64,000 nt of DNA from an uncultured Candidatus Rokubacteria bacterium (GCA_963762145.1 CAVXJS010000009.1:1-64000), one strand, 5' to 3'; positions 1 through 64,000 are shown, numbered from the stretch's first letter. A program made the numbers and translations. The notes: generated by a model from the sequence alone, not told the origin.

Positions 1-1
1 C

Positions 2-334
2 TACGTGCGCGGCCGTGCCGGGGTCTCCGCCGAGGAGCGCATCGCGCTCTTCAAGCTCGCGTGGGACGCGACCGGCGAAGCCTTCGCCCAGCGCATGGCC
101 CAGTACGTGCGCTTCTACTCCGGCGACCCGATCCGCCTCACCGCCGGCTTCTACACCCAGTACGAGAAGGGACCGCTCCTCGAGCTGGTCGAGCGCGCGC
201 TCGGCCAACGCGACGGCGTCCCGCTGCCGATCACGCCCGACGATCCCGGCGCGCCCATCCCCTACCAGCCGGGCACGCGCGGCATGGCCGGCACGTACGC
301 GGCGACGTCGCTCCCGAATCAGCCCTCGTCGTAG
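2..334 (+). CDS. 4-hydroxyphenylacetate 3-hydroxylase (HpaB) family, C-terminal part (truncated by window edge)
   Basis: ERIALFKLAWDATGEAFAQRMAQYVRFYSGDP matches the HpaB C-terminal R.kLFrLAWD...F..R...YerFY.GDP pattern. Confidence 0.8.
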   Translation, partial: YVRGRAGVSAEERIALFKLAWDATGEAFAQRMAQYVRFYSGDPIRLTAGFYTQYEKGPLLELVERALGQRDGVPLPITPDDPGAPIPYQPGTRGMAGTYAATSLPNQPSS

Positions 335-380
335 CCCGCTCGCGCGGCGGTTCGCCAGGCGCTGGCGGCCTTCTGAGCGG

Positions 381-1196
381 CTAGTCGGCGAACTGGGCCG
401 CGCGCCACTTGAGCGCCGCCCCCAGGCCCTCTTTCTCCCTGATCTCGTCGAACTTCATCCCGACCTCGGTCCGCGCCGCGTAGAGCGGAGCGAGCACGTC
501 GAGCCCGGCGAGGATCGCGTTGCGGAGGCCCGCCGCCTCGGCGCCGCGTCGGGTCGCGAGCTTGGTGGCCACGAGCGACTCCGGGGAGATCAGCGCCATC
601 CGCCGGGCGAACTAAAGCGTCGCGGCCTGGAGCTGGGCGCGGGGCACGACGCGGTTGACCATCCCGTACGCGAGCGCGGTCTGCGCATCGATGGGGTCGC
701 CGAGGTAGAGGAGCTCGCGCGCGCGCCGCAGGCCGATCACGAAGGGCATGATGAGACCCGGGCCGACGTTGGAGAAGCGGATCTCGGGCTCGCCAAAGAC
801 CGCGTCGTCGGAGGCGATGGCGAGATCGCACAGCATCATGAGCTCGCAGCCGCCGCCCAGGCAGTGGCCCTGGACCGACGCGATCACCGGCTTGTTCATG
901 TCCCACGGCGTCATCTCGAGCCGGATGTCGTCGGTGAGCGACTCGTGCCAGGCCAGCGCATTGCCCCGCCGCGCGGCGCGGGCCGGATTGGGAGAGATGT
1001 CGTAGCCCGCGCTGAAGCTCCGGCCCTCGGCGCGCAGCACCACCACGCTCGTGGCCGGGTCGGCGTCCGCCGCGCGGAGGCGATCCACCAGCGCGTGCTT
1101 GAGCTCGTGGCTGATCGCGTTGAGCTTGTCGGGACGGTTGATCGTCACGATGCCGATGCGGCCGTCGACGGCGTAGGTCACGATCTCCTCGGGCAT
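381..1196 (-). pseudogene. Enoyl-CoA hydratase/isomerase interrupted by an in-frame TAG at 612-614
   Basis: Crotonase motifs FSAGYDI, KPVIASVQGHCLGGGCELMMLCD, FGEPE. ORFs 612..1196 and 381..599 share a frame: ACG CTT TAG TTC GCC CGG CGG ATG. Confidence 0.85.
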
Positions 1197-1258
1197 GGGG
1201 GCTCCTCGGCGCGGGGCGCGGGGACGATGAGCGCGTCGACGACCGGCCGGCTACCGGG

Positions 1259-1996
1259 CTACAGGTAGCGCGTCGGCCAGTTGATGGTGCGCCACATGTG
1301 CGCCGACGGGCTCTGATCGAAGCCGAGCCCTTCTTTCGGCTGGCGGAAGTGACGCCCCACCACGTCGGTGAACTCTTCCAGCTGCACCTGCACCGTCGGA
1401 TCGAAGGCGTACAGATCGTTCACCGTGATGAGCCGCGAGGTCATGTACCACTTGTGGTTCCGCGCGATCCGGTAGGCTTCCTGGATGTGCGGCTCGGGTA
1501 CGTAGTCGTCGCCGAACAGTTTCCGGTAGAGCTCGGGGTACTTGTAGCCGACCGACTCGTCGGGGAAGAAGCGCAGGGCCTGGTGGTAGCGAATGCCCCA
1601 GGCCACCTCCTCGTCCACGTACGGCTCGAGGAGCTGGGCGCTCCAGTAGCCGTGGTCGCACCGGATGAAGCCGGCGATCGCGATGTCGTGCAGCAGACAG
1701 GCCAGTACGATCTTCTCGTTGACCCCATTCTTCATGGCCAGCCGCGCGCTCTGCAGGAGATGGGCGGAGGGCCCGAAGCGCAGCCGGAAGAAGTCGAACA
1801 GGGTCGGCTTGTCGGGCATCTTCGGGAGGCGGACGTCGTGCCCCATCATGTAGAGCCGGCCGTCGTCGGGCGGCCGCGACACCGGCTGGCGGGGATCCCG
1901 CTCGCCCGAGGTGTAGACTACCGACTTCACCACGACCCGGTCGAGCTCCTGGCTCAGCGCGTGCTCGGCCTCTTCGGCCCGCTGTAGCGTCGTCAT
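1259..1996 (-). CDS. HD-domain metal-dependent hydrolase/oxygenase-like protein
   Basis: H(LLQSA)...ACLLHDI...DHG...RYHQ...NDLYAFD metal-ligand pattern; ATG at 1996 follows a GGGAGG RBS. Confidence 0.7.
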   Translation of the reverse strand: MTTLQRAEEAEHALSQELDRVVVKSVVYTSGERDPRQPVSRPPDDGRLYMMGHDVRLPKMPDKPTLFDFFRLRFGPSAHLLQSARLAMKNGVNEKIVLACLLHDIAIAGFIRCDHGYWSAQLLEPYVDEEVAWGIRYHQALRFFPDESVGYKYPELYRKLFGDDYVPEPHIQEAYRIARNHKWYMTSRLITVNDLYAFDPTVQVQLEEFTDVVGRHFRQPKEGLGFDQSPSAHMWRTINWPTRYL

Positions 1997-2103
1997 CCTG
2001 GCGTCCCTCCCTGGGGGCAGACTTGTCATGATGATCGGTCCCGGCAGCACCTACTGTCAAGTTCGCCGCGAATATCCTAGACTCGGTCGCCAGGGAGACT
2101 GCC

Positions 2104-2436
2104 ATGCGCCCACGCTTCATTCCGGCGATCGCCGTGATCGGCATGATCGGTCTGCTCGCTGCCACCGCCCCTCTCGCGCGAGCGCAGACCACGTCCATCC
2201 GGGACTACACGGTGGAGAAGAAGGACGAGGCGGTGGCGTACGCCAAGAAGGCCACCGCCGACCTAGATGCCAAGATCAAGGACCTCAAGGCCAAGCGGGC
2301 GAAGGCCTCCGAGAAGGCCGCGGAGCTGAGCCGCGCCACGGCCGCGTCCTGGGACAAGGCCAAGGAGGGCTTCGCGAACGCCTACCGCGACCTGGCGGTG
2401 GCCTATGACAAGGCCGTGGCCGAGTTCAAGAAGTGA
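2104..2436 (+). CDS. Secreted Lys/Ala-rich coiled-coil hypothetical protein
   Basis: Signal peptide ending ARA-Q; GGGAGA RBS; amphipathic helices ending SWDKAKEGF...AYDKAVAEF. Confidence 0.7.
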   Translation: MRPRFIPAIAVIGMIGLLAATAPLARAQTTSIRDYTVEKKDEAVAYAKKATADLDAKIKDLKAKRAKASEKAAELSRATAASWDKAKEGFANAYRDLAVAYDKAVAEFKK

Positions 2437-2449
2437 AACCCGCCTCGTC

Positions 2450-3526
2450 ATGAAGCTCCGCGCCCTCCGCGCCCGCCCCGTGCTGCCGCCCTTCCGCCGT
2501 CCTCCGGTGAGCGCCAGCGGCGCGCTCCCGAAGGCGGCGCTGGTGCTCTTCGATCTCGAGACCGACGGCGGCGTCGTCGGGCGCTCCTACGTGTTCGCCT
2601 TCGCCCCGTGGACGATGCCCGCCATCGTCCAGTGCGCGCAGGGCCTCTTCGAGATGGTCAAGGGCGACGAGCTGGCCCCGCTCGATCTGGAGGCCAAGCT
2701 GCGGCGGCAGCTCACGCTGCTCGACCCGAACGGCCTGGTCGGCCTCGCCCTCGCCGGCCTCGACATGGCGGCCTGGGACGCGCTCGGCCAGGCGCGCGGG
2801 GTGCCGCTGGTCACGCTGCTGGGCGGGACCCCGCGGGCCATTCGCGCGTACAACAGCACCGGGCTCTGGATCCAGCCGGTGGAGACGCTCGCCGACGAGG
2901 CGGAGGCGCTCCTGGCCGAGGGCTTCAGCGCGATCAAGCTGCGGGTGGGCCGCGACGACTTCGCCCAGGACCTGGCCGCGGTGCGGGCGGTGAAGAAGCG
3001 GATCGGCGACGGGCCGACCCTGATGTGCGACTTCAACCAGCGCCTGACCGTGAACGAGGGCCTCCGGCGCGCCCGCGCGCTCGACGGCGAGGGTCTCTAC
3101 TGGATCGAGGAGCCGCTCCGCCACGACGACTACGAGGGCTACGCCCGCATCGCGGCGGAGGTGGCCACCCCGATCCAGACCGGGGAGAACCTGGTGGACA
3201 CCTTCGAGATGGCGCGCGCCATCGCGCTGCGCTCGCTCGACTTCGTGATGCCCGACGTGCAGCGCATCGGCGGGGTCAGCGGCTGGCTGCGCGCGGCCGC
3301 CCTCGCACACGCCCACGGCATCGACATGTCGAGCCACCTCTTCCCCGAGTTCAGCGTGCACCTGCTCGGGGTGACGCCCACCTGTCACTGGCTCGAGTAC
3401 ATGGACTGGGCCGCGCCCCTGCTGCAGGAGCCGCTTCGGGTGAAGAACGGGGTCGCCCAGATCCCGGACCGGCCCGGCGCCGGCATCGTCTGGGACGAGG
3501 ACGCGGTCAAGCGCTACGCGGTCTGA
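2450..3526 (+). CDS. Mandelate racemase/muconate lactonizing enzyme family (MdlA-like enolase superfamily)
   Basis: MCDFNQ, WIEEP, GENL, MPDVQRIGG, SSHLF, WLEYMDW motifs. Confidence 0.9.
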   Translation: MKLRALRARPVLPPFRRPPVSASGALPKAALVLFDLETDGGVVGRSYVFAFAPWTMPAIVQCAQGLFEMVKGDELAPLDLEAKLRRQLTLLDPNGLVGLALAGLDMAAWDALGQARGVPLVTLLGGTPRAIRAYNSTGLWIQPVETLADEAEALLAEGFSAIKLRVGRDDFAQDLAAVRAVKKRIGDGPTLMCDFNQRLTVNEGLRRARALDGEGLYWIEEPLRHDDYEGYARIAAEVATPIQTGENLVDTFEMARAIALRSLDFVMPDVQRIGGVSGWLRAAALAHAHGIDMSSHLFPEFSVHLLGVTPTCHWLEYMDWAAPLLQEPLRVKNGVAQIPDRPGAGIVWDEDAVKRYAV

Positions 3527-3532
3527 CGATCT

Positions 3533-3952
3533 TCAGTCGGCTCCCAGGACCAGCACGCGGGTCCGCCGCACGCTCAGGCCCTCGTCGGCGCCGCGCCCCG
3601 GCACCGCGACGGTCAGGCGCAGGCCGCGGCGGGCGGTGACGATCACCAGCTCGGGGCCGTCGGGCCGTACGTACCAGGCGCGGTCCCCGGGCACGAGCGC
3701 GCGGCTCACCCAGAGCCCGGCCAGCCCGCTGATGGGACGCCATCGAGCCCGGATCGGCGTGACCGCGCCCAGCAGGCCGACGACCACGGCCGCCGCGGCG
3801 ACCTGCATCCCCAGGCCGATGCCGGGCTGCGTCGCGGCCAGCAGTCCACAGACGAGACCTCCGGCAGCCAGCGCGTCGAGCCGGCGGAGCCAGCGCGCTC
3901 GCGCGCTCCACCGCGCGATGCCCTCGGGAAGCGGCCGGATCGGGGTCCCCAC
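3533..3952 (-). CDS. Hypothetical membrane protein
   Basis: GGAG RBS before GTG at 3952; two hydrophobic helices; fills the gap between neighbouring genes. Confidence 0.55.
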   Translation of the reverse strand: MGTPIRPLPEGIARWSARARWLRRLDALAAGGLVCGLLAATQPGIGLGMQVAAAAVVVGLLGAVTPIRARWRPISGLAGLWVSRALVPGDRAWYVRPDGPELVIVTARRGLRLTVAVPGRGADEGLSVRRTRVLVLGAD

Positions 3953-3986
3953 CGCTCCATTGTCCCTCTGAGGTATGCTGGGGGCC

Positions 3987-6059
3987 ATGGCCCAGACTCC
4001 GGTCGAGACCGTCCCCTCGGTGTGCCCCCACGACTGCACCAGCACCTGCGCGCTGGAGGTCGAGCGCCTCGATCTCCACACGATCGGGCGCGTGCGCGGC
4101 TCGCACCGCAACACCTACACGCGCGGTGTGATCTGCGAGAAGGTCGGCCGCTACGCCGAGCGCGTGCACCATCCGGACCGCCTGCGGCATCCGCTCCGAC
4201 GCGTGGGCCCGAAGGGCTCGGGCCGCTTCGAGCGCATCGGGTGGGAGGATGCGCTCGACCTTGTCGCGGAGAACTTCACGCGCCAGGCCGCGCGCCTCGG
4301 CCTCGAGACGGTGTGGCCGTACTACTACGCGGGCACGATGGGACTGGTGCAGCGCGACGGCATCAACCGCCTGACCCACACGATGGGCTACTCGCGCTAC
4401 TTCTCGACGATCTGCGTGACCCTCGCCGACACCGGCTGGTCCGCGGGCGTGGGAGCCAAGCGCGGGGTGGACCTGCGCGAGATCGGCGAGCACTCGGACC
4501 TGGTCGTCATCTGGGGCGGCAACCCGGTGAACACCCAGGTCAACGTGATGAACCACGCCATGCAGGCCAAGCGGCGCGGCGCGACGTTCGTGGTGGTGGA
4601 TCCCTACCGCACCGACACCGCGGCGAAGGCGGACCTGCACCTGGCCCCGCGGCCCGGGACCGACGGCGCGCTCGCGTGCGCGATCATGCACGTGCTCTTC
4701 GCCGAGGGCATGGCCGACTGGGACTACCTGCGCGCCTACACCGACTGCCCCGACGAGATGGCCGCCCACGTGGCCACGCGGACGCCCGAGTGGGCCGCGG
4801 CCATCACCGGCCTCCCGGTGGACCAGATCGTGGACTTCGCCCGCCTCTACGGGCGGACCCGGAGGAGCTTCATCCGCTGCCACCACGGCTTCAGCCGCTC
4901 CCGCAACGGCGCGGTCAACATGCACGCGGTGAGCTGCCTGCCCGCGATCACCGGGGCCTGGCGGCACAAGGGCGGCGGCGCGGTCTACGGCCAGACCGCG
5001 ATCTATCCCCTCGACCGCACCCTGATCGAGGGGCGCGACGTGGTGGACAAGTCGATCCGCGCCCTCGACCAGTCGCGCCTCGGCCAGATCCTCACCGGCG
5101 ACCGCGAGGCGCTCCTGGGCGGCCCGCCGGTCACCGCGATGCTCATGCAGAACACGAATCCCGCGATGGTGTGCCCGGAGCTCAACCTCGTGCACCAGGG
5201 CCTCGCCCGCGAGGACCTCTTCCTCTGCGTCCACGAGCAGTTCCTGACCGAGACCGCGGCCTTCGCGGACGTGGTCCTGCCCGCCACGATGTTCGTCGAG
5301 CACGACGACTTCTACACCGCGAGCGGACACACCTACTTCCAGGTCACGAAGAAGGTGATCGAGCAGCCGGGCGAGTGCCGCGAGAACCACTGGGTGATCT
5401 GCGAGCTGGCCAAGCGCCTCGGGGCGACGCACCGGGGGTTCCAGATGACGCCGTGGGAGATCATGGACGAGACCCTCCGGAAGTCCGGCATGTGGGACGC
5501 GGAGACCAACTGGCGGCAGGGCGGCCAGGACTTCGCCCCCCCTTTCGAGACCGCGCACTTCCTCGACGGGTTCCCGACCTCGGACCGGCGCTTCCACTTC
5601 AAGCCCGACTGGGCGCGCTTCGGCGGGCGCGGGGCCGAGATGCCCGCGCTGCCGGACCACTTCGCGGTGACCGACGAGGCCACCGCGGAGAAGCCCTTCC
5701 GGCTGGTGGCCGCGCCCGCGCGCACGTTCCTCAACTCCACGTTCACCGAGACGCCCTCGTCGCTGGCGCGTGAGAAGCGGCCGACCGCGCTGCTCCATCC
5801 CGACGACTGCGCCGCTCTGGGCGCGGAGGCGGGGACGCCGCTCCAGCTCGGCAACGAGCGCGGCCAGGTCATCGCCCACGCGGAGCCCCGCGACGGCCAG
5901 CCGCGCGGCGTGGTGATCGTCGAGGGGGTGTGGCCGAACAAGCACTTCGTCAACCGGCTCGGTATCAACGCCCTGACCAGCGCCGAGCCCGGCTACCCCA
6001 ACGGCGGTGCCGTCTTCCACGACACCGCGGTGTGGATCCGGCGCGCGCCGTCGGCTTAA
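3987..6059 (+). CDS. Molybdopterin-dependent oxidoreductase (DMSO reductase superfamily)
   Basis: N-terminal CPHDCTSTC...C Fe-S motif, HPDRLRHPLRR, PRPGTDGALA, ADVVLPAT, C-terminal molydop-binding domain. Confidence 0.92.
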   Translation: MAQTPVETVPSVCPHDCTSTCALEVERLDLHTIGRVRGSHRNTYTRGVICEKVGRYAERVHHPDRLRHPLRRVGPKGSGRFERIGWEDALDLVAENFTRQAARLGLETVWPYYYAGTMGLVQRDGINRLTHTMGYSRYFSTICVTLADTGWSAGVGAKRGVDLREIGEHSDLVVIWGGNPVNTQVNVMNHAMQAKRRGATFVVVDPYRTDTAAKADLHLAPRPGTDGALACAIMHVLFAEGMADWDYLRAYTDCPDEMAAHVATRTPEWAAAITGLPVDQIVDFARLYGRTRRSFIRCHHGFSRSRNGAVNMHAVSCLPAITGAWRHKGGGAVYGQTAIYPLDRTLIEGRDVVDKSIRALDQSRLGQILTGDREALLGGPPVTAMLMQNTNPAMVCPELNLVHQGLAREDLFLCVHEQFLTETAAFADVVLPATMFVEHDDFYTASGHTYFQVTKKVIEQPGECRENHWVICELAKRLGATHRGFQMTPWEIMDETLRKSGMWDAETNWRQGGQDFAPPFETAHFLDGFPTSDRRFHFKPDWARFGGRGAEMPALPDHFAVTDEATAEKPFRLVAAPARTFLNSTFTETPSSLAREKRPTALLHPDDCAALGAEAGTPLQLGNERGQVIAHAEPRDGQPRGVVIVEGVWPNKHFVNRLGINALTSAEPGYPNGGAVFHDTAVWIRRAPSA

Positions 6060-6072
6060 GAGCAGACCGCTA

Positions 6073-7470
6073 CTAGCCCAGTTCGTTCCGCGGCGGCGAT
6101 GAGCCGGTGTTCCCCCTCGCCCGCGGATGCAGCACGTCGATCGCCCAGCGCACGTCCAGGCGCTCCCCGGACCACTGCGAGAGACCCGTGCGCGCATGAA
6201 GCTCGAGCCCCTGCGCCGCGTTCTGCGCCCGGATCGCCCCGGCCGCATCGGTGGGCACCGCCGCCGGCGCCGGAACATCCGGCAACGGCCGGCCATCCGG
6301 CCGGCGGAACAGGAGTCTCCCCTCAGCTCCGTGGTCGACCCGATAGCCCTCTTCGTGCACCGCCCGGTGGTGCCGACGGCAGAGTAGCGTGAGGTTCGAC
6401 AGCTTGGTCGGGCCCCCGTGCGCCCAGTGGCGCACGTGATGCCCCTCCCCGATCCGGACATTGCAGCCCGGGAAGCGGCAGCTCTTGTCCCGGTGCTGTA
6501 GCGCCCGCCGGAGAGCCGGCGGAATCGTGCGCGTGCGCGCCCCCACCTCCACCACCCGCCCGTCCGCGTCGTGCCGCATCACCACCCGGCTCGCGTCGCA
6601 CGCCAAACGCTGGGACGTTCCCGCGGGAACGTGCGGGCCGTCCTCGAGCACCGACTGCCCGGGGTGTTCGGTCTCGGCCAGGACCGCCGCGTCCACGTGG
6701 AGCACCACCTGATAGCGCTCCCCTGGCTGGCCGGGATCGAGCTCCTGATGCAGCGCGGTCTCCGCCAGCAGCACCAATGCGTCGGCTTGCTGTTGCGGCC
6801 GGGTCGGGACCTCGGTGGCGGGGTCGCTGGCCGGCAGGGCGGCCTCGGCGGCGCGCCGCCGCTGGTACAGCGTCTCGCGGGCCGCGTCGAGAGCCCGGAG
6901 GAGTACCGCACCCGCCTCCGCGGTCAACCGCCCGCGCACCGTCACGGTGCCATCCTCGTCCTGGTAGACGTGAAGCGCCCGCGCCGCGTGCTGGCGGGCG
7001 GCCTGATGCGCGTCGGCCTGTCGGTCCAATCGCCGCCAGCCCCGGACAATGCTCTCGACATGGACGGCGGTGCCCGCGCGTCCCACCGCCAGCAGGCGGG
7101 CCTCGGTCTCCGGGGTGGCGATGCGGGTCAGAGCGCGGACCTTGGCGTAGGAGAGCTCGCCCCGCGCCAGGGCCTCGGCCAGGGCCGGCAGCGTGCCGAG
7201 GGCGCGGGCGACCCGAACATGTTCGCGGGCCGCGCCCGGGGCGAGTCCGACGCGCCAGGCGAGCCACTCCGCGCAGGAGCGGAAGCCGTTGTCCCAGCCC
7301 CCGCGCGCATCGAACTCCCGGATGAGCGCGAGGAGCCGGGCCGTCGCCGCCTCGAGGTGAGCGGAGAGCTCGGCGATCTGGTCGCCCAGGCGATCGAGCT
7401 CCGCGAGGTGCGGCGGGTTGGGCTGTGATGGTTGCAATGGGGCGGGACCATCCGGTGAGCGTGTGTCCAT
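6073..7470 (-). CDS. DUF222 domain + HNH endonuclease protein (Rv1128c/REP13E12-like)
   Basis: DUF222 N-terminus (LIREFDARGGW...WLAWR...AREHVRVARAL); RRALQHRDKSCRFPGC...HHVRHWAHGGPT...NLTLLCRRHHRAVHE HNH motif. Confidence 0.9.
   Translation of the reverse strand: MDTRSPDGPAPLQPSQPNPPHLAELDRLGDQIAELSAHLEAATARLLALIREFDARGGWDNGFRSCAEWLAWRVGLAPGAAREHVRVARALGTLPALAEALARGELSYAKVRALTRIATPETEARLLAVGRAGTAVHVESIVRGWRRLDRQADAHQAARQHAARALHVYQDEDGTVTVRGRLTAEAGAVLLRALDAARETLYQRRRAAEAALPASDPATEVPTRPQQQADALVLLAETALHQELDPGQPGERYQVVLHVDAAVLAETEHPGQSVLEDGPHVPAGTSQRLACDASRVVMRHDADGRVVEVGARTRTIPPALRRALQHRDKSCRFPGCNVRIGEGHHVRHWAHGGPTKLSNLTLLCRRHHRAVHEEGYRVDHGAEGRLLFRRPDGRPLPDVPAPAAVPTDAAGAIRAQNAAQGLELHARTGLSQWSGERLDVRWAIDVLHPRARGNTGSSPPRNELG
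6615..6632. repeat. Perfect 18-bp palindrome ACGTTCCCGCGGGAACGT (parS-like) inside the DUF222-HNH gene
   Basis: Sequence equals its own reverse complement; encodes (H)VPAGT(S). Confidence 0.85.
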
Positions 7471-7694
7471 GGCAGTCTCCCTTCCGCTGGGACGACTCTA
7501 ACCCCTGATTTCAAAGAGGCCGGAGGGCGCCCAGGTCGCGCGAACACGGGCCGAGCCACGATCGATCGCCCCCCGCGAGGCGATCTCGCGGCACCCCGCG
7601 GATGCGGCTCGCTGAGCGGGTATCGTGCCGGCGTCCCGCGCGCACGGCGCGGCCTTCCCGGAGGACCTGTCAAGCCGAAAGTGCAAAGGACATA

Positions 7695-7724
7695 TTGACT
7701 TGAGCCGCACCGCCCGGCTATAAC
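7695..7724 (+). promoter_or_regulatory. Sigma70-type promoter of the liv-type operon
   Basis: TTGACT-N18-TATAAC, ending 76 bp upstream of the livH start. Confidence 0.65.
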
Positions 7725-7800
7725 CGCCCCCACTACCATCACGCCGCAACAGGGTCGACGCGGCGGGCGGGGCTCCAGCAAGGGCGTCTGGGGGGTCAGG

Positions 7801-8673
7801 GTGGACACCATTCTGCAGCTGGCCCTGAACGGGCTGGCGGTGGGCTGTATCTACGGGCTGGTCGCGCTCGGCTTTGTCCTCATCTACAAGGCCACCGAGC
7901 TGGTCAACTTCGCCCAGGGCGATCTCCTCATGCTGGGCGCCTTCACCTGCTACATGCTGGTGGTCTGGTACGGGATGGCCTTCTGGCCCGCCTTCGTGCT
8001 GGCGGTGTTCGCGATCGCCCTCTTCGGCGCGGCCCTGGACGCCACGATTCTGCGGCGGGTCATCGGCCAGCCCCAGTTCGCGGTGGTCATGCTGACGATC
8101 GGGCTCGGCGCGATATTCCGGAGCTTCGCCTCGATCACCTGGGGCTCGGAGATCTACACGCTGCCGACGCCGTTCAGTGCCCAGACCTCGCGGGTGGGGG
8201 GCGTCACGGTGAGCCACGAGTACGTGGCGATCATCGTGGGCACGGTGGTGCTCTGCGCCGTGCTCTACGCCTTCTTCACCTACTCCCGCGTCGGGGTGGC
8301 CATGCAGGCCGCCTCCCAGAACCAGCTCGCCGCGTACTACATGGGCATCCCGGTGAAGCGGATGTTCTCGCTGATCTGGGCCATCTCGGCCGGGGTGGCC
8401 GCCATCGCCGGCGTGCTGCTGGCCCCGGTGTCGCTGATCGACATCAACCTGGGGTTCATCGGCCTCAAGGCCTTCGCGGCGGCGGTGCTGGGCGGCTTCG
8501 GCTCGATCCCGGGAGCCCTGGTGGGCGGCATCACGATCGGGCTCATCGAGCTGTTCTCCGGGGCCTACCTGCCGCTCGGGGTGAAGGACGTGGCCGCGTA
8601 CGTGGTGCTGCTGCTCGTGCTGGCCATCCGGCCCCAGGGCATGTTCGGCACCGTCGGGCGGAAGAAGGTCTAG
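7801..8673 (+). CDS. livH: Branched-chain amino acid-type ABC transporter permease
   Basis: NGLAVGCIYGLVALGFVLIYKATELVNFAQG; LKAFAAAVLGGFGSIPGA. Confidence 0.92.
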   Translation: MDTILQLALNGLAVGCIYGLVALGFVLIYKATELVNFAQGDLLMLGAFTCYMLVVWYGMAFWPAFVLAVFAIALFGAALDATILRRVIGQPQFAVVMLTIGLGAIFRSFASITWGSEIYTLPTPFSAQTSRVGGVTVSHEYVAIIVGTVVLCAVLYAFFTYSRVGVAMQAASQNQLAAYYMGIPVKRMFSLIWAISAGVAAIAGVLLAPVSLIDINLGFIGLKAFAAAVLGGFGSIPGALVGGITIGLIELFSGAYLPLGVKDVAAYVVLLLVLAIRPQGMFGTVGRKKV

Positions 8674-8680
8674 GCCGCGC

Positions 8681-9823
8681 ATGCGCTTCGCGTTCAAGAC
8701 GGCCTACGAGCACGACCTGGGCCTGTTCCGCGATCCGGTGCAGCGCCGCTGGTACGCGGCCCTGCTCGCGGGCGTGATCCTGCTGCCGCTGGCGATCCCC
8801 GCCTACCTGTCGGACATGAGCATGGTCTTCATCTACGGGCTCTGCGGCCTCTCGCTGATGGTGCTGGCCGGCTATACCGGCCTGGTCAGCCTGGGCCACG
8901 CCGCCTTCCTCGGCATCGGCGCGTACGCGCACGTGTACTTCACGCAGGACCTCGGGCTGCCCTGGATCGTCGGGGTGGCGCTGGCCGTGGTGGCCGCCGC
9001 CGCCTCCGGCGTGCTCGTGGGCCTGCCCGCGCTGCGGATGACCGGCGTGTATCTCACGATCGCCACGCTGGCCTTCGCGCTGATCATTCAAGAAGTGTTC
9101 ACGCGGTGGGAAAGCGTCACGCACGGCCTGAAGGGCCGCCCGGTGGACAAGCCGGTGATCTTCGGCGTGTCCTTCGCCACGGACTGGGCGTTCTACTTCC
9201 TGTGCCTGGCCACGCTGATCGGCGGGCTCTGGCTGACCGCCAATCTCCTGCGCTCGCCCACCGGCCGGGCCTGGGTGGCCATCCGCGACAGCGAGATCGC
9301 CGCCCAGTCCATGGGGGTGAACCTGGCGCGCTACAAGACGCTGGCCTTCGCCTACTCCGCCGGGCTCATGGGTGCGGCGGGCGCTCTCTTCTCGCACAAG
9401 ATCGGCTTCCTGGCCCCCGACATCTTCACGGTGCTCCTGTCCATCCAATTCTTGTTGATGGTCGTGGTGGGCGGCCTCGGCAGCCTGCACGGCGCGCTCT
9501 ACGGCGCGGTCTTCGTGGCGCTGCTGCCGGTGCTCATCTCGGAGGCGCGCGATCACGTGCCCGCCTGGGCCGGCCACGCCGCGGGCGTGCTCGGCAAGGG
9601 CCTGGGCGACGCGGTCTATCTCTCGCTCGATCGCTTCGTGAAGCAGCCCGGGCTCGAGCCCGGGATCTTCGGGCTCATCCTGGTGCTCTTCATCCTGTTC
9701 GAGCCGCTCGGCATCTACGGGCGCTGGCGGAAGATCTGGCTCTACTTCTCCACGTTCCCCCTCTACAAGGCGGCCACCTTCCGGCGCCAGAAGACGTACA
9801 TGCGGTCGGAGCGGCTGCGGTGA
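8681..9823 (+). CDS. livM: Branched-chain amino acid-type ABC transporter permease
   Basis: GYTGLVSLGHAAFLGIGAY; YLTIATLAF; GRAWVAIRDSEIAAQSMGVN. Confidence 0.92.
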   Translation: MRFAFKTAYEHDLGLFRDPVQRRWYAALLAGVILLPLAIPAYLSDMSMVFIYGLCGLSLMVLAGYTGLVSLGHAAFLGIGAYAHVYFTQDLGLPWIVGVALAVVAAAASGVLVGLPALRMTGVYLTIATLAFALIIQEVFTRWESVTHGLKGRPVDKPVIFGVSFATDWAFYFLCLATLIGGLWLTANLLRSPTGRAWVAIRDSEIAAQSMGVNLARYKTLAFAYSAGLMGAAGALFSHKIGFLAPDIFTVLLSIQFLLMVVVGGLGSLHGALYGAVFVALLPVLISEARDHVPAWAGHAAGVLGKGLGDAVYLSLDRFVKQPGLEPGIFGLILVLFILFEPLGIYGRWRKIWLYFSTFPLYKAATFRRQKTYMRSERLR

Positions 9824-10581
9824 CCGCCCTCTTCGCGGCCGACGAGCTGGTCGTGAACTTCGGAGGCATCCGCGCGGTGGACGGGGTGAGCTTCGAGGTG
9901 GAGGCGGGCGAGGTCTTCACCATCATCGGGCCCAACGGGGCGGGCAAGACCACCATCTTCAACCTGATCTCGCGGATCTACGATCCGACCCAGGGCCGGC
10001 TGCGGTTCCGCGGCGAGGACATCACCCGCGTGCCGCCCCACGAGATCGCCCGGCGCGGCATCGCGCGCACCTTCCAGAACATCGAGCTGTTCGAGCACGC
10101 CACCGTGCTGCAGAACCTGCTGCTGGGCCGCCACGCGCACGCCGAGCGGCGGTTCGCGCAGGAGCTGCTGTTCCTGCCCCGGGTGCGAGCCCGGGAGCGG
10201 GCCCACCGCGAGGCCGCCGAGAAGGTGATCGACTTCCTCGATCTGCAGGCCTACCGCGACAGCTTCGTGGTCAACCTCCCCTACGGCGTCCGCAAGGTGG
10301 TCGAGATGGGCCGGGCCCTCTGTACCGAGCCCGCCCTGCTCCTGCTCGACGAGCCCTCGTCCGGGCTGAGCGTCGAGGAGACCGCGGACATGGCGTTCTG
10401 GATCCAGGACATCCGCACCCTGCTCGGCATCACCGTGCTCATGGTCGAGCACGACATGAGCCTGGTCAGCGCGGTCTCGGACCGGGTGCTCGCGCTCAAC
10501 TACGGCCGGGTGCTGGCGTGCGGGACGGCCCGGGAAGTCCAGGAGCACCCCGACGTGATCAAGGCGTATCTCGGAGGCTGA
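9820..10581 (+). CDS. livG: ABC transporter ATP-binding protein
   Basis: GPNGAGKT Walker A, GIARTFQ, LLLLDEP, VEHDM, DVIKAYLG; GTG overlaps the livM stop. Confidence 0.92.
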   Translation: MTALFAADELVVNFGGIRAVDGVSFEVEAGEVFTIIGPNGAGKTTIFNLISRIYDPTQGRLRFRGEDITRVPPHEIARRGIARTFQNIELFEHATVLQNLLLGRHAHAERRFAQELLFLPRVRARERAHREAAEKVIDFLDLQAYRDSFVVNLPYGVRKVVEMGRALCTEPALLLLDEPSSGLSVEETADMAFWIQDIRTLLGITVLMVEHDMSLVSAVSDRVLALNYGRVLACGTAREVQEHPDVIKAYLGG

Positions 10582-10584
10582 TCG

Positions 10585-11348
<764 letters not shown>

Positions 11349-11358
<10 letters not shown>

Positions 11359-13220
11359 CGACCCGCCCGTCTCCCGCCTCCACCGGGGCCGGCCGCCCCA
11401 TCACGGTGCACGGCCAGGACACCCTGCCCAAGCTCTTCCGCCACGTGGTGCGGGAGCGCGGCGACCGTGTGGCGATGCGGGAGAAGCACCTCGGCATCTG
11501 GCGCGCCATCTCGTGGCGCGAGTACGGCCAGCAGGCCCGCCGGGTGGGGCTCGGGCTGGTGGCGCTGGGCCTCCGGCCCGGCGACGTGGTCTCGATCATG
11601 GCCGACAACTGTCCGGAGTGGCTCTACACCGATCTCGGCATCATGTCGGCGGCGGCCGTGCCCAACGGCATCTACACCACCGACTCCGCGCGGCAGGTGG
11701 AGTACATCGTCAACGACAGCGGCACGCGATTCCTCTTCGTGGAGAACGAGGAGCAGCTCGACAAGGCGCTCGAGGTGCGCGGGCGCTGCCCCGACCTGGT
11801 GAAGATCTTCGTCTTCGACATGGACGGGCTGCACGCCTTCCAGGACGACCAGGTGATGACGTTCGACGCCCTGCTCGAGCTGGGCGCGGCCCACGATCGC
11901 GCGCATCCCGAGGCCTACGACCGGCTCGTCGAGATCCCCCGCCCCGAGGACCTGGCCATCCTGGTCTACACCTCGGGCACCACCGGCCCCCCCAAGGGCG
12001 CGATGCTGAGCCACCGCAACATCCTGTTCCAGCTCGAGTACGCCGACTTCATCACCCCGCTGCGGGAGGGCGACCAGCAGCTCTCCTTCCTGCCCCTCTG
12101 CCACGTGGCCGAGCGGACCTTCACGGTGTTCAACCCGCTCTACACCGGCGCGACCGTGAACTTCGCCGAGTCCATCGACACGGTGCCCGAGAACATCCGC
12201 GAAGTCGCGCCCGCCCTGTTCTTCGCGGTGCCGCGCATCTGGGAGAAGTTCTACTCGGGCGTGGCGCTGCGCATGCGGGACGCCACCTGGCTCGGGCGCT
12301 TCGCCTACGACTGCGCGATCCGGATCGGGCGGCGCCTGGCCTCGTGCCGGATCGAGGGCCGCCGGCCGTCCGGGGCCCTGCGGGCCGCGTTCCGGGTGGC
12401 CGACTTCCTCGTGCTCGACAACGTCAAGCGCTCGATCGGGCTGCACCGGGCCCGCGGGGTCGCCACCGGCGCGGCGCCGATCGCCCCGGACCTGATCCGC
12501 TGGTACCTGGCGCTCGGGCTCGACATGTACGAGGTGTACGGCCAGACCGAGAACACCGGCCTCGCCACCGCGATGCCGCCCGGCCGCATCAAGCTCGGGA
12601 CGGTGGGCGTGGCCCGCCCCGAGACCGAGGTGCGCGTGTCGCCCCAGGGCGAAATACTATTGAAGGGCCCGCACGTGTTCATGGGCTACTACGGCAAGCC
12701 CGACAAGACCGCGGAGACCGTCGTGGACGGGTGGCTCCGCACCGGCGACGTGGGCACCATCGACGCGGACGGCTTCGTGCGCATCACCGACCGCATGAAG
12801 GACATCATCATCACCGCGGGGGGCAAGAACGTCACCCCGTCCGAAATCGAGAACCAGCTCAAGTTCTCGCCCTACATCTCCGACGCGGTGGTGATCGGCG
12901 ACCAGCGCCGGTTCCTCTCCTGCCTGGTCATGATCGATCACGAGACGGTGGCCCAGTTCGCCCAGGAGAGAAACGTGCCGTTCAGCAACTTCACCTCGCT
13001 GTGCCGGGCCCGCGAGGTGCAGGACCTCATCTGGAGCGAGATCGAGCGCGTGAACCGGGAGCTCGCCCGGGTGGAGACCATCAAGGCGTTCCGGTTGATC
13101 GAGCAGCTCCTCACCGCCGAGGACGAGGAGCTGACCCCCACCATGAAGCTGAAGCGCACCTTCGTCAACGTGAAGTACAAGAGCCTGATCGACGGCATGT
13201 ACGAAAGGAGCAACGGATGA
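11349..13220 (+). CDS. Long-chain fatty acid--CoA ligase (AMP-binding)
   Basis: YTSGTTGPPKGAML, SFLPLCHVAER, YGQTE, GWLRTGDVG, TDRMKDIIITAGGKNVTP, LTPTMKLKR. Confidence 0.92.
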
Positions 13221-14392
13221 AGAAGCTACTGGCAGTCAGCGTGCTGGCGGCCGCGGTGGCCTTCGCGGGCGTCGCGACGGCCCAGAAGGAGACCCGCGGG
13301 GTCACCAAGACCGAGATCGTGCTCGGCATGCACACCGACCTCTCCGGCCCGGCCGCAACCTACGGCGTCTCCTCCTCCAACGCGGTCAAGATGCGCTTCG
13401 ACGAGGTCAACGAGACGGGCGGCATCCACGGCCGCAAGATCCGGCTCGTGATCGAGGACACCCAGTACCAGGTGCCGCGCGCGGTCCAGGCGGGGGCCAA
13501 GCTCATCCAGCGCGACCGCATCTTCGCGATGGTGGCCGGCCTCGGCACCCCGATGAACAACGCGCTGTTCAAGGACCAGTTCGACGCGGGGGTCCCCAAC
13601 CTCTTCCCGCTCTCGGCCGCGCGCTCGATGTACGAGCCGTTCAACAAGCTGAAGTTCTACGGAGCGGCCAGCTACGTGGACCAGGTGCGGGCCGGCATCA
13701 ACTACTTCGTGACCCAGAAGGGCAAGAAGACTCTCTGCGCGATGTACCAGGACACCGACTTCGGCAAGGAAGTGCTGGACGGCGTGCAGATGCAGGCCGA
13801 GAAAATGAAGCTCAAGATCGCGGAGACGGTGACCCACAAGCCCACCGACCAGGACTTCAGCGCCCAGGTCACCAAGCTGAAGGCCGCCAACTGCGATCTC
13901 GTGGTGCTCGGCACCATCGTGCGGGACTCGATCGTGCCGTACGCCACCGCGCGCAAGATGGGGTGGAACGACGTGGACTTCCTCGGCTCCGCTGCGTCCT
14001 ACGACCTCTTCGTGGCCGCCGCCCAGGGCGGCGTGACCGAGGGCTTCTACGCCATGGGCCTCACCGCCATGCCCTACCGCGATACGCTCGGCGCGGATGC
14101 CCAGAAGTGGTTCGACCGCTACAAGGACCGCTACAAGGTGGATCCGAACATCGGCGCGATCTACGGGCACGTCGCGGCGGATCTGACCGTGACCGCGCTC
14201 ACGAAGACGGGTCCCGAGCTGACCACCGACAGCTTCGTCAAGGGGCTCGAGTCCATCAAGGGCTACCACGACATCTTCAACGGCCCCGAGGTCAACTTCG
14301 GCCCCGACAAGCACCAGGGCGCCGACTCCTCGTTCTTGGCCGTGGTGAAGGGCGGGCGCTGGACGCGGCTGACCGATCCGCTGCGCTTCTAG
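13217..14392 (+). CDS. ABC substrate-binding protein (LivK/PBP6 family)
   Basis: Signal peptide; GVTKTEIVLGMHTDLSGPAA; GGIHGRKIRL; AAGGAG RBS with ATGA overlap. Confidence 0.9.
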   Translation: MKKLLAVSVLAAAVAFAGVATAQKETRGVTKTEIVLGMHTDLSGPAATYGVSSSNAVKMRFDEVNETGGIHGRKIRLVIEDTQYQVPRAVQAGAKLIQRDRIFAMVAGLGTPMNNALFKDQFDAGVPNLFPLSAARSMYEPFNKLKFYGAASYVDQVRAGINYFVTQKGKKTLCAMYQDTDFGKEVLDGVQMQAEKMKLKIAETVTHKPTDQDFSAQVTKLKAANCDLVVLGTIVRDSIVPYATARKMGWNDVDFLGSAASYDLFVAAAQGGVTEGFYAMGLTAMPYRDTLGADAQKWFDRYKDRYKVDPNIGAIYGHVAADLTVTALTKTGPELTTDSFVKGLESIKGYHDIFNGPEVNFGPDKHQGADSSFLAVVKGGRWTRLTDPLRF

Positions 14393-14409
14393 GCGAGCGG
14401 TAGAATCGG

Positions 14410-14445
14410 AAGGGCGGCGGGGGTACGCCCGCCGCCCTTTTCTTG
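14410..14445 (+). terminator. Rho-independent terminator
   Basis: AAGGGCGGCGGG-ggtacg-CCCGCCGCCCTT followed by TTCTT, between convergent genes. Confidence 0.8.
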
Positions 14446-14457
14446 TGCGGGGTGGCG

Positions 14458-14889
14458 CTAGACGTTCAGGCTGGAGGTCCCGACCCAGCCGGTCTCCGAG
14501 ACGTCGACGGTGACGCCGTCGGGGCCGATGTACTTCACCTCGACGTTGCCGTGCTGCTCGCGGCCGTAGCCGACCCCGAGGGCCTCGTTGATGTCGTGGC
14601 GCGGCTCGGACCCCGCCGCGGCCAGCCGCTCCGCGATGACCTCCAGGCTCTCGACCTGGAACCCGATGTGGTGGATGCCGCTCCACTCCTTGCCGCGCTC
14701 GACCCCGGCCACCGCGTCGTTCTTGAAGTTGAGAATGGCCAGGTTGAGGTCGCCGTCGCTCAGGTAGTAGCCCCGGGCGCCGGGACTGTCGATCCGGGCG
14801 ATCTCCTTCATGCCGAACACGTCGATGTAGAACTTCGCGGTCTTGTCGACGTCCTGGGTAGAGAGCGCGATGTGCTTGATCTTTGCCAT
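14458..14889 (-). CDS. VOC/glyoxalase family protein
   Basis: IKHIAL...FYIDVFGM; GIHHIGFQVE; GPDGVTVD. Confidence 0.85.
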   Translation of the reverse strand: MAKIKHIALSTQDVDKTAKFYIDVFGMKEIARIDSPGARGYYLSDGDLNLAILNFKNDAVAGVERGKEWSGIHHIGFQVESLEVIAERLAAAGSEPRHDINEALGVGYGREQHGNVEVKYIGPDGVTVDVSETGWVGTSSLNV

Positions 14890-14937
14890 GACGAGTCGCC
14901 TCCAGTGTGAGCGGGTTAGAGCCCGAGTGTAGCGCGT

Positions 14938-16227
14938 TCAGCGCGCGTCGCGCCAGTCCTGGAAACGCTTCCAGTGCACCACGAGCGCCATCGCGGGCAG
15001 GCGCCAGCGGTGGAGCGGGATCGGCGCGATCGGGGTCACCGGCCAGCCGATCTCGGCGTGGGTGGCGCCGAGGGCGCGGTCGGCGAGCAGCTTGCCCATG
15101 ACGGTGGCCATGGCGATACCCCGGCCGTTGTAGCCGAGCCCGATCAGCATGCCGGGCTGCGGCTCGTGCAGATGCGGCAGGTGATCGGCGGTGAGCGCGA
15201 CCCGCCCGCTCCAGCGGTGCTCCCACGGGCTGGCGCCGATCTGGGGAAAGAGCCGTCGCGCGACCGCCTCCAGCCGCGCGAACAGGGCGGGATCGCCGCG
15301 GTCGTCGAGGGGGCCCCGCCCGCCCATGAGGAGGCGGCCCTCCGGATCGAGGCGGAAATAGAACAGGATCCGGCGAAGGTCCGAGACCACCTGGCCACCG
15401 GGAAGCACCCGGCGCCGCAGGTCCTCGGGCAGCGGGTGCGTGGCGACCTGGTAGCTCTGCACCGGCAGCACCGTGCGCCTGAGCCCCGGCCAGAGATCGT
15501 CGGAGTAGGCGTTGGTGGCGAGGATGACGGAGCGGGCGGTGAGGCTCGCGCCTCGCGTGTCCACCCGCCAGCCGCCGGGCACCATCTCGAGCCCGCGCAC
15601 GAGGGAGCCCCCGTGGACGGCGGCGCCGGCCCGCCGGGCCGCCCGGGCCAGCCCGCGCACGAAGGCCAGCGGCTGGAGCGCCCCGGCGCGACGGTCGAGC
15701 ATCCCGCCGACGTACGCAGTCGTGCCGGTCAGCTCCGCGATGCGCGTGGCGTCCAGCAGCTCGACCGGCGCGCCACGCCGCTGCCATTGCTCGGTCCGCG
15801 ACCGCAAGCTCTCGAGCGCGGCCGCGTGAGGGGCCGCCGCGATCCAGCCGCACCGCTCGGCGTGGCACGAGATCTTGAGCCGGCCGATGAGATCGAAGAC
15901 GACATCGGCGGCCCCACCCGCGATCTCCCACATCCGGCGGCCCGTCTCCCGGCCGAACTGATGCTCGAGCTCGTCCGGCTCGTGCTTGAGCCCGGGGATG
16001 ACCTGACCGCCGTTTCGTCCCGAGGCGCCCCAGCCGGGCTCGGCCGCATCGAGCACCACGACGTCGGCGCCGCGCTCGGCCAGGTGCAGTGCCGCCGACA
16101 GGCCGGTGTAGCCGGCGCCGACGATCGCGACGTCGGCACGGCGGTCCGCTTCGAGAGGTCGCGTCTGCGGAAGCGGCTCGGCCGTGCCGGTCCAGGCCGA
16201 GACGGGCGGCGCGGAGGACGCGCTCAT
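14938..16227 (-). CDS. FAD-dependent oxidoreductase (DAO/PuuB-like)
   Basis: DVAIVGAGYTGLSAA, GWGASGRNGGQ, ILATNAY, GYNGRGIA. Confidence 0.9.
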   Translation of the reverse strand: MSASSAPPVSAWTGTAEPLPQTRPLEADRRADVAIVGAGYTGLSAALHLAERGADVVVLDAAEPGWGASGRNGGQVIPGLKHEPDELEHQFGRETGRRMWEIAGGAADVVFDLIGRLKISCHAERCGWIAAAPHAAALESLRSRTEQWQRRGAPVELLDATRIAELTGTTAYVGGMLDRRAGALQPLAFVRGLARAARRAGAAVHGGSLVRGLEMVPGGWRVDTRGASLTARSVILATNAYSDDLWPGLRRTVLPVQSYQVATHPLPEDLRRRVLPGGQVVSDLRRILFYFRLDPEGRLLMGGRGPLDDRGDPALFARLEAVARRLFPQIGASPWEHRWSGRVALTADHLPHLHEPQPGMLIGLGYNGRGIAMATVMGKLLADRALGATHAEIGWPVTPIAPIPLHRWRLPAMALVVHWKRFQDWRDAR

Positions 16228-17306
16228 GCCGGTCGCCCGAGCTTCTCCACCCGCACCCCGATGAGGCGGATCTTCTTGCCTTTCGGGTTCTCCCGGGCGT
16301 CGAAGAACGGCTCCAGGAGCCCACGGACCTCGGCGTGCAGCTGCTCCGCGCTCGTGAACGGAGTCTTGCCGGTCCTCGAGCGGCTCACGGTCAGGAATCC
16401 GGAGAAGCGCACCGTGATGGTCACGGTGCGAAAGATCGTGAAGCCGTCGGAGACGAAGCGGCGGAACACCGTCTCGGCCAGCTCCCGCGCGCGCGCGAGG
16501 ACGAAGACGGGATCGAGGCTGTCCGCCTCGAACGTCTCCTGCTCTCCCACCGACTTGCGCTCCCACTCGCTCGAGACGGGATCGTCCGAGAGTCCGTGCG
16601 CCTTCCGATGGAGATCCTCGCCCCCTTTGCCGAGCCACTCCCGGGCCTGCGAGAGCTCGAGGCCCCGGAGATCGGCGACGACCTTGATGCCCCGCTCGTG
16701 GAGAAAGCCTTCCGTCTTGGGCCCGACGCCCGGGATCACCCGGATCGGCAGGCCATCCAGGAAGCCCTGGACCTCGTCTGGACGCACGACGGTCAGCCCG
16801 TCGGGCTTCCGGAAGTCGGAGGCGATCTTCGCCACGAGCTTGTTCGGCCCGATCCCGATCGAGCAGGTCAGGCCTTCCTGCTCGAGGATCGCCCGCTTGA
16901 GAGTCCGCACATGCTCCTGGGCCCGCTCGAGATCGCCCAGCGAGGAGAGATCCACGTACGCCTCGTCGATGCTCGCCCCCTCGAACGCGTCCACGCCCTG
17001 GCCGATGATGGCCATGATGCGACTCGACACCTCGAGGTAGAGCGCGCGGTCACCCCGGACGAACACGACCTCCGGCTCCCCCTGCCTCCGCGCGGTCTCC
17101 GCCAGACGCCAGGCCCGCGAGATCGGCAAGGCCGAGCGGATCCCGTACTTTCGCGCCGCGTAGCTCGCGGCCGTCACGACCCCGCGCCCGGCTCCCCCCT
17201 TCGGGTCCGCCCCGACCACGACGGGGCGCCCGCGCAGCTCGGGATGATGGCGCTCCTCGACGGAGGCGTAGAAGGCGTCCATGTCGACGTGCGCGATGAT
17301 TCTCAT
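16224..17306 (-). CDS. dinB: DNA polymerase IV (Y-family)
   Basis: HVDMDAFYASVE, ASYAARKYGIRSA, SIDEAYVD, NKLVAKIASDFRKPDGL, IPGVGPKT, IRLIGV. Confidence 0.95.
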   Translation of the reverse strand: MRIIAHVDMDAFYASVEERHHPELRGRPVVVGADPKGGAGRGVVTAASYAARKYGIRSALPISRAWRLAETARRQGEPEVVFVRGDRALYLEVSSRIMAIIGQGVDAFEGASIDEAYVDLSSLGDLERAQEHVRTLKRAILEQEGLTCSIGIGPNKLVAKIASDFRKPDGLTVVRPDEVQGFLDGLPIRVIPGVGPKTEGFLHERGIKVVADLRGLELSQAREWLGKGGEDLHRKAHGLSDDPVSSEWERKSVGEQETFEADSLDPVFVLARARELAETVFRRFVSDGFTIFRTVTITVRFSGFLTVSRSRTGKTPFTSAEQLHAEVRGLLEPFFDARENPKGKKIRLIGVRVEKLGRPA

Positions 17307-17464
17307 GGCCGGCGGGTCCACGCGCAAACCCCCTGGGATTCTGTGTGACTTCCAGGGCCCTGTCAATGACGGGCGGCCGGCCGCGGCTCGATCAACGCTT
17401 GACTCCCACGCCCGGTCCGTCGGAGGATCTCCCCCAATTCCCCACCCTCATGGAGGTGCGACCG

Positions 17465-18997
17465 ATGCGCCTGACCGCTCGGATCCTGACCCTCTTCCTG
17501 CTGCTCGCGATGTCCGGGTGGGCGGCCCCCGCCCCGGCGGTCCCGCCCGACGGGACCCTCGCGATCGGCGTGCACGTGACGCTCGTCTCGCGCTGGCTCG
17601 ACCCGGGTGAGACCGAGGCCCTCATCACCCCGTTCATGGTGCTCTACACGCTGCACGACGCGCTCCTCAAGCCCATGCCGGGCAACATCAACGCCCCGAG
17701 CCTGGCCGAGTCGTGGACCCTGGCCAAGGACGGGGTCACCTACGAGTTCGTGCTCCGCAAGAACGCCAAGTTCCATAACGGCGACCCGGTCACCTCGGAG
17801 GACGTGAAGTTCTCCTTCGACCGCTACAAGGGCAGCGGCGCCAAGCTCCTCAAGGACAAGGTGAAGGAGATCCAGACCCCGGCGCCCAACCGGGTGCGCA
17901 TCGTGCTGAAGGAGCCCTGGCCCGACTTCATCGCCTTCTACGGCACCTCCGCGACCGGCGCGGGCTGGATCGTGCCCAAGAAGTACATCGAGCGGGTGGG
18001 CGAGGAAGCCTACAAGAAGGCGCCGGTGGGGGCGGGCCCCTTCAAGTTCGCTGCGTTCACGCCCGGCATCGAGCTGACCCTGGACGCTTTCCCCGACTAC
18101 TGGCGGAAGGCGCCGCAGGTGAAGCGGCTCGTGATGCGCTCCATCCCCGACGAGACCACCCGGGCCGCCGCGGTGAAGACCGGTGAGGTGGACCTGGCCT
18201 ATCTCTTCGGCGGGACCATCGCCGCCGATCTCCAGCGCACGCCCGGCATCCGCGTCGTCGCCCCGCTGCTCTACGGGGTCTACTGGCTCGACTTCCTGGA
18301 CCAGTGGGACCCGAAGTCCCCCTGGCACGACCGCCGGGTGCGGCAGGCCGCGAGCCTCGCGATCGACCGCAACGCGATCAACAAGGCAGAGATGCTCGGC
18401 CTCGGCAAGGCCGGCGGCGCGTTCGTGCCGCCCGAGTTCGACTTCGCGCTCAAGATGGAGCCGCTGCCGTACGACCCCAAGCGCGCCAAGCAGCTCCTGG
18501 TCGAGGCCGGTTTCCCGAACGGCTTCGACGCGGGCGATCTCACCCCGCTGCCGCCCTACACCTCGGTGGGCGAAGCGGTGGGCGGCTTCCTCCAGGCGGT
18601 CGGCATCCGCACGTCGGTGCGCACGATGGAGCGGGCCACCTTCATGACCACCTGGCGGGAGAAGAAGGTCCGCGGGCTGCTCATCGGCGCCACCGGCGCC
18701 GCGGGCAACGCGGCCGCGCGCCTCGAGCCCTTTTTCACCAAGAACGGCATCTATGCCTACGGCACCCGGCCGGAGATCGACGATCTCTTCCAGCGGCAGG
18801 CCAACGAGATGGATCGCGGCAAGCGCGAGGCGCTGCTGCACCAGATCCAGAAGATCGTCGCCGATCAGGTGCTGGCCGCCCCGATCTTCCAGCAGGCCTT
18901 CCCCTGGGGCGTGGGCTCGCGGGTCGCGGAGCCGGCCGCGGGGCTGATCCAGGGTTACCCGTACGTCGGGCCCGCGGAGGACCTGAAGCTCAAGTAG
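17465..18997 (+). CDS. ABC peptide/nickel-type substrate-binding protein, family 5 (orphan)
   Basis: Signal peptide; PSLAESW, LRKNAKFHNGDPVTSEDVKFS, PVGAGPFK, RVRQA...AIDR. Confidence 0.9.
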   Translation: MRLTARILTLFLLLAMSGWAAPAPAVPPDGTLAIGVHVTLVSRWLDPGETEALITPFMVLYTLHDALLKPMPGNINAPSLAESWTLAKDGVTYEFVLRKNAKFHNGDPVTSEDVKFSFDRYKGSGAKLLKDKVKEIQTPAPNRVRIVLKEPWPDFIAFYGTSATGAGWIVPKKYIERVGEEAYKKAPVGAGPFKFAAFTPGIELTLDAFPDYWRKAPQVKRLVMRSIPDETTRAAAVKTGEVDLAYLFGGTIAADLQRTPGIRVVAPLLYGVYWLDFLDQWDPKSPWHDRRVRQAASLAIDRNAINKAEMLGLGKAGGAFVPPEFDFALKMEPLPYDPKRAKQLLVEAGFPNGFDAGDLTPLPPYTSVGEAVGGFLQAVGIRTSVRTMERATFMTTWREKKVRGLLIGATGAAGNAAARLEPFFTKNGIYAYGTRPEIDDLFQRQANEMDRGKREALLHQIQKIVADQVLAAPIFQQAFPWGVGSRVAEPAAGLIQGYPYVGPAEDLKLK

Positions 18998-19856
18998 CCT
19001 CTTCCTTGATGAACTGCCCGCTGCGGAGATCGCGCAGCGCCTGCTCGATCTCCGCGCGGGTGTTCATCACGAAGGGGCCGTGGCGGGCGATGGGCTCGCC
19101 CAGCGGCCGCGCGGCCGCGAGCAGGAAGCGGCCGCCGCCGGGCGCGCCCGCGGCCTCCACGAGATCGCCGTCGCCGAAGATGACGAGCGCCGGCGCACGC
19201 GCGGCGGTGCGCTGCGGGCCGAAGCGCACCTCGCCCTGATCCACGTAGGCGAACGCGGTGTGCCCGCGCGGCACCGCCTCGCGGAACGTGGCGTCCTCCG
19301 GCAGCGTCACGTCGAGGAACTTCGGGGCCACCGCCAGGCCTTCCACCGGCCCGGCGAGTCGGCCGCCCGCCGCGTCGCCCGCGATCACGCGCGCCCGCGC
19401 ACCGCCATCGAGGGCAGTCTCGGGCAGATGGCTCGCGGTCAGGTCGCGGTACTTCGGCCGCGTCATCTTCTCCCGCGCGGGCAGGTTGAGCCAGAGCTGG
19501 AGGCCGCCGATGCCCTCGGGCCGCACCTGCGGCATCTCCTCGTGGAGGATACCGCTGCCCGAGGTCATCCACTGGATGTCGCCGGCCCCGATGCTTCCCT
19601 GGTGGCCGAGCGAATCACGGTGCTGGATCTCCCCGGCCCGCACGAAGGTGACCGTCTCGATCCCGCGGTGCGGATGGTACGGGAAGCCGGGCTCGTAGTC
19701 CTCCGGGCGGCTCGACTCGAAGTGGTCGAGCAGCAGGAACGGGTCGAGATGGTCGAGGCCCCGGGTGCCGATGCTGCGCCGGAGATGCACGCCCGCGCCT
19801 TCGACGACCGGCTCCGGCTTCACGATTCGCGCCACCGCGCGCGAGGCGTCGCTCAT
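18990..19856 (-). CDS. Pirin family protein
   Basis: DPFLLLDHF, HPHRGIETVT, QWMTSGSGILHEE, QLWLNLP, GPFVMNT. Confidence 0.93.
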   Translation of the reverse strand: MSDASRAVARIVKPEPVVEGAGVHLRRSIGTRGLDHLDPFLLLDHFESSRPEDYEPGFPYHPHRGIETVTFVRAGEIQHRDSLGHQGSIGAGDIQWMTSGSGILHEEMPQVRPEGIGGLQLWLNLPAREKMTRPKYRDLTASHLPETALDGGARARVIAGDAAGGRLAGPVEGLAVAPKFLDVTLPEDATFREAVPRGHTAFAYVDQGEVRFGPQRTAARAPALVIFGDGDLVEAAGAPGGGRFLLAAARPLGEPIARHGPFVMNTRAEIEQALRDLRSGQFIKEEAT

Positions 19857-19867
19857 GACGCTCTCCC

Positions 19868-20305
19868 TCAGGCCCGCTCGATGATCACGACCGGGATCTC
19901 GCGCGGCGTCCGCTGCTGGTACTCCTCGTACGGCGGCCAGATCGCGACCATCTTCTTCCACAGGGCCGGCTTCTCGGCCGCCGAGGCGGTGCGGGCGCGG
20001 GCCTTGAAGCGGTCGGCCATGACCTGCACCTCGATCTCGGGCTTGGCGGTCAGGTTCTCGTACCAGGCCGGGTGCGCGGGCGCGCCGCCGCGCGAGGCCA
20101 CGATCACGTAGCGATCGCCGTCGCGTCCGTAGATCAGCGGGGTCGTGCGCGTCTGGCCGGAGCGCCGGCCGGTCGTGGTGAGCAGGAGGGTCGGCACGCC
20201 CTCCCAGATATGGCCGTCCTTGCCGCCGGTGGCGATGTAGCGCTTCGCGTGCTCTTGCTGCCAGCCGGGCGGCCGGCTTCCCGCGGCGGGTTGCGGAGTC
20301 GTCAT
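19868..20305 (-). CDS. Deazaflavin (F420)-dependent nitroreductase family protein (Ddn-like)
   Basis: LLLTTTGRRSGQTRTTPL, VASRGGAPAHPAWYENL, YQQRTPREIPVVI. Confidence 0.9.
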   Translation of the reverse strand: MTTPQPAAGSRPPGWQQEHAKRYIATGGKDGHIWEGVPTLLLTTTGRRSGQTRTTPLIYGRDGDRYVIVASRGGAPAHPAWYENLTAKPEIEVQVMADRFKARARTASAAEKPALWKKMVAIWPPYEEYQQRTPREIPVVIIERA

Positions 20306-20380
20306 GGTCGGTCCCTCCCGGCGTCAGTCTGCCACGCGGGAGGGGCCGCCGCTACTTCGGGGCGGTGCGCCGAGCGCGCC

Positions 20381-21193
20381 TCACCACATGACCACGCCGC
20401 CGTCGATGTTGACGGACTGGCCGGTCATGAACGCGGCGGCGGGCGAGCACAGGAACGCGATGAGGCCCGCGACCTCCTCGTCGGAGGCGGCGCGGCCCAT
20501 CGGGATGCGGTCGAGCTGCCGCTGCCAGCCCTCTCCGCGCCCCAGCACGTCCATTCGCGCCGTCTCGATGGTGCCCGGGCACACCGCGTTGACCGTGACC
20601 CCGTGGCGCGCCACCTCCATGGCCAGCGACTGGGTCAGCCCCTGGATGCCGAAGTTGGCCGCGTTGTAGGCCGCGGTATTGGGAGCGCCGCGCTTGCCCG
20701 CGATCGAGGAGAGGTTGATGATGCGTCCCCACTTCTGCCCCACCATGATCGGGACGACCCGCTTGCAGAGCAGGAACGCGCCGGTCAGCTTGATGTCGAG
20801 GACCTTTCTCCAGATGCTCTCGTCCAGGTCGGGGAGCGGCACCCGGTCGTTGCCGCGCGGGTAGGCCGCGTTGTTCACGAGCACGTCGAGCCGCCCGAAG
20901 GTCTTGGTCACCTGTTCCACCAGCCGGTCCACCGCCGCGGCCTGGCTCACGTCACCCGTCCAGGTCAGCGCCTTGCGGTCGAGCGCGCGGATCTGCTCCG
21001 CGGTGCTCTCCACGTCGCGCCAGCCCGCCTTCTTCTCGTCCTCGGGATAGGTCGCGGGGTCGCGGCCGGTGCCGGTGACCACCACGTCCGCTCCGAGCCC
21101 GGCCAGAGCCAGCGCGGTGGCCCGGCCGATGCCGCGCAGCCGCCCCGCACCCGTCACCACCGCCACCCGCCCGTCCAGCGCGCCCGCGGCCAT
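20381..21193 (-). CDS. SDR family oxidoreductase
   Basis: VVTGAGRLRGIG, LDVLVNNA, SS, YNAAN (YxxxK variant), NAVCPG. Confidence 0.9.
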   Translation of the reverse strand: MAAGALDGRVAVVTGAGRLRGIGRATALALAGLGADVVVTGTGRDPATYPEDEKKAGWRDVESTAEQIRALDRKALTWTGDVSQAAAVDRLVEQVTKTFGRLDVLVNNAAYPRGNDRVPLPDLDESIWRKVLDIKLTGAFLLCKRVVPIMVGQKWGRIINLSSIAGKRGAPNTAAYNAANFGIQGLTQSLAMEVARHGVTVNAVCPGTIETARMDVLGRGEGWQRQLDRIPMGRAASDEEVAGLIAFLCSPAAAFMTGQSVNIDGGVVMW

Positions 21194-21195
21194 GC

Positions 21196-22617
21196 CTAGC
21201 GCCCCCCGTGAGCGGCGTGATCGGCGAGCACCTGCGCCACGCAGGCCGTCACCTTGACGCCGGTGGGGAGGTCGATGAACTCGTTCGGCCCGTGCGCGTT
21301 GGAGCCGGGGCCCATCACCCCGGTGACGAGGAACTGGGCCTCGGGAAACCGCTCCCCGAGCATGCTCATGAACGGGATCGAGCCGCCGAGCCCGTCGAAC
21401 ATCGCGGGCGCGCCGAACTGCGCGGTGGAGGCGCGCTCCACCGACTCCCGCAGCCACCCGGCCATCGCGGGCGCGTCCCAGCCGGTGCCGGGCCGCTCAC
21501 CGGTCGCGTAGGTCACCCGCGCGCCGTAGGGCGGATCGGCCTCCAGCACTTCCTTGATCCGCCGGCTCGCGAGCACGGCGTCCGCGGTGGGCGGCAGCCG
21601 CATCGAGAGCTTCAGCGATGTCTTCGGACGCAGCACGTTGCCCGCATCGGCGAGCGCCGGCATGCCGTCCATCCCGGTGACCGACAGGGCGGGCCGCCAC
21701 GTGTTGTTCAGCAGCGCCTCGACCGGGTCCTGCGTCATCGCGCGCATGCCGGGCAGGAACGGGAAGCGGCGCCAGACGTCGTCGCCCAGCACGCCCGCGA
21801 CCGCGCGCACCTCGGCGAGCCGGGCGGGCGGGATCTCCACGTGGCAGGCCTCCACGAGGATCTTGCCGGTGCGATGGTCCTCGAGCCGGTCGAGCACCTG
21901 GCGCAGGATGCGAAAGCTCGACGGCACGATGCCGCTGGCCGCGCCCGAGTGCACCCCCTCGCCGAGCACCTCCACGGTGAGCGTGCCGCTCAGGACACCG
22001 CGCAGCGAGGTGGTGGCCCACAGGTGGTCGTAGTCGCCGCAGCCGGAATCGAGACAGACGACCAGATCGGGGCGAATCCGATCGGCCAGCTTCTCCACAT
22101 AGGCCGGCAGGTCCGGGCTACCGCTCTCCTCGGAGGCCTCGATCAGCACCACGCAGCGCGCGTGGGGAATCCCCTGCGCCTGGAGCGTCTCGATCGCGGT
22201 GAGAGCCGCGAACGAGGCGTAGCCGTCGTCCCCGGCCCCGCGGCCGAAGAGCCGGTCGCCGCGGCGCACCGGCGTCCACGGCCCGCCGTCCGGCGCCCAC
22301 CCCACCATCTCGGGCTGCTTGTCGCAGTGGCCGTAGAGCAGGACGGTCTGACCGCCCGCCCCCGGGACCTCCATGAGGATGACCGGCGTCCGACCCGGCA
22401 GCCGGACGACCTCGATGGCCAGGCCCTCGATCTTCCGCTTCCGGGCCCAGTCGGTCATCAGGGTCACGGCCTGATCGATGTGGCCGTGCTCCGCCCACTT
22501 CGTGTCGTACATGGGCGACTTGGCCGGGATGCGGATGTACTCGGTGAGCGCCGGGACGATGTCGGCGTCCCAGGCCTGCTGGACGAGCGCGCGGGTGCGG
22601 GCGGAGTCAGTAGTCAT
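21196..22617 (-). CDS. M20/M25/M40 family metallopeptidase
   Basis: LYGHCDKQP, FGRGAGDDG, EASEESGS, GGSIP, AHGPNE. Confidence 0.92.
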   Translation of the reverse strand: MTTDSARTRALVQQAWDADIVPALTEYIRIPAKSPMYDTKWAEHGHIDQAVTLMTDWARKRKIEGLAIEVVRLPGRTPVILMEVPGAGGQTVLLYGHCDKQPEMVGWAPDGGPWTPVRRGDRLFGRGAGDDGYASFAALTAIETLQAQGIPHARCVVLIEASEESGSPDLPAYVEKLADRIRPDLVVCLDSGCGDYDHLWATTSLRGVLSGTLTVEVLGEGVHSGAASGIVPSSFRILRQVLDRLEDHRTGKILVEACHVEIPPARLAEVRAVAGVLGDDVWRRFPFLPGMRAMTQDPVEALLNNTWRPALSVTGMDGMPALADAGNVLRPKTSLKLSMRLPPTADAVLASRRIKEVLEADPPYGARVTYATGERPGTGWDAPAMAGWLRESVERASTAQFGAPAMFDGLGGSIPFMSMLGERFPEAQFLVTGVMGPGSNAHGPNEFIDLPTGVKVTACVAQVLADHAAHGGR

Positions 22618-22669
22618 GGCCCCGTATACTATTCGGAATCGGGCGAGTCCGCCAACCCGTCAATGGGAT

Positions 22670-23365
22670 ATGCTGCCCGTCGGTGTGAGCCGGACAAGTC
22701 GGCAGTGGATCCGAGATCCGTACATCACGGGCCTCGCCGCGCTCTTTGCGGTCTTCTGGCTCGCCCTCGCGATCCGTCCGCGGAATCGCGCGGACTGGGC
22801 GCTCGAGAACGCCCTGGTCGTGCTCGTCGTGCTGGGCCTCGCGCTGACGCACCGGCGCCTCGCGCTGTCCCGGCTCTCCTACACGCTCGTCTTCATGTTC
22901 CTTTCCCTCCACGTGGTCGGCGCGCACTACACCTACTCCGATGTCCCGTACGATGCCTGGGTCACCGCATTGACCGGCCGGAGCCTCCAGGACTGGCTCG
23001 GCTGGCAGCGAAACAACTTCGACCGCATCGTCCATTTCGCCTACGGGCTACTCCTGACCTATCCGGTGCGTCAAGTCGTGGTCCGGGTGACGGGGCTCCG
23101 CGGGTTCTGGGGCTATTTCCTGCCGATGGACCTCACGATGTCGACCTCGGCCAGCTACGAGCTGATCGAGTGGGGAGCCGCCGTCGTCTTCGGGGGCGAC
23201 CTCGGCATCGCCTACGTGGGAGCGCAGGGCGATCCCTGGGACGCGCAGAAGGACATGTCGCTGGCGGCGCTGGGCGCGATGCTGGCCACCGCGGCGATCG
23301 TCCTGACCCACCGTTGGCGCGGCCGCCGACACGATCGGTTGCGAGGGTCGCGTCCGCGCGGATAG
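22670..23365 (+). CDS. DUF2238 (YjdF-like) membrane protein, copy 1
   Basis: WALEN, LHVVGAHYTYS, RNNFDRIVHF, YELIEW, GAQGDPWDAQKDM. Confidence 0.88.
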   Translation: MLPVGVSRTSRQWIRDPYITGLAALFAVFWLALAIRPRNRADWALENALVVLVVLGLALTHRRLALSRLSYTLVFMFLSLHVVGAHYTYSDVPYDAWVTALTGRSLQDWLGWQRNNFDRIVHFAYGLLLTYPVRQVVVRVTGLRGFWGYFLPMDLTMSTSASYELIEWGAAVVFGGDLGIAYVGAQGDPWDAQKDMSLAALGAMLATAAIVLTHRWRGRRHDRLRGSRPRG

Positions 23366-23373
23366 AATCCAGC

Positions 23374-24012
23374 ATGATCCAGTCAGCGTTGCTCGCCGGG
23401 TATCTCGTGTTCTGGGGCGCTCTGGGCCTGGCGCCCCTCGATCCGCAGAACTGGGCGCTCTCGAGCATCCTCCCGCTGACCTTCGTCGGAACCCTCGTCT
23501 TCGGGCGTCGGAGCATGCCGCTCTCCGTCGCCTCCTACACGCTCATCGCGGGCTTTCTGGCCCTGCACACCGTCGGGGCTCACTACACCTACGCCCAGGT
23601 GCCGGTCGGTCAGTGGCTCCAGGCGCTGCTCGGGCTCGAGCGGAACCACTTCGACCGCGTGACGCACTTCGCCTTCGGCCTCCTCCTGACCTATCCGCTC
23701 TTCGAGCTCTTCCGCCGCCTCACCGGCACTCGGCGTCCGCTCCTCCTCTACCTCACCTTCATGACCCAGCTCGGGCTGGCCGGGGCCTGGGAGATCATCG
23801 AAGCGGTGGTGGCCCAGGTCACACGACCGGATCTGGGGACAGCCTTCCTCGGCGCCCAGGGCGACCCCTGGGATGCGCAGCACGACATGCTGGCGGCGAC
23901 CTGTGGCACGGCGATCGCCTTGCTCCTGACCGTGACCTGGCCGGCAGTGGCTCGGCGTGGGCGCGTCTCCAAACCCTCGGCGCCCCTGGCGCCGGCTGGA
24001 GCGGAGGAATAG
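23374..24012 (+). CDS. DUF2238 (YjdF-like) membrane protein, copy 2
   Basis: LHTVGAHYTYA, RNHFDRVTHF, WEIIE, GAQGDPWDAQHDM. Confidence 0.88.
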   Translation: MIQSALLAGYLVFWGALGLAPLDPQNWALSSILPLTFVGTLVFGRRSMPLSVASYTLIAGFLALHTVGAHYTYAQVPVGQWLQALLGLERNHFDRVTHFAFGLLLTYPLFELFRRLTGTRRPLLLYLTFMTQLGLAGAWEIIEAVVAQVTRPDLGTAFLGAQGDPWDAQHDMLAATCGTAIALLLTVTWPAVARRGRVSKPSAPLAPAGAEE

Positions 24013-24047
24013 CGGGTCGACGTCGCGGGACGCGGTCTTACGTTTGC

Positions 24048-24743
24048 ATGAGTGATCGCCCCCCCTCCCGGCGCGCCTTCCTCGGCGCGACCTGGGCCGC
24101 TCTCCTGAGCTCCGCCGCGCCGAGCTGGGGCAATGTTCCGGTGCCCGTCGAGGACTGGACTGCTGCGCCATCGGGCACGATGGGCGTGCCGCCGGGCTGG
24201 CAGAAGTACGAGACGCCCGGCGGCCGTCCCGCCTACGAGTTCACGATCGTGAATGATGCAGGACGCCGCGCGCTCCACATGAAGAGCACGAGCGAGCACT
24301 CCACGATCGCGAAGGAGGTCCAGGCCGACCTGGCGGCCACGCCGATCCTGGCGTGGCAATGGCGCGTGCTGAGCCTCCCGCTGCGCGCGGACCTGCGCAA
24401 CCGTGCGACCTCCGACGCCGCCGGCCACATCTTCGCGGTGTGGCCCCGCTTCCCCGCGTTCGTCCGATCCCGGCTCATCGGCTACGTCTGGGATCCGGCG
24501 CTGCCGATCGGCACGGTGATCCCGAGCCGGAAGACGGGAACGGTCACCTTCATCGTGGTGCGACGCGGCGAGGCGGGCCTGGGCCAGTGGCAGGACGACC
24601 GCCGCAACGTCGCGGAGGACTACCGGACCGTCTTCGGCGAGGCGGCGCCCCCACTCCCGGCACTGGCCCTCTCCATCGACACGAACGACACGCAGTCTCA
24701 GGCCGAGGCCATGTTCGGGCGCATCGAGCTGCGCGCGCGCTGA
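24048..24743 (+). CDS. DUF3047 family protein with Tat-like signal
   Basis: SRRAFL signal; TPILAWQWRV, IGYVWD, RNVAEDYRTVFGE, IDTNDT...AMFGRI. Confidence 0.8.
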   Translation: MSDRPPSRRAFLGATWAALLSSAAPSWGNVPVPVEDWTAAPSGTMGVPPGWQKYETPGGRPAYEFTIVNDAGRRALHMKSTSEHSTIAKEVQADLAATPILAWQWRVLSLPLRADLRNRATSDAAGHIFAVWPRFPAFVRSRLIGYVWDPALPIGTVIPSRKTGTVTFIVVRRGEAGLGQWQDDRRNVAEDYRTVFGEAAPPLPALALSIDTNDTQSQAEAMFGRIELRAR

Positions 24744-24852
24744 GGCCGGGCCAGGGTAAATCGGGCCGGAACTCTTTACGCGCTTCCGGGCGCGCGGCGG
24801 CACCGCTCCACGCATTCCCCCGGTTAGTACCGAAGATAGCTGACGCCTGCCG

Positions 24853-24868
24853 TGGCACGTCGCTTGCC
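24853..24868 (+). promoter_or_regulatory. Sigma54 -24/-12 promoter
   Basis: TGGCACGTCGCTTGCC, a near-perfect match to TGGCACG-N4-TTGC. Confidence 0.7.
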
Positions 24869-24881
24869 TCGACCGATGTAC

Positions 24882-25238
24882 ATGTCGAACGTGTTCACCC
24901 TGCAAGAGGTGGTGGAGAAGCAAGGGCTCGGCCCCGACGCCCGGGCCTTCTGCGAGGCGTTGCTGAAGGACGGCGAGGTCCTGGCCGTCGCGCTCAACTA
25001 CCTGCCGGAGACCGTGCTGTGGCTCGTGACGACACCCTTGCAGGCACGGCTCATGCGCGAGACGCAGCCCGGCGCGGCCGTCCTCACGCTCGGTGAAGCG
25101 TCGGACCTGGCGAGCTGCCTGGGCGAGCCGCCGCCGAAGTCCCTCTGGCAGGTTGCCGTCCGGCTGTCGGCTCCGGCGCCCGACGCTCCCGAGTATCCCC
25201 TCGAGCAGCCAGACGACGAAGACGACCCCTGGGACTAG
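24882..25238 (+). CDS. Hypothetical protein with acidic tail
   Basis: ORF with genome-like codon use; start placed at the ATG just downstream of the sigma54 motif (start uncertain). Confidence 0.6.
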   Translation: MSNVFTLQEVVEKQGLGPDARAFCEALLKDGEVLAVALNYLPETVLWLVTTPLQARLMRETQPGAAVLTLGEASDLASCLGEPPPKSLWQVAVRLSAPAPDAPEYPLEQPDDEDDPWD

Positions 25239-25245
25239 GGGCCCT

Positions 25246-25270
25246 ACCCTCTCCCCGGAGGGGAGAGGGT
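25246..25270. repeat. REP-like palindrome ACCCTCTCCCC-GGA-GGGGAGAGGGT
   Basis: Perfect 11-bp stem between convergent genes; resembles the widespread CCCTCTCCC...GGGAGAGGG extragenic palindrome. Confidence 0.7.
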
Positions 25271-25282
25271 TGAGGGTCGAGC

Positions 25283-26107
25283 TTACCTCGCCGCGGCGCC
25301 CTCAGGCGCGCTCAGGTTGTTGACCACCCGCTTCACGCCGTCCACCGACTGGCTCACCCGCTCGGCCAGCAGCTTCTCCGCGCGTGACGTGACCGGACCG
25401 GTAAGGGTGACGGTGCCGTCCTGCGACCGCACCTGCACGCTCTGGAGCGGGAGCGCCCGCGTCGAGTAGAGCTCGAACTCCACCCGTCGGGCCAGCTTGT
25501 CGTCGGCGCTCTCCGGAGCCGTTGCCGCATTGGCGACCGTGATCTGGCCGGTCAGACCCTGCACGCCGGGCACCTGGAGCGCGATCTGCTCGGCGGCTCG
25601 CTTCTGCGCGGGCGTATCCACCGCACCGTCCAGGCTGACCACCCGCTTGCTGACCTGCACCTTCAAGGTCTTGTCCTTGAGCTCCGGGCTCCGGGCCAGC
25701 TGATCGATGACCAGGGTCTTGATCTCGAGATCCGCGACGCGGTCGCCGAGCTGCGCCACGTCCTGATTCCCGCGGGCTGCCGGGTTGACCGTGAGGTTGT
25801 TGTGGACCGCGGACACGCCCGAGGTGTCCTGGGTGATGGCGGCCGCGAGCCGGCGCGTCTCCTCGCTCGGCACCTCGCCGGTCAAGGTCACCTCGCCACG
25901 ATTCGTGGTGGCGTTGACGTCGAACGCGGAGACGTGCTTGGAGAGCAGCAGCGCGGTCTTCACCTTGGACGTGGTCGCGGCGTCCTGCGAGCTCTCCTTG
26001 ACCGACCGGAGCGTGTCGCCGATGGATGTCGCGCCGTCCCGCTGGTAGATCAGCACTCCGCCCACGACCAGGATGATCAGGATGAGAGCAATCACGATCG
26101 CGCGCAT
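25283..26107 (-). CDS. BON domain protein (3 BON domains, OsmY-like)
   Basis: N-terminal TM; DAATTSKVKTALL...VTLTG...GV..V.NNL repeated three times. Confidence 0.88.
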   Translation of the reverse strand: MRAIVIALILIILVVGGVLIYQRDGATSIGDTLRSVKESSQDAATTSKVKTALLLSKHVSAFDVNATTNRGEVTLTGEVPSEETRRLAAAITQDTSGVSAVHNNLTVNPAARGNQDVAQLGDRVADLEIKTLVIDQLARSPELKDKTLKVQVSKRVVSLDGAVDTPAQKRAAEQIALQVPGVQGLTGQITVANAATAPESADDKLARRVEFELYSTRALPLQSVQVRSQDGTVTLTGPVTSRAEKLLAERVSQSVDGVKRVVNNLSAPEGAAAR

Positions 26108-26149
26108 ATGTTCTCCTTTGCCGGGTGGCCTGAAACCCGTTGCCTTGGG

Positions 26150-26165
26150 AGCATCCGCCGTGCCA
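26150..26165 (-). promoter_or_regulatory. Sigma54 promoter of the BON gene
   Basis: Minus strand TGGCACGGCGGATGCT with correct GG-N10-GC spacing. Confidence 0.65.
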
Positions 26166-26368
26166 GGCGACTGCCACCGAACAATCCCCGGGTTTAGCGT
26201 CGTTTCTCCCCTCGCCGTCGACCGGACGCCCGGAGGCGCCCCAGTCAGGGCTTCCGATGTCGGTAGGGTTTACCGGGAACCTCGTCCGAAATTCGCCTGG
26301 ACGTCAGGCGGCTCTCGCGGCATTCTTGGGCCGCGAGAGCAGTGAGCCGCCGAAAAGGGGGAGACGCC

Positions 26369-28041
26369 ATGCTCGACCTTCTGATCAGGAACGCGCGGAT
26401 CTGCGACGGAACGGGCGCGCCGAGCTTCATGGGCGACTGCGGGGTCAAGGACGGGCTCATCCGGTCCGTCGCTCCGACGAATGGTCAAACTGCGGCGCGG
26501 GTGATCGACGCCGACGGCCTCGTCCTGGCGCCGGGCTTCGTGGACCCCCACACGCACTACGACGCCCAGCTCGCCTGGGACCCGCTCGTCACCTGCTCGC
26601 CGTGGCACGGGGTGACCACCGTCGTCATGGGCAACTGCGGGGTGGGCGTGGCGCCGGTGAAGCCCGAGACGCGCGAGATCCTGATGCAGGACCTGGTCAA
26701 CGTCGAGGCCATTCCCTACGACGTCATGAAGGCGGGCATCGACTGGCAGTGGGAGAGCTACGGCCAGTACCTCGACGCGGTGGATCGTCGCGGGCTCGGC
26801 ATCAACGTCGCGGGCCTCGTGGCGTTCACCCCCCTGCGGCACTACGTGATGGGCGAGGCCTCGTTCGAGCGGGCGGCCACCGGGGACGAGATCGCGACCA
26901 TGCGGCGGCTCCTCCGGGAGGCGATGGAGGCGGGCGCGTTCGGCTTCACCACCACCACGTCGCGCAACCACGTGGGCTATCAGGGGCGGCCGCTGGCCTG
27001 CCGTAACGCGAGCCGGGAGGAGCTGGTCGGCGTGGTGCGCGGGCTCCACGACGTCGGCCGCGGAGCGATCGAGATCATCCTGAACTCCGGCGGCATGTAC
27101 GCGGTGAGCGACGAGGACGTGGAGCTCCTGCGGCAGATCACGCAGGCGAGCGGGCGGCCGGTCACGTGGCTCGCGCTCTTCGCGCATCCGGGCCAGCCCG
27201 ACTTCCACGACCAGACGTTCGCCAAGCTCGGCGATCTGATCAAGCAGGCCATCCCCCAGGTGACGCCACGGCCGATCATGAGCCGGGCGATCTGCGGAAC
27301 CCGACTATGTTCGGCTCCTTCGTCTCCTGGCAGAGGGCGTTCAACCGGCCGGAGGCCGAGAAGATCGCGCTCTACCGGGATCCCGCGTTCCGTGACGCCT
27401 TCCAGCAGGAGCTGGAGAGCCGGCGGCGCGCGCACATGTGGGGACAGATGCGCGTGCTCGAGGTGGGCCGGCCGGAGCTGGCCGTCCACGTGGGACGCAC
27501 GCTCGAGGAGATCGCCGCCGGGCAGGGCAAGCGCCCGGTGGACGCCTACTTCGATCTGGGCCTGTCCGACGACCTGGCGACCTGCTTCCAGTCCTCGACG
27601 TTCAACTTCGATCCGGCGGGCGTGGAGCGGCTGATCGCCGACGACCGCTGCCTGGTCGGCCTCTCCGACGGCGGGGCGCACGTGGACGTCATCTGCGACG
27701 TGGGCTACGCCACCGCCCTGCTCGACCTCTGGGTGCGGCGGACCGGCGTGCTGAGCCTCGAGAAGGCGGTGCACAAGCTCACGCAGGTGCCGGCCACCGT
27801 GTTCGGCATCCCCAACCGCGGCGTCCTGGAGGAGGGCAAGGTCGCCGACCTGGTGCTGTTCGACCCGGCCACGGTCACCGCGAAGGCACCGCGCTACGTG
27901 AACGACCTGCCGTGCAACGGCCGGCGCCTGATCTCGGAGTCCGAGGGCATCAAGGCCGTGTTCGTGGCGGGCACCCAGCTCTACGACGAGGGCAAGCACA
28001 GCGGCGCGATGCCCGGCCGCATCCTGCGCAGCTACGAATAG
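26369..28041 (+). CDS. N-acyl-D-amino acid deacylase family amidohydrolase, frameshifted near 27283
   Basis: LAPGFVDPHTHYD, HGVTTVVMGNCG in the first frame; SDGGAH, RGVLEEGKVADLVLFDP, PGRILRS in the second frame. Confidence 0.85.
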
Positions 28042-28047
28042 CCGGCG

Positions 28048-28809
28048 ATGAGCGAGTTCCTCGGGCTGGACGGCAAGGTCGCCGTGGTGACCGGGGGCGC
28101 GAGCGGACTCGGCCAGGCGGTGGCCCGCGGCCTGGCGCGCGAGGGCGCGCGCGTCATGCTCGGCGATATCGACAAGGCGGGGCTCGAGCGCACCGCGGCC
28201 GAGCTCGGCGAGCCGGTCCGCTGGCAGCGCACCGACGTCACCCGGCGCGACGAGATCGCCGCGCTCTTCACCCGCTGTGACGAGGAGTTCGGACCCGTCG
28301 AGATCCTGGTCACCTGCGCCGGCATCATCAGCTCGGCTCCCCTCGCCGCGATGACCGAGGCCGAGTGGGACCGCGTGCTGGCGATCAACACGAAGGGGAC
28401 CTTCTTCTGCATCCAGGAGGCGGTCGCGCGCATGGTCCCGCTGAAGCGCGGCCGCATCATCACGATCGGCTCCGACAGCGTGACGCGCGGGGGCGGGCGG
28501 GTCGCCACCGCGGCCTACACCGCATCGAAAGGCGCGGTCGTGGCGCTGACCCGCAACATCGCCCGCGATCTGCTCGGCACCGGCGTCAGCGTGAACTGCC
28601 TCAACCCGGGCCCGATCGACTCGCCGATGCACGCCCCGCTCACCGCCGAGCAGCGGGCCCGCGTCGTGGGCAGCATCCCGCTGGGGTGGATGGCCCGGCC
28701 CGAGGAGATCGCCAACGGCGTGCTGTTCCTGGCCTCGAGCCGCGCCGCCAGCTTCATGTACGGGACCAACCTGAACATCGACGGCGGCACCCAGATGGGT
28801 ACGAGCTGA
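28048..28809 (+). CDS. SDR family oxidoreductase
   Basis: VVTGGASGLG, YTASKG, NCLNPG. Confidence 0.9.
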   Translation: MSEFLGLDGKVAVVTGGASGLGQAVARGLAREGARVMLGDIDKAGLERTAAELGEPVRWQRTDVTRRDEIAALFTRCDEEFGPVEILVTCAGIISSAPLAAMTEAEWDRVLAINTKGTFFCIQEAVARMVPLKRGRIITIGSDSVTRGGGRVATAAYTASKGAVVALTRNIARDLLGTGVSVNCLNPGPIDSPMHAPLTAEQRARVVGSIPLGWMARPEEIANGVLFLASSRAASFMYGTNLNIDGGTQMGTS

Positions 28810-28811
28810 TC

Positions 28812-30479
28812 ATGCGCGGGCGGCAGGTCTTCATGGAAGGCCTGATCGCGCACGGGGTGGAGTACATCTTCGGCAACCCCGGCACCACCGAGAGCCCCAT
28901 CCTCGACGCCCTGCTCGACTACCCGCAGCTCCGCTACATCGTGGCGCTGCACGAGGGCGTGGCCCTCGGGGCCGCGAGCTACTACGCGCAGACGAGCGGC
29001 AAGCCCGCGGTCGTCAACGTGCACGTGGCTCCGGGCCTGGGCAACGCCCTCGGCATGCTCTACAACGCCTACAAGGCGCGCGCGCCGCTGCTCGTGACCG
29101 CCGGCCAGCAGGACACTCGCCTGCGGCTGCGCGGGCCGGTGCTCGGCCACGACCTGGTGGCGATGGCCGCGCCGCTCACCAAGTGGAGCGTCCAGGTCGA
29201 GCGCGCGGACGAGCTCGCGCTGATCATCCACCGCGCGCTCAAGATCGCCACCGACCCGCCCGCGGGACCGGTCTTCGTCGCGCTGCCGATCGACGTGCTC
29301 GAGCAGGAGACCGACCTCGCCCCGTTCGCGCCGGGCCGGCTCTTCCGCGCGCCCGAGCCCGATCCCGCGGGCGTGCAGGCGGCCGCGGAGCTGCTGCGCG
29401 GCGCCCGGCGGCCGGTGCTCGTGGTCGGGGACGACGCGGCGAGCGCGGCGGCCGAGGTGGCGGCGCTCGCCGAGCAGCTCGGCGCCGCGGTCTGGTGCGA
29501 GGGGCTTCGGGCCCGGCAGGTGCTGCCGACCGCCCACCCGAACTTCCGGCTCGGCCTGCCCTTCGACGCGGCCGCCATCCGCGGGGCGCTGGACGGGGCG
29601 GACGTCGTGCTCCTGGTCGGCGGGCCGTTCTTCGAGGAGGTCTGGTACGCGCCCGGCTCACCGCTCCCGCCGGGCGCGGTCGCCATCCAGGTGGAGTGGG
29701 CGCCCGAGCGCCTGGCCCACAACCTGCCGGTGAGCGTCGGGCTCGTGAGCCACCCGCGGGCCGCGCTGGCCGCCCTGAGCGCGGCGATCGAGCGTGAAGA
29801 GCGCGGCCAGGGCCGCGCATTCCACGATGCGGCGGCGCACCGCAACGATGCCCTCCGCGCGCTCAAGACGCAGGACGCGCAGGCCCAGCGCGCCCGCGCG
29901 GCCAAGCGCTGGGATCACGCGCCGATCTCGGTGCCGCGCCTGATGGCCGAGATCGAAGCGGCCCTGCCGCCCGACGCCATCGTGGTGGACGAATCCATCA
30001 CCGCCAGCATCGAGCTCGCCCGCACCCTGCAGTTCGAGGGCCCGGGCGACTACGTCGGGGCGCGCGGCGGCGGCATCGGCCAGGCCCTGCCCGGCGCGCT
30101 CGGCGTGAAGCTGGCCCGGCCCGAGCGTCCCGTGGTCGCGCTGTCGGGCGACGGCTCGGCGATGTACAGCATCCAGGCGCTGTGGACCGCCGCCCATCAC
30201 GACCTCGCGGTGGTCTTCGTGATCCTGAACAATCGCGAGTACCGCATCCTGAAGCACAACATGGACACCTACCGGCAGCGGTTCGGCGCGAAGCCCGACC
30301 GCGCGTACTCGAACATGGATCTGGTGGTGCCCGATCTCGGCTTCGTGGATCTCGCCCGCGGCCTGGGCGTGGAGGCCATGCGGGTCGCGACGCCGGGCGA
30401 GCTGCGCCCCGCGCTGGCGAAGGCGCTCAGCGCGGGGCGGCCCTTCCTGCTGGACGTCGCGATCGAAGGGAAGAGCTAG
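28812..30479 (+). CDS. Thiamine diphosphate enzyme, benzoylformate decarboxylase (MdlC)-like
   Basis: IFGNPGTTE, LHEGVA, PGLGNA, GDGSAMYSIQALWTAA...NNREYRILK TPP motif. Confidence 0.88.
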   Translation: MRGRQVFMEGLIAHGVEYIFGNPGTTESPILDALLDYPQLRYIVALHEGVALGAASYYAQTSGKPAVVNVHVAPGLGNALGMLYNAYKARAPLLVTAGQQDTRLRLRGPVLGHDLVAMAAPLTKWSVQVERADELALIIHRALKIATDPPAGPVFVALPIDVLEQETDLAPFAPGRLFRAPEPDPAGVQAAAELLRGARRPVLVVGDDAASAAAEVAALAEQLGAAVWCEGLRARQVLPTAHPNFRLGLPFDAAAIRGALDGADVVLLVGGPFFEEVWYAPGSPLPPGAVAIQVEWAPERLAHNLPVSVGLVSHPRAALAALSAAIEREERGQGRAFHDAAAHRNDALRALKTQDAQAQRARAAKRWDHAPISVPRLMAEIEAALPPDAIVVDESITASIELARTLQFEGPGDYVGARGGGIGQALPGALGVKLARPERPVVALSGDGSAMYSIQALWTAAHHDLAVVFVILNNREYRILKHNMDTYRQRFGAKPDRAYSNMDLVVPDLGFVDLARGLGVEAMRVATPGELRPALAKALSAGRPFLLDVAIEGKS

Positions 30480-30483
30480 CCCG

Positions 30484-31605
30484 CTACTTCTTCTGCCAGT
30501 AGTGCCGCACCGCGATGTCCATCGGCGGGGTCATCTTCTGCGCGTGGGCCACCGTCTTCTTCGCGTACTCGCGCTGGGCGGCGAGAACCTTCGCAAAGAA
30601 GGGGTTCTTCTGCGCCTCGGCGTCGAAGGCCTTGTCGATGCCCTCGAGCTCCGCGCGAAGGACCTCGTCCGGTGTCCGCAGGATGTTGACGCCGTGCTTG
30701 GTGGCGAGCTCCTCGGCGGCCTTGCTGTCCTGGTCCACCGTGTAGGCGGCGAGCCGCGTGATCTCGGCCATCGTCGCGTACTTCACGATCGCCTGGAGAT
30801 CGGGCGGCAGCTCCGCCCACTTCTTCTTGTTGATGATCAGCTCGTGAAAGGTGGGGGGCTGGCGGAAGCTGGGCATGTAGTAGTACTTCGCGGCTTGCTG
30901 GAAGCCCATGACGATGTCGCGGCTCGGGATCGCCCACTCGGCCCCGTCGATGACACCGCGCTCCAGGGACGGAACGATGTCGCCCCCGGCCATCCCCACC
31001 GTGCTGATCCCCATCCGCTTGAACATCTCCAGCCCGATCCCCGACGAGCGGAACTTGAGCTTCTGCAGGTCCCCCAGGTTGTTCATCGGCTTCTTGAGCC
31101 ACCCGAAGGCCTCCCAGAAGGGCTGAATGGTCGTGAAGTGCGCGACCACGTCCATCTTCAGCTCCTTCTGCAGGAGGTCGTTGTAGAGCTCCTGGCCGCC
31201 GCCGGAAAACAGCCACGCGGTGAACTCGTTCTGGCCCATGCCGAACGGTCCGCCGAGGGGAGAGCCGAAGAGCCCGGCCGCGGAGTTCTTGCCGGCCCAG
31301 AGCCCCGGCCACGTGAGCCCGCCATCGAGCGCGCCCCGGTTCACCGCGTCCAGCACCTCGAAGAAGCCCACCACCGCGCCGACCGGAAGCGGTTCGATCT
31401 TGAGTCGGCCGCCCGACATCTGGTCGATCGACTTGGCGATCTCCAGGAGAGAGCGATGCGGGTAGTCCGTAACCGGGAAGGAGCTTTGCACCTTCCAGGT
31501 GAACGTCCGCGGCTGGGCGGGCGTCGGGGACGCGGTCAACGACGCGAGGACGGCCACGAGGGCGACGATCACCGCGGCCACCACGAGCCACTTACGTTGG
31601 TTCAT
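30484..31605 (-). CDS. TRAP transporter substrate-binding protein (DctP/TakP-like), orphan
   Basis: WKVQSSF, MSGGRLKIE, DIVPSLERGVIDGAEW, KWAELPPDLQ. Confidence 0.9.
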   Translation of the reverse strand: MNQRKWLVVAAVIVALVAVLASLTASPTPAQPRTFTWKVQSSFPVTDYPHRSLLEIAKSIDQMSGGRLKIEPLPVGAVVGFFEVLDAVNRGALDGGLTWPGLWAGKNSAAGLFGSPLGGPFGMGQNEFTAWLFSGGGQELYNDLLQKELKMDVVAHFTTIQPFWEAFGWLKKPMNNLGDLQKLKFRSSGIGLEMFKRMGISTVGMAGGDIVPSLERGVIDGAEWAIPSRDIVMGFQQAAKYYYMPSFRQPPTFHELIINKKKWAELPPDLQAIVKYATMAEITRLAAYTVDQDSKAAEELATKHGVNILRTPDEVLRAELEGIDKAFDAEAQKNPFFAKVLAAQREYAKKTVAHAQKMTPPMDIAVRHYWQKK

Positions 31606-31695
31606 GATCTCCTCCTTCGGCACGGGACAGGGTGAGCTCCAGGTCCTCGACGCGGGTCGCGCCGATCCTGCCACAACCGGCGAGGGAGATCAAAG

Positions 31696-32508
31696 CTAGC
31701 GGGAGGCGGGCGGGCCCGGCGGATCGTCGGGCAGGGCGGCGCCCTCCTCGGGCGGAGGAGCGGTCGACGCCGCGGCCGTGAGGCTGTCGGCCAGCAGGCG
31801 CGCGATGCAGCCGTAGCTCACGTCGTTCAGGTGCAGGCCGTCGTTCGAGACGACCTCGTCCATCTTGTACTGGCCGCTCGAGACCCAGTGCTGCATCACC
31901 GCGAACCGCCGGAACACCGCCACCTTCATGTCATTGGCCGCCGCGCCGATCGAGTCCACGACGCGCGAGTGCAGGGGGCGCGCGAGGACCCGGGGGGCGA
32001 ACTGCGGATCCATCAGCACCACGTCCATCCGTCCCGCCTTGAGCCGGCCGATCCCGTCCCGAACCGCCGCGGCGTAGGCGTCGACGTCCCCCGCCCCGAG
32101 CGCGGCGTGGCTCCCGGTCTGCCAGATGACGAGCTGGGGCCGGTGGACCAGGACGTCGCGCTCGAAGCGCCCGATCGCCTCGGAGATCATCTCTCCGCTG
32201 ACGCCCTTGTTGATCACGGTGACCGTGAGGCGGGGCCAGCGCCGCCGCAGCTCCTCGGCGAGCACGGCCGGATAGGCGTGCGCCGCATCGGAGGCGCCGA
32301 TCCCCTCCGTCGAGGATGAGCCGATGGCGACGATGACCAGCGCCCGCCCCTGGCGGATGGCGCGGGCGGTGTTGGGCAGCGCCACGCGGAATCGCGTCAG
32401 GCTCTCCGGCGCGGTGCACGGCCGGGTCGCGTCCGCGGCCCGGGCGGACGGCGCCACGGCCAAGACGAGCGCCGTCGCCGACCAGAGCGCCAGTGAGCGC
32501 CCGCTCAT
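31696..32508 (-). CDS. SGNH/GDSL hydrolase, secreted
   Basis: AIGSSSTEG, INKGVSG, VIWQTG, DGLHLND. Confidence 0.88.
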   Translation of the reverse strand: MSGRSLALWSATALVLAVAPSARAADATRPCTAPESLTRFRVALPNTARAIRQGRALVIVAIGSSSTEGIGASDAAHAYPAVLAEELRRRWPRLTVTVINKGVSGEMISEAIGRFERDVLVHRPQLVIWQTGSHAALGAGDVDAYAAAVRDGIGRLKAGRMDVVLMDPQFAPRVLARPLHSRVVDSIGAAANDMKVAVFRRFAVMQHWVSSGQYKMDEVVSNDGLHLNDVSYGCIARLLADSLTAAASTAPPPEEGAALPDDPPGPPASR

Positions 32509-33305
32509 GGCCGGCGCCCGGTCCCCTCGGGCGGCTTCAGGGTGCTGCCGCCGCCCCGGGCCACGAACTCGGCCACCGCGTGGCCGATGCAATCGTAGAG
32601 CCGGGCCGCGAGCTGGCGGCGCTTCTCGCTCTCCTTCGTGCTCAGGTCCAGCGTCCCGCTCTCGACCCAGTGGCGCATGAGGCCGTAGCGGTGGAAGACC
32701 GGCACATCGTTGGCGTCCGCGAGCTCGCGCATCGCGGCGAGATACGGCGCGAAGTGGATCATCGGGTCGGCGTTGCGCGAGAACTGCGCGTTCATCAGCA
32801 CGACCTCGATGCCGGCCGCGCGCAGCTCGTCGATCCCCCCCTGCACCGTCTCGCGGAAGTCGTCCACCCCGGTTCCGCGAACCGCCTCCATCGTGCCGGT
32901 CTCCCAGATCACCAGGGTCGGCTTCAGGGGGAGAACCTCACGGAGGAACCGGTCGGCGGCATCCCGCGCGGTCTGCCGCGGCATCGCGAGGTTGACGACC
33001 TTGATCCGCGCGGCCGGAAACGCGGTCGCGAGGGCGCTGGCCAGGCGCGACGGCCAGGCGAGGCTGGGCCCACCCGCCGCGCTACCAAGGCTCGACGAGC
33101 CGCCGAGGGTGACGATGACGACCTCCGAGCCCGTGGCGAGCGCCTTCGCGGTCTTCGGGAGCGGCGCCTCGAACCCCGCGAAGCCCTCGGGGATCGGGCA
33201 CGCCGGCGCCGGACCGGCGCCTACCGGAGGCGCGAGTGACAGCGAGAGGGCCGCGGCCACGACCAGGGCGATCGCGTAGCGGAGCGCGGAGGGGGCCATC
33301 CTCAT
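32505..33305 (-). CDS. SGNH-like protein (degenerate catalytic DxxH)
   Basis: TLGGSSS, VIWETGT, LMNAQFS; typical partner of opgC clusters. Confidence 0.75.
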   Translation of the reverse strand: MRMAPSALRYAIALVVAAALSLSLAPPVGAGPAPACPIPEGFAGFEAPLPKTAKALATGSEVVIVTLGGSSSLGSAAGGPSLAWPSRLASALATAFPAARIKVVNLAMPRQTARDAADRFLREVLPLKPTLVIWETGTMEAVRGTGVDDFRETVQGGIDELRAAGIEVVLMNAQFSRNADPMIHFAPYLAAMRELADANDVPVFHRYGLMRHWVESGTLDLSTKESEKRRQLAARLYDCIGHAVAEFVARGGGSTLKPPEGTGRRP

Positions 33306-34466
33306 CACTCTCCCCCGGACATCGGCGCGCGCTCCGCGACCCGGGCGCCGGCGCCGACCTTCGCGTCGGCGAACCAGTCCATGAGCGCCGCGACCCCGGT
33401 CATGATCCCGATGCCGACCGCGGAGACCGCGAGCTGCATGAAGACGCGGCCGAACGACTCGTTGAGCACCAGGTGCCCCATCACCGCGAGCAGGATCCCG
33501 AGACAGAAGATGTGCAGCGAGTGGCGGCCGCAGATGACGAACGGCCACGCGACCCGGCCGGCCAGGAACCGCGCTCGAGGCGCGACCAGCTTCGCGACCA
33601 GCACGGCCAGCGCGAGCACGCTGACGAAGCGAAACAGGCCGAGATCCTCCTTGCTCAGGAACGGCCACAGGAGCTTGCTGCTGGCCAGCGCGGGGATCGC
33701 GTAGTACAGCCCGTGCAGCGTCCAGCTGAAGCGGATCACGAATGCGACCAGCGCGAAGCCCGCGGCCAGCCGGAACAGCCACCGGCGGTCGAGCCAGGGC
33801 AGCCCATCGCGGGTTCCTCGCCACCCGAGCCACGCTCCCGAGGAAGAACAGCGCCTGCCAGCCGAACGGATTGAAGGCCCAGACCCGGTCCGGACCGGGA
33901 TAGGCCGAGAGCGCGATCCGCGAGTCGATCTGGACCGCCAGCCACAACCCGAGCGAGGCGGTGAGCACGACCCACGGCCAGAACCGGAACCCGGCCAGCG
34001 CGAAGGGGAGGGCGGCCAGCAGCACGATGTAGAGCGGGAGGATGTCCATGTAGGCCGGCTGGAACTGCAGGGTCAGCGCCTTGACCACCGCCACGCCCGG
34101 ATCCTTCAGGAAGTCGGCGGCCTGGGACTCCTCGGCGTAGAGCGAGATGTTCAGGGCTTCGACCGTGTACGCCATCATCGCCATGAACACCATGAACAGG
34201 AACACGTGCGCGACGTAGAGCTGCCACAACCGCTGGCCGACGCGCAGCGCCGCGATCAGGAAGCCCTGCCGCTCCATGGCGCGCCCGTACACCATGCCCG
34301 CGGTGTACCCGGAGATGAGGATGAACACCTCCGCCGCGTCGCCGAACATCACGGACTGGAGCGTGAACTGGGAAACCAAGTTGTCCGGGAGATGATCGAC
34401 GAAGATGCAGAAGAGAGCGAGGCCGCGGAAGAAGTCGAGCCGCAGGTCGCGTCCCGCTTCCGTCAA
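33305..34466 (-). CDS. opgC: OpgC-domain acyltransferase, frameshifted near 33838
   Basis: RDLRLDFFRGLAL, DAAEVF..ISGY, DILPLYI, FNPFGWQ; the second frame continues CGRHSLHIFCLG; TTG start after GGGAGG. Confidence 0.85.
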
Positions 34467-34600
34467 GGAGCCCCTCCCACCCGGCGGATCGCCAACCTGC
34501 AGTCCACGATGTGCATTCCGATCGTACAGACCTCCGCGTCGCTGCGTCAAGCGCCGGCCGCCGGGGCCTTCCCAGGCGTGCCATACTGCAGAGCACACCG

Positions 34601-35662
34601 ATGCCCATCCCGACCGAGCCCATCGGCAGCATTCCGAGAACGCCCGAGCTCCTCCAGGCCCTCACCGCGAAGGACTGCGACGACCCCGGCCTGGCCGCCC
34701 TGTACGATCAGGCGGTTCGCGACACCGTCGCCCGGTTCGAAGCGGTCGGCTCCCCGGTCGTCACGGACGGCGAGCAGCGCAAGTATCACAACTTCTGGAC
34801 CTACCCGGTGCACGGGCTTGCCAACACCGCGCCCGACGGCTTCGTGATCCCGTTCGCGGCTGGCCACACCCGCCGCATGCTGCGCCTGACCGCCGGTCCG
34901 TTCCGGTACAAACGCTACGCGGACGGGTTCCTGGAGCACGCGCAGCGGTTCGCGACGGTGCCGGTGAAGCAGGCGATCATCTCTCCGTCCGCGCTCAGCC
35001 TGATGTATCCCGCCGAGGGAATCCCGGGCTACTCTCGCGAGCGATTCATCGAGGACCTGCTGAACGAGCACGAGACCGAGATTCGCCGCTGCCTCGACAA
35101 GGGCGCGGCCAAGGTCCAGATCGACTTCACCGAGGGGCGGCTCGCGATGAAGCTCGATCCGAGCGGCAACCTGCTCAACAGCTTCATCGACCTGAACAAC
35201 CTGGGGCTGGCGCGATTCTCCGCGCCGGAGCGCGCGCGCATCGGGGTGCATACCTGCCCGGGAGGCGATCGCGATTCGACCCACAGCGCCGAGGTGGACT
35301 ACGGAGAGATGCTCCCGAGCCTGTTCGAGCTGAAGGCGGGGAACTTCTACGTCGCGCTCGCGGGCGAGCCGGACCGCCGGCGCGTCCTGAAGATCATCCG
35401 GCAGTACCGGAAGCCGGAGCAGCGGGTCTTCGTCGGAGTGACCGCGCCGATCGACCCGCGGGTGGAGACGCCGGAGGAGGTGCGGGACTCGATCCTCGAA
35501 GCGGCCAGCTACATTCCGCTCGATCGGCTCGGGACCACCGACGACTGTGGGTTCTCGCCGTTCAGCGACGACACCTCGACGAGCCGCGACACCGCCTTCG
35601 AGAAGATCCGCGCGCGCGTGCTCGGGACCGCGCAGGCCGCCGAGTTCCTGGGAGCCGCCTGA
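34601..35662 (+). CDS. Cobalamin-independent methionine synthase II family (MetE catalytic-domain-like)
   Basis: IGSIPR, TDGEQRK, VQID, GVHTCPG Zn motif, TDDCGF. Confidence 0.85.
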   Translation: MPIPTEPIGSIPRTPELLQALTAKDCDDPGLAALYDQAVRDTVARFEAVGSPVVTDGEQRKYHNFWTYPVHGLANTAPDGFVIPFAAGHTRRMLRLTAGPFRYKRYADGFLEHAQRFATVPVKQAIISPSALSLMYPAEGIPGYSRERFIEDLLNEHETEIRRCLDKGAAKVQIDFTEGRLAMKLDPSGNLLNSFIDLNNLGLARFSAPERARIGVHTCPGGDRDSTHSAEVDYGEMLPSLFELKAGNFYVALAGEPDRRRVLKIIRQYRKPEQRVFVGVTAPIDPRVETPEEVRDSILEAASYIPLDRLGTTDDCGFSPFSDDTSTSRDTAFEKIRARVLGTAQAAEFLGAA

Positions 35663-37401
35663 TGGCGGAGCCGGACGAGACCCTCAGCGAAGAGCAGCTC
35701 CTCCGGTCGGTCGCCATGCAGAATGCCCAGAGCATCCTGCTGGCGCGCCGGCGGGCCGAGCAGGAGCTGCTGAGCGCCAAGGAAGCGCTCGAGCTCAGCA
35801 CGCAGGAGCTCGCCCGCTCGCTGGCCCTGATGGGCGCGACCCTGCAGGCGACCTGGGACGGGATCCTGGTGACGGACGAGGCCGGCCGCCCCACCGCCTT
35901 CAACGAGCCGTTCGCCGAGATGTGGCGCCTGCCCCAGGACATCGCCGGCGCGATGGATCGGCTCCAGGCCCACGTGGCGGATCAGATCGCGGACCGGCAG
36001 GCCTATCTCGATCGTATCGCCCACATCCAGGCCACCGCACCGTCGGACAGCCACGACACGCTGGAGCTCGCGGACGGGCGGGTGTTCGAGGGGTTCTCCC
36101 GGACCCAGACCGTGGGCGGCCGCCCCGTCGGACGGGTGTGGACGTTCCGGGACATCACCGAGCACCGGCGGGCCGCCGAGGAGCGCCGCCATCTCCTGGA
36201 AGGCGAGCAGTTCGCCCGCGGCGAGGCGGAGCGCGCCAACTCGATGAAGGACGCGTTCCTGGCCACCGTGTCGCACGAGCTCCGGACCCCGCTCAACGCG
36301 ATTCTCGGCTGGGCGCACCTGCTCCGGACCGGCTCGATGAGCGAGGCGCAGATCCACCGCGGGATCGAGGTCATCGAGCGAAACGCGCGGGCTCAAAGCC
36401 AGCTCATCGAGGACCTCCTCGACATGAGCCGCATCGTCTCCGGCAAGATGCGGCTCGACATCCAATCGGTCGATCCGGGCGCGTTCATCGAGGCGGCGAT
36501 CGAGACGGTGCGGCCGGCCGCGGAGGCCAAGGGCGTCCGGCTCAGCACCCTGCTGGATCCGGGGGCCGGCCCGGTCAACGGCGATCCGAGCCGGCTGCAG
36601 CAGGTGGTCTCGAATCTGCTCTCCAACGCCATCAAGTTCACCGCGCGGGACGGCCGGATCCAGGTGGTGCTGGAGCGCGTGAACTCGCACATCGAGATCG
36701 CGGTGGCCGACACCGGGGTCGGGATCAAGCCCGAGTTCCTCCCCCACGTGTTCGACCGCTTCCGGCAAGACACGGCCGCCCCGGCGCGCTCCGCCACCGG
36801 TCTGGGGCTGGGGCTCTCGATCGTGAAGCACCTGGTCGAGCTGCACGGCGGCTCGGTGCGCGCGATCAGCGCCGGCGAGGGGCACGGCGCGACCTTCACG
36901 GTGTGCCTCCCGCTGACGGCGGTGCAACGGGACGGCGAGCCCGGCCGCCGACTGCACCCCCGGGGCATGCCGGGGAGCGCGCCGCTCTTCCGGCCGCCCG
37001 ACCTGTCCGGCATCAAGGTTCTCGTGGTCGACGATCAGCCGGATGCCCGAGACATGATCAGGCGCGTGCTGGAGGACTGCGAGGCCGACGTGACGACCGC
37101 CGCCTCGGCCGCGGAGGCCGTCCACGCGGTGGAGGCGGGACGGCCCGACGTGCTCGTGAGCGACATCGGCATGCCGGACGTGGACGGCTACGAGCTGCTG
37201 CGACGCATCCGGGCCCTCGGCTCGCCCTCCGGAGGCCACCTGCCCGCCATCGCGCTCACCGCCTTCGCGCGCTCCGAGGACCGGACCCGCGCGCTGCGGG
37301 CCGGCTTCCTGGCCCACGTGGCGAAGCCGGTGGAGCCCTCCGAGCTGCTGGCCACGGTCGCCAGCATGGTGGGCCGCGCCGGCGAGCGGCTCGCCGACTA
37401 G
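35662..37401 (+). CDS. Hybrid sensor histidine kinase (PAS-HisKA-HATPase-REC)
   Basis: SHELRTPLNAI, NLLSNAIKFT, DTGVGI, GLGLGL, VVDD...SDIGMP...KP. Confidence 0.93.
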   Translation: MAEPDETLSEEQLLRSVAMQNAQSILLARRRAEQELLSAKEALELSTQELARSLALMGATLQATWDGILVTDEAGRPTAFNEPFAEMWRLPQDIAGAMDRLQAHVADQIADRQAYLDRIAHIQATAPSDSHDTLELADGRVFEGFSRTQTVGGRPVGRVWTFRDITEHRRAAEERRHLLEGEQFARGEAERANSMKDAFLATVSHELRTPLNAILGWAHLLRTGSMSEAQIHRGIEVIERNARAQSQLIEDLLDMSRIVSGKMRLDIQSVDPGAFIEAAIETVRPAAEAKGVRLSTLLDPGAGPVNGDPSRLQQVVSNLLSNAIKFTARDGRIQVVLERVNSHIEIAVADTGVGIKPEFLPHVFDRFRQDTAAPARSATGLGLGLSIVKHLVELHGGSVRAISAGEGHGATFTVCLPLTAVQRDGEPGRRLHPRGMPGSAPLFRPPDLSGIKVLVVDDQPDARDMIRRVLEDCEADVTTAASAAEAVHAVEAGRPDVLVSDIGMPDVDGYELLRRIRALGSPSGGHLPAIALTAFARSEDRTRALRAGFLAHVAKPVEPSELLATVASMVGRAGERLAD

Positions 37402-37778
37402 GCCTGGGCGTGTCGGCGCACGACCCCGCACAGCATCATCGGGTCGAGCGGCTTCTCCAGTAGCTCCACGAATCCTTCGGCCAGCAGCTCCTCCCGCCGG
37501 CCCTGGAACGCGGTGATCGCGATGGCCGGAATGTGGAGGCCCTTCGTTGCCGCGACCGTCCTCACTTCCCGGATCAACTCGAGGCCGTCGTCGGGCATCG
37601 CGATGTCGGTGACCAGCACGTGCGGGCGAAGGGTCTCGAGGATGCGCTTGGCCTTCTCGGCGGATTCGGCGGCGGTGACCAGCGCGCCGCAGTATTCGAG
37701 GACCATCCGGAGGACCTCGCGCGAGTCGTCGGTGTCCTCGACGATGAGTACGTGCACGCCGGTCAGATCCCCGTCCAT
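37398..37778 (-). CDS. Stand-alone response regulator receiver domain
   Basis: LIVED, TDIAMP, AITA, EKP. Confidence 0.88.
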   Translation of the reverse strand: MDGDLTGVHVLIVEDTDDSREVLRMVLEYCGALVTAAESAEKAKRILETLRPHVLVTDIAMPDDGLELIREVRTVAATKGLHIPAIAITAFQGRREELLAEGFVELLEKPLDPMMLCGVVRRHAQA

Positions 37779-37927
37779 CGCGTTGCCCCCCTGGGTCCTC
37801 CGCGATACCAGCCTACACCGCGACCGGAGCGGGCTCAACCCGAGTCGCCGCTTCCCGACCTGGAAAAGATTACCGGACCGACACGAAGGGCGTCGGCCCA
37901 AGAGCGCGTGGCATGGGAGCGCCCCGG

Positions 37928-37943
37928 TGGCACTCGCCGTGCA
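37928..37943 (+). promoter_or_regulatory. Sigma54 promoter of the small lipoprotein
   Basis: TGGCACTCGCCGTGCA. Confidence 0.6.
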
Positions 37944-37968
37944 CGACAGCCATCCGAGGAGAACACCC

Positions 37969-38112
37969 ATGAGGCTCGTGATGGTCTGTGCGGTAGCGGC
38001 CATGCTCCTGGCCGGATGCGCGAAGAGAGATATGGACGAGTGCCGGAAGGGCGACCGGAGCCGCTGTCCGGGCGAGGCATCTCGCTCCATCGAGGTGTCA
38101 CGGCGGTCGTAG
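37969..38112 (+). CDS. Small lipoprotein (47 aa)
   Basis: GAGGAG RBS; lipobox LLAGC; two further Cys. Confidence 0.65.
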   Translation: MRLVMVCAVAAMLLAGCAKRDMDECRKGDRSRCPGEASRSIEVSRRS

Positions 38113-38207
38113 CCGGAACGCTCCTTGCGGAAGGGCTCCGTCGGAGGGAGGATGCTGGGCGTGCTGGCGACCGGCTGCGCGAACCCTCAACGAGGGAGGA
38201 GATCGCC

Positions 38208-38948
38208 ATGACCACCCGCAGGGACGCGCACTGCGCGGTCCCCGAGGCGCTGGCCCTGATGAACCTGAAGCTCGGCCCGCCGGGGACGGCTCTGCCTCCA
38301 CTGCTCCACATGGCCACGCAGGCCTCCGATCGCCTGCGCGCAATGGACGAGCAGGGCATCGACGGGCTTCGGGGCGCCGGCATCGGCGGCAGCGTCAACG
38401 GGGAGGAGATCAGCGATCCGAAGTTCCACCCGTTCTGGGCCAAGGCCGAGCAGCTCGGCGTGCTGGTCTTCATCCATCCGCAGGGCGGGGGCGCTCCGGC
38501 GGAGCTGGCCAAGCGGTTCAAGGGCAATGGCTATCTCGACAACGTGATCGGCAATCCGCTCGAGACCACCATCGCGCTCTCCCACCTCATCTTCGAGGGC
38601 ACGCTCGACCGGTTCCCCGGTCTCAAGATCTGCGCCGCGCACGCCGGCGGGTACCTGCCCTCGTACCTCGGGCGCTCCGATCGCGGATGCCCGACTCGCC
38701 CCTCCGCCTGCCCGGGCGGCACCTACGGGCCGATCAAGCGGAAGCCGTCCGAGTACCTGAAGGGCGAGGGGGTGCGGCACCTCGCCGCCGAGGTGGGCGC
38801 AGGCCAGTTGATGGTCGGCACCGACTTTCCGTATCCGTGGACGACGACGGCGGTGGACGACATCCTGGCCGCGCCGGGCGTGAGCGACGCCGACAAGGTG
38901 GCCATGCTGGGCGGCAACGCGATGAAGCTGCTCGGGATCGGGGCCTAG
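38208..38948 (+). pseudogene. Amidohydrolase_2 (ACMSD-like) copy with three internal in-frame deletions
   Basis: FIHPQG, IGNPLETTIALSHLIFEG, AHAGG, GTDFP; lacks segments present in the adjacent paralogue. Confidence 0.75.
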
Positions 38949-38950
38949 CC

Positions 38951-39971
38951 GTGGCCGACGCGGCGTTCGTCTCCTGCGGCGGGGCCGCGCGCGCCGCAAG
39001 GCGCGGCGGCGAGAGGTGGTGGTGAGCGGCAAGCGCGTGAAGACGGTGGACGTGCACGCGCACTGCGCGGTGCCCGCGGCGATGGCGCTGGTGGGGCGAG
39101 CGCTCGAGACGGAGGCCCTCCTCATGTCCGAGCACGGCGGACCGCATCCGCGCGATGGACGAGCAGGGCATCGACGTCGAGGCGCTCAGCATCAACCCCT
39201 ACTGGTACGCGGCGGACCGGGACGTCGCGGCGAAGCTGATCCAGCTCCAGAACGAGACGCTCGCCGAGATCTGCGCGGCCCAGCCCGACCGGTTCGTCGC
39301 GTTCGCGACGCGTGGCGCTGCAGCATCCGGATCTCGCCGCCGAGCAGCTCGAGCAGGGCGTCAAGAGATACGGCCTGCGCGGCGCCGGCCTCGGCGGCAG
39401 CGTCGACGGCCTCGAGCTGAGCGACCCGAAGTTTCATCCGTTCTGGGCCAAGGCCGAGCAGCTCGGCGTCCTCGTGTTCATCCACCCGCAGGGCACGGCC
39501 GAGCTGGAGCGGACGGGCCGGCTCGGGGGCAACGGGCTGCTCACCAACACCATCGGCAATCCGCTCGAGACGACGATCGCGCTGTCGCACCTCATCTTCG
39601 AGGGCACCCTCGACCGCTTCCCCGGCCTCAAGATCTGCGCCGCCCACGGCGGCGGCTACCTGCCCTCGTACGCCGCGCGCTCCAACGCGGTGCAGACGAC
39701 CTTCCCCCACCGCATGACCGGGACGCTCAAGAAGAAGCCGACGGAGTACCTGCGCCAGCTCTACTTCGACTCGATCGTCTTCACGCCCGAGGCGCTGCGC
39801 CACCTCGCCGCGGAGACGGGCCCGGGCCAGATCGTCATGGGCACCGACTATCCGTTCCCGTGGACGAGCACGTCGGTGGACCACATCCTGAGCACGCCGG
39901 GCCTGAGCGACGCCGACAAGGTCGCGATGCTGGGCGGCACCGCGCAGGCGCTGCTGGGGATCAAGAGCTAG
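38951..39971 (+). CDS. Amidohydrolase_2 (ACMSD-like), frameshifted near 39000, 39128 and 39311
   Basis: VDVHAH, MDEQGIDVEALSINP, FIHPQG, AHGGG, LYFDS, GTDYPFPW spread across frames. Confidence 0.8.
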
Positions 39972-39982
39972 CAGTCGAGCCG

Positions 39983-40135
39983 TCAGGTCCCCCGGAGCTT
40001 GTTCTTCTGCCGCGCCGTGGTCCGCCGGCTCACGAGACCCCGGGGTGTCTCCTGCGCTCGCTTCGTCGCGGCCACGCTGCGCTGGGCGGTCCGCTTCCGT
40101 TTCGTCGCCTTCTGGGTGGGATCCGGCTTCCTCAT
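39983..40135 (-). CDS. Small highly basic protein (50 aa)
   Basis: AGGAGG RBS; MRKPDPTQKATKRKRTAQRS...; 13 bp after the upstream gene. Confidence 0.5.
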   Translation of the reverse strand: MRKPDPTQKATKRKRTAQRSVAATKRAQETPRGLVSRRTTARQKNKLRGT

Positions 40136-40148
40136 CACGTCCTCCTGG

Positions 40149-40415
40149 TCAGGCGTGGGCCGGCGGAGGCTGGATCCGCCTCGTCTCCTCACGCCACATC
40201 TGGAAGCAATCCACGTGAACCAGCACGTACGCTCCCCTGTCGCTCTGGACCTGGTACTCGTTGCTCTCGTTCCGGATCGGTGTCCCGCACACGTCACACG
40301 GCCGTCCGGTCCCGCGGCGGACCGTCGAGCCGCCGTACGCCCGGAACAAGCGGCCGTCCGCCAGGCGCTCGCGGATGCTCTGCCGCAGCTCCTCGTGGGT
40401 AGCGTCCGGACTCAT
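40149..40415 (-). CDS. Small CxxC...HxxC putative zinc-binding protein (family copy 1)
   Basis: LRQSIRERLADGRLF...GTGRPCDVC...VHVDCFQMWREE. Confidence 0.8.
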   Translation of the reverse strand: MSPDATHEELRQSIRERLADGRLFRAYGGSTVRRGTGRPCDVCGTPIRNESNEYQVQSDRGAYVLVHVDCFQMWREETRRIQPPPAHA

Positions 40416-40427
40416 GGGATGATCAAA

Positions 40428-40443
40428 GGCAAACTCCGTGCCG
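40428..40443 (-). promoter_or_regulatory. Sigma54 promoter directly upstream of copy 1
   Basis: Minus strand CGGCACGGAGTTTGCC; predicted TSS nearly coincides with the ATG, and there is no SD. Confidence 0.6.
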
Positions 40444-40546
40444 TGGCCTTCGTGCGCTCGTCGCTCACGGACGGCCCGGGAATCGAGCGACGCGTGGCCC
40501 CGGCAACCAATTGGCCACCTCCCGGTAAGAAGCTGTTACCGGGTAA

Positions 40547-40918
40547 CTACCGCTCATTCAATAGCACGCTCACCACGCGCCGGACGACGTCCAGGCTGAA
40601 CGGCTTCTCCAGCATCGGCTCGGTGGTTCCGCGGAGGAAGTCCGCATAGTCCCCCCCTCCGACGTTGCCGGTCATGAAGATCACCCGCGGTATCGGAGAG
40701 GTGGGGCGCATGGCGCGGAGCGCGTCGTACAGGGCGGGGCCGTCGAGGCCCGGCATCCGGAGGTCGCTGAGGATGAGGTCGTAGTGGTTCTGGCTGAGCA
40801 GCTCCACGGCTTCGATCCCGTTCCGGGCCGTATCCACCGCGCGCCCGGGCTGGCTCAGGACGGTCGAGAGCAGCTCCCGAAGATTGTCGTCGTCATCAAC
40901 GACCAAGATGCGCTTCAT
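40547..40918 (-). CDS. Stand-alone receiver domain
   Basis: ILVVDD, SDLRMPGLDG, FMTG, EKPF. Confidence 0.9.
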   Translation of the reverse strand: MKRILVVDDDDNLRELLSTVLSQPGRAVDTARNGIEAVELLSQNHYDLILSDLRMPGLDGPALYDALRAMRPTSPIPRVIFMTGNVGGGDYADFLRGTTEPMLEKPFSLDVVRRVVSVLLNER

Positions 40919-40927
40919 GTCATTCGG

Positions 40928-41185
40928 TCAGGCCTTGTTGCGCTCGAACTCCCACGCCGCGAAGCAGCGGAGATGAACGTGGAACTTGTCGAGCCCGGGC
41001 GCGCCGCCATCGTGCGCAAACTGAATCTCGAACTCGAGCTCGTCCTTGGTCACGGGACGGCCCCAGACGCTGCACTCAGCCCCGACACCGGGACCGCCCC
41101 ACGTGCGGTCGGGGGCGCGGGCCGGCATCTTGCCGCTCTTGATGGCGGCGCGGGCCTGCTCCCGCAGACGAGTTTCATCCGGCAT
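40928..41185 (-). CDS. Small CxxC...HxxC family copy 2 (second Cys codon is TGG/Trp)
   Basis: LREQARAAIKSGKMP...WGGPGVGAECSVW...HLRCFAAWEFE. Confidence 0.8.
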   Translation of the reverse strand: MPDETRLREQARAAIKSGKMPARAPDRTWGGPGVGAECSVWGRPVTKDELEFEIQFAHDGGAPGLDKFHVHLRCFAAWEFERNKA

Positions 41186-41289
41186 GGCTGGCTTCCTTTG
41201 GGGGCTTTGCCTTCGGAACAGGAGCGGAGCCAGATGCCAAGGGGATGGACGCCCGCTGCGTCAACCATTGAGCCCGCTGGAAGGCGACC

Positions 41290-41736
41290 TCAGCCTACCA
41301 CGGACTCTTGCCCAGGAGGGCATGGGTCGGGACCCGGCCGAGAAGGGGAATGGCTCCCTCCGCCAACCCGGCGCATCACGTCGTGGATGGCGGGCAGCAG
41401 GGCGCTGCTGATGACGTGCTTGTGGACGAACGCGTCGGCCCCGCTCTCCGAGGCCCTGACCCGGTAGGCGTCCTCGGTAAACGAGCTCATGAGGATGATT
41501 CGCGTTCGCGGCAGCTCTCGGCGGAGGCATTTCGTGAGCTCGATCCCGTTGAGCCCTGGCATCACCAGGTCCGTGATCACGATGTCAGGCCGCTCTCGGC
41601 GGATCACCGCCAGCGCCTCCTCGCCATCGGTCCCCTCCCCGACGACCCGCACGGTGTCGGCCAGTGGCTCGAGCAACGTGCGGACGACCAATCGGTAGTC
41701 TGCCGAATCGTCGGCCACGACAATGGTCCAGGCCAC
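41290..41736 (-). CDS. Stand-alone receiver domain (NarL-like REC, no HTH)
   Basis: VVADD, ITDLVMPGLNG, ILMSS, FVHK. Confidence 0.88.
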   Translation of the reverse strand: MAWTIVVADDSADYRLVVRTLLEPLADTVRVVGEGTDGEEALAVIRRERPDIVITDLVMPGLNGIELTKCLRRELPRTRIILMSSFTEDAYRVRASESGADAFVHKHVISSALLPAIHDVMRRVGGGSHSPSRPGPDPCPPGQESVVG

Positions 41737-41771
41737 GAGTGCCCCCCTGGATAGCGATCCTGCGCGGACGG

Positions 41772-41787
41772 TGCATGCAATGTGCCG
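41772..41787 (-). promoter_or_regulatory. Sigma54 promoter upstream of the REC gene
   Basis: Minus strand CGGCACATTGCATGCA. Confidence 0.55.
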
Positions 41788-41889
41788 CATAGGATTGGTC
41801 GCGGCTGCCGCGCGTTTCCCAGGAGTCCGGGGACCAAGTACGAAGATGCTACCTCCTCCGATCGCCGGGAGGGAAGGAAGTACCGAGAG

Positions 41890-42138
41890 TCAGGGCCGTC
41901 CGCAAGAGGGCCACATCTCGGCCCAGACGTCGTAGCATCGGCGATGGAAGGGCAGGGTCCCGCCCCCCGGCAGGTCGCATTCGACCTCGACATCGTGGGC
42001 CTCGATGGGTTCGTCACATGCGGAGCAGGTGGCGCCGCGCCCCGGCCCGAACCACGTCATCCGGCAGTGTTCCTTCGGCAGTTGGCCGGCCAGGATCTTT
42101 CCCCGGATCTGCTCCGTCAGCCTTTGTGCCTCTGTCAT
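41890..42138 (-). CDS. Small CxxC...HxxC family copy 3
   Basis: IRGKILAGQLP...WFGPGRGATCSAC...FHRRCYDVW; GAGGAG RBS. Confidence 0.82.
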   Translation of the reverse strand: MTEAQRLTEQIRGKILAGQLPKEHCRMTWFGPGRGATCSACDEPIEAHDVEVECDLPGGGTLPFHRRCYDVWAEMWPSCGRP

Positions 42139-42148
42139 GGTGCGCTCC

Positions 42149-42586
42149 TCAGAGGTAAGCCGAACCGGAAGGGCATTCGCGCGAGGGCTCTGGGGCGGGC
42201 CAGCTGCCTCCAGAGAGGCGCCGTCGGATCACGTCGCGGACTGCCGGCAGCAGGCCATCGAACAGCACGCGCTTGCTCACGAATGTATCCGCCCCGCTAT
42301 CGGAAGCCATGAACTGATACGCCTCCTCGGTGGTCGAGCTGATGAGGACCACCTGGGTCGCCGGCAGCTCCTGGCGGATGCGCCGCGTCAGCTCGACGCC
42401 GTCGAGATCGGGCATGATCAGATCCGTGATCACGATATCCGGCCGCTCTCGGCGGGCGAGGGCGAGGCCCTCGATACCGTTGGAAGCATAGCCGACGATG
42501 GTGATGTCGGACGCGGGCTGCAGGATGTGGGCAATGAACCCGTGGTATTGAACGTCGTCATCGATGACCACGATGGTGAAGGACAT
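42149..42586 (-). CDS. Stand-alone receiver domain (NarL-like REC, no HTH)
   Basis: VVIDD, ITDLIMPDLDG, LISS, FVSK; GGAGG RBS. Confidence 0.88.
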   Translation of the reverse strand: MSFTIVVIDDDVQYHGFIAHILQPASDITIVGYASNGIEGLALARRERPDIVITDLIMPDLDGVELTRRIRQELPATQVVLISSTTEEAYQFMASDSGADTFVSKRVLFDGLLPAVRDVIRRRLSGGSWPAPEPSRECPSGSAYL

Positions 42587-42615
42587 GGATCCTCCGTCCG
42601 ATTTGACACGGGAAG

Positions 42616-42891
42616 TCAGCGAGTCTCGGTTCCACTCGACGCATCGTCGGCGCACGTTGTCAGTTCCATCACCCAGAGCTCATAGCATGAACGATGGAAC
42701 CGGAGGGTTCCACCCCCTGAAAGGTCGCACTCGACTTCCAGGTCGGCAGGTGACACGGACCGCTCGCACGCCACGCAGGTATTGCCCGACCCTGGGCCAA
42801 ACCAGGTCATGCGGCAGGTCGCCTTCGGCAGAGCGCCTGAGCGAATCTTCTGCCGGATGGCCTCCCGCAGCTGCTCCTCGTCGTCGACCAT
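42616..42891 (-). CDS. Small CxxC...HxxC family copy 4
   Basis: IRQKIRSGALP...WFGPGSGNTCVAC...FHRSCYELW; GGAGG RBS. Confidence 0.82.
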   Translation of the reverse strand: MVDDEEQLREAIRQKIRSGALPKATCRMTWFGPGSGNTCVACERSVSPADLEVECDLSGGGTLRFHRSCYELWVMELTTCADDASSGTETR

Positions 42892-43000
42892 CGACGGCCT
42901 CCAGCTTCAGGGAGATCGTGCTCGGACGCGCGAGTGTAGCACGCCCGACCTGGCCGCGGACCCGGTGACGTGCGCACGCCTGTGGTAGCCTCCGGAGTAA

Positions 43001-43993
43001 ATGGACCGCCGTACGTTCCTCTCCGGCGTCACCCTCGGCCTGCTCGCCGCACCGCTCGCCGCCGAGGCACAGCCGGCCGAGAAAGTGTGGCGGATCGGCG
43101 TGATTGGTTTCGCTCCCCCGACCGGCGATATGGCCGGACCTGAACCGCGGTATGCATACATCAAAGCCCTGCTGGATGGATTGCGCGAGCGCGGCTATGT
43201 GTATGGCCGGAATTTCGTGACCGAGCCCCGAGGAGCCGCAGGCAGGCCCGAGCGCCTACCCGGCCTTGTCGACGAGCTGGTCCGCCTGCAGGTGGACGTG
43301 ATTGTCCCCGTCGGCGCCGCGCTACCCGCGCTCAAGCAGGCCACGTCGACGATTCCCATCGTCGTTCCTGGCTCTGGCGATCCCGTGGGGTCTGGGTACG
43401 CAAGGAGTCTGGCTCACCCGGGGGGTAACTTCACGGGGTTGAGCTTCCAGTTCCTGGATCTGGTGGTGAAACGGCTCGATCTGCTCAAGGAGTCGCTGCC
43501 GATGGCCGGGACCGTAGCGGTGATATGGGATCGGACTTCCCCGGAGGTTTGGGAAGTGCTCGAGAGAGCCGCCCGTGAGCGACGCTGGAAGCTGCTGTCA
43601 CTCCCGATTCGGGATGTCGGCGAGGCCGAGGATGTGGTCAGGTCGGCGGCGAAGGCTCGGGCGAGCGGGCTGCTCGTGACTGCCGGTGTAGCGTTCGATC
43701 CGCATCCTCGACGAATCGTGGAGCCGGTCGCCAAGTACCGGCTGCCCGCCATGTACCATCAGCGCTCCTACGTTCAAGCGGGCGGACTCATGTCGTACGG
43801 CCCGGATCTCCTCGCGATCTGGCGCGCGGCGGCGGTCTTCGTCGACAAGATCCTCAAGGGCGCGAACCCCGGCGATCTCCCCTTCGAGCAGCCCACCAAG
43901 ATCGACCTGGTGATCAACCTCAAGACCGCCAGAGCCCTCGAGCTGACGATCCCCCAAATGCTGCTGCGGCGCGCCGATCAGGTGATCGAATGA
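43001..43993 (+). CDS. ABC_sub_bind family substrate-binding protein with Tat-like signal (orphan)
   Basis: MDRRTFL...AEAQ, ATSTIPIV, SLAHPGGNFTG, GGLMSYGP, VDKILKGANPGDLPFEQPT, INLKTA. Confidence 0.9.
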   Translation: MDRRTFLSGVTLGLLAAPLAAEAQPAEKVWRIGVIGFAPPTGDMAGPEPRYAYIKALLDGLRERGYVYGRNFVTEPRGAAGRPERLPGLVDELVRLQVDVIVPVGAALPALKQATSTIPIVVPGSGDPVGSGYARSLAHPGGNFTGLSFQFLDLVVKRLDLLKESLPMAGTVAVIWDRTSPEVWEVLERAARERRWKLLSLPIRDVGEAEDVVRSAAKARASGLLVTAGVAFDPHPRRIVEPVAKYRLPAMYHQRSYVQAGGLMSYGPDLLAIWRAAAVFVDKILKGANPGDLPFEQPTKIDLVINLKTARALELTIPQMLLRRADQVIE

Positions 43994-44250
43994 GCCCGGC
44001 CCGGAAGCCGCCGCCTCCGAAGCGCCGCGCGGCTCCCAAGACCGGCGCCCGGAAGCCGCTGGCCGAGGAGCTCGCGCACGATGCGGTAGCCCATGAACGG
44101 CCCGTACCAGGCGACCGGGTCGAGATGGTCTTTCGCGTCCGGCTCTCCAAGTCCATTGCCGAGGCGCTCACGGCCCGGGCGGTCCGCGAGGAGAAGAATC
44201 TCACGGCGCTGGTCGCGGAGATCCTCGAGGCGGAAACCCGGAAGCGGTGA
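43990..44250 (+). CDS. Small putative ribbon-helix-helix DNA-binding protein
   Basis: Basic N-terminus, then VFRVRLS strand and two helices (KSIAEALTARAVRE, NLTALVAEILE); ATGA overlap. Confidence 0.55.
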   Translation: MSPARKPPPPKRRAAPKTGARKPLAEELAHDAVAHERPVPGDRVEMVFRVRLSKSIAEALTARAVREEKNLTALVAEILEAETRKR

Positions 44251-44262
44251 CGAGGAGAGGTT

Positions 44263-44511
44263 CTACTGCCCGTCTTTGACCGGGGAGAGGCTCTCGGCCT
44301 GCCGCTGCCCGCCCTGTTCTACGAAGACGACCTGTAGGCGCGTCCCAGGTGGGTAGCTGTACTGGACTCCGTCGCGCAGAGAGAACAGGTAGCTTCCTAC
44401 AACGATGCGGTCCGGGTGAACTTCCTTGAGAGGCCCCACCATCACCCCGTGCGCAACGGTAGCGTTCCCGTTCTCGCCGCGTGCTGGCTGACTACCGCTG
44501 GCCGCGTCCAT
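44263..44511 (-). CDS. Small beta-rich (OB-fold-like) hypothetical protein; start uncertain (possibly 44442)
   Basis: GPLKEVHPDRIVVG...PPGTRLQVVFVEQGGQRQAESL alternating beta pattern. Confidence 0.5.
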   Translation of the reverse strand: MDAASGSQPARGENGNATVAHGVMVGPLKEVHPDRIVVGSYLFSLRDGVQYSYPPGTRLQVVFVEQGGQRQAESLSPVKDGQ

Positions 44512-44682
44512 GATCTTCGCCCCGGGAGGCTACCAGAACAGGTTCGACTGGGCAAGCGGCGTACGCTACGCTTCCACGCCGCACCGAAATGTCGCAGGCT
44601 GTCGGCGGTAGTCGCAGGGCTCGAGGCCGGCTCCCCGCGCTCAAACCCGCGACAACGCAGCGCGACCGAGATGCGCCCCTGC

Positions 44683-44698
44683 CGGCACAGCGCGTGCT
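44683..44698 (+). promoter_or_regulatory. Sigma54 promoter upstream of the flavin monooxygenase
   Basis: CGGCACAGCGCGTGCT. Confidence 0.5.
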
Positions 44699-44780
44699 GC
44701 GACTGGATGCCATGGCGATTCCGCATCGCCGGCCCGGGACCATGACCGGCCCCGCGTTGCGTATCCCCGGGAGGGTGCCC

Positions 44781-45962
44781 ATGACCAGTACTACGATCGA
44801 TTGGCTGGAACGAGCGCGCACGCTCGAGCCCATGATCCAGAAGTACAGAGACGAGGCGGAGCAATCGCGACGGATGCCGCGTCCTCTGTTCGAATCCCTG
44901 CGAGATGCCGGTTTTTTCCGGCTGTGGTTACCCCGCCGCCTCGGCGGGCCCGAGGTCGACATGACGACCTTGATCCTTGTCGTCGAGGAATTGTCGCGAC
45001 TCGAGGGCGCTACCGGCTGGAACGTCATGATCGGAGCCGAAGGAAGCGCGATCGCCGCGTACCTGCCGGAGGAGACGGCTCGCCAGCTGATCGCTCCCCG
45101 TCAGGCCGTGGTTGCCGGATCCTTTCAGCCAAAAGGAGACGCGATCCCCGTCGAGGGTGGATATCGGATCAGCGGAGTATGGCCGCTGGCCAGCGGGTGC
45201 GCCCACGCGACGGTCGTTGCTGCCGTGTGCCGAATCATCGAGGGGGGCCGGCCAAGGCCGGGGCCCGAGGGTACGCCGGACCTGCAGGTCGTGCTGATAC
45301 CGGCCACGCAATGCGAGGTGCTCGACACCTGGTACTCGACCGGCCTACGCGGCACGGGCAGCAACGACGTCCGGGTCAAGGACGTCTTCATCCCGGAGAA
45401 TCACTGCTTCTCGCTGGCGCATGGGGTGGCTTCGGAGCCGGGCTCCCTGTACGGCGCCACGATCCAGCTCCTCTTCGCGCTTCCCGTAGCCGCCGTTGGG
45501 CTGGGTATCGCGAAAGCCACGATCGACGCCTTCATCGAGATCGCAGCCGGAAAGGTGCGCCTCGGCGCCTCCAGCGCGCTGGCCGAGGATGGGCTCGTGC
45601 AGACCTCTGTGGGCCGGGCAGAGGCACAACTCCGCTCGGCCCGGGCGTTCCTCCTGGCCGTAGCCGGCCAGATGACGCGCTCCACGGGCAGCGAGGGCCG
45701 GATCTCACATGAGATGACGCCTCTCGTTCTGCTGGCGGCTGCGCAGGCAGCCGAGACCGCGACCGAGGTCGTCACGATGCTCTTCAAGCTGGCGGGATCC
45801 AGTGCAATCTACGCCAGTAGCCGCCTCGAGCGAGGCTTTCGCGATGTCCACATGGTCACGCAACACCGCTCCGCCAATGTCTTCAATTTCGAGACCGCCG
45901 GCCGTCACCTCTTGGCCGCCGCCGGTCACGGCGTGACGCGCACGGCGGGCTCGCTCCCTTGA
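44781..45962 (+). CDS. Acyl-CoA dehydrogenase-fold flavin-dependent monooxygenase (HsaA/C2-like)
   Basis: PRRLGG, W.LASGCAHA, DTWYSTGLRGTGSND, LERGFRDVH. Confidence 0.88.
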   Translation: MTSTTIDWLERARTLEPMIQKYRDEAEQSRRMPRPLFESLRDAGFFRLWLPRRLGGPEVDMTTLILVVEELSRLEGATGWNVMIGAEGSAIAAYLPEETARQLIAPRQAVVAGSFQPKGDAIPVEGGYRISGVWPLASGCAHATVVAAVCRIIEGGRPRPGPEGTPDLQVVLIPATQCEVLDTWYSTGLRGTGSNDVRVKDVFIPENHCFSLAHGVASEPGSLYGATIQLLFALPVAAVGLGIAKATIDAFIEIAAGKVRLGASSALAEDGLVQTSVGRAEAQLRSARAFLLAVAGQMTRSTGSEGRISHEMTPLVLLAAAQAAETATEVVTMLFKLAGSSAIYASSRLERGFRDVHMVTQHRSANVFNFETAGRHLLAAAGHGVTRTAGSLP

Positions 45963-46033
45963 TTCCCGGAGGTTGACGCACAGGCCCATCTCTCCGGTAT
46001 CATCCTCATCGTGACGCCCTCGGAGAGCCGTCG

Positions 46034-47290
46034 ATGACCCGTTCCGCGCGAGTCGCTCTGACCGCCGTCCTTGCGCTCGGGCTGTGCGCCGTCTGCGCCG
46101 ACGAGGTGCGGGCGGACCTCGATGCCAACGTCAAGCGCTGCCGCGCCGACATCGTGCGGATCGGCGAGGATCCGCGGTCGCCCTACGAGCAGTACTGCCT
46201 CGGCCTTTCGTACCAGTTCGCGTTGAACCGCAACCGAGATTCGGCCAAGGCCCTCACCTGGCTGCGGCGCGCCGCCACGCAGAACTTCGCGCCCGCGCAG
46301 GCCGTGCTCGGCTACATGCTCGAGCAAGGCCTCGGCACGGCGAAGAACCCGGCCGAAGCGGTGCAGTGGTACCGGCGCTCGGCCGAGCAGAACGATCCGG
46401 ATGGCCTGATGAATCTCGGCCGCGCCCACGAGCATGGCATCGGCGTGGCGCGCGACCTCGGGCAAGCCCGGACGTACTACGAGCGGGCTTCGTCGCTGGG
46501 AAGCGCCCCTGCGCGGGAAGCGCTCAAGGGACTTGGCAGCGCTCCGCCCGCCCGCACGGCGGCCCAGGAAGAGTTCGCGCGGGGCGCGACGCTCTACAAG
46601 TCGAAGGACTATGCGGGAGCGGCGCGCATCTTCCGTGCCCTCGCCGACCGCGGGTACGCGCCCGCTCAGCTCCAGATCGGCTCCCAGCATGCGCGCGGCG
46701 AAGGGCTGCCTCGCGACGATCGACTCGCCTCGCAGTGGTACCTCAAGGCCGCGGAGCAGGGCTACGCGATCGCGCAGAACAACCTGGCCGAGAACTACGA
46801 GCAAGGCCGCGGCGTCCCGGAGGACTGGGCGGAGTCGCTACGCTGGGCGAAACGCCGTGCCGACCAGGGTGACGCGTACGGGATGCTGCTCGTCGGGCGG
46901 GCCTATCAGTTTGGCATCGGTGTCGCGCAGAGCCGGGAGGAAGCGGTCCGCTGGTTCGAGCGCGCGGCCGAGAAAGGCGACAACCAGGCGGACTACTGGG
47001 CCAGGTGGCTCCGCGGTCGCGGCAACTTCATCGGCTTCCGCAACGACGAGGAGCAGGTGTTCGTGATCGGCGGAAGACTCCGCACCGACACGCAACTGGT
47101 CTTCGCGGAACCGCGCGGCATCCTGTTCCGCACCTCCGCCGAACGGCAGCGCTACCTGCGGGATCTGCGGGGCACGACGGACCGCAACGAAGCGGTGGCC
47201 GCGTGGAATCGGCGTGCGGACCGCTACGCGGCCTGCAAGCGAGGCGAGACCGGCGACTCGCACTGCTCCGAGCCCGGGCCCCCGCCTTGA
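46034..47290 (+). CDS. Secreted Sel1-repeat protein
   Basis: Signal peptide; multiple AQ..LG..Y..G.G...D...A..WY..AA.QG repeats. Confidence 0.9.
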   Translation: MTRSARVALTAVLALGLCAVCADEVRADLDANVKRCRADIVRIGEDPRSPYEQYCLGLSYQFALNRNRDSAKALTWLRRAATQNFAPAQAVLGYMLEQGLGTAKNPAEAVQWYRRSAEQNDPDGLMNLGRAHEHGIGVARDLGQARTYYERASSLGSAPAREALKGLGSAPPARTAAQEEFARGATLYKSKDYAGAARIFRALADRGYAPAQLQIGSQHARGEGLPRDDRLASQWYLKAAEQGYAIAQNNLAENYEQGRGVPEDWAESLRWAKRRADQGDAYGMLLVGRAYQFGIGVAQSREEAVRWFERAAEKGDNQADYWARWLRGRGNFIGFRNDEEQVFVIGGRLRTDTQLVFAEPRGILFRTSAERQRYLRDLRGTTDRNEAVAAWNRRADRYAACKRGETGDSHCSEPGPPP

Positions 47291-49188
47291 GCCCACAGCC
47301 CTCGATACCACGCCGGCTCGCCGCCATTCTCGCCGCCGATATCGCGGGCTACAGCCGGCTCATGCACGCGGACGAGCCCGCCACCGTGCGTGACCTCAAG
47401 GCCCATCAGAGCGTGATCCTGCCGCTGATCGGCCGGCACGGTGGGCGGATCATCGACACCGCCGGCGACGGCATACTGGCTGAGTTCCCCAGTGTCATCG
47501 GCGCCACCGAGTGTGCGGTCGAGATTCAGACCCTGATGGCCGAGCGCAACGAGGGGGTAGCTGAGAGTCGCCGCATGCGGTATCGCATCGGGATCAATCT
47601 GGGAGATGTGATTCACGACGAGACCCGGATCTACGGTGACGGCATCAACATCGCGGCGCGCCTGGAGGCGCTGGCTCAGCCGGGCAGCGTGCTCGTTTCC
47701 AATACCGTCCACGATCAGGTCCGCGGAAAGCTGCCATTCACCTTCGAGGATCTGGGCGAGCGGCAAGTCAAGAACATCGAGCAGCCCGTGCGAATGTATC
47801 AACTTCACATCCCGGGCGTATCCTCCAATGCGGTGGCCGCGCTCGGCCGACGCCCCGTCCTGAGGGAGCGCAGGCTCTGGATCATGTGGGGCTTGGCGGC
47901 GCTTCTCCTCGGGGCGGCAGGAATCTGGTGGATCGCCTCCCCATTCCTGGCCAGTCAACGAGCGAACAGCACCGAGGCGCCTCGCCTCTCAATTGTCGTG
48001 CTGCCCTTCAGCAACCTGAGTGGCGATCCGAGCCAGGACTACTTCGCCGACGGCATAACGGAAGACCTGACAAGCGATCTGTCGCGACTTGCGGGAAGCT
48101 TTGTCATCTCCAGGAACACCGCGTTCACATTCAAGGGCAAGGCTGCCGATGCCCGGCAAATTGGCCGCGAGCTGGGCGTCCGGTATGTGCTCGAGGGGAG
48201 CGTACGCCGGATGGGAGGCACCGTCCGCGTCAACGCGCAGCTCATCGACGCGGGTACCGGCGCGCACCTGTGGGTGGAGCAGATGGACGTCGATCAACAC
48301 ACGCTGGCGACCCTTCAGGACAACTTCGGCATCGCGAACCGACTGGCCAGGATGCTCAGTGTTGAGCTCGTCAATGTCGAAGGGCGCCGGGCGCCGCGCG
48401 CCGACCCGGATGCGGTGGACCTCACCATGCGCGGCTGGTCGGTCTTGAACGGAGGGCCGAACAAGGACGACACGCAGAGGTCCGTCGCGTTGTTCGAGGA
48501 TGCTCTTCGAATCGACCCGGACAATACTCAAGCCAGAGTCGGACTCGCCCTGGCGCTCACTCTCATCTACCGCAACCGCTGGGATCCCGACCCGGCCAAG
48601 GTGCTGGCCCGGGCCGACGAAGCAGCCACCCGGGCCATCGCCGCCGCGCCCAACTATGCCCAGGCACACTACGTGAAAGCCGAGGTTCTCGGGTTAGCCA
48701 ACCGCTTCGACGCAGCGCTTGCGACGTATGACCGGGCCATCGCCCTCGATCGTAACCTCGCCGCGGCATACGTTGGCCGGGCGCGGAACTTGAATATCAT
48801 TGGTCGGTCAGCGGATGCACTGGCGCCGGTCGAGAGGGCGATACGGCTGAGTCCGCGCGATCCCGAGCTGTATGTCTGGTATTTCGTCCTCTGCCACGCG
48901 AACACGCACCTGGCGCGCGACGCTCAGGCCATCGAATGGTGCCTCAAGTCGCTTGCGACCGGCAAGGCGTACTACTTCGCCTACGTCGATCTCGCCTCCG
49001 CGTACGCGTGGCGGGGGCAGAACGCAGAGGCGGCGGCCGCGGTCGCGGAGCTCCTGAAGCTGAGGCCAGGGCTCACGGTGCAGACCCTGGTGAAGGAAGG
49101 AGCAGGAACTTCCGACAATCCAGCCTTCCGTAGGGAATTCCAGCGGATCATCGAGGGCGCACGCAAAGCTGGATTGCCAGAAAGCTAG
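47287..49188 (+). CDS. Class III adenylate/guanylate cyclase + TM + TolB-like + TPR protein
   Basis: RRLAAILAADIAGYSRLM, AGDG, RIGINLGD, GDGINIAARLE; SIVVLPFSNLS...YFADGITEDL; TPRs. Confidence 0.92.
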   Translation: MSPQPSIPRRLAAILAADIAGYSRLMHADEPATVRDLKAHQSVILPLIGRHGGRIIDTAGDGILAEFPSVIGATECAVEIQTLMAERNEGVAESRRMRYRIGINLGDVIHDETRIYGDGINIAARLEALAQPGSVLVSNTVHDQVRGKLPFTFEDLGERQVKNIEQPVRMYQLHIPGVSSNAVAALGRRPVLRERRLWIMWGLAALLLGAAGIWWIASPFLASQRANSTEAPRLSIVVLPFSNLSGDPSQDYFADGITEDLTSDLSRLAGSFVISRNTAFTFKGKAADARQIGRELGVRYVLEGSVRRMGGTVRVNAQLIDAGTGAHLWVEQMDVDQHTLATLQDNFGIANRLARMLSVELVNVEGRRAPRADPDAVDLTMRGWSVLNGGPNKDDTQRSVALFEDALRIDPDNTQARVGLALALTLIYRNRWDPDPAKVLARADEAATRAIAAAPNYAQAHYVKAEVLGLANRFDAALATYDRAIALDRNLAAAYVGRARNLNIIGRSADALAPVERAIRLSPRDPELYVWYFVLCHANTHLARDAQAIEWCLKSLATGKAYYFAYVDLASAYAWRGQNAEAAAAVAELLKLRPGLTVQTLVKEGAGTSDNPAFRREFQRIIEGARKAGLPES

Positions 49189-49198
49189 CGCCGGGCGG

Positions 49199-49807
49199 TC
49201 ATGGCGCGTTCACCCGAAGCGAGTCGAGCAGTCGCCGCCGCGTCTCCACTTCCGTGGGCGTCGCGCCGGCGGCACGGGCGACCACGATCAGGGTGATGGC
49301 ATACGGCTCGCCGAACGGGAAGACGTGCTTCCCGGCGACGGTGGTCGGGCCCTCGGGGGTCGTGAGGCTAGTATGGATGGAGAACCCGATCCCCGCGTCG
49401 GAGGCTCGCCGCTGCGTCTCGTCGACCACCTGGCGGCTGGCCGAGAGATCGCGCGACATCTTCGCGTAGACCTGACCGAGGGTCCGCCGGATCAGCTCCT
49501 CGACCAGCGCGTCGCGATCCGGGCGTCGCTCGAATTCCGCCCGCGTGATCGTCGGCTCGATGGGTGTCACGATGGCGAGAACGAAGATCGCCCTCGCCGC
49601 GCTCTTGGCCGCGAGGCGGACCTCCCCTCCCTCCCCAGGGGTGGGTAGCTCTTGTCTCTGCCAGTCGGTGGGGAACCGAAACGTGAACCGGTACTGCGGG
49701 TCGGCATACTCGGTCGTCGAGGCGTCCGCCCGGGCGAGCGCGGGCCACGCCGCGAGGGTCGCCAGGAGCACGGCGCAGCCGAGACTTCGCGCGAGCCTTT
49801 GCCGCAT
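49199..49807 (-). CDS. Secreted hypothetical protein (PsbP-like N-terminus)
   Basis: Signal peptide; YADPQYRFTFRFPTDW; C-terminal LLDSLRV. Confidence 0.6.
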   Translation of the reverse strand: MRQRLARSLGCAVLLATLAAWPALARADASTTEYADPQYRFTFRFPTDWQRQELPTPGEGGEVRLAAKSAARAIFVLAIVTPIEPTITRAEFERRPDRDALVEELIRRTLGQVYAKMSRDLSASRQVVDETQRRASDAGIGFSIHTSLTTPEGPTTVAGKHVFPFGEPYAITLIVVARAAGATPTEVETRRRLLDSLRVNAP

Positions 49808-49813
49808 GAGGCT

Positions 49814-49969
49814 CTACGCCGGCTCCGGTGGGCGCCTGATGCCGAGCTCCTTCATCCGGAAGTAGAGCGTGCTCGGGTTGAGGCCCAGACGCTCGGCTGC
49901 GGCGCCGGGCCCTTTGATGCGCCAGCCGCAGGCCTCGCAGGTGCGGAGGAGGTGCGCGCGCTGCCGTTC
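49814..49969 (-). pseudogene. C-terminal Fis-type HTH remnant of an FhlA-like sigma54 activator
   Basis: RAHLLRTCEACGWRIKGPGAAAERLGLNPSTLYFRMKELGI with no upstream AAA+ domain. Confidence 0.75.
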
Positions 49970-50040
49970 TGGCCATCGGACAAGCCGATCCTTCTTCCGG
50001 AGAACGTGGTGCCCCAGCCGATGAAGAAGAAGACGAAGCC

Positions 50041-50700
50041 ATGAGTCCGATGCCTCGCCGATGGTTCGCGCTTCTCGGCGGCCTCTGCCTGGCCCTGACT
50101 GCCTGCGCGGGGCCGGTGGACACGGCCCGGGTCGATCCCAAGACCGTCCTTGGTAACCTCGGCCGGAGTGCCGTCGCCACGGGCGAGCCGAGCCTGCCGA
50201 CACGCAATGTGCTCTTCGAGCATGGTCTCTTCGAGGCTGTCGACGAGCGTACCACGGCCGCCATTGCCGAGCTGCACCGGGCGATGGTGGTGTCCCACGG
50301 GAATCAGGACCTGCTCTTCGCGCTTGCCGAGCTGTCCTGCAGGCCAGGTGACCACGGATCCGGTCTACTCCCTGGCGGCCGCGGTCTATGCCTACGCTCC
50401 TTCCTCTTCCCCGAACAGACCGGGAACGCTACCCCGGGACGGTTCGACCCGCGCGTCCGGATCGCAGTGGAAGTGGCTCGAGTCGCGGGTCCCCGCCAAC
50501 CTCACCCGGCAGCATCATCGCGGTCGAGGGGGACGGACCGGTCGAGCAGGGAGACGATGGCGTGGTCAAGTACTCGGCGGCGATCGCAGCCGTCGAGTCC
50601 GAACTGATCGTGCGCTCGAGCCATTCCGCCCAGGGGAATCCCCACACCATCGAGGAGGTGCGGCGCATTCTCCGGCTGCACGCGGGCCTGAAGACGGGAC
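50041..50700 (+). pseudogene. Decayed alpha/beta-hydrolase lipoprotein (N- and C-termini only)
   Basis: Lipobox LTAC, LFALAELS, AAVYAY, then DDGVVKY..A...ESELIVRSSHSAQGNPHTIEEVRRIL; central region missing; frameshifts. Confidence 0.6.
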
Positions 50701-50747
50701 CGTCAGCCTGGGCAACCGTGAATTGTCGGAGAGAGAGTAACAACAGA

Positions 50748-51481
50748 GTGCGGCGATATACCCTGCGGCCCGTGACGATCGCGCCTCTCGCAGGCTTTCT
50801 CCGGATCTTCCTCGTTGTCCTCCTCCTGCTGACGGCCGCCGTGATGACAGGACACCCCGCGAACGCGCAGTCGCTCGAGCCCAGATCCTACGCAAACACC
50901 CCGTCGGGATCAATTTCCTGCTTCTGGGATATGGCTACCTGGAGGGCGACGTCGCCTTCGACGCGTCCTCTCCGCTCAAGGATGCCGAGATCCGATGGCG
51001 GAATACCCGGCGTACCAGCAGGACGTCATCGCCGGGGCGAGCCTGCAGGTGACCGCTCCACTGGGCCAGTACGACGCGGACAAGCTCCTGAACGTCGGGA
51101 ACCGCTGGTCCTTCAAGCCGGAGCTGGGGGTGTCCAAGGCCTGGGGCTGATCACGTTCTTCACGAACAACGACGACTTCCTAGATGGAAAGACCTCAAGC
51201 AGGACCCGATCTATTCCCTGCAGGGACACCTCATCTACGAGGTCTCTCGTGCCTTCTGGGCTGCCTTCAACGCCACCTACTACGCCGGCGGGCGGACGAC
51301 CATCGACGGCGACAAGGGAGAGCAGCTGGAGAACGTACGCCTGGGTATGACCGCGGCGCTCTCACTGAGCCGCCGTCAGTCGATCAAGCTCTCCGGCAGC
51401 ACCGGTGTCTACAGAGGCACCGACAGCAATTTCTGGACGGTTGCGATCGCCTGGCAGTACCGCTGGGGTGGCGGGCTGTAG
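50748..51481 (+). pseudogene. Decayed outer-membrane 'transporter' (Phenol_MetA_deg-like)
   Basis: AQSLEPRSYANTP, APLGQYDADKLLN, NRWSFKPELGVSKA, QGHLIY, YYAGGRTT, AWQYRWG across frames, with deletions. Confidence 0.7.
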
Positions 51482-51586
51482 CGAGGAGATTCTTCATCGG
51501 TTTCCGGTGAACGCCGGTGATACGGGTTAGTCGCTTCGAGGTGTCGCTGGTAGGCAGCGATGAGCGGTGACTCCAGACGAACGAAT

Positions 51587-51615
51587 CGGCCCCGGGGGGT
51601 GTTGCCCCGGGGCCG
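51587..51615. terminator. GC-rich hairpin between convergent genes
   Basis: CGGCCCCGGGG-N7-CCCCGGGGCCG. Confidence 0.6.
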
Positions 51616-51643
51616 GTAGTTACCTCGTCAGCATCAGTTACTG

Positions 51644-52369
51644 CTAATTCTTCAGCAGCTCCATTGCCGCCTTGGCCTTGTCGGCCGCCTCGGACGACTT
51701 CCCGGCCTTGCACGCCGCCTCGGCCTCACTCACGAGCGTCGAGGCCTTCTGGAAGTCGGCCGAGCGGGGCGACTGGATGTCCTGGCTGCGCGGCGACTGG
51801 ATGTCCTGGCCGCGCGGGGACTGGATGTCCTGGCTCCGCGGGGACTGGATGTCCTGACTCCGGGGCGACTGGATGTCCTGGCTGCGCGGCGACTGGATGT
51901 CCTGGCCCCGCGGCGACTGGATGTCCTGGCCCCGCGGCGACTGGATGTCCTGGCCCCGCGGCGACTGAATGTCCTGGCCCCGCGGCGACTGGATGTCCTG
52001 GCCCCGCGGCGACTGGATGTCCTGGCCCCGCGGCGACTGGATGTCCTGGCCCCGCGGCGACTGGATGTCCTGGCCCCGCGGCGACTGGATGTCCTGGCCC
52101 CGCGGCGACTGGATGTCCTGGCCCCGCGGGGACTGGATGTCCTGACTCCGGGGCGACTGGATGTCCTGGCTGCGCGGCGACTGGATGTCCTGGGAACGCG
52201 CACCAGCCAGCGAGCGAGGTGCCTGAGCATCCTGACCCTTGGTGCTCTGCGTCAACATGGCCTTCGCTGACGCCACCTCGGCCGGGCAGGACGTCTGCGC
52301 CATCCCCATCGTGGCCGACAGCGAAATCATCGCGACGATACTCAACGTCGTTGTAAGTGCCTTCTTCAT
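51644..52369 (-). CDS. Secreted protein with 18 tandem QDIQSPR[S/G] repeats between two Cys-containing helices
   Basis: AAAGGA RBS; signal peptide MKKALTTT...MGMA; Cys in QTSCP and AACKAG. Confidence 0.85.
   Translation of the reverse strand: MKKALTTTLSIVAMISLSATMGMAQTSCPAEVASAKAMLTQSTKGQDAQAPRSLAGARSQDIQSPRSQDIQSPRSQDIQSPRGQDIQSPRGQDIQSPRGQDIQSPRGQDIQSPRGQDIQSPRGQDIQSPRGQDIQSPRGQDIQSPRGQDIQSPRGQDIQSPRSQDIQSPRSQDIQSPRSQDIQSPRGQDIQSPRSQDIQSPRSADFQKASTLVSEAEAACKAGKSSEAADKAKAAMELLKN
51761..52192. repeat. Coding tandem repeat, 18 x 24 bp
   Basis: Plus-strand unit GACTGGATGTCCTGGCCCCGCGGC with synonymous and S/G variants; no spacers. Confidence 0.95.
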
Positions 52370-52454
52370 GGCGCCGTCCTTTCTAAGTGCCTTTTTGACT
52401 GGGTTCTGTTCCAACCCGATCCTCGCCATTTAGATGCAGATAAGATGTCGAGGA

Positions 52455-52470
52455 TGCAGATGAAATGCCA
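52455..52470 (-). promoter_or_regulatory. Sigma54 promoter of the repeat protein gene
   Basis: Minus strand TGGCATTTCATCTGCA; a degenerate duplicate (CGACATCTTATCTGCA) follows 20 bp later. Confidence 0.65.
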
Positions 52471-52489
52471 CAAAGTCCACAGCTCCCGG

Positions 52490-52765
52490 CTATTGGCGCG
52501 CTTCGGATGTCCAGCCGCTCGCTTCCATGCACCGTTGATACAGCTCGGCTTGTCGCTTGGTATCGGTGTGGGCGTCGACGGTCATGGGGCTTCCATTGAC
52601 GCCCCACGACATGCCCCACGCCATCCGAGGCTCCTGCACACAGGCAGAGCTGTCCCGCCTGAACTCGGTCACGTCCGAGCCAGCCTTGCTGTAGCTACGG
52701 ATGGGTCCTGTGCAGCCAACGAGCAGCACCCACACCGAGAAGACCAGGGCCGCGAGTCGTGTCAT
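52490..52765 (-). CDS. Small lipoprotein with a Cys pair
   Basis: GAGGAGG RBS; lipobox LVGC; D..AC...YQRCMEASGW. Confidence 0.75.
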   Translation of the reverse strand: MTRLAALVFSVWVLLVGCTGPIRSYSKAGSDVTEFRRDSSACVQEPRMAWGMSWGVNGSPMTVDAHTDTKRQAELYQRCMEASGWTSEARQ

Positions 52766-52902
52766 GGCTCAATTCCTCCTCGGGATGATCCTCTAGCAGC
52801 ACGTGATAGGGACGATATAGGACCTTGGCTCTATCCACGTTCGGCTTTGGGTTCGCCCGTCGCCAGAACCACGGACCGGTAGCCGCCCTACTCCGCCTCG
52901 AC

Positions 52903-52918
52903 CGGCACGGTCTTTGCG
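52903..52918 (+). promoter_or_regulatory. Sigma54 promoter upstream of the DUF2071 gene
   Basis: CGGCACGGTCTTTGCG. Confidence 0.6.
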
Positions 52919-52996
52919 CTTTGGCGGGAGCAAGGAGGGTCGGCTCGTGACGTCCGAGGGGAATCGTTACCGGGTCGCGGTTACCGCGAGGAAAGC

Positions 52997-53755
52997 ATGC
53001 GGCCCGCGTCGGAAGTGACGCAGGATCCTGGGCCAGCGTCTGGTCGGCGACGGTTTATCCCGGATTGCCCGGCGCCTATCCGCCTGCCGGTGATGCTCCA
53101 GAACTGGTACCGCTTATCGTTTCTGCACTGGTCTTGCGACCCCGCGCTGCTTCAGGCGCGCCTCCCGGTCGGCCTGGAGATAGATACCTTCGACGAGACG
53201 GGCTGGGTTGGCCTCACGCCGTTCCATCTCATGGGCCTGCGTCCGCCATTTCTCCCGTCAATTTCGTGTGTCTCCGACTTCCCTGAGATGAACCTACGCA
53301 CCTACGTGCGGGGACCATCGGGCCCCGGTATCTGGTTCTTTTCGCTCGATGCCGCGGCCGCCACGGCGGTGCTGGGAGCGCGCCTCACCTATGGCTTGCC
53401 GTATCACTGGTCGAGAATGACGGTCCGTGCAACAGCGAGAAGCCGGATACATTACACGAGCGCCAGGGCCGGAGCCGCGGCGGACATCACGGTTGAGGTC
53501 GGTGAAGCCCTCGCACGGCCGGACGACCTCACGCTGTTCCTGACCGAGCGCTACCGGCTCTATACCCGCTTCCGGCGCCGTCTCGCCATGGCACAGGTCG
53601 AACATGAGCCGTGGCCCTTGCATCGCGCCGCCCTCGTCGGCTTCCAGGAGACGGTACGCCAGGCGGCGAACCTCCCGGACGGCGCCGCGCCCGCGCTCGT
53701 TCACTATTCCCCAGGCGTTCACGTGCGCATTGGTGCGCTGCGTTTCGTGAAGTGA
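52997..53755 (+). CDS. DUF2071 (YqjF-like) protein
   Basis: MLQNWYRLSFLHW, FPEMNLRTYV, GIWFFSLDA, FLTERY, HEPWPL. Confidence 0.88.
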   Translation: MRPASEVTQDPGPASGRRRFIPDCPAPIRLPVMLQNWYRLSFLHWSCDPALLQARLPVGLEIDTFDETGWVGLTPFHLMGLRPPFLPSISCVSDFPEMNLRTYVRGPSGPGIWFFSLDAAAATAVLGARLTYGLPYHWSRMTVRATARSRIHYTSARAGAAADITVEVGEALARPDDLTLFLTERYRLYTRFRRRLAMAQVEHEPWPLHRAALVGFQETVRQAANLPDGAAPALVHYSPGVHVRIGALRFVK

Positions 53756-53891
53756 GCTGACAACAGGCAGATCGGATGAGTGGCAACCGTCAGGACCGCA
53801 GGCGCGACATTCTGGCCGGTAAAACCGTGTGGGTCGGGCGTTTCCCGCCGCCCGTGTTGAGGGAAACGTCCAATTTCTATTCACCCGGCGG

Positions 53892-53907
53892 AGGCATTCC
53901 TTTTGCT
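53892..53907 (+). promoter_or_regulatory. Sigma54 promoter upstream of the hemerythrin gene
   Basis: AGGCATTCCTTTTGCT. Confidence 0.6.
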
Positions 53908-53980
53908 AACGAAGCCGTGCGCCCACCACAGGGCTGACCGTTCACCCATAGCCGGCACGCAGCCGAAAAAAGAGGAGGCC

Positions 53981-54472
53981 ATGATGGCCACGCAGAAGAC
54001 CGGGAGCCGCGACCAGGACGCCATCGCCCTGCTCAAGCAGGATCACAAAACGATGCGGGAATTGCTCTCAAAGCTCGAGGAGGCCGAGGGCTCGGAGCGG
54101 CAGAGCACGCTCACCGCGATCGAGCACGAGCTGAAGGTCCATACCAAAATAGAGGAGGATATCTTCTACCCGGCGTTCCATGAGGCCGCCGAAAAGGAAG
54201 AGGACAAGGATCTGTACTTCGAGGCGCTGGAGGAGCATCACGTGGTCGACCTGGTGCTCCCAGAGATCAAGGAGACGGAGCCGGACGCCGATGAGTTCAA
54301 GGCCAAGGCCAAGGTGCTCAAGGATCTGGTCGAGCATCATGCGGAAGAAGAAGAGACGGAGATGTTCCCGCGGGCGAGGAAGCTGATGGATCGCGCCCAG
54401 CTCATGGAGCTCGGCCAGCAGCTCGCGGACGCCAAAGCATCCCTCAACGAAGGAGCGAAGGCACGCCGGTAG
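53981..54472 (+). CDS. Hemerythrin/HHE domain protein
   Basis: DAIALLKQDH, HTKIEEDIFYP, EEHH, HHAEEEETEMFP. Confidence 0.9.
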   Translation: MMATQKTGSRDQDAIALLKQDHKTMRELLSKLEEAEGSERQSTLTAIEHELKVHTKIEEDIFYPAFHEAAEKEEDKDLYFEALEEHHVVDLVLPEIKETEPDADEFKAKAKVLKDLVEHHAEEEETEMFPRARKLMDRAQLMELGQQLADAKASLNEGAKARR

Positions 54473-54479
54473 ATCGAAA

Positions 54480-54512
54480 GGAAAGCCGTCGGCCACGGGT
54501 CGACGGCTTTCC
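54480..54512. terminator. Hairpin terminator after the hemerythrin gene
   Basis: GGAAAGCCGTCG-N9-CGACGGCTTTCC. Confidence 0.7.
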
Positions 54513-54786
54513 CTGGCGTGATTCGCCGGAGCCCAGAATGATCGATCGTCCGCCGGCTGGCCGGCAAGGCCTTCCGGGACTGAGAGGCGACTCCCAGGTT
54601 CTGGTTAACGTGATGGCAGATCGCCAACCTGGAGGAGCAGCAGCTTCATGCGTGGTCGGCGAGCGAGCGAATCGCGGGTGCCGTCACAGACGCGGGAGGC
54701 TGACCGCCGCGCGCATCTCGATCTCCAGGTGAATCTGCTCGCCGAGCAGGGGACGGCCGCCGTCACTCCCCCTCGCCCCGGGGGGA

Positions 54787-55068
54787 TCACCCCGTCGTAG
54801 CCGATCGGCGCCTCAGTTTGACCCTGCGCTTGTCTGTTTCGGCCCGCCACGCATGATGGCAGCCTGCGTGGGCGGACACTGATCTATCAGGAGCACGGAC
54901 GTCGTATTGGATCTGATTGGCGTGAATTTTGACCTGGCAGACGATGCAGGGCTTGCCAACCCCGCCGCCGACCCATACGGGACCGCCTTCTAGAATCCAC
55001 AGCCGACCGTTCGCCAAGCCAGTAAGCACCATCTCTAGAATGGATCGCCCTTCACCCGGTAGATCCAT
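54787..55068 (-). CDS. Small CxxC...HxxC family copy 5
   Basis: GLANGRLW...VWVGGGVGKPCIVC...AHAGCHHAWRAE. Confidence 0.75.
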   Translation of the reverse strand: MDLPGEGRSILEMVLTGLANGRLWILEGGPVWVGGGVGKPCIVCQVKIHANQIQYDVRAPDRSVSAHAGCHHAWRAETDKRRVKLRRRSATTG

Positions 55069-55224
55069 GGATCAGGATGACAACCGACAGACGGGTACCG
55101 TCCGCGTGCGTGAGGCGGGAATGGACACAGAGTCTCCCTCCGAGGAAGCCCTTCTGCCTTCTCCTCAGAGGGCGAGCAGGAGTGTAAGACGTTCAGACGG
55201 CAGGAGCAAGTGCGAACGAACTGC

Positions 55225-56127
55225 CTATCGCAGGATGTCAGCGGTGGAAGTGAGCAAGACGCAGGTGCAGCCGGTCTCGCTCCAGACGCGCCGATCCGTG
55301 CTCCCCGCGTCGGCCCGATGGTAGTCGCCCGGATGCACCTTCTTGTCGTCGATCCAGAGCTCCCCATCCAGCAGGTGAAGCTCTTCGAGGCCGGCGTGGG
55401 TGTGCGGCGGGTAGACGGCGCCCGGCGCCAGCCGGACCAACATGCTGACGCGCTCCCGCTCATGGTCCCGCGCCAGCAGCATGTACGAGATTCCCGGCCC
55501 CGCCTCCTGCCAGTCGGGTGAGGCAGCCGGTTCAGGCATGAACGTGGCCGAGCCTCGCTCGCCGACGATCCGCTGAACCAGGCGCCCCCACCGCGCTGGC
55601 GTCGGAGGCGGCAGTTGATCCATGGGTCCGTTGACCCATGCTTCAATCGGCCGTCGGCTCGGCCGCTCGGTCCGCATCAGATCGATTGCCCGCGCCCGAG
55701 CCTGATTCAGGACCCAGCCGATGACCGATGCCTTCTCGGGATCGTACGTCCACGCCCGCCGCCAGACGTCATAGAAGACCTCTACCGTCAGCTCGTCGGC
55801 CATTTCCCGCTCATGGGTAATCCGCAACATGAGCGTGAAGACGATCCGATGCATCCTCTCGTAGAGGGTGGTCAAGGCCTCCACGTTCCCTGCCGCCATC
55901 GCCCGCACGAGAGCGCCCCATTCGCGCTCCGGAGCAGGCGGCGGGATGGGCTTGCCAAAGAGCAAGTCGCTGAGGGTCGTGTTGCGCGGGAACTCTACGT
56001 CGAATAGCTTCCGGCAGGACTCGCACCAGCGGGTTACCCGTCGTCCAGCGTAGATCGTCGCAAACGATTCCGGGAGCGAGTTCTGGGCGCCGCAGTGGGT
56101 GCAGGAGACGTATCGCCCGTCCATCAT
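55225..56127 (-). CDS. Zinc ribbon + ECF sigma region 2 + ChrR-like cupin fusion (no sigma region 4)
   Basis: CTHC...CESC; AAGNVEALTTLYER...EVFYDVWRRA...ARARAIDLMR; RLAPGAVYPPHTHAGLEELHLLDG...PGDY. Confidence 0.8.
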   Translation of the reverse strand: MMDGRYVSCTHCGAQNSLPESFATIYAGRRVTRWCESCRKLFDVEFPRNTTLSDLLFGKPIPPPAPEREWGALVRAMAAGNVEALTTLYERMHRIVFTLMLRITHEREMADELTVEVFYDVWRRAWTYDPEKASVIGWVLNQARARAIDLMRTERPSRRPIEAWVNGPMDQLPPPTPARWGRLVQRIVGERGSATFMPEPAASPDWQEAGPGISYMLLARDHERERVSMLVRLAPGAVYPPHTHAGLEELHLLDGELWIDDKKVHPGDYHRADAGSTDRRVWSETGCTCVLLTSTADILR

Positions 56128-56193
56128 CGAATTGTGGACCCAGCCCCCCGGGTTTGTCTAGGTTCGCCTCCCATGGTGTAGGTCCATTGCGGC

Positions 56194-58119
56194 TCAGCGC
56201 ACGGGCAGCGTGAAGGTGAAGGTGGACCCCTGGCCTAACTCGCTCTCGACCCACATCCGGCCGTCGTGCAGCTCCACGAACTTCTTCGCCAGGGTTAACC
56301 CAAGCCCGGTGCCTTCCAACTTCCGCGCATCATCGGTCCCCACCTGGCGGAACTCCTCGAAGATGGCCGCCTGGTCCTCAGGAGCGATCCCGATGCCGGT
56401 GTCGGAGACGGCGATCTCGACCGCGCCGTCCGTGAGCCCGGCCTTGAGGCTGATCCGGCCTCCCTCGGGGGTGAACTTGACCGCATTCGAGAGGAGGTTG
56501 AGCAGGACCTGCTTGACCTTGCGCTCGTCCCCCACGAGCTCCCCCAGTCGCGGGTCCAGATCGAGCGCCAGGGTGATGCCGTGGCGGGCGGCACGCTCCT
56601 TGACCAGGGTGACGGCATTCTCCAGCGCGGTTGGCAGGTGGAATGGGACCGGGGCCAGCTCCATGCGCCCGGCCTCGATCTTGGAGAGATCGAGGATGTC
56701 ATTGATGAGGGACAGGAGATGCTGTCCCGAGGCGTAGACGTCCTTGAGGTACTCGTCCTGCTTGGCGTTGAGCTCGCCGAACATGCGCTGGAGCAGCACC
56801 TCGGAGAACCCGATGATCGCGTTCAGCGGCGTGCGCAGCTCGTGGGACATGTTGGCGAGGAACTCCGACTTGTGACGGCTGGCCGCTTCCAGCTGCCGGC
56901 TCTTGTCCGCAATCTCGTGGAACAGTCGGGCGTTCTGGATGGCCAGAACCGACTGCGTCGCGAAGGTGCGCAGCAGCTCGATGGTCTCGGGGGGGAAGTC
57001 GCCGGGGCGATTGCGCGTGACGCCGAGACAGCCGATCAGCCGGCCCTCCCGCACCATCGGCACCGCGAGGATGGCCCGGATGCCGGACTCGATGAGGTTG
57101 TCCCGCAAGCGACTCTCGTAGGCGCCCGGCACCGCAATGTCGGAGACCTGCACCGGCTCGAGGGTGAGGGCGGTCCGCCCGAGCACGCCCTCTCCCTTAC
57201 GGAACCGCGTGCCGCGGCGAGCCCGGGCGAGCGCACCGCCGGTCTCGGCGGCCGCCCGCTGGGTGAACTCCTCGGCGACCTCGTCGTACTCGAACACCAC
57301 GCCCCCGTCCATCCCCGAGATCTGCACCGCGCGCGCCACGATCGTCGTCAGCACCGTCTCGAGATCGAGCGTGGAGCTGACCGCGCGGCCGACCTCGCCC
57401 AGGGCGGTCAGCTGCTCCACCGAGCGCGTGAGCGCGCCGGTCCGCGCCTCGAGCTCGGTGAAGAGGCGCACGTTCTCGATCGCGATCACCGCCTGGTCGG
57501 CAAAGGTCTGAAGCAGCTCGATCTGCCTCTGCGAGAACACTCCAGCCTCGGCCCCCGTGACCACGACCGCCCCGATCGGCGTGCTGTCCAGCAACATCGG
57601 CACTGCGAGGACGCTCAAGTAGTCGGCAGCCTTCGCAAGGGCCTCGAGCCTGTACTCGGGATCCTCGCGGATATCCGGGATGTAGACGATGCTCCGGCTC
57701 AGAATCGCGCGGGCGGTACCTCCACCCTGGCTCGGAGGCATCGGGTAGCTCTGCCGAACGACCTCGACGGCTCCGGGCCTTAGACTGTGGGCCGCCGCGA
57801 TATGGATGAGCTGACCGTCGAACCTGTAGACCCAACCGGTCGTTGCCCGGCACAGGTCCATCGCCTTGACCGCGATGGCATCGAAGACCGGCTGGACATC
57901 GGTCTGGAAGCGGCTGATGACCCGAAGGACTTCGCTGGTCGCCGTCTGCTGCTCCAGGGCTTCCACCTCGCGCTTCTGCGCCTCCGCCTCACGCTTCTGT
58001 GCTTCCGCGAGGCGCTTCTCAAGGTCGTGAACCCTGGAGCGGCTGCGTGTCCGTGCCCCGCGGACGACCGGGCGCTTGCCTTCGCCCTTCGCCTTTCCAG
58101 GCTTTGCACCCCGACCCAT
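56194..58119 (-). CDS. Sensor histidine kinase (GAF-GAF-HisKA-HATPase)
   Basis: EQQTATSEVL, LLQTFADQAVIAIENVRLF, ANMSHELRTPLNAIIGF, NAVKFT, GTGLGL. Confidence 0.94.
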   Translation of the reverse strand: MGRGAKPGKAKGEGKRPVVRGARTRSRSRVHDLEKRLAEAQKREAEAQKREVEALEQQTATSEVLRVISRFQTDVQPVFDAIAVKAMDLCRATTGWVYRFDGQLIHIAAAHSLRPGAVEVVRQSYPMPPSQGGGTARAILSRSIVYIPDIREDPEYRLEALAKAADYLSVLAVPMLLDSTPIGAVVVTGAEAGVFSQRQIELLQTFADQAVIAIENVRLFTELEARTGALTRSVEQLTALGEVGRAVSSTLDLETVLTTIVARAVQISGMDGGVVFEYDEVAEEFTQRAAAETGGALARARRGTRFRKGEGVLGRTALTLEPVQVSDIAVPGAYESRLRDNLIESGIRAILAVPMVREGRLIGCLGVTRNRPGDFPPETIELLRTFATQSVLAIQNARLFHEIADKSRQLEAASRHKSEFLANMSHELRTPLNAIIGFSEVLLQRMFGELNAKQDEYLKDVYASGQHLLSLINDILDLSKIEAGRMELAPVPFHLPTALENAVTLVKERAARHGITLALDLDPRLGELVGDERKVKQVLLNLLSNAVKFTPEGGRISLKAGLTDGAVEIAVSDTGIGIAPEDQAAIFEEFRQVGTDDARKLEGTGLGLTLAKKFVELHDGRMWVESELGQGSTFTFTLPVR

Positions 58120-58222
58120 CGGCCTCTCCTTGCCCCCTATTCCTGCAGCTTCCTCAGCGCCTTCTCGAGGAGCATGCGGAGCCTACCACGGGGATTGACG
58201 ACGGCGTGCGCACGCTTTCCAA

Positions 58223-58852
58223 CTAACCGGCCTTCGCCACACCGTCGAAGAACTCCACGATCCCGGTCTCCAGTGAATACTCGGCGCCCACGACGAGGAG
58301 CCCATCTCTCTCGATCAACTGATCGAGAACCTCCGACCCGTATCGCAGCTGGCTTGCAGAGATGCGGACGTTCGCCCGAACGGCATGCCGAACCAGAGCT
58401 TCCGGGTCGTGCCTGAGCTCTGTCGACAGCAGCCCTTCCACGGAAGGTCTAACACGGTCGACGATCGAACGCAGATTCCGCGATTGGTTGTTCGTCGGCC
58501 GCTGAAGGTCTTCCAGCGTTGCCAGAACAGCTCCGCACTGGGAATGCCCCAGAACCACCACCAGCCGTGTGCCGAATCGCTCTGCGGCGAACTCGACACT
58601 CCCGATCTGAGAAGAAGCGACGATGTTTCCGGCAACGCGGATGACAAACAGGTCGCCCAGGCCTTGGTCAAAGACGATCTCTGCCGGCACTCGTGAGTCG
58701 GAACATCCGAGAATAATGGCGAACGGCTCCTGACCTGCCGCCAACTTGCTGAGGCTCGTCCCACTCGTGAGGGTCTCGCCGCTCCGAGCGCCAGACACGA
58801 AGCGACGGTTCCCCTCTCGAAGTCGTTCGAGTGCTTCTCGCGCGGAGATCAT
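58223..58852 (-). CDS. Beta-class carbonic anhydrase
   Basis: LREGNRRF, GCSDSRVP, GDLFVIRVAGN, VLGHSQCGAV. Confidence 0.95.
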   Translation of the reverse strand: MISAREALERLREGNRRFVSGARSGETLTSGTSLSKLAAGQEPFAIILGCSDSRVPAEIVFDQGLGDLFVIRVAGNIVASSQIGSVEFAAERFGTRLVVVLGHSQCGAVLATLEDLQRPTNNQSRNLRSIVDRVRPSVEGLLSTELRHDPEALVRHAVRANVRISASQLRYGSEVLDQLIERDGLLVVGAEYSLETGIVEFFDGVAKAG

Positions 58853-59066
58853 CGACCCTTAGTCTCGTCCAGCCAGCTAGAAATATCCAGGTCCGGATGA
58901 TCCGTCCCAACGCGGACCTGGTGCGGATGATCCGGCTGGGTCGGCCGGGACGCTAGGGCTGGAGCGGCCTTCAGGGATGCGGGGCCAAGGAGAGGGCAGC
59001 CCTCTCAAGTCCAATCAGCGAAGGACCATGCCAATTTACGTATCGCCGAGATGCAGAGAAGACCCG

Positions 59067-59354
59067 CTACTCCCCGGGACCGCTCTTTGGGAGTCTTGCG
59101 GTGGCGGCATCTCGACCGGGTGCACAGCGCTCCGCGTCCCACAGGTGCAGGCACCCCACATGAAACTGAATGCCCTTACCGCCCGTCGTGCTGACACCTT
59201 CCATGACGAACTGCGTCTTGGTGATGATTTCCTCGCAGGCGTCACACGTCTCGCCGTTGCCAGCACCACCCCAGAGGCGCGGGATACTGTTCTGCGGCAA
59301 ACGACCGTCAGCGAGCTTGTCGCGAATGAGGCGACGAAGGGTTTCCTGCTCCAT
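59067..59354 (-). CDS. Small CxxC...HxxC family copy 6
   Basis: AAAGGAGG RBS; IRDKLADGRLP...WGGAGNGETCDAC...FHVGCLHLWDAE. Confidence 0.85.
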   Translation of the reverse strand: MEQETLRRLIRDKLADGRLPQNSIPRLWGGAGNGETCDACEEIITKTQFVMEGVSTTGGKGIQFHVGCLHLWDAERCAPGRDAATARLPKSGPGE

Positions 59355-59611
59355 GGGCGGGTCCTCCTTTGATGTGGCGTGTCGGAGGGTGCCAGACTCA
59401 CCAGGGTCTCAGCGCCCTCTAGAGGCGCCAACCCGAAAGGCCACGGTGCAGGCAGGTGGATCGTACGGTATGACCCGCGCGACGCCAATTGGACTTTAGG
59501 CCCATGGGCGTACGGCGGCCGAGGGTCGGACGGTTAGGCCGCTAAGAGGCCCACTTCGCGGTCTCCCGTCGGCCCTGCTCGCGCACTACGAACGCGCTAT
59601 CTATCTGGTGA

Positions 59612-60064
59612 TCAACGGGCGCCACACTGGAACGTCGCAGTCCTGGTCCCGTCCGAGTTGGCCGCCATGCTAGAGGCCATCGGCTGCGAGCCGTACCTCT
59701 GGCAATACGCGCTGGCAGTCTGTGACGCTTGCACCAGCTCCTGGTCCGTCCGGTACGTATAGCTCAGGTTGGGATTGACCGGCGCTGGCGCAGGGGCCGA
59801 GGTCCGCACGCACTCGAAGACCGCGGTCTTGCTGCCGTCCGCGTTAGTCGTGAGGGTCGCAGTTCGCGGGGCACTTTGATACTGACCGCAATGCGTCGCC
59901 GCATTCTGGCTCGCTCGCAGCAGTTCCTGATCGGTTCGATAGTTATAGGTGACGCTTGGGTTGCTCGCTTGTACCGGCTGCTGCGACGAGGGCATGTGGG
60001 TGCAGGCGGCAACTGTCCCCGCCGCCAGCAAGGCAATGCTCAATCTCCATAAGGTCGTAGTCAT
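59612..60064 (-). CDS. Lipoprotein with two internal ~50-aa repeats
   Basis: Lipobox VAAC; NP.(V/L).Y.YRTDQEL..ASQ.A...C..Y...N.DG..TA.F.C occurs twice. Confidence 0.8.
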   Translation of the reverse strand: MTTTLWRLSIALLAAGTVAACTHMPSSQQPVQASNPSVTYNYRTDQELLRASQNAATHCGQYQSAPRTATLTTNADGSKTAVFECVRTSAPAPAPVNPNLSYTYRTDQELVQASQTASAYCQRYGSQPMASSMAANSDGTRTATFQCGAR

Positions 60065-60235
60065 TTGGTTGGCCTCCCTGGGCTGCTTGATATGACTCCG
60101 ATGCTAGCGCGTCACGTAGGGCTCGCGTATTGGACCTAGGTCCAGTGGCCGCTAAAGGGTGACCGCAGCAGGCCCCCAGGGACCAACGGTCGCGCGACGA
60201 GGCTGGTAGAATCCCGGAATGCTCGCCTGGTCGTC

Positions 60236-61138
60236 ATGAATGCGCTGACCCCGACGGTCCTCGATACCGATCCCGGCATCGACGATGCCCTGGCGTTGCT
60301 GCTCGCCTGGGGCTCGCCCGAGCTCGACGTCCTGGCGCTGACGGTGGTCGCGGGCAACGTGGCGCTCGCCGACACGGCGCGCAACGCCGCCCGCCTGGTC
60401 GCGATGCGCCGGCCGGCTCGCCTGCCCCAGATCGCTCTGGGCGCCGCGGCCCCGCTGCGCAGGGCGTTGGTGACCGGCACCGAGCATGGCGCCGACGGCC
60501 TCGGCGATGCGGCGGACTGGCCGCCCGTGGCCAGCCTGCCTGCCTCGCCGTCGGCGGCCGAGACGCTCGTAGCCCTGGCCAGGGCCCACACCGAGCGCTT
60601 GACGATCATCGCGCTGGGCCCGCTGACAAACCTGGCGCTCGCTCTCCGCCTCGATGCCGATGCTCTGCGGAGGACCGGCCGGGTGGTCTGGATGGGCGGC
60701 GCGGTGGACGTGCGTGGCAATGCCACCCCGGACGCCGAATTCAATGCCTTTGCCGATCCGGACGCCACGCGGGAGGTCTTCGACGCCGGCCTGCGGGTCG
60801 ACCTCGTGCCGCTGGACGCCACGCGCCAGACCATGATCAACCGGGACCAGCTCCACGCCGCGCTGGCCGGCCGCCCCGGCCCGCTCGCCGCCCGCATCGC
60901 GGCGTTCACGGAGCAAACGTTCCGTATCTGGGGTTACATGCACCTGCACGACCCGTTGGCGGTGGGTCTTGCCGTCGACGCGAGCCTGGCGCGATGGCAG
61001 CCGGCGCGGATCACCGTGGGCGAGGACGGCGAGACCCGGCGCGCGGACGGCGCTCCGAACTGCCGCGTGGCACAGGTCGTTGACGCGGAACGCTTCCTCC
61101 AGCTGTTTCTCGACCGGCTCTGCCCCGCATCCTCCTAG
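60236..61138 (+). CDS. Inosine-uridine preferring nucleoside hydrolase family
   Basis: DTDPGIDDA, HGADGLG, LGPLTNLA, MGG, AEFN..ADP, LHDP. Confidence 0.92.
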   Translation: MNALTPTVLDTDPGIDDALALLLAWGSPELDVLALTVVAGNVALADTARNAARLVAMRRPARLPQIALGAAAPLRRALVTGTEHGADGLGDAADWPPVASLPASPSAAETLVALARAHTERLTIIALGPLTNLALALRLDADALRRTGRVVWMGGAVDVRGNATPDAEFNAFADPDATREVFDAGLRVDLVPLDATRQTMINRDQLHAALAGRPGPLAARIAAFTEQTFRIWGYMHLHDPLAVGLAVDASLARWQPARITVGEDGETRRADGAPNCRVAQVVDAERFLQLFLDRLCPASS

Positions 61139-61148
61139 TCGGCTCCGC

Positions 61149-61793
61149 CTACGTCGACTTGCTCTCCATGTGGCGCGCCCCCTCCTTGGCCGCTTCCTCG
61201 GGGGTCTTCCCCTGCTGGCGCGCAACCATGTAGGCGGCGTACCAATCCGCCCAGTGGTGCTTCGGGGCGGTGGCTTCGTACTGTCCGTGGCCCTGCTCGG
61301 TTTCGCGCAGGAGATCGGTCAGCGTCGCGACGTCGAAGCTGCTCAGCCCGCGCCCAGGAAGCCGGGTGGTGACCTCCTGCACCATCCAGCCGTTGCCGTC
61401 GGGATCGCTGAACGAGATCCACGAGCTGTAGGAGCGCCGCTCCGGGTCCGGGCCCGGCAAGCGTCCCTCAGTCCCGGTGACACGGAGAGTGCCGTCAAAA
61501 TGGAAGACCTCGCTCGGGTCGGCGCCGTGCGCCGCGAGCTCGGCGCGCGCGGCCTGGATGTCGTCGACGATGAGGAGCGTTCCTTGAACCGAGCCCGGCG
61601 CGGCGGTCGTGAGGCCCTTCCCGATGAAGATGGAGCACGGTGAGCCTGGGGGCGTCAGCTGCACGACACGCCAATCGCCCTTGGCAAAATCCGCGTCGAC
61701 CCGCCACCCCAGGCCCTCGTAGAAGCGTTTGGCGCGATCGACATCGGACACCGGGATCGTGACGACCTCGAGCTTCGTTTCGACCCTGCTCAT
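61149..61793 (-). CDS. VOC/glyoxalase protein with a C-terminal helical domain
   Basis: IPVSDVDRAKRFY, QLTPPGS, FSDPDGNGW; C-terminal HGQYE...WADWYAAYM. Confidence 0.88.
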   Translation of the reverse strand: MSRVETKLEVVTIPVSDVDRAKRFYEGLGWRVDADFAKGDWRVVQLTPPGSPCSIFIGKGLTTAAPGSVQGTLLIVDDIQAARAELAAHGADPSEVFHFDGTLRVTGTEGRLPGPDPERRSYSSWISFSDPDGNGWMVQEVTTRLPGRGLSSFDVATLTDLLRETEQGHGQYEATAPKHHWADWYAAYMVARQQGKTPEEAAKEGARHMESKST

Positions 61794-61993
61794 CGTGACC
61801 TCTCCTTATTTTGGCGTTCATGCGACCTTCGCGTCGCACCGCACGCAGCCTAAACTTTCGCGTGCGTCCCCGCAAGACCGCTCACGATCCTGATCGTGGG
61901 CGTCGCGCTGACCACCTAGCGCGCATCTTGGGCTGACCAAACGTGACGGCCGGTGCTGCAGCGGCCGATCAGGTGATCGAGTAAGCTAGCGCC

Positions 61994-62392
61994 ATGGCCA
62001 TGAAGGTGCTGGTGGTCGAGGACAACGACGATGTCCGGGCGATAGTGGGCGCGGTCCTACGCATGGACCCAGGGATCACCCTGTTTGAAGCCGCTAATGG
62101 CAGCGACGCTGTCGACATCGCAGGCCGCGAGCGGCCTCAAGTCGTGGTCACGGACATCATGATGCCGGAGATGGACGGCCTCGAAGCGACGAAACGCATC
62201 AAGCTCGCTTGGCCAGAAACAAAGGTGATCGTGGTGACCGCGTTCACCCAGGGCGCGTACCGGGCAGCGGCATCGGAGAGGGGAGCAGATGCGTTTGTTG
62301 ACAAGGTGGACGTGGGTAGAGTGCTGCTCCCGCTAATCCACGCACTTACCGGGACTGCCTCCCCGCCTCCGCATACCGGACATAGTCAATGA
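61994..62392 (+). CDS. Stand-alone receiver domain (NarL-like REC)
   Basis: LVVED, TDIMMPEMDG, VVTA, FVDK. Confidence 0.9.
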   Translation: MAMKVLVVEDNDDVRAIVGAVLRMDPGITLFEAANGSDAVDIAGRERPQVVVTDIMMPEMDGLEATKRIKLAWPETKVIVVTAFTQGAYRAAASERGADAFVDKVDVGRVLLPLIHALTGTASPPPHTGHSQ

Positions 62393-62403
62393 ACGTCAGG
62401 AAG

Positions 62404-62726
62404 CTAATTTGCCCGCTCGTGGATGCACGCGAGATACGTCTGCCGATAGACTGGCTCCTCACCAATGGGTGCAATCCCAAGCTGGGAAGGGGACGTACCC
62501 GACTGGGTACTGTCGGTCACCCGCCCACCGGTCGGGCTGCTCCCCGGCTGAGGAGGCGACGGAGGCGTGGTTCCGGCGCCTGGCTTTACCGGGCCGCCTT
62601 GCTAACTTGTGCCGACTTCTGGTCGCAGAAGTCCATATCCGCCCTGGTAGGCTGGGCTGCCAGAGCAGCACCTGTTATGGTTCCAACTGCGAGAGTCCCG
62701 GTCCCAACGAATCGCCAAAGCCTCAT
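62404..62726 (-). CDS. Small secreted Pro/Gly-rich protein with a Cys pair, frameshifted near 62591 (not in ORF track)
   Basis: GAGGAG RBS; MRLWRFVGTGTLAVGTITGAALAAQPTRADMDFC..., then shifted frame ...VYRQTYLACIHERAN*; restoring one C in a C-run joins the frames. Confidence 0.6.
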
Positions 62727-62764
62727 GGCTTGCACTCCTCTCGACTCGAACGTTCAAAGATGAG

Positions 62765-62780
62765 CGCATATTCCGTTCCA
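62765..62780 (-). promoter_or_regulatory. Possible sigma54 promoter
   Basis: Minus strand TGGAACGGAATATGCG. Confidence 0.45.
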
Positions 62781-62905
62781 ATCGAGAAGCTCGCCCTGAC
62801 GGGCTCTTTTCGGGCTTCTGACCGACTGAGAGGTAAGCCTTACGTAGAAAGAATGGGGCGGGAGATATCAATTCCCCGGAGCCCCCTTCGGGCTCTAGGC
62901 TGACG

Positions 62906-63199
62906 CTACCAGGCGCGGGGTGGCCCCGTCGTGCTCCTTCTTCGCGGTGGCGGTTGCCTCAGAGCCGCAGATTCCTCGCGCCAGAGCGTGTAGCAATCAG
63001 GATGCGCCAGACCGAAGACGCCCGGGCCTTCGACTTCCCGCTCTAACGTGGGCGAGTCTATCGGTTGGTTGCAGACGTGGCATGGTCGGCCAGTCCCGCG
63101 ACGTATCGAGGAGATGCCAGTCGCGAGGAACAGGGCGTGGGTAGACAGCTGGGCACGGACCAGACTCCTCAGCTCTTCGCGGAGCGCTAGAGCTATCAT
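62906..63199 (-). CDS. Small CxxC...HxxC family copy 7
   Basis: LRSLVRAQL...RRGTGRPCHVC...AHPDCYTLWREE; most similar to copy 1. Confidence 0.82.
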   Translation of the reverse strand: MIALALREELRSLVRAQLSTHALFLATGISSIRRGTGRPCHVCNQPIDSPTLEREVEGPGVFGLAHPDCYTLWREESAALRQPPPRRRSTTGPPRAW

Positions 63200-63360
63200 G
63201 ACTGTCCCGCCTTACCCCTCTCGAACTCCCACGCCGCGAAGCACCGAATGTGGACGTGGAACTTGTCGAGGCCGGGATTGCTGCCGTCGTGGCTACCAGG
63301 GAGCTTACCGTTCTGGATGGCATCTTTGGCTTGCTCGCGTAGACGTGCTTCGTCCGGCAC
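63196..63360 (-). CDS. Small CxxC...HxxC family copy 8, internally deleted (54 aa; not in ORF track)
   Basis: GGGAG RBS + GTG; MPDEARLREQAKDAIQNGKLPGSHDGSNPGLDKFHVHIRCFAAWEFERGKAGQS; its stop overlaps the copy 7 start. Confidence 0.75.
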   Translation of the reverse strand: MPDEARLREQAKDAIQNGKLPGSHDGSNPGLDKFHVHIRCFAAWEFERGKAGQS

Positions 63361-63686
63361 GGCTGGCTCCCTCTCGGCGCTGAACAGGTCGTAGCGGAGC
63401 CAGATCCACGCGGGTGGGACGTCACGGTGCGTCTACCAGCAACCCTATGGAAGGCATCTGAAGCGTACCACCAACCGAAGAGGACTGTTCAGGGCGAGCG
63501 AGAGCGCGTCAACGAGCGTGAAGTCACGGCCGCCCGGTCGCGCGTGGGACGTCAGCGCCCGAGCCCCGTCCGCGACGGACGGCGCGCTCGATGTTCATGC
63601 GGGTCAGACCGAGATCCGCGATCATGCCAAGGCTACCTGGCTTGAGCGTCAACTCGGCGAGAACGCCGCTCTCATTGATCGGCGCG

Positions 63687-64000
63687 TTAGTGATTGACCC
63701 TCGTGATCTTCGAGCCCTGGATTCCGACCCCCGCCATGAGTCCCTTCTGGTCGAAGACAAAAGCGTAGACGTCGCTTTGGACCGTAGTCGTCGTGAGATT
63801 CCTGGCGACACCGACGTCGACGACGACGATGCTCGGGCCGACGCCAAGCTCCCAGCCGCCGCTCGTGTCCAGATACTGGACGGCCGGTTCGGCATTAGGA
63901 ACATCGCATAGCCGAACGTCTGCACGCCCGCCTGGAAACCGTACGAGCCGGCGACGCTCCGGTAGTTGGCGACCCTTCGGTCGCCCCGGAACAGCGTGCC
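63687..64000 (-). CDS. Ysc84/SYLF lipid-binding domain protein, C-terminal part (frameshift near 63893)
   Basis: GSYGFQAGVQTFGYAMFLM, then shifted frame GWELGVGPSIVVVD...VYAFVFDQKGLMAGVGIQGSKIT. Confidence 0.8.
   Translation of the reverse strand, partial: HAVPGRPKGRQLPERRRLVRFPGGRADVRLCDVPNAEPAVQYLDTSGGWELGVGPSIVVVDVGVARNLTTTTVQSDVYAFVFDQKGLMAGVGIQGSKITRVNH

Follow-up and report, generated by a model that had tools for sequence, protein, structure and literature searches.

What do small zinc-finger proteins of no named family do when their genes alternate with those of stand-alone receivers, as they do in the genome of a soil bacterium (an uncultured Candidatus Rokubacteria bacterium)? Few response regulators are as common as single-domain receivers or as poorly understood, because their partners are rarely known. 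In the window, by which we mean the whole 64,000-nucleotide stretch analysed (GCA_963762145.1, CAVXJS010000009.1:1-64000), eight ORFs follow one another on the minus strand in the order given below, where Zn denotes the small unnamed proteins and REC the receivers:

42616..42891, minus strand: Zn4, a 91-aa predicted CCHC zinc-finger protein of the Zn3/Zn4 clade (family HMM E 2.1e-39)
42149..42586, minus strand: REC-A, a 145-aa stand-alone receiver with a Pro/Ser/Gly-rich tail (PF00072 E 6.7e-22)
41890..42138, minus strand: Zn3, an 82-aa predicted CCHC zinc-finger protein, paralogue of Zn4
41290..41736, minus strand: REC-B, a stand-alone receiver, paralogue of REC-A (PF00072 E 4.7e-24)
40928..41185, minus strand: Zn2, an 85-aa Zn-family protein of a clade mostly not linked to RECs
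40547..40918, minus strand: REC-C, a 123-aa stand-alone receiver of CpdR/NtrC-like type, unlike REC-A/B (PF00072 E 3.5e-21)
40149..40415, minus strand: Zn1, an 88-aa Zn-family protein of the Zn1/Zn6 clade
39983..40135, minus strand: putative basic ORF, 50 aa, pI 12.0, with AGGAGG 7 nt upstream

All eight ORFs of the alternating, co-oriented array described in the original prediction were confirmed, and several gaps are indeed as short as 9-29 bp, the seven measuring 29, 10, 153, 104, 9, 131 and 13 bp in gene order from Zn4. Two receivers sit within longer ORFs: for REC-A we chose the ATG giving MSFTIVV (the longest ORF reaches 42655), and the GTG start of REC-B at 41736 was taken from its orthologues (longest ORF to 41790). 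GC content by codon position is coding-like in all seven Zn and REC frames, with GC3 of 0.74-0.90 and GC1 above GC2. Zn3 and Zn4 are 54% identical and REC-A and REC-B 51%, in agreement with the close paralogue pairs proposed earlier. The array itself encodes no histidine kinase and contains no sigma or anti-sigma gene.

The three receivers keep the full phospho-acceptor set and carry no output domain, as had been claimed: PF00072 is the only family to pass the Pfam threshold (78.2, 85.1 and 75.9 bits for REC-A, REC-B and REC-C, against a cut-off of 30.2; E 3.5e-21 to 4.7e-24), and beyond the receiver domain REC-A and REC-B continue for just some 25 residues of low complexity. Read from the sequence, REC-A has the D9-D11 pocket, phospho-Asp D55, S83 and K105. 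The acidic pocket, phospho-Asp, Ser/Thr and Lys are likewise present in REC-B (ADDS, ITDL, LMSS, FVHK) and REC-C (DDDD, LSDL, FMTG, LEKP). In NCBIfam, REC-A/B resemble NarL/UvrY-type receivers lacking the helix-turn-helix domain, and REC-C best matches AtoC and CpdR, both under cut-off. The best REC scores against the NarL/FixJ and CheY/CpdR equivalogs are 62-69 bits, far under the cut-offs of 180-714, and membership of REC-A/B in the CheY, CpdR or NarL equivalogs was rejected.

The Zn proteins belong to a large unnamed family with 4755 clusters at 50% identity, members in 93 of the 201 Methylomirabilota genomes scanned and 24 copies in the genome studied here. The earlier impression that they fall in no named family was borne out: neither Pfam nor NCBIfam holds a family matching the array Zn proteins, their relatives in the ESM Atlas are unnamed Methylomirabilota clusters only, and ten long representatives showed no domain besides the Zn repeat. 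Thirteen longer homologues contained no Pfam domain and no REC, a search that is weak evidence in itself; Zn-REC fusions, which the original prediction had proposed to count, numbered zero in these two sets. No publication on the family was found in open-access literature text. Among 71 aligned sequences, H65, C68 and W72 never vary, and conservation is at least 90% at R12, G18, L20, G33, C38, C41 and E53, giving a signature of an N-terminal helix R..G.L, a G-x-G strand, a CxxC knuckle, E, and then HxxC...W. The description of the array proteins as CxxC/HxxC proteins holds in general, but not for Zn2, in which Trp replaces the second Cys of the knuckle (C41 position). An AlphaFold2 model of Zn3 (pLDDT 89.2) consists of a helix and a CCHC treble-clef finger; from the ligand pattern and this predicted fold, zinc binding is probable.

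Fold searches with the Zn3 model returned only generic matches (Foldseek E at least 0.15, VIA Z at most 4.2), and such weak matches do not establish a new fold. Three Pfam families were considered and rejected. Prok-RING_1 (PF14446) scored 18.1 bits for Zn3 and 15.0 for Zn4 against a cut-off of 29.1, with no match for Zn1 or Zn2. The Zn proteins have a single CxxC...HxxC finger and no window protein matched LIM (PF00412), the sole match of a PDB profile search being one finger of one LIM protein (E 0.002). No match was obtained to zf-HC2 (PF13490), in which HxxxCxxC lies in a helical anti-sigma domain and the ligand order thus differs from the CxxC...HxxC of Zn; zf-HC2 occurs instead in ChrR-like proteins neighbouring Zn genes. 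Within the Zn3/Zn4 clade, H24, C25, C54 and C79 are conserved and form a candidate second metal site.

Is the association of Zn with REC genes more than local? In other genomes, a REC lies within 700 bp of 17 of 95 Zn domains, compared with 3.9% of random intervals, a roughly fourfold enrichment that answers in the affirmative the check suggested at the outset. REC is also the commonest Pfam family among the 136 immediate-neighbour ORFs, with 9 members. The linkage is concentrated in the Zn3/Zn4 clade and concerns a minority of the whole family: a REC is found within 700 bp for 10 of 16 members of this clade (the other six have none), for 3 of 32 in the Zn2 clade, and for 2 of 11 in the Zn1/Zn6 clade, both in our own window.

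Most REC neighbours of the Zn3/Zn4 clade are REC-A/B orthologues, with 60-72% identity. When all RECs of the same genome and those of 80 foreign loci were compared, the nearest to REC-A/B all followed Zn3/4-type genes (L033, L036, L032, L061 and C14:19651; 52-72% identity to REC-A and 60-67% to REC-B), and REC-A orthologues placed after a Zn gene were 65-72% identical. In a reverse search, 7 of the 201 genomes had genes resembling REC-A with E of at most 1e-30; among the 8 matches outside G000, five were stand-alone with Zn directly upstream, two were stand-alone without it, and one was fused to a sigma-r2/cupin region. A search for related loci with a narrower clade alignment gave 8 loci, mostly already in the collection. 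Locus L033, from a different genus, has the same Zn-REC-Zn-REC block, its upstream REC being 72% identical to REC-A and its downstream REC 67% identical to REC-B, which upholds the proposed duplication of a Zn+REC unit. The downstream Zn of L033 shares 72% identity with Zn3, and Zn4 is slightly nearer to that same protein (68%) than to the upstream Zn (65%), so that pairwise orthology is ambiguous on the Zn side. Across 28 pairs that are not independent of one another, Zn identity and REC identity are only moderately correlated (r 0.46).

Zn-then-REC forms a two-gene unit that is conserved between two genera, and the data establish the genes, the Zn family, this gene order and the co-inheritance of the pairs; the REC-A/B clade is narrow, being confined to these two genera, and the conserved order could in part reflect recent common descent. 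The strictly alternating seven-gene module first envisaged stands for its first four genes only. Because the Zn2 and Zn1/Zn6 clades are normally not REC-linked and the nearest paralogues of REC-C have no Zn neighbour (the best lies on contig C8, where no Zn copy occurs), the seven genes form a local composite, in which Zn2, REC-C, Zn1 and the basic ORF appear to have been added locally; no counterpart of the array's distal half was seen in other loci.

Structure prediction for the cognate pair Zn4/REC-A, a check that the original prediction had called for, gave a score of 0.77 compared with 0.00 for the best of three controls; the prediction covers this one pair, and the controls include no non-cognate Zn/REC pair. 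Of 80 solved complexes 58 attain this mark, as do 2 of 110 mismatched pairs; these counts apply only roughly here since our own alignments were used. Three runs had at least 63% of contacts in common, with partner pLDDT of at least 80. The predicted interface comprises REC-A residues 86-125 (alpha4, beta5 including F102, and alpha5) and Zn4 residues 25-33, 51, 53, 56, 67, 70-71, 74 and 78. The motif that distinguishes the REC-linked clade from other Zn clades coincides with Zn4 residues 25-33, and the model places the clade-specific CRMTWFGP strand on the alpha4-beta5-alpha5 face of REC-A. Receivers are well established to switch at this face when they are phosphorylated, as two papers describe (PMC2952233, PMC2586830).

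We propose that the core unit is a small acidic Zn3/Zn4-clade protein followed by a stand-alone REC-A/B-clade receiver. Tandem duplication of this unit before two Rokubacteriales-type genera split would have given Zn4/REC-A and Zn3/REC-B, and our genome would then have extended it with Zn2 and Zn1 from other clades, the unrelated REC-C and the orphan basic ORF. Each Zn3/Zn4-type protein may bind its own receiver one to one, its first beta-strand (CRMTWFGP) and C-terminal helix lying on the alpha4-beta5-alpha5 face; because that face changes when the Asp is phosphorylated, capture or release of the Zn protein would follow the phosphorylation state of the orphan receiver. The Zn protein would act as a detached output or connector and not as a DNA binder, possibly on ECF sigma or ChrR-type regulators downstream. 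We put the probability of this whole reading, from the duplicated unit to one-to-one, phosphorylation-dependent docking, at roughly 55%; fold and interface of the pair are predicted, and we infer phosphorylation dependence and any downstream target. If so, the Zn proteins would be a new partner family for single-domain receivers.

Alternatively, the Zn proteins may be small regulators that act on their own and never contact a receiver, for instance by modulating ECF sigma/anti-sigma pairs or other proteins in response to zinc or redox state; their adjacency to RECs would then arise from clustering of signalling genes and local tandem duplication of the Zn family. For 78 of the 95 Zn domains in other genomes the nearest REC is beyond 700 bp, so REC binding cannot be the general role of the family; the original suggestion of detached outputs or connectors is partly supported, the predicted Zn4/REC-A docking being in its favour. 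Tandem Zn arrays without REC are common (L031, L072, L087 and, in the same genome, C9:691.7-693.2k), the 136 neighbouring ORFs are spread over 116 families, and with 156 REC domains the genome is REC-rich. Autonomy is harder to reconcile with the fourfold enrichment, with the co-inheritance of the Zn3/Zn4 clade with one REC clade and with a complex prediction that passed its controls, and we regard it as possible, if on balance unlikely.

The wider setting of the family adds a link to sigma factors. Eight Zn copies had been counted in the window, which is correct as seven intact genes (four of them in the array) plus one internally deleted copy; those outside the array, with two neighbouring genes, are:

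54787..55068, minus strand: Zn8, a Zn-family copy directly downstream of the sigma-r2/cupin gene
55225..56127, minus strand: 300-aa protein with zinc ribbon, Sigma70_r2 and ChrR cupin
56194..58119, minus strand: GAF-GAF histidine kinase upstream of the sigma-r2/cupin gene
59067..59354, minus strand: Zn5, a Zn-family copy with no REC within 2.5 kb
62906..63199, minus strand: Zn6, a Zn1-type copy 601 bp from the stand-alone REC 62006-62392(+)
about 63199..63363, minus strand: Zn2-like copy with an internal deletion of about 34 aa, the zinc knuckle gone

A paralogue of the 300-aa protein has a REC of the REC-A/B clade where the zinc ribbon stands, and a separate Zn subclade heads operons of Zn, ECF sigma and ChrR in 6 of 80 loci, which also suits the autonomous alternative. 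Since Zn genes adjoin REC-A/B, REC-A/B is fused to sigma-r2/cupin, and Zn genes head ECF-sigma/ChrR operons, a chain of association would allow the family to serve throughout the Methylomirabilota as connectors coupling phosphorylation of orphan receivers to ECF-sigma/ChrR anti-sigma switches. We consider this extension speculative and rather doubtful, together with its corollary of a new partner-switching route of PhyR/NepR-like logic, with an unrelated zinc-finger partner on the alpha4-beta5-alpha5 face.

That the Zn proteins are nucleic-acid-binding fingers serving as the in-trans output of the receivers, a response regulator split in two, appears quite unlikely. The idea draws on the best folds, which include a PARP-type DNA-nick-binding finger (Z 4.2, rmsd 4.3 A over 53 residues) and ribosomal protein L24e, on ligands that follow the CCHC pattern of PARP fingers, on the basic Zn6 and Zn8 (pI 9.8 and 9.9), and on the NarL/UvrY-like character of REC-A/B. 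Comparison with PARP/Lig3 fingers gave Foldseek E 0.15 or worse (TM 0.35-0.53), VIA Z 3.4-4.2 and no Pfam match, values that decide neither for nor against a relationship. All fold matches are weak, however, with no Z of 5 or more, and they include RING and C1, which bind proteins or lipids, just as much. No Pfam DNA-binding family was matched, and the acidity of the REC-linked Zn3 and Zn4 (pI 5.5 and 4.8) speaks against binding to DNA. Finally, the view of the array as evolutionary debris, recently duplicated and decaying small ORFs of no joint function, can point to the lost knuckle Cys of Zn2, the deleted copy at 63199-63363, the orphan basic ORF and a distal half seen in no other locus, but is very improbable given open frames with coding-like GC, ligand columns kept over 71 sequences, a confident fold prediction, a four-gene block conserved between genera and near-identical copies in soil metagenomes from several studies.

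How would docking of Zn on its receiver compare with known systems? Among single-domain response regulators, CheY (with FliM or CheZ), DivK and Spo0F work through protein partners, and the partner of CpdR is the zinc-binding domain of ClpX, a small treble-clef zinc domain. The array receivers resemble these in standing alone, keeping their phospho-acceptor residues, lacking an output domain and using, in the predicted contact, the alpha4-beta5-alpha5 face; as with CpdR and ClpX, the partner is a small, predicted treble-clef zinc domain. In contrast to all four, the partner here stands as its own 80-90-aa protein, from an unnamed family, and its gene immediately precedes that of the receiver in a unit that is tandemly duplicated and has no chemotaxis, cell-cycle or protease context. 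PhyR, NepR and sigma-EcfG form a partner switch in which, as proposed for the array, a receiver controls a small partner protein, and the REC-A/B-clade fusion and Zn-headed operons are circumstantial genomic ties to ECF sigma/anti-sigma pairs; the array receivers, however, have no sigma-like domain, and the Zn proteins are zinc fingers rather than NepR-like helices.

Among zinc domains, the first finger of LIM and the PARP finger share the CxxC...HxxC ligands and a beta-hairpin followed by a helix (PARP-1 fingers Zn1 and Zn2, Z 3.8-4.2). The array proteins differ in their extra N-terminal helix and conserved W-G-x-G-x-G strand, all matches are under family thresholds, and they have one finger, whereas a LIM domain needs two, with eight ligands. 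Prok-RING_1 and RING share treble-clef geometry (Pfam E 0.0027 for Zn3 and 0.024 for Zn4; RING folds Z 3-4.1), but a cross-brace RING has eight ligands where Zn has four core ligands, and there is no ubiquitin-like context. Two papers on Haloferax volcanii (PMC6562870, PMC11241148) describe small one-domain zinc-finger micro-proteins with many paralogues, mostly of unknown function; these resemble Zn in being stand-alone and prokaryotic, but are archaeal C(P)XCG C4 fingers with no sequence relation and no reported receiver link.

The locus thus supplies a candidate partner family, encoded beside the receiver, with a specific and testable predicted interface. If binding is confirmed, receivers would gain a new class of effector, and thousands of small proteins now listed as "hypothetical" would acquire a function in a soil phylum that is abundant but uncultured; the side links to ECF sigma and ChrR suggest where the signal might go.

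The basic ORF, presented earlier as a member of the array, proved an orphan: no homologue was found in the same genome or the collected loci, only low-complexity noise, and its GC3 is 0.88, yet GC1 (0.59) is below GC2 (0.63). A scan of the array found no promoter-like site (shuffled-sequence mean 0.2) and one terminator-like site, on the opposite strand; the latter is at the level of shuffled sequence (mean 1.2), and the scan is therefore uninformative. Gaps as wide as 104-153 bp leave room for array genes to be transcribed separately. An Rfam search of 39800-43200 gave no match at E 0.1 or better. When contigs from four RNA-labelled soil runs were compared with the window, run X20 yielded a 170-nt contig identical over 41454-41623, inside REC-B, and run X19 a 218-nt identical contig (40067-40284) spanning the Zn1 stop to the basic ORF start; DNA carry-over is possible in RNA libraries, so these are not counted as proof of transcription or co-transcription, and array stretches with no contig are uninformative. 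The remaining contigs of the RNA runs differ from the window at several letters, as expected of relatives.

The array packs eight minus-strand ORFs into 2.9 kb, with plus-strand genes on both sides, in the initial 64 kb of contig C9 of a 6.26-Mb assembly (GC ~70%) whose named close protein homologues carry the label Methylomirabilota/Rokubacteria. Small zinc-finger proteins (Zn) alternate in it with stand-alone receivers (REC).

Genes of the array and its flanks
39312-39971, plus strand: amidohydrolase gene, flanking
39983-40135, minus strand: basic ORF, 50 aa
40149-40415, minus strand: Zn1
40547-40918, minus strand: REC-C
40928-41185, minus strand: Zn2
41290-41736, minus strand: REC-B
41890-42138, minus strand: Zn3
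42149-42586, minus strand: REC-A
42616-42891, minus strand: Zn4
43001-43993, plus strand: ABC substrate-binding gene, flanking

From Zn4 to the basic ORF the intergenic gaps are 29, 10, 153, 104, 9, 131 and 13 bp, and codon-position GC is coding-like in the Zn and REC frames. All three receivers gave clear PF00072 matches (E 3.5e-21 to 4.7e-24), retained the acidic pocket, phospho-Asp, Ser/Thr and Lys, and had no output domain. Zn3 and Zn4 share 54% identity, and REC-A and REC-B 51%. The ORFs, coordinates, gaps, receiver matches and paralogue identities bear out the eight-gene array as it had been described in the original prediction. The CxxC motif attributed to its Zn proteins is present in general, but Zn2 has Trp at the second knuckle Cys. 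A second Zn2-like copy (63199-63363, minus strand) has an internal deletion of ~34 aa that takes out the whole zinc knuckle, and these two changes suggest birth-and-death turnover in the family. The basic ORF (39983-40135, minus strand) has a pI of 12 and a strong Shine-Dalgarno sequence, AGGAGG; a homologue was not found in the genome of the window (G000) or in any fetched locus.

The Zn proteins had been thought to lack a named family, and the searches agreed: none of the four array proteins reached a Pfam or NCBIfam threshold, the top match being Prok-RING_1, with 18 bits where 29.1 are required. A family HMM built from six window copies found 24 copies in G000, eight of them inside the window and one of those internally deleted. 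When 1.84 billion cluster representatives were searched with a profile, 4755 proteins matched at E <=0.001 and 1781 at E <=1e-10, many of them tandem fusions of two Zn domains. Fusions to a receiver, looked for as a sign of the proposed Zn-REC partnership, did not appear, as other Pfam domains, REC included, were absent from ten long representatives and 13 'longer' homologues. Source names were all 'hypothetical protein' with the sole exception of one 'ribosomal protein L24E' label, an ESM Atlas search returned unnamed Methylomirabilota clusters only, and a full-text literature search found no paper on the family. Within the phylum the family was matched in 93/201 sampled genomes (tallies that include the unpublished genome G029), with 80/125 genomes of family f1, 11/16 of f2, 1/3 of f9 and 0/56 of the remaining nine families. 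Two loci titled Acidoferrum and Limnocylindria (L117 and L118) match G106:C153 and G070:C80, which are placed in the window's own genus; given this discrepancy, organism labels on matches to the family need to be read with caution.

In an alignment of 71 sequences the family signature runs from an N-terminal helix carrying R12, G18 and L20, through a strand closed by G33 and the C38-x2-C41 knuckle, to E53, H65-x2-C68 and W72. AlphaFold2 on this alignment gave a confident model (pLDDT 89.2, pTM 0.77) with a helix at 3-17, strands at 27-32, 50-55 and 61-65, and a helix at 66-79; the modelled fold adds one helix to a CCHC treble-clef finger. Searches by fold returned generic treble-clef matches only (PARP-1 fingers, RING, C1 and L24e; Foldseek E >=0.15, VIA Z <=4.2), and a profile search of PDB sequences returned a single LIM finger (E 0.002). 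With no named match, a treble-clef model and only generic fold matches, we regard the Zn proteins as an unnamed zinc-finger family. Tested for membership of LIM, RING/Prok-RING and zf-HC2, they fell outside all three; for the PARP-type finger family there were weak fold matches and no Pfam hit.

The association of Zn genes with receivers exceeded the random expectation. Of the 24 Zn copies in G000, 11 have one of the genome's 156 REC domains no more than 1 kb away, as do 5.2% of 20,000 random intervals; the copies are clustered, so that this corresponds to about 5/15 loci. We then considered 80 foreign loci (+/-4 kb each), which represent most of the first ~100 of 150 matches listed, with 275 further matches outside these; G000 matches and those from very short contigs were excluded. 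A REC domain was present within 700 bp in 13/80 loci and for 17/95 of their Zn domains, compared with 3.9% for random intervals taken in the G000 genome. The 136 coding-like ORFs no more than 400 bp from a Zn gene span 116 families, and REC is the top Pfam family (9), followed by Sigma-70 r4 (4) and r2 (3). All-against-all clustering of flank ORFs showed REC to be the one family other than Zn with wide recurrence (25/80 loci within 4 kb). The expected enrichment of receivers beside homologues is therefore real, at about fourfold, but 78/95 foreign Zn domains lack a neighbouring REC. Zn genes also stand in tandem, two to four at a time, at G000:C9:691711-693164 (minus strand, outside the window) and at loci L031, L072, L087 and L101; the first four contain no receiver, and L101 has a REC fragment 120 bp beyond its last Zn gene.

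The association differed among clades in a FastTree phylogeny of 117 Zn domains, an analysis of few columns with many forks unresolved.

Zn domains within 700 bp of a REC, by clade
Zn3/Zn4 clade: 10/16
Zn2 clade: 3/32
Zn1/Zn6 clade: 2/11, both window copies
Zn5 clade: 2/16
Small C22/C11 clade: 3/4, two G000 copies in convergent orientation

Most Zn3/4-type genes adjoin receivers of one matching clade. When all receivers of G000 and the 80 loci were compared, the best matches of REC-A and REC-B were neighbours of Zn3/4-type genes (two in L033, and those of L036, L032, L061 and C14:19651), with 52-72% identity to REC-A and 60-67% to REC-B; the two members of the Zn3/4 clade from family f2 (L083, L104) adjoin receivers of different types. 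Searching in reverse recovered REC-A-like genes (E <=1e-30) from only 7/201 genomes, belonging to two genera. The eight matches outside G000 comprised five stand-alone receivers immediately preceded by a Zn gene, two stand-alone receivers with no Zn gene in the fetched piece, and one fused to other domains.

Locus L033, from the other genus, holds the same Zn-REC-Zn-REC block with a similar gap pattern. Its receivers are orthologous pair by pair, the upstream one 72% identical to REC-A and the downstream one 67% to REC-B, and its downstream Zn is 72% identical to Zn3; for Zn4 the assignment is ambiguous (identity 65% with the upstream and 68% with the downstream Zn). The block and this orthology indicate that the duplicated unit was Zn followed by REC and that the duplication is older than the split of the two genera, which upholds the proposed duplication of a Zn+REC unit. 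Nothing resembling Zn2, REC-C, Zn1 or the basic ORF follows the block in L033, and the closest paralogue of REC-C (69% identity) lies on contig C8, which has no Zn gene. Of the seven-gene alternating module originally put forward, the Zn4/REC-A/Zn3/REC-B block is thus kept in L033, but the distal half looks like local accretion. The conserved Zn-REC unit is narrow in range.

A complex prediction, run on the cognate pair only (REC-A with a 14-row alignment, Zn4 with 35 rows), was in line with the proposed partnership, scoring 0.77 where the best of three controls scored 0.00. In the benchmark, 58/80 solved complexes attained this mark, as did 2/110 mismatched pairs; the counts are approximate here since custom alignments were used. 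At least 63% of contacts were common to three runs, and partner pLDDT was at least 80. The predicted REC-A interface (residues 86, 91, 94-95, 98-104, 106-107, 110-112, 114-115, 118-119, 121-122 and 125) falls, by our own numbering, on alpha4, beta5 and alpha5, with F102 of beta5 at the switch-aromatic position. On Zn4 it would involve 25-33 (T-C-R-M-T-W-F-G-P), 51, 53 and 56, and helix residues 67, 70-71, 74 and 78. The 25-33 motif distinguishes the REC-linked clade, the same strand reading P-R-L-W-G-G-A or S-T-V-R-R-G-T elsewhere; the clade-specific conservation thus falls within the predicted interface. Searches of PDB sequences and folds found no complex similar on the Zn side, so that the prediction is unlikely to have reproduced a solved complex on that side. 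Zn3 and Zn4 are both acidic (pI 5.5 and 4.8), and acidity is more in keeping with binding to protein than to DNA. Besides the four core ligands, their clade conserves H24, C25, C54 and a C-terminal Cys (C79; Zn3 numbering), and these residues might provide a second metal site, or a redox-active one, peculiar to the REC-linked clade.

In the mechanism that we propose, Zn3/Zn4-type proteins would fold round one zinc ion, with a second site via H24/C25/C54/C79 possible, and each is predicted to bind the receiver encoded next, at its alpha4-beta5-alpha5 face. By analogy with general receiver biology, phosphorylation of D55 by an unlinked kinase would remodel this face and alter binding, and the Zn protein, free or bound, might act on a further target, speculatively regulators of the ECF sigma/ChrR type. 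A hybrid PAS-HisKA-HATPase-REC histidine kinase (34405-37401, plus strand) and a 230-aa protein with a C-terminal REC (37398-38090, minus strand) lie 2-5 kb from the array and are, by distance alone, the nearest possible phosphodonors. For Zn2/REC-C and Zn1, the case for pairing is adjacency alone. CheY, DivK and CpdR are single-domain response regulators that act with a protein partner, and the Zn-REC unit would follow the same logic. The nearest precedent for a receiver touching a treble-clef finger is CpdR with the ClpX zinc domain, and for a small partner under receiver control and linked to ECF sigma factors it is PhyR/NepR. The candidate partner family here is undescribed and large, with receiver binding predicted for its member Zn4.

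A possible pathway is suggested by the relatives of the receivers. Multi-domain relatives of the REC-A/B clade are confined to REC + Sigma70_r2 + ChrR-cupin proteins, at G000:C9:421432-422631 (= L130:709-1908) and in L122. A paralogue of the former lies in the window.

Genes around the window paralogue
54787-55068: Zn8, on one side
55225-56127, minus strand: 300-aa protein, N-terminal CxxC...CxxC zinc ribbon + Sigma70_r2 + ChrR Cupin_7
56194-58119: GAF histidine kinase, on the other side

In the 300-aa protein the ribbon replaces the REC of its paralogue, and sigma r4 and zf-HC2 are absent. The gene looks like a deletion-fusion of an ECF sigma/ChrR anti-sigma gene pair, and its product is possibly a sigma-mimic regulator. 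A series of Zn, ECF sigma (r2 + r4) and ChrR-like anti-sigma (zf-HC2 + Cupin_7) was present in 6/80 foreign loci from six genomes (L070, L081, L095, L102, L108 and L109), each led by a Zn gene of one subclade. Zn beside REC-A/B, REC-A/B-type receivers fused to sigma-r2/cupin, and Zn beside ECF sigma/ChrR form a chain of association, circumstantial in nature, that suggests the pathway of the Zn family.

Soil metagenomes hold near-identical DNA, with 77-96% of sampled words in eight runs of two studies and 25-39% in runs of five further studies. Two contigs from RNA-labelled libraries, one of 218 nt identical over 40067-40284 (spanning the Zn1 stop and the basic ORF start) and one of 170 nt identical within REC-B, hint at expression of the array, with DNA carry-over possible. 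Directly past the end of the array, two adjoining Amidohydro_2-like ORFs (37533-38948 and 39312-39971, both plus strand) share near-identical stretches, e.g., FHPFWAKAEQLGVLVFIHPQG, and look like a local tandem duplication.
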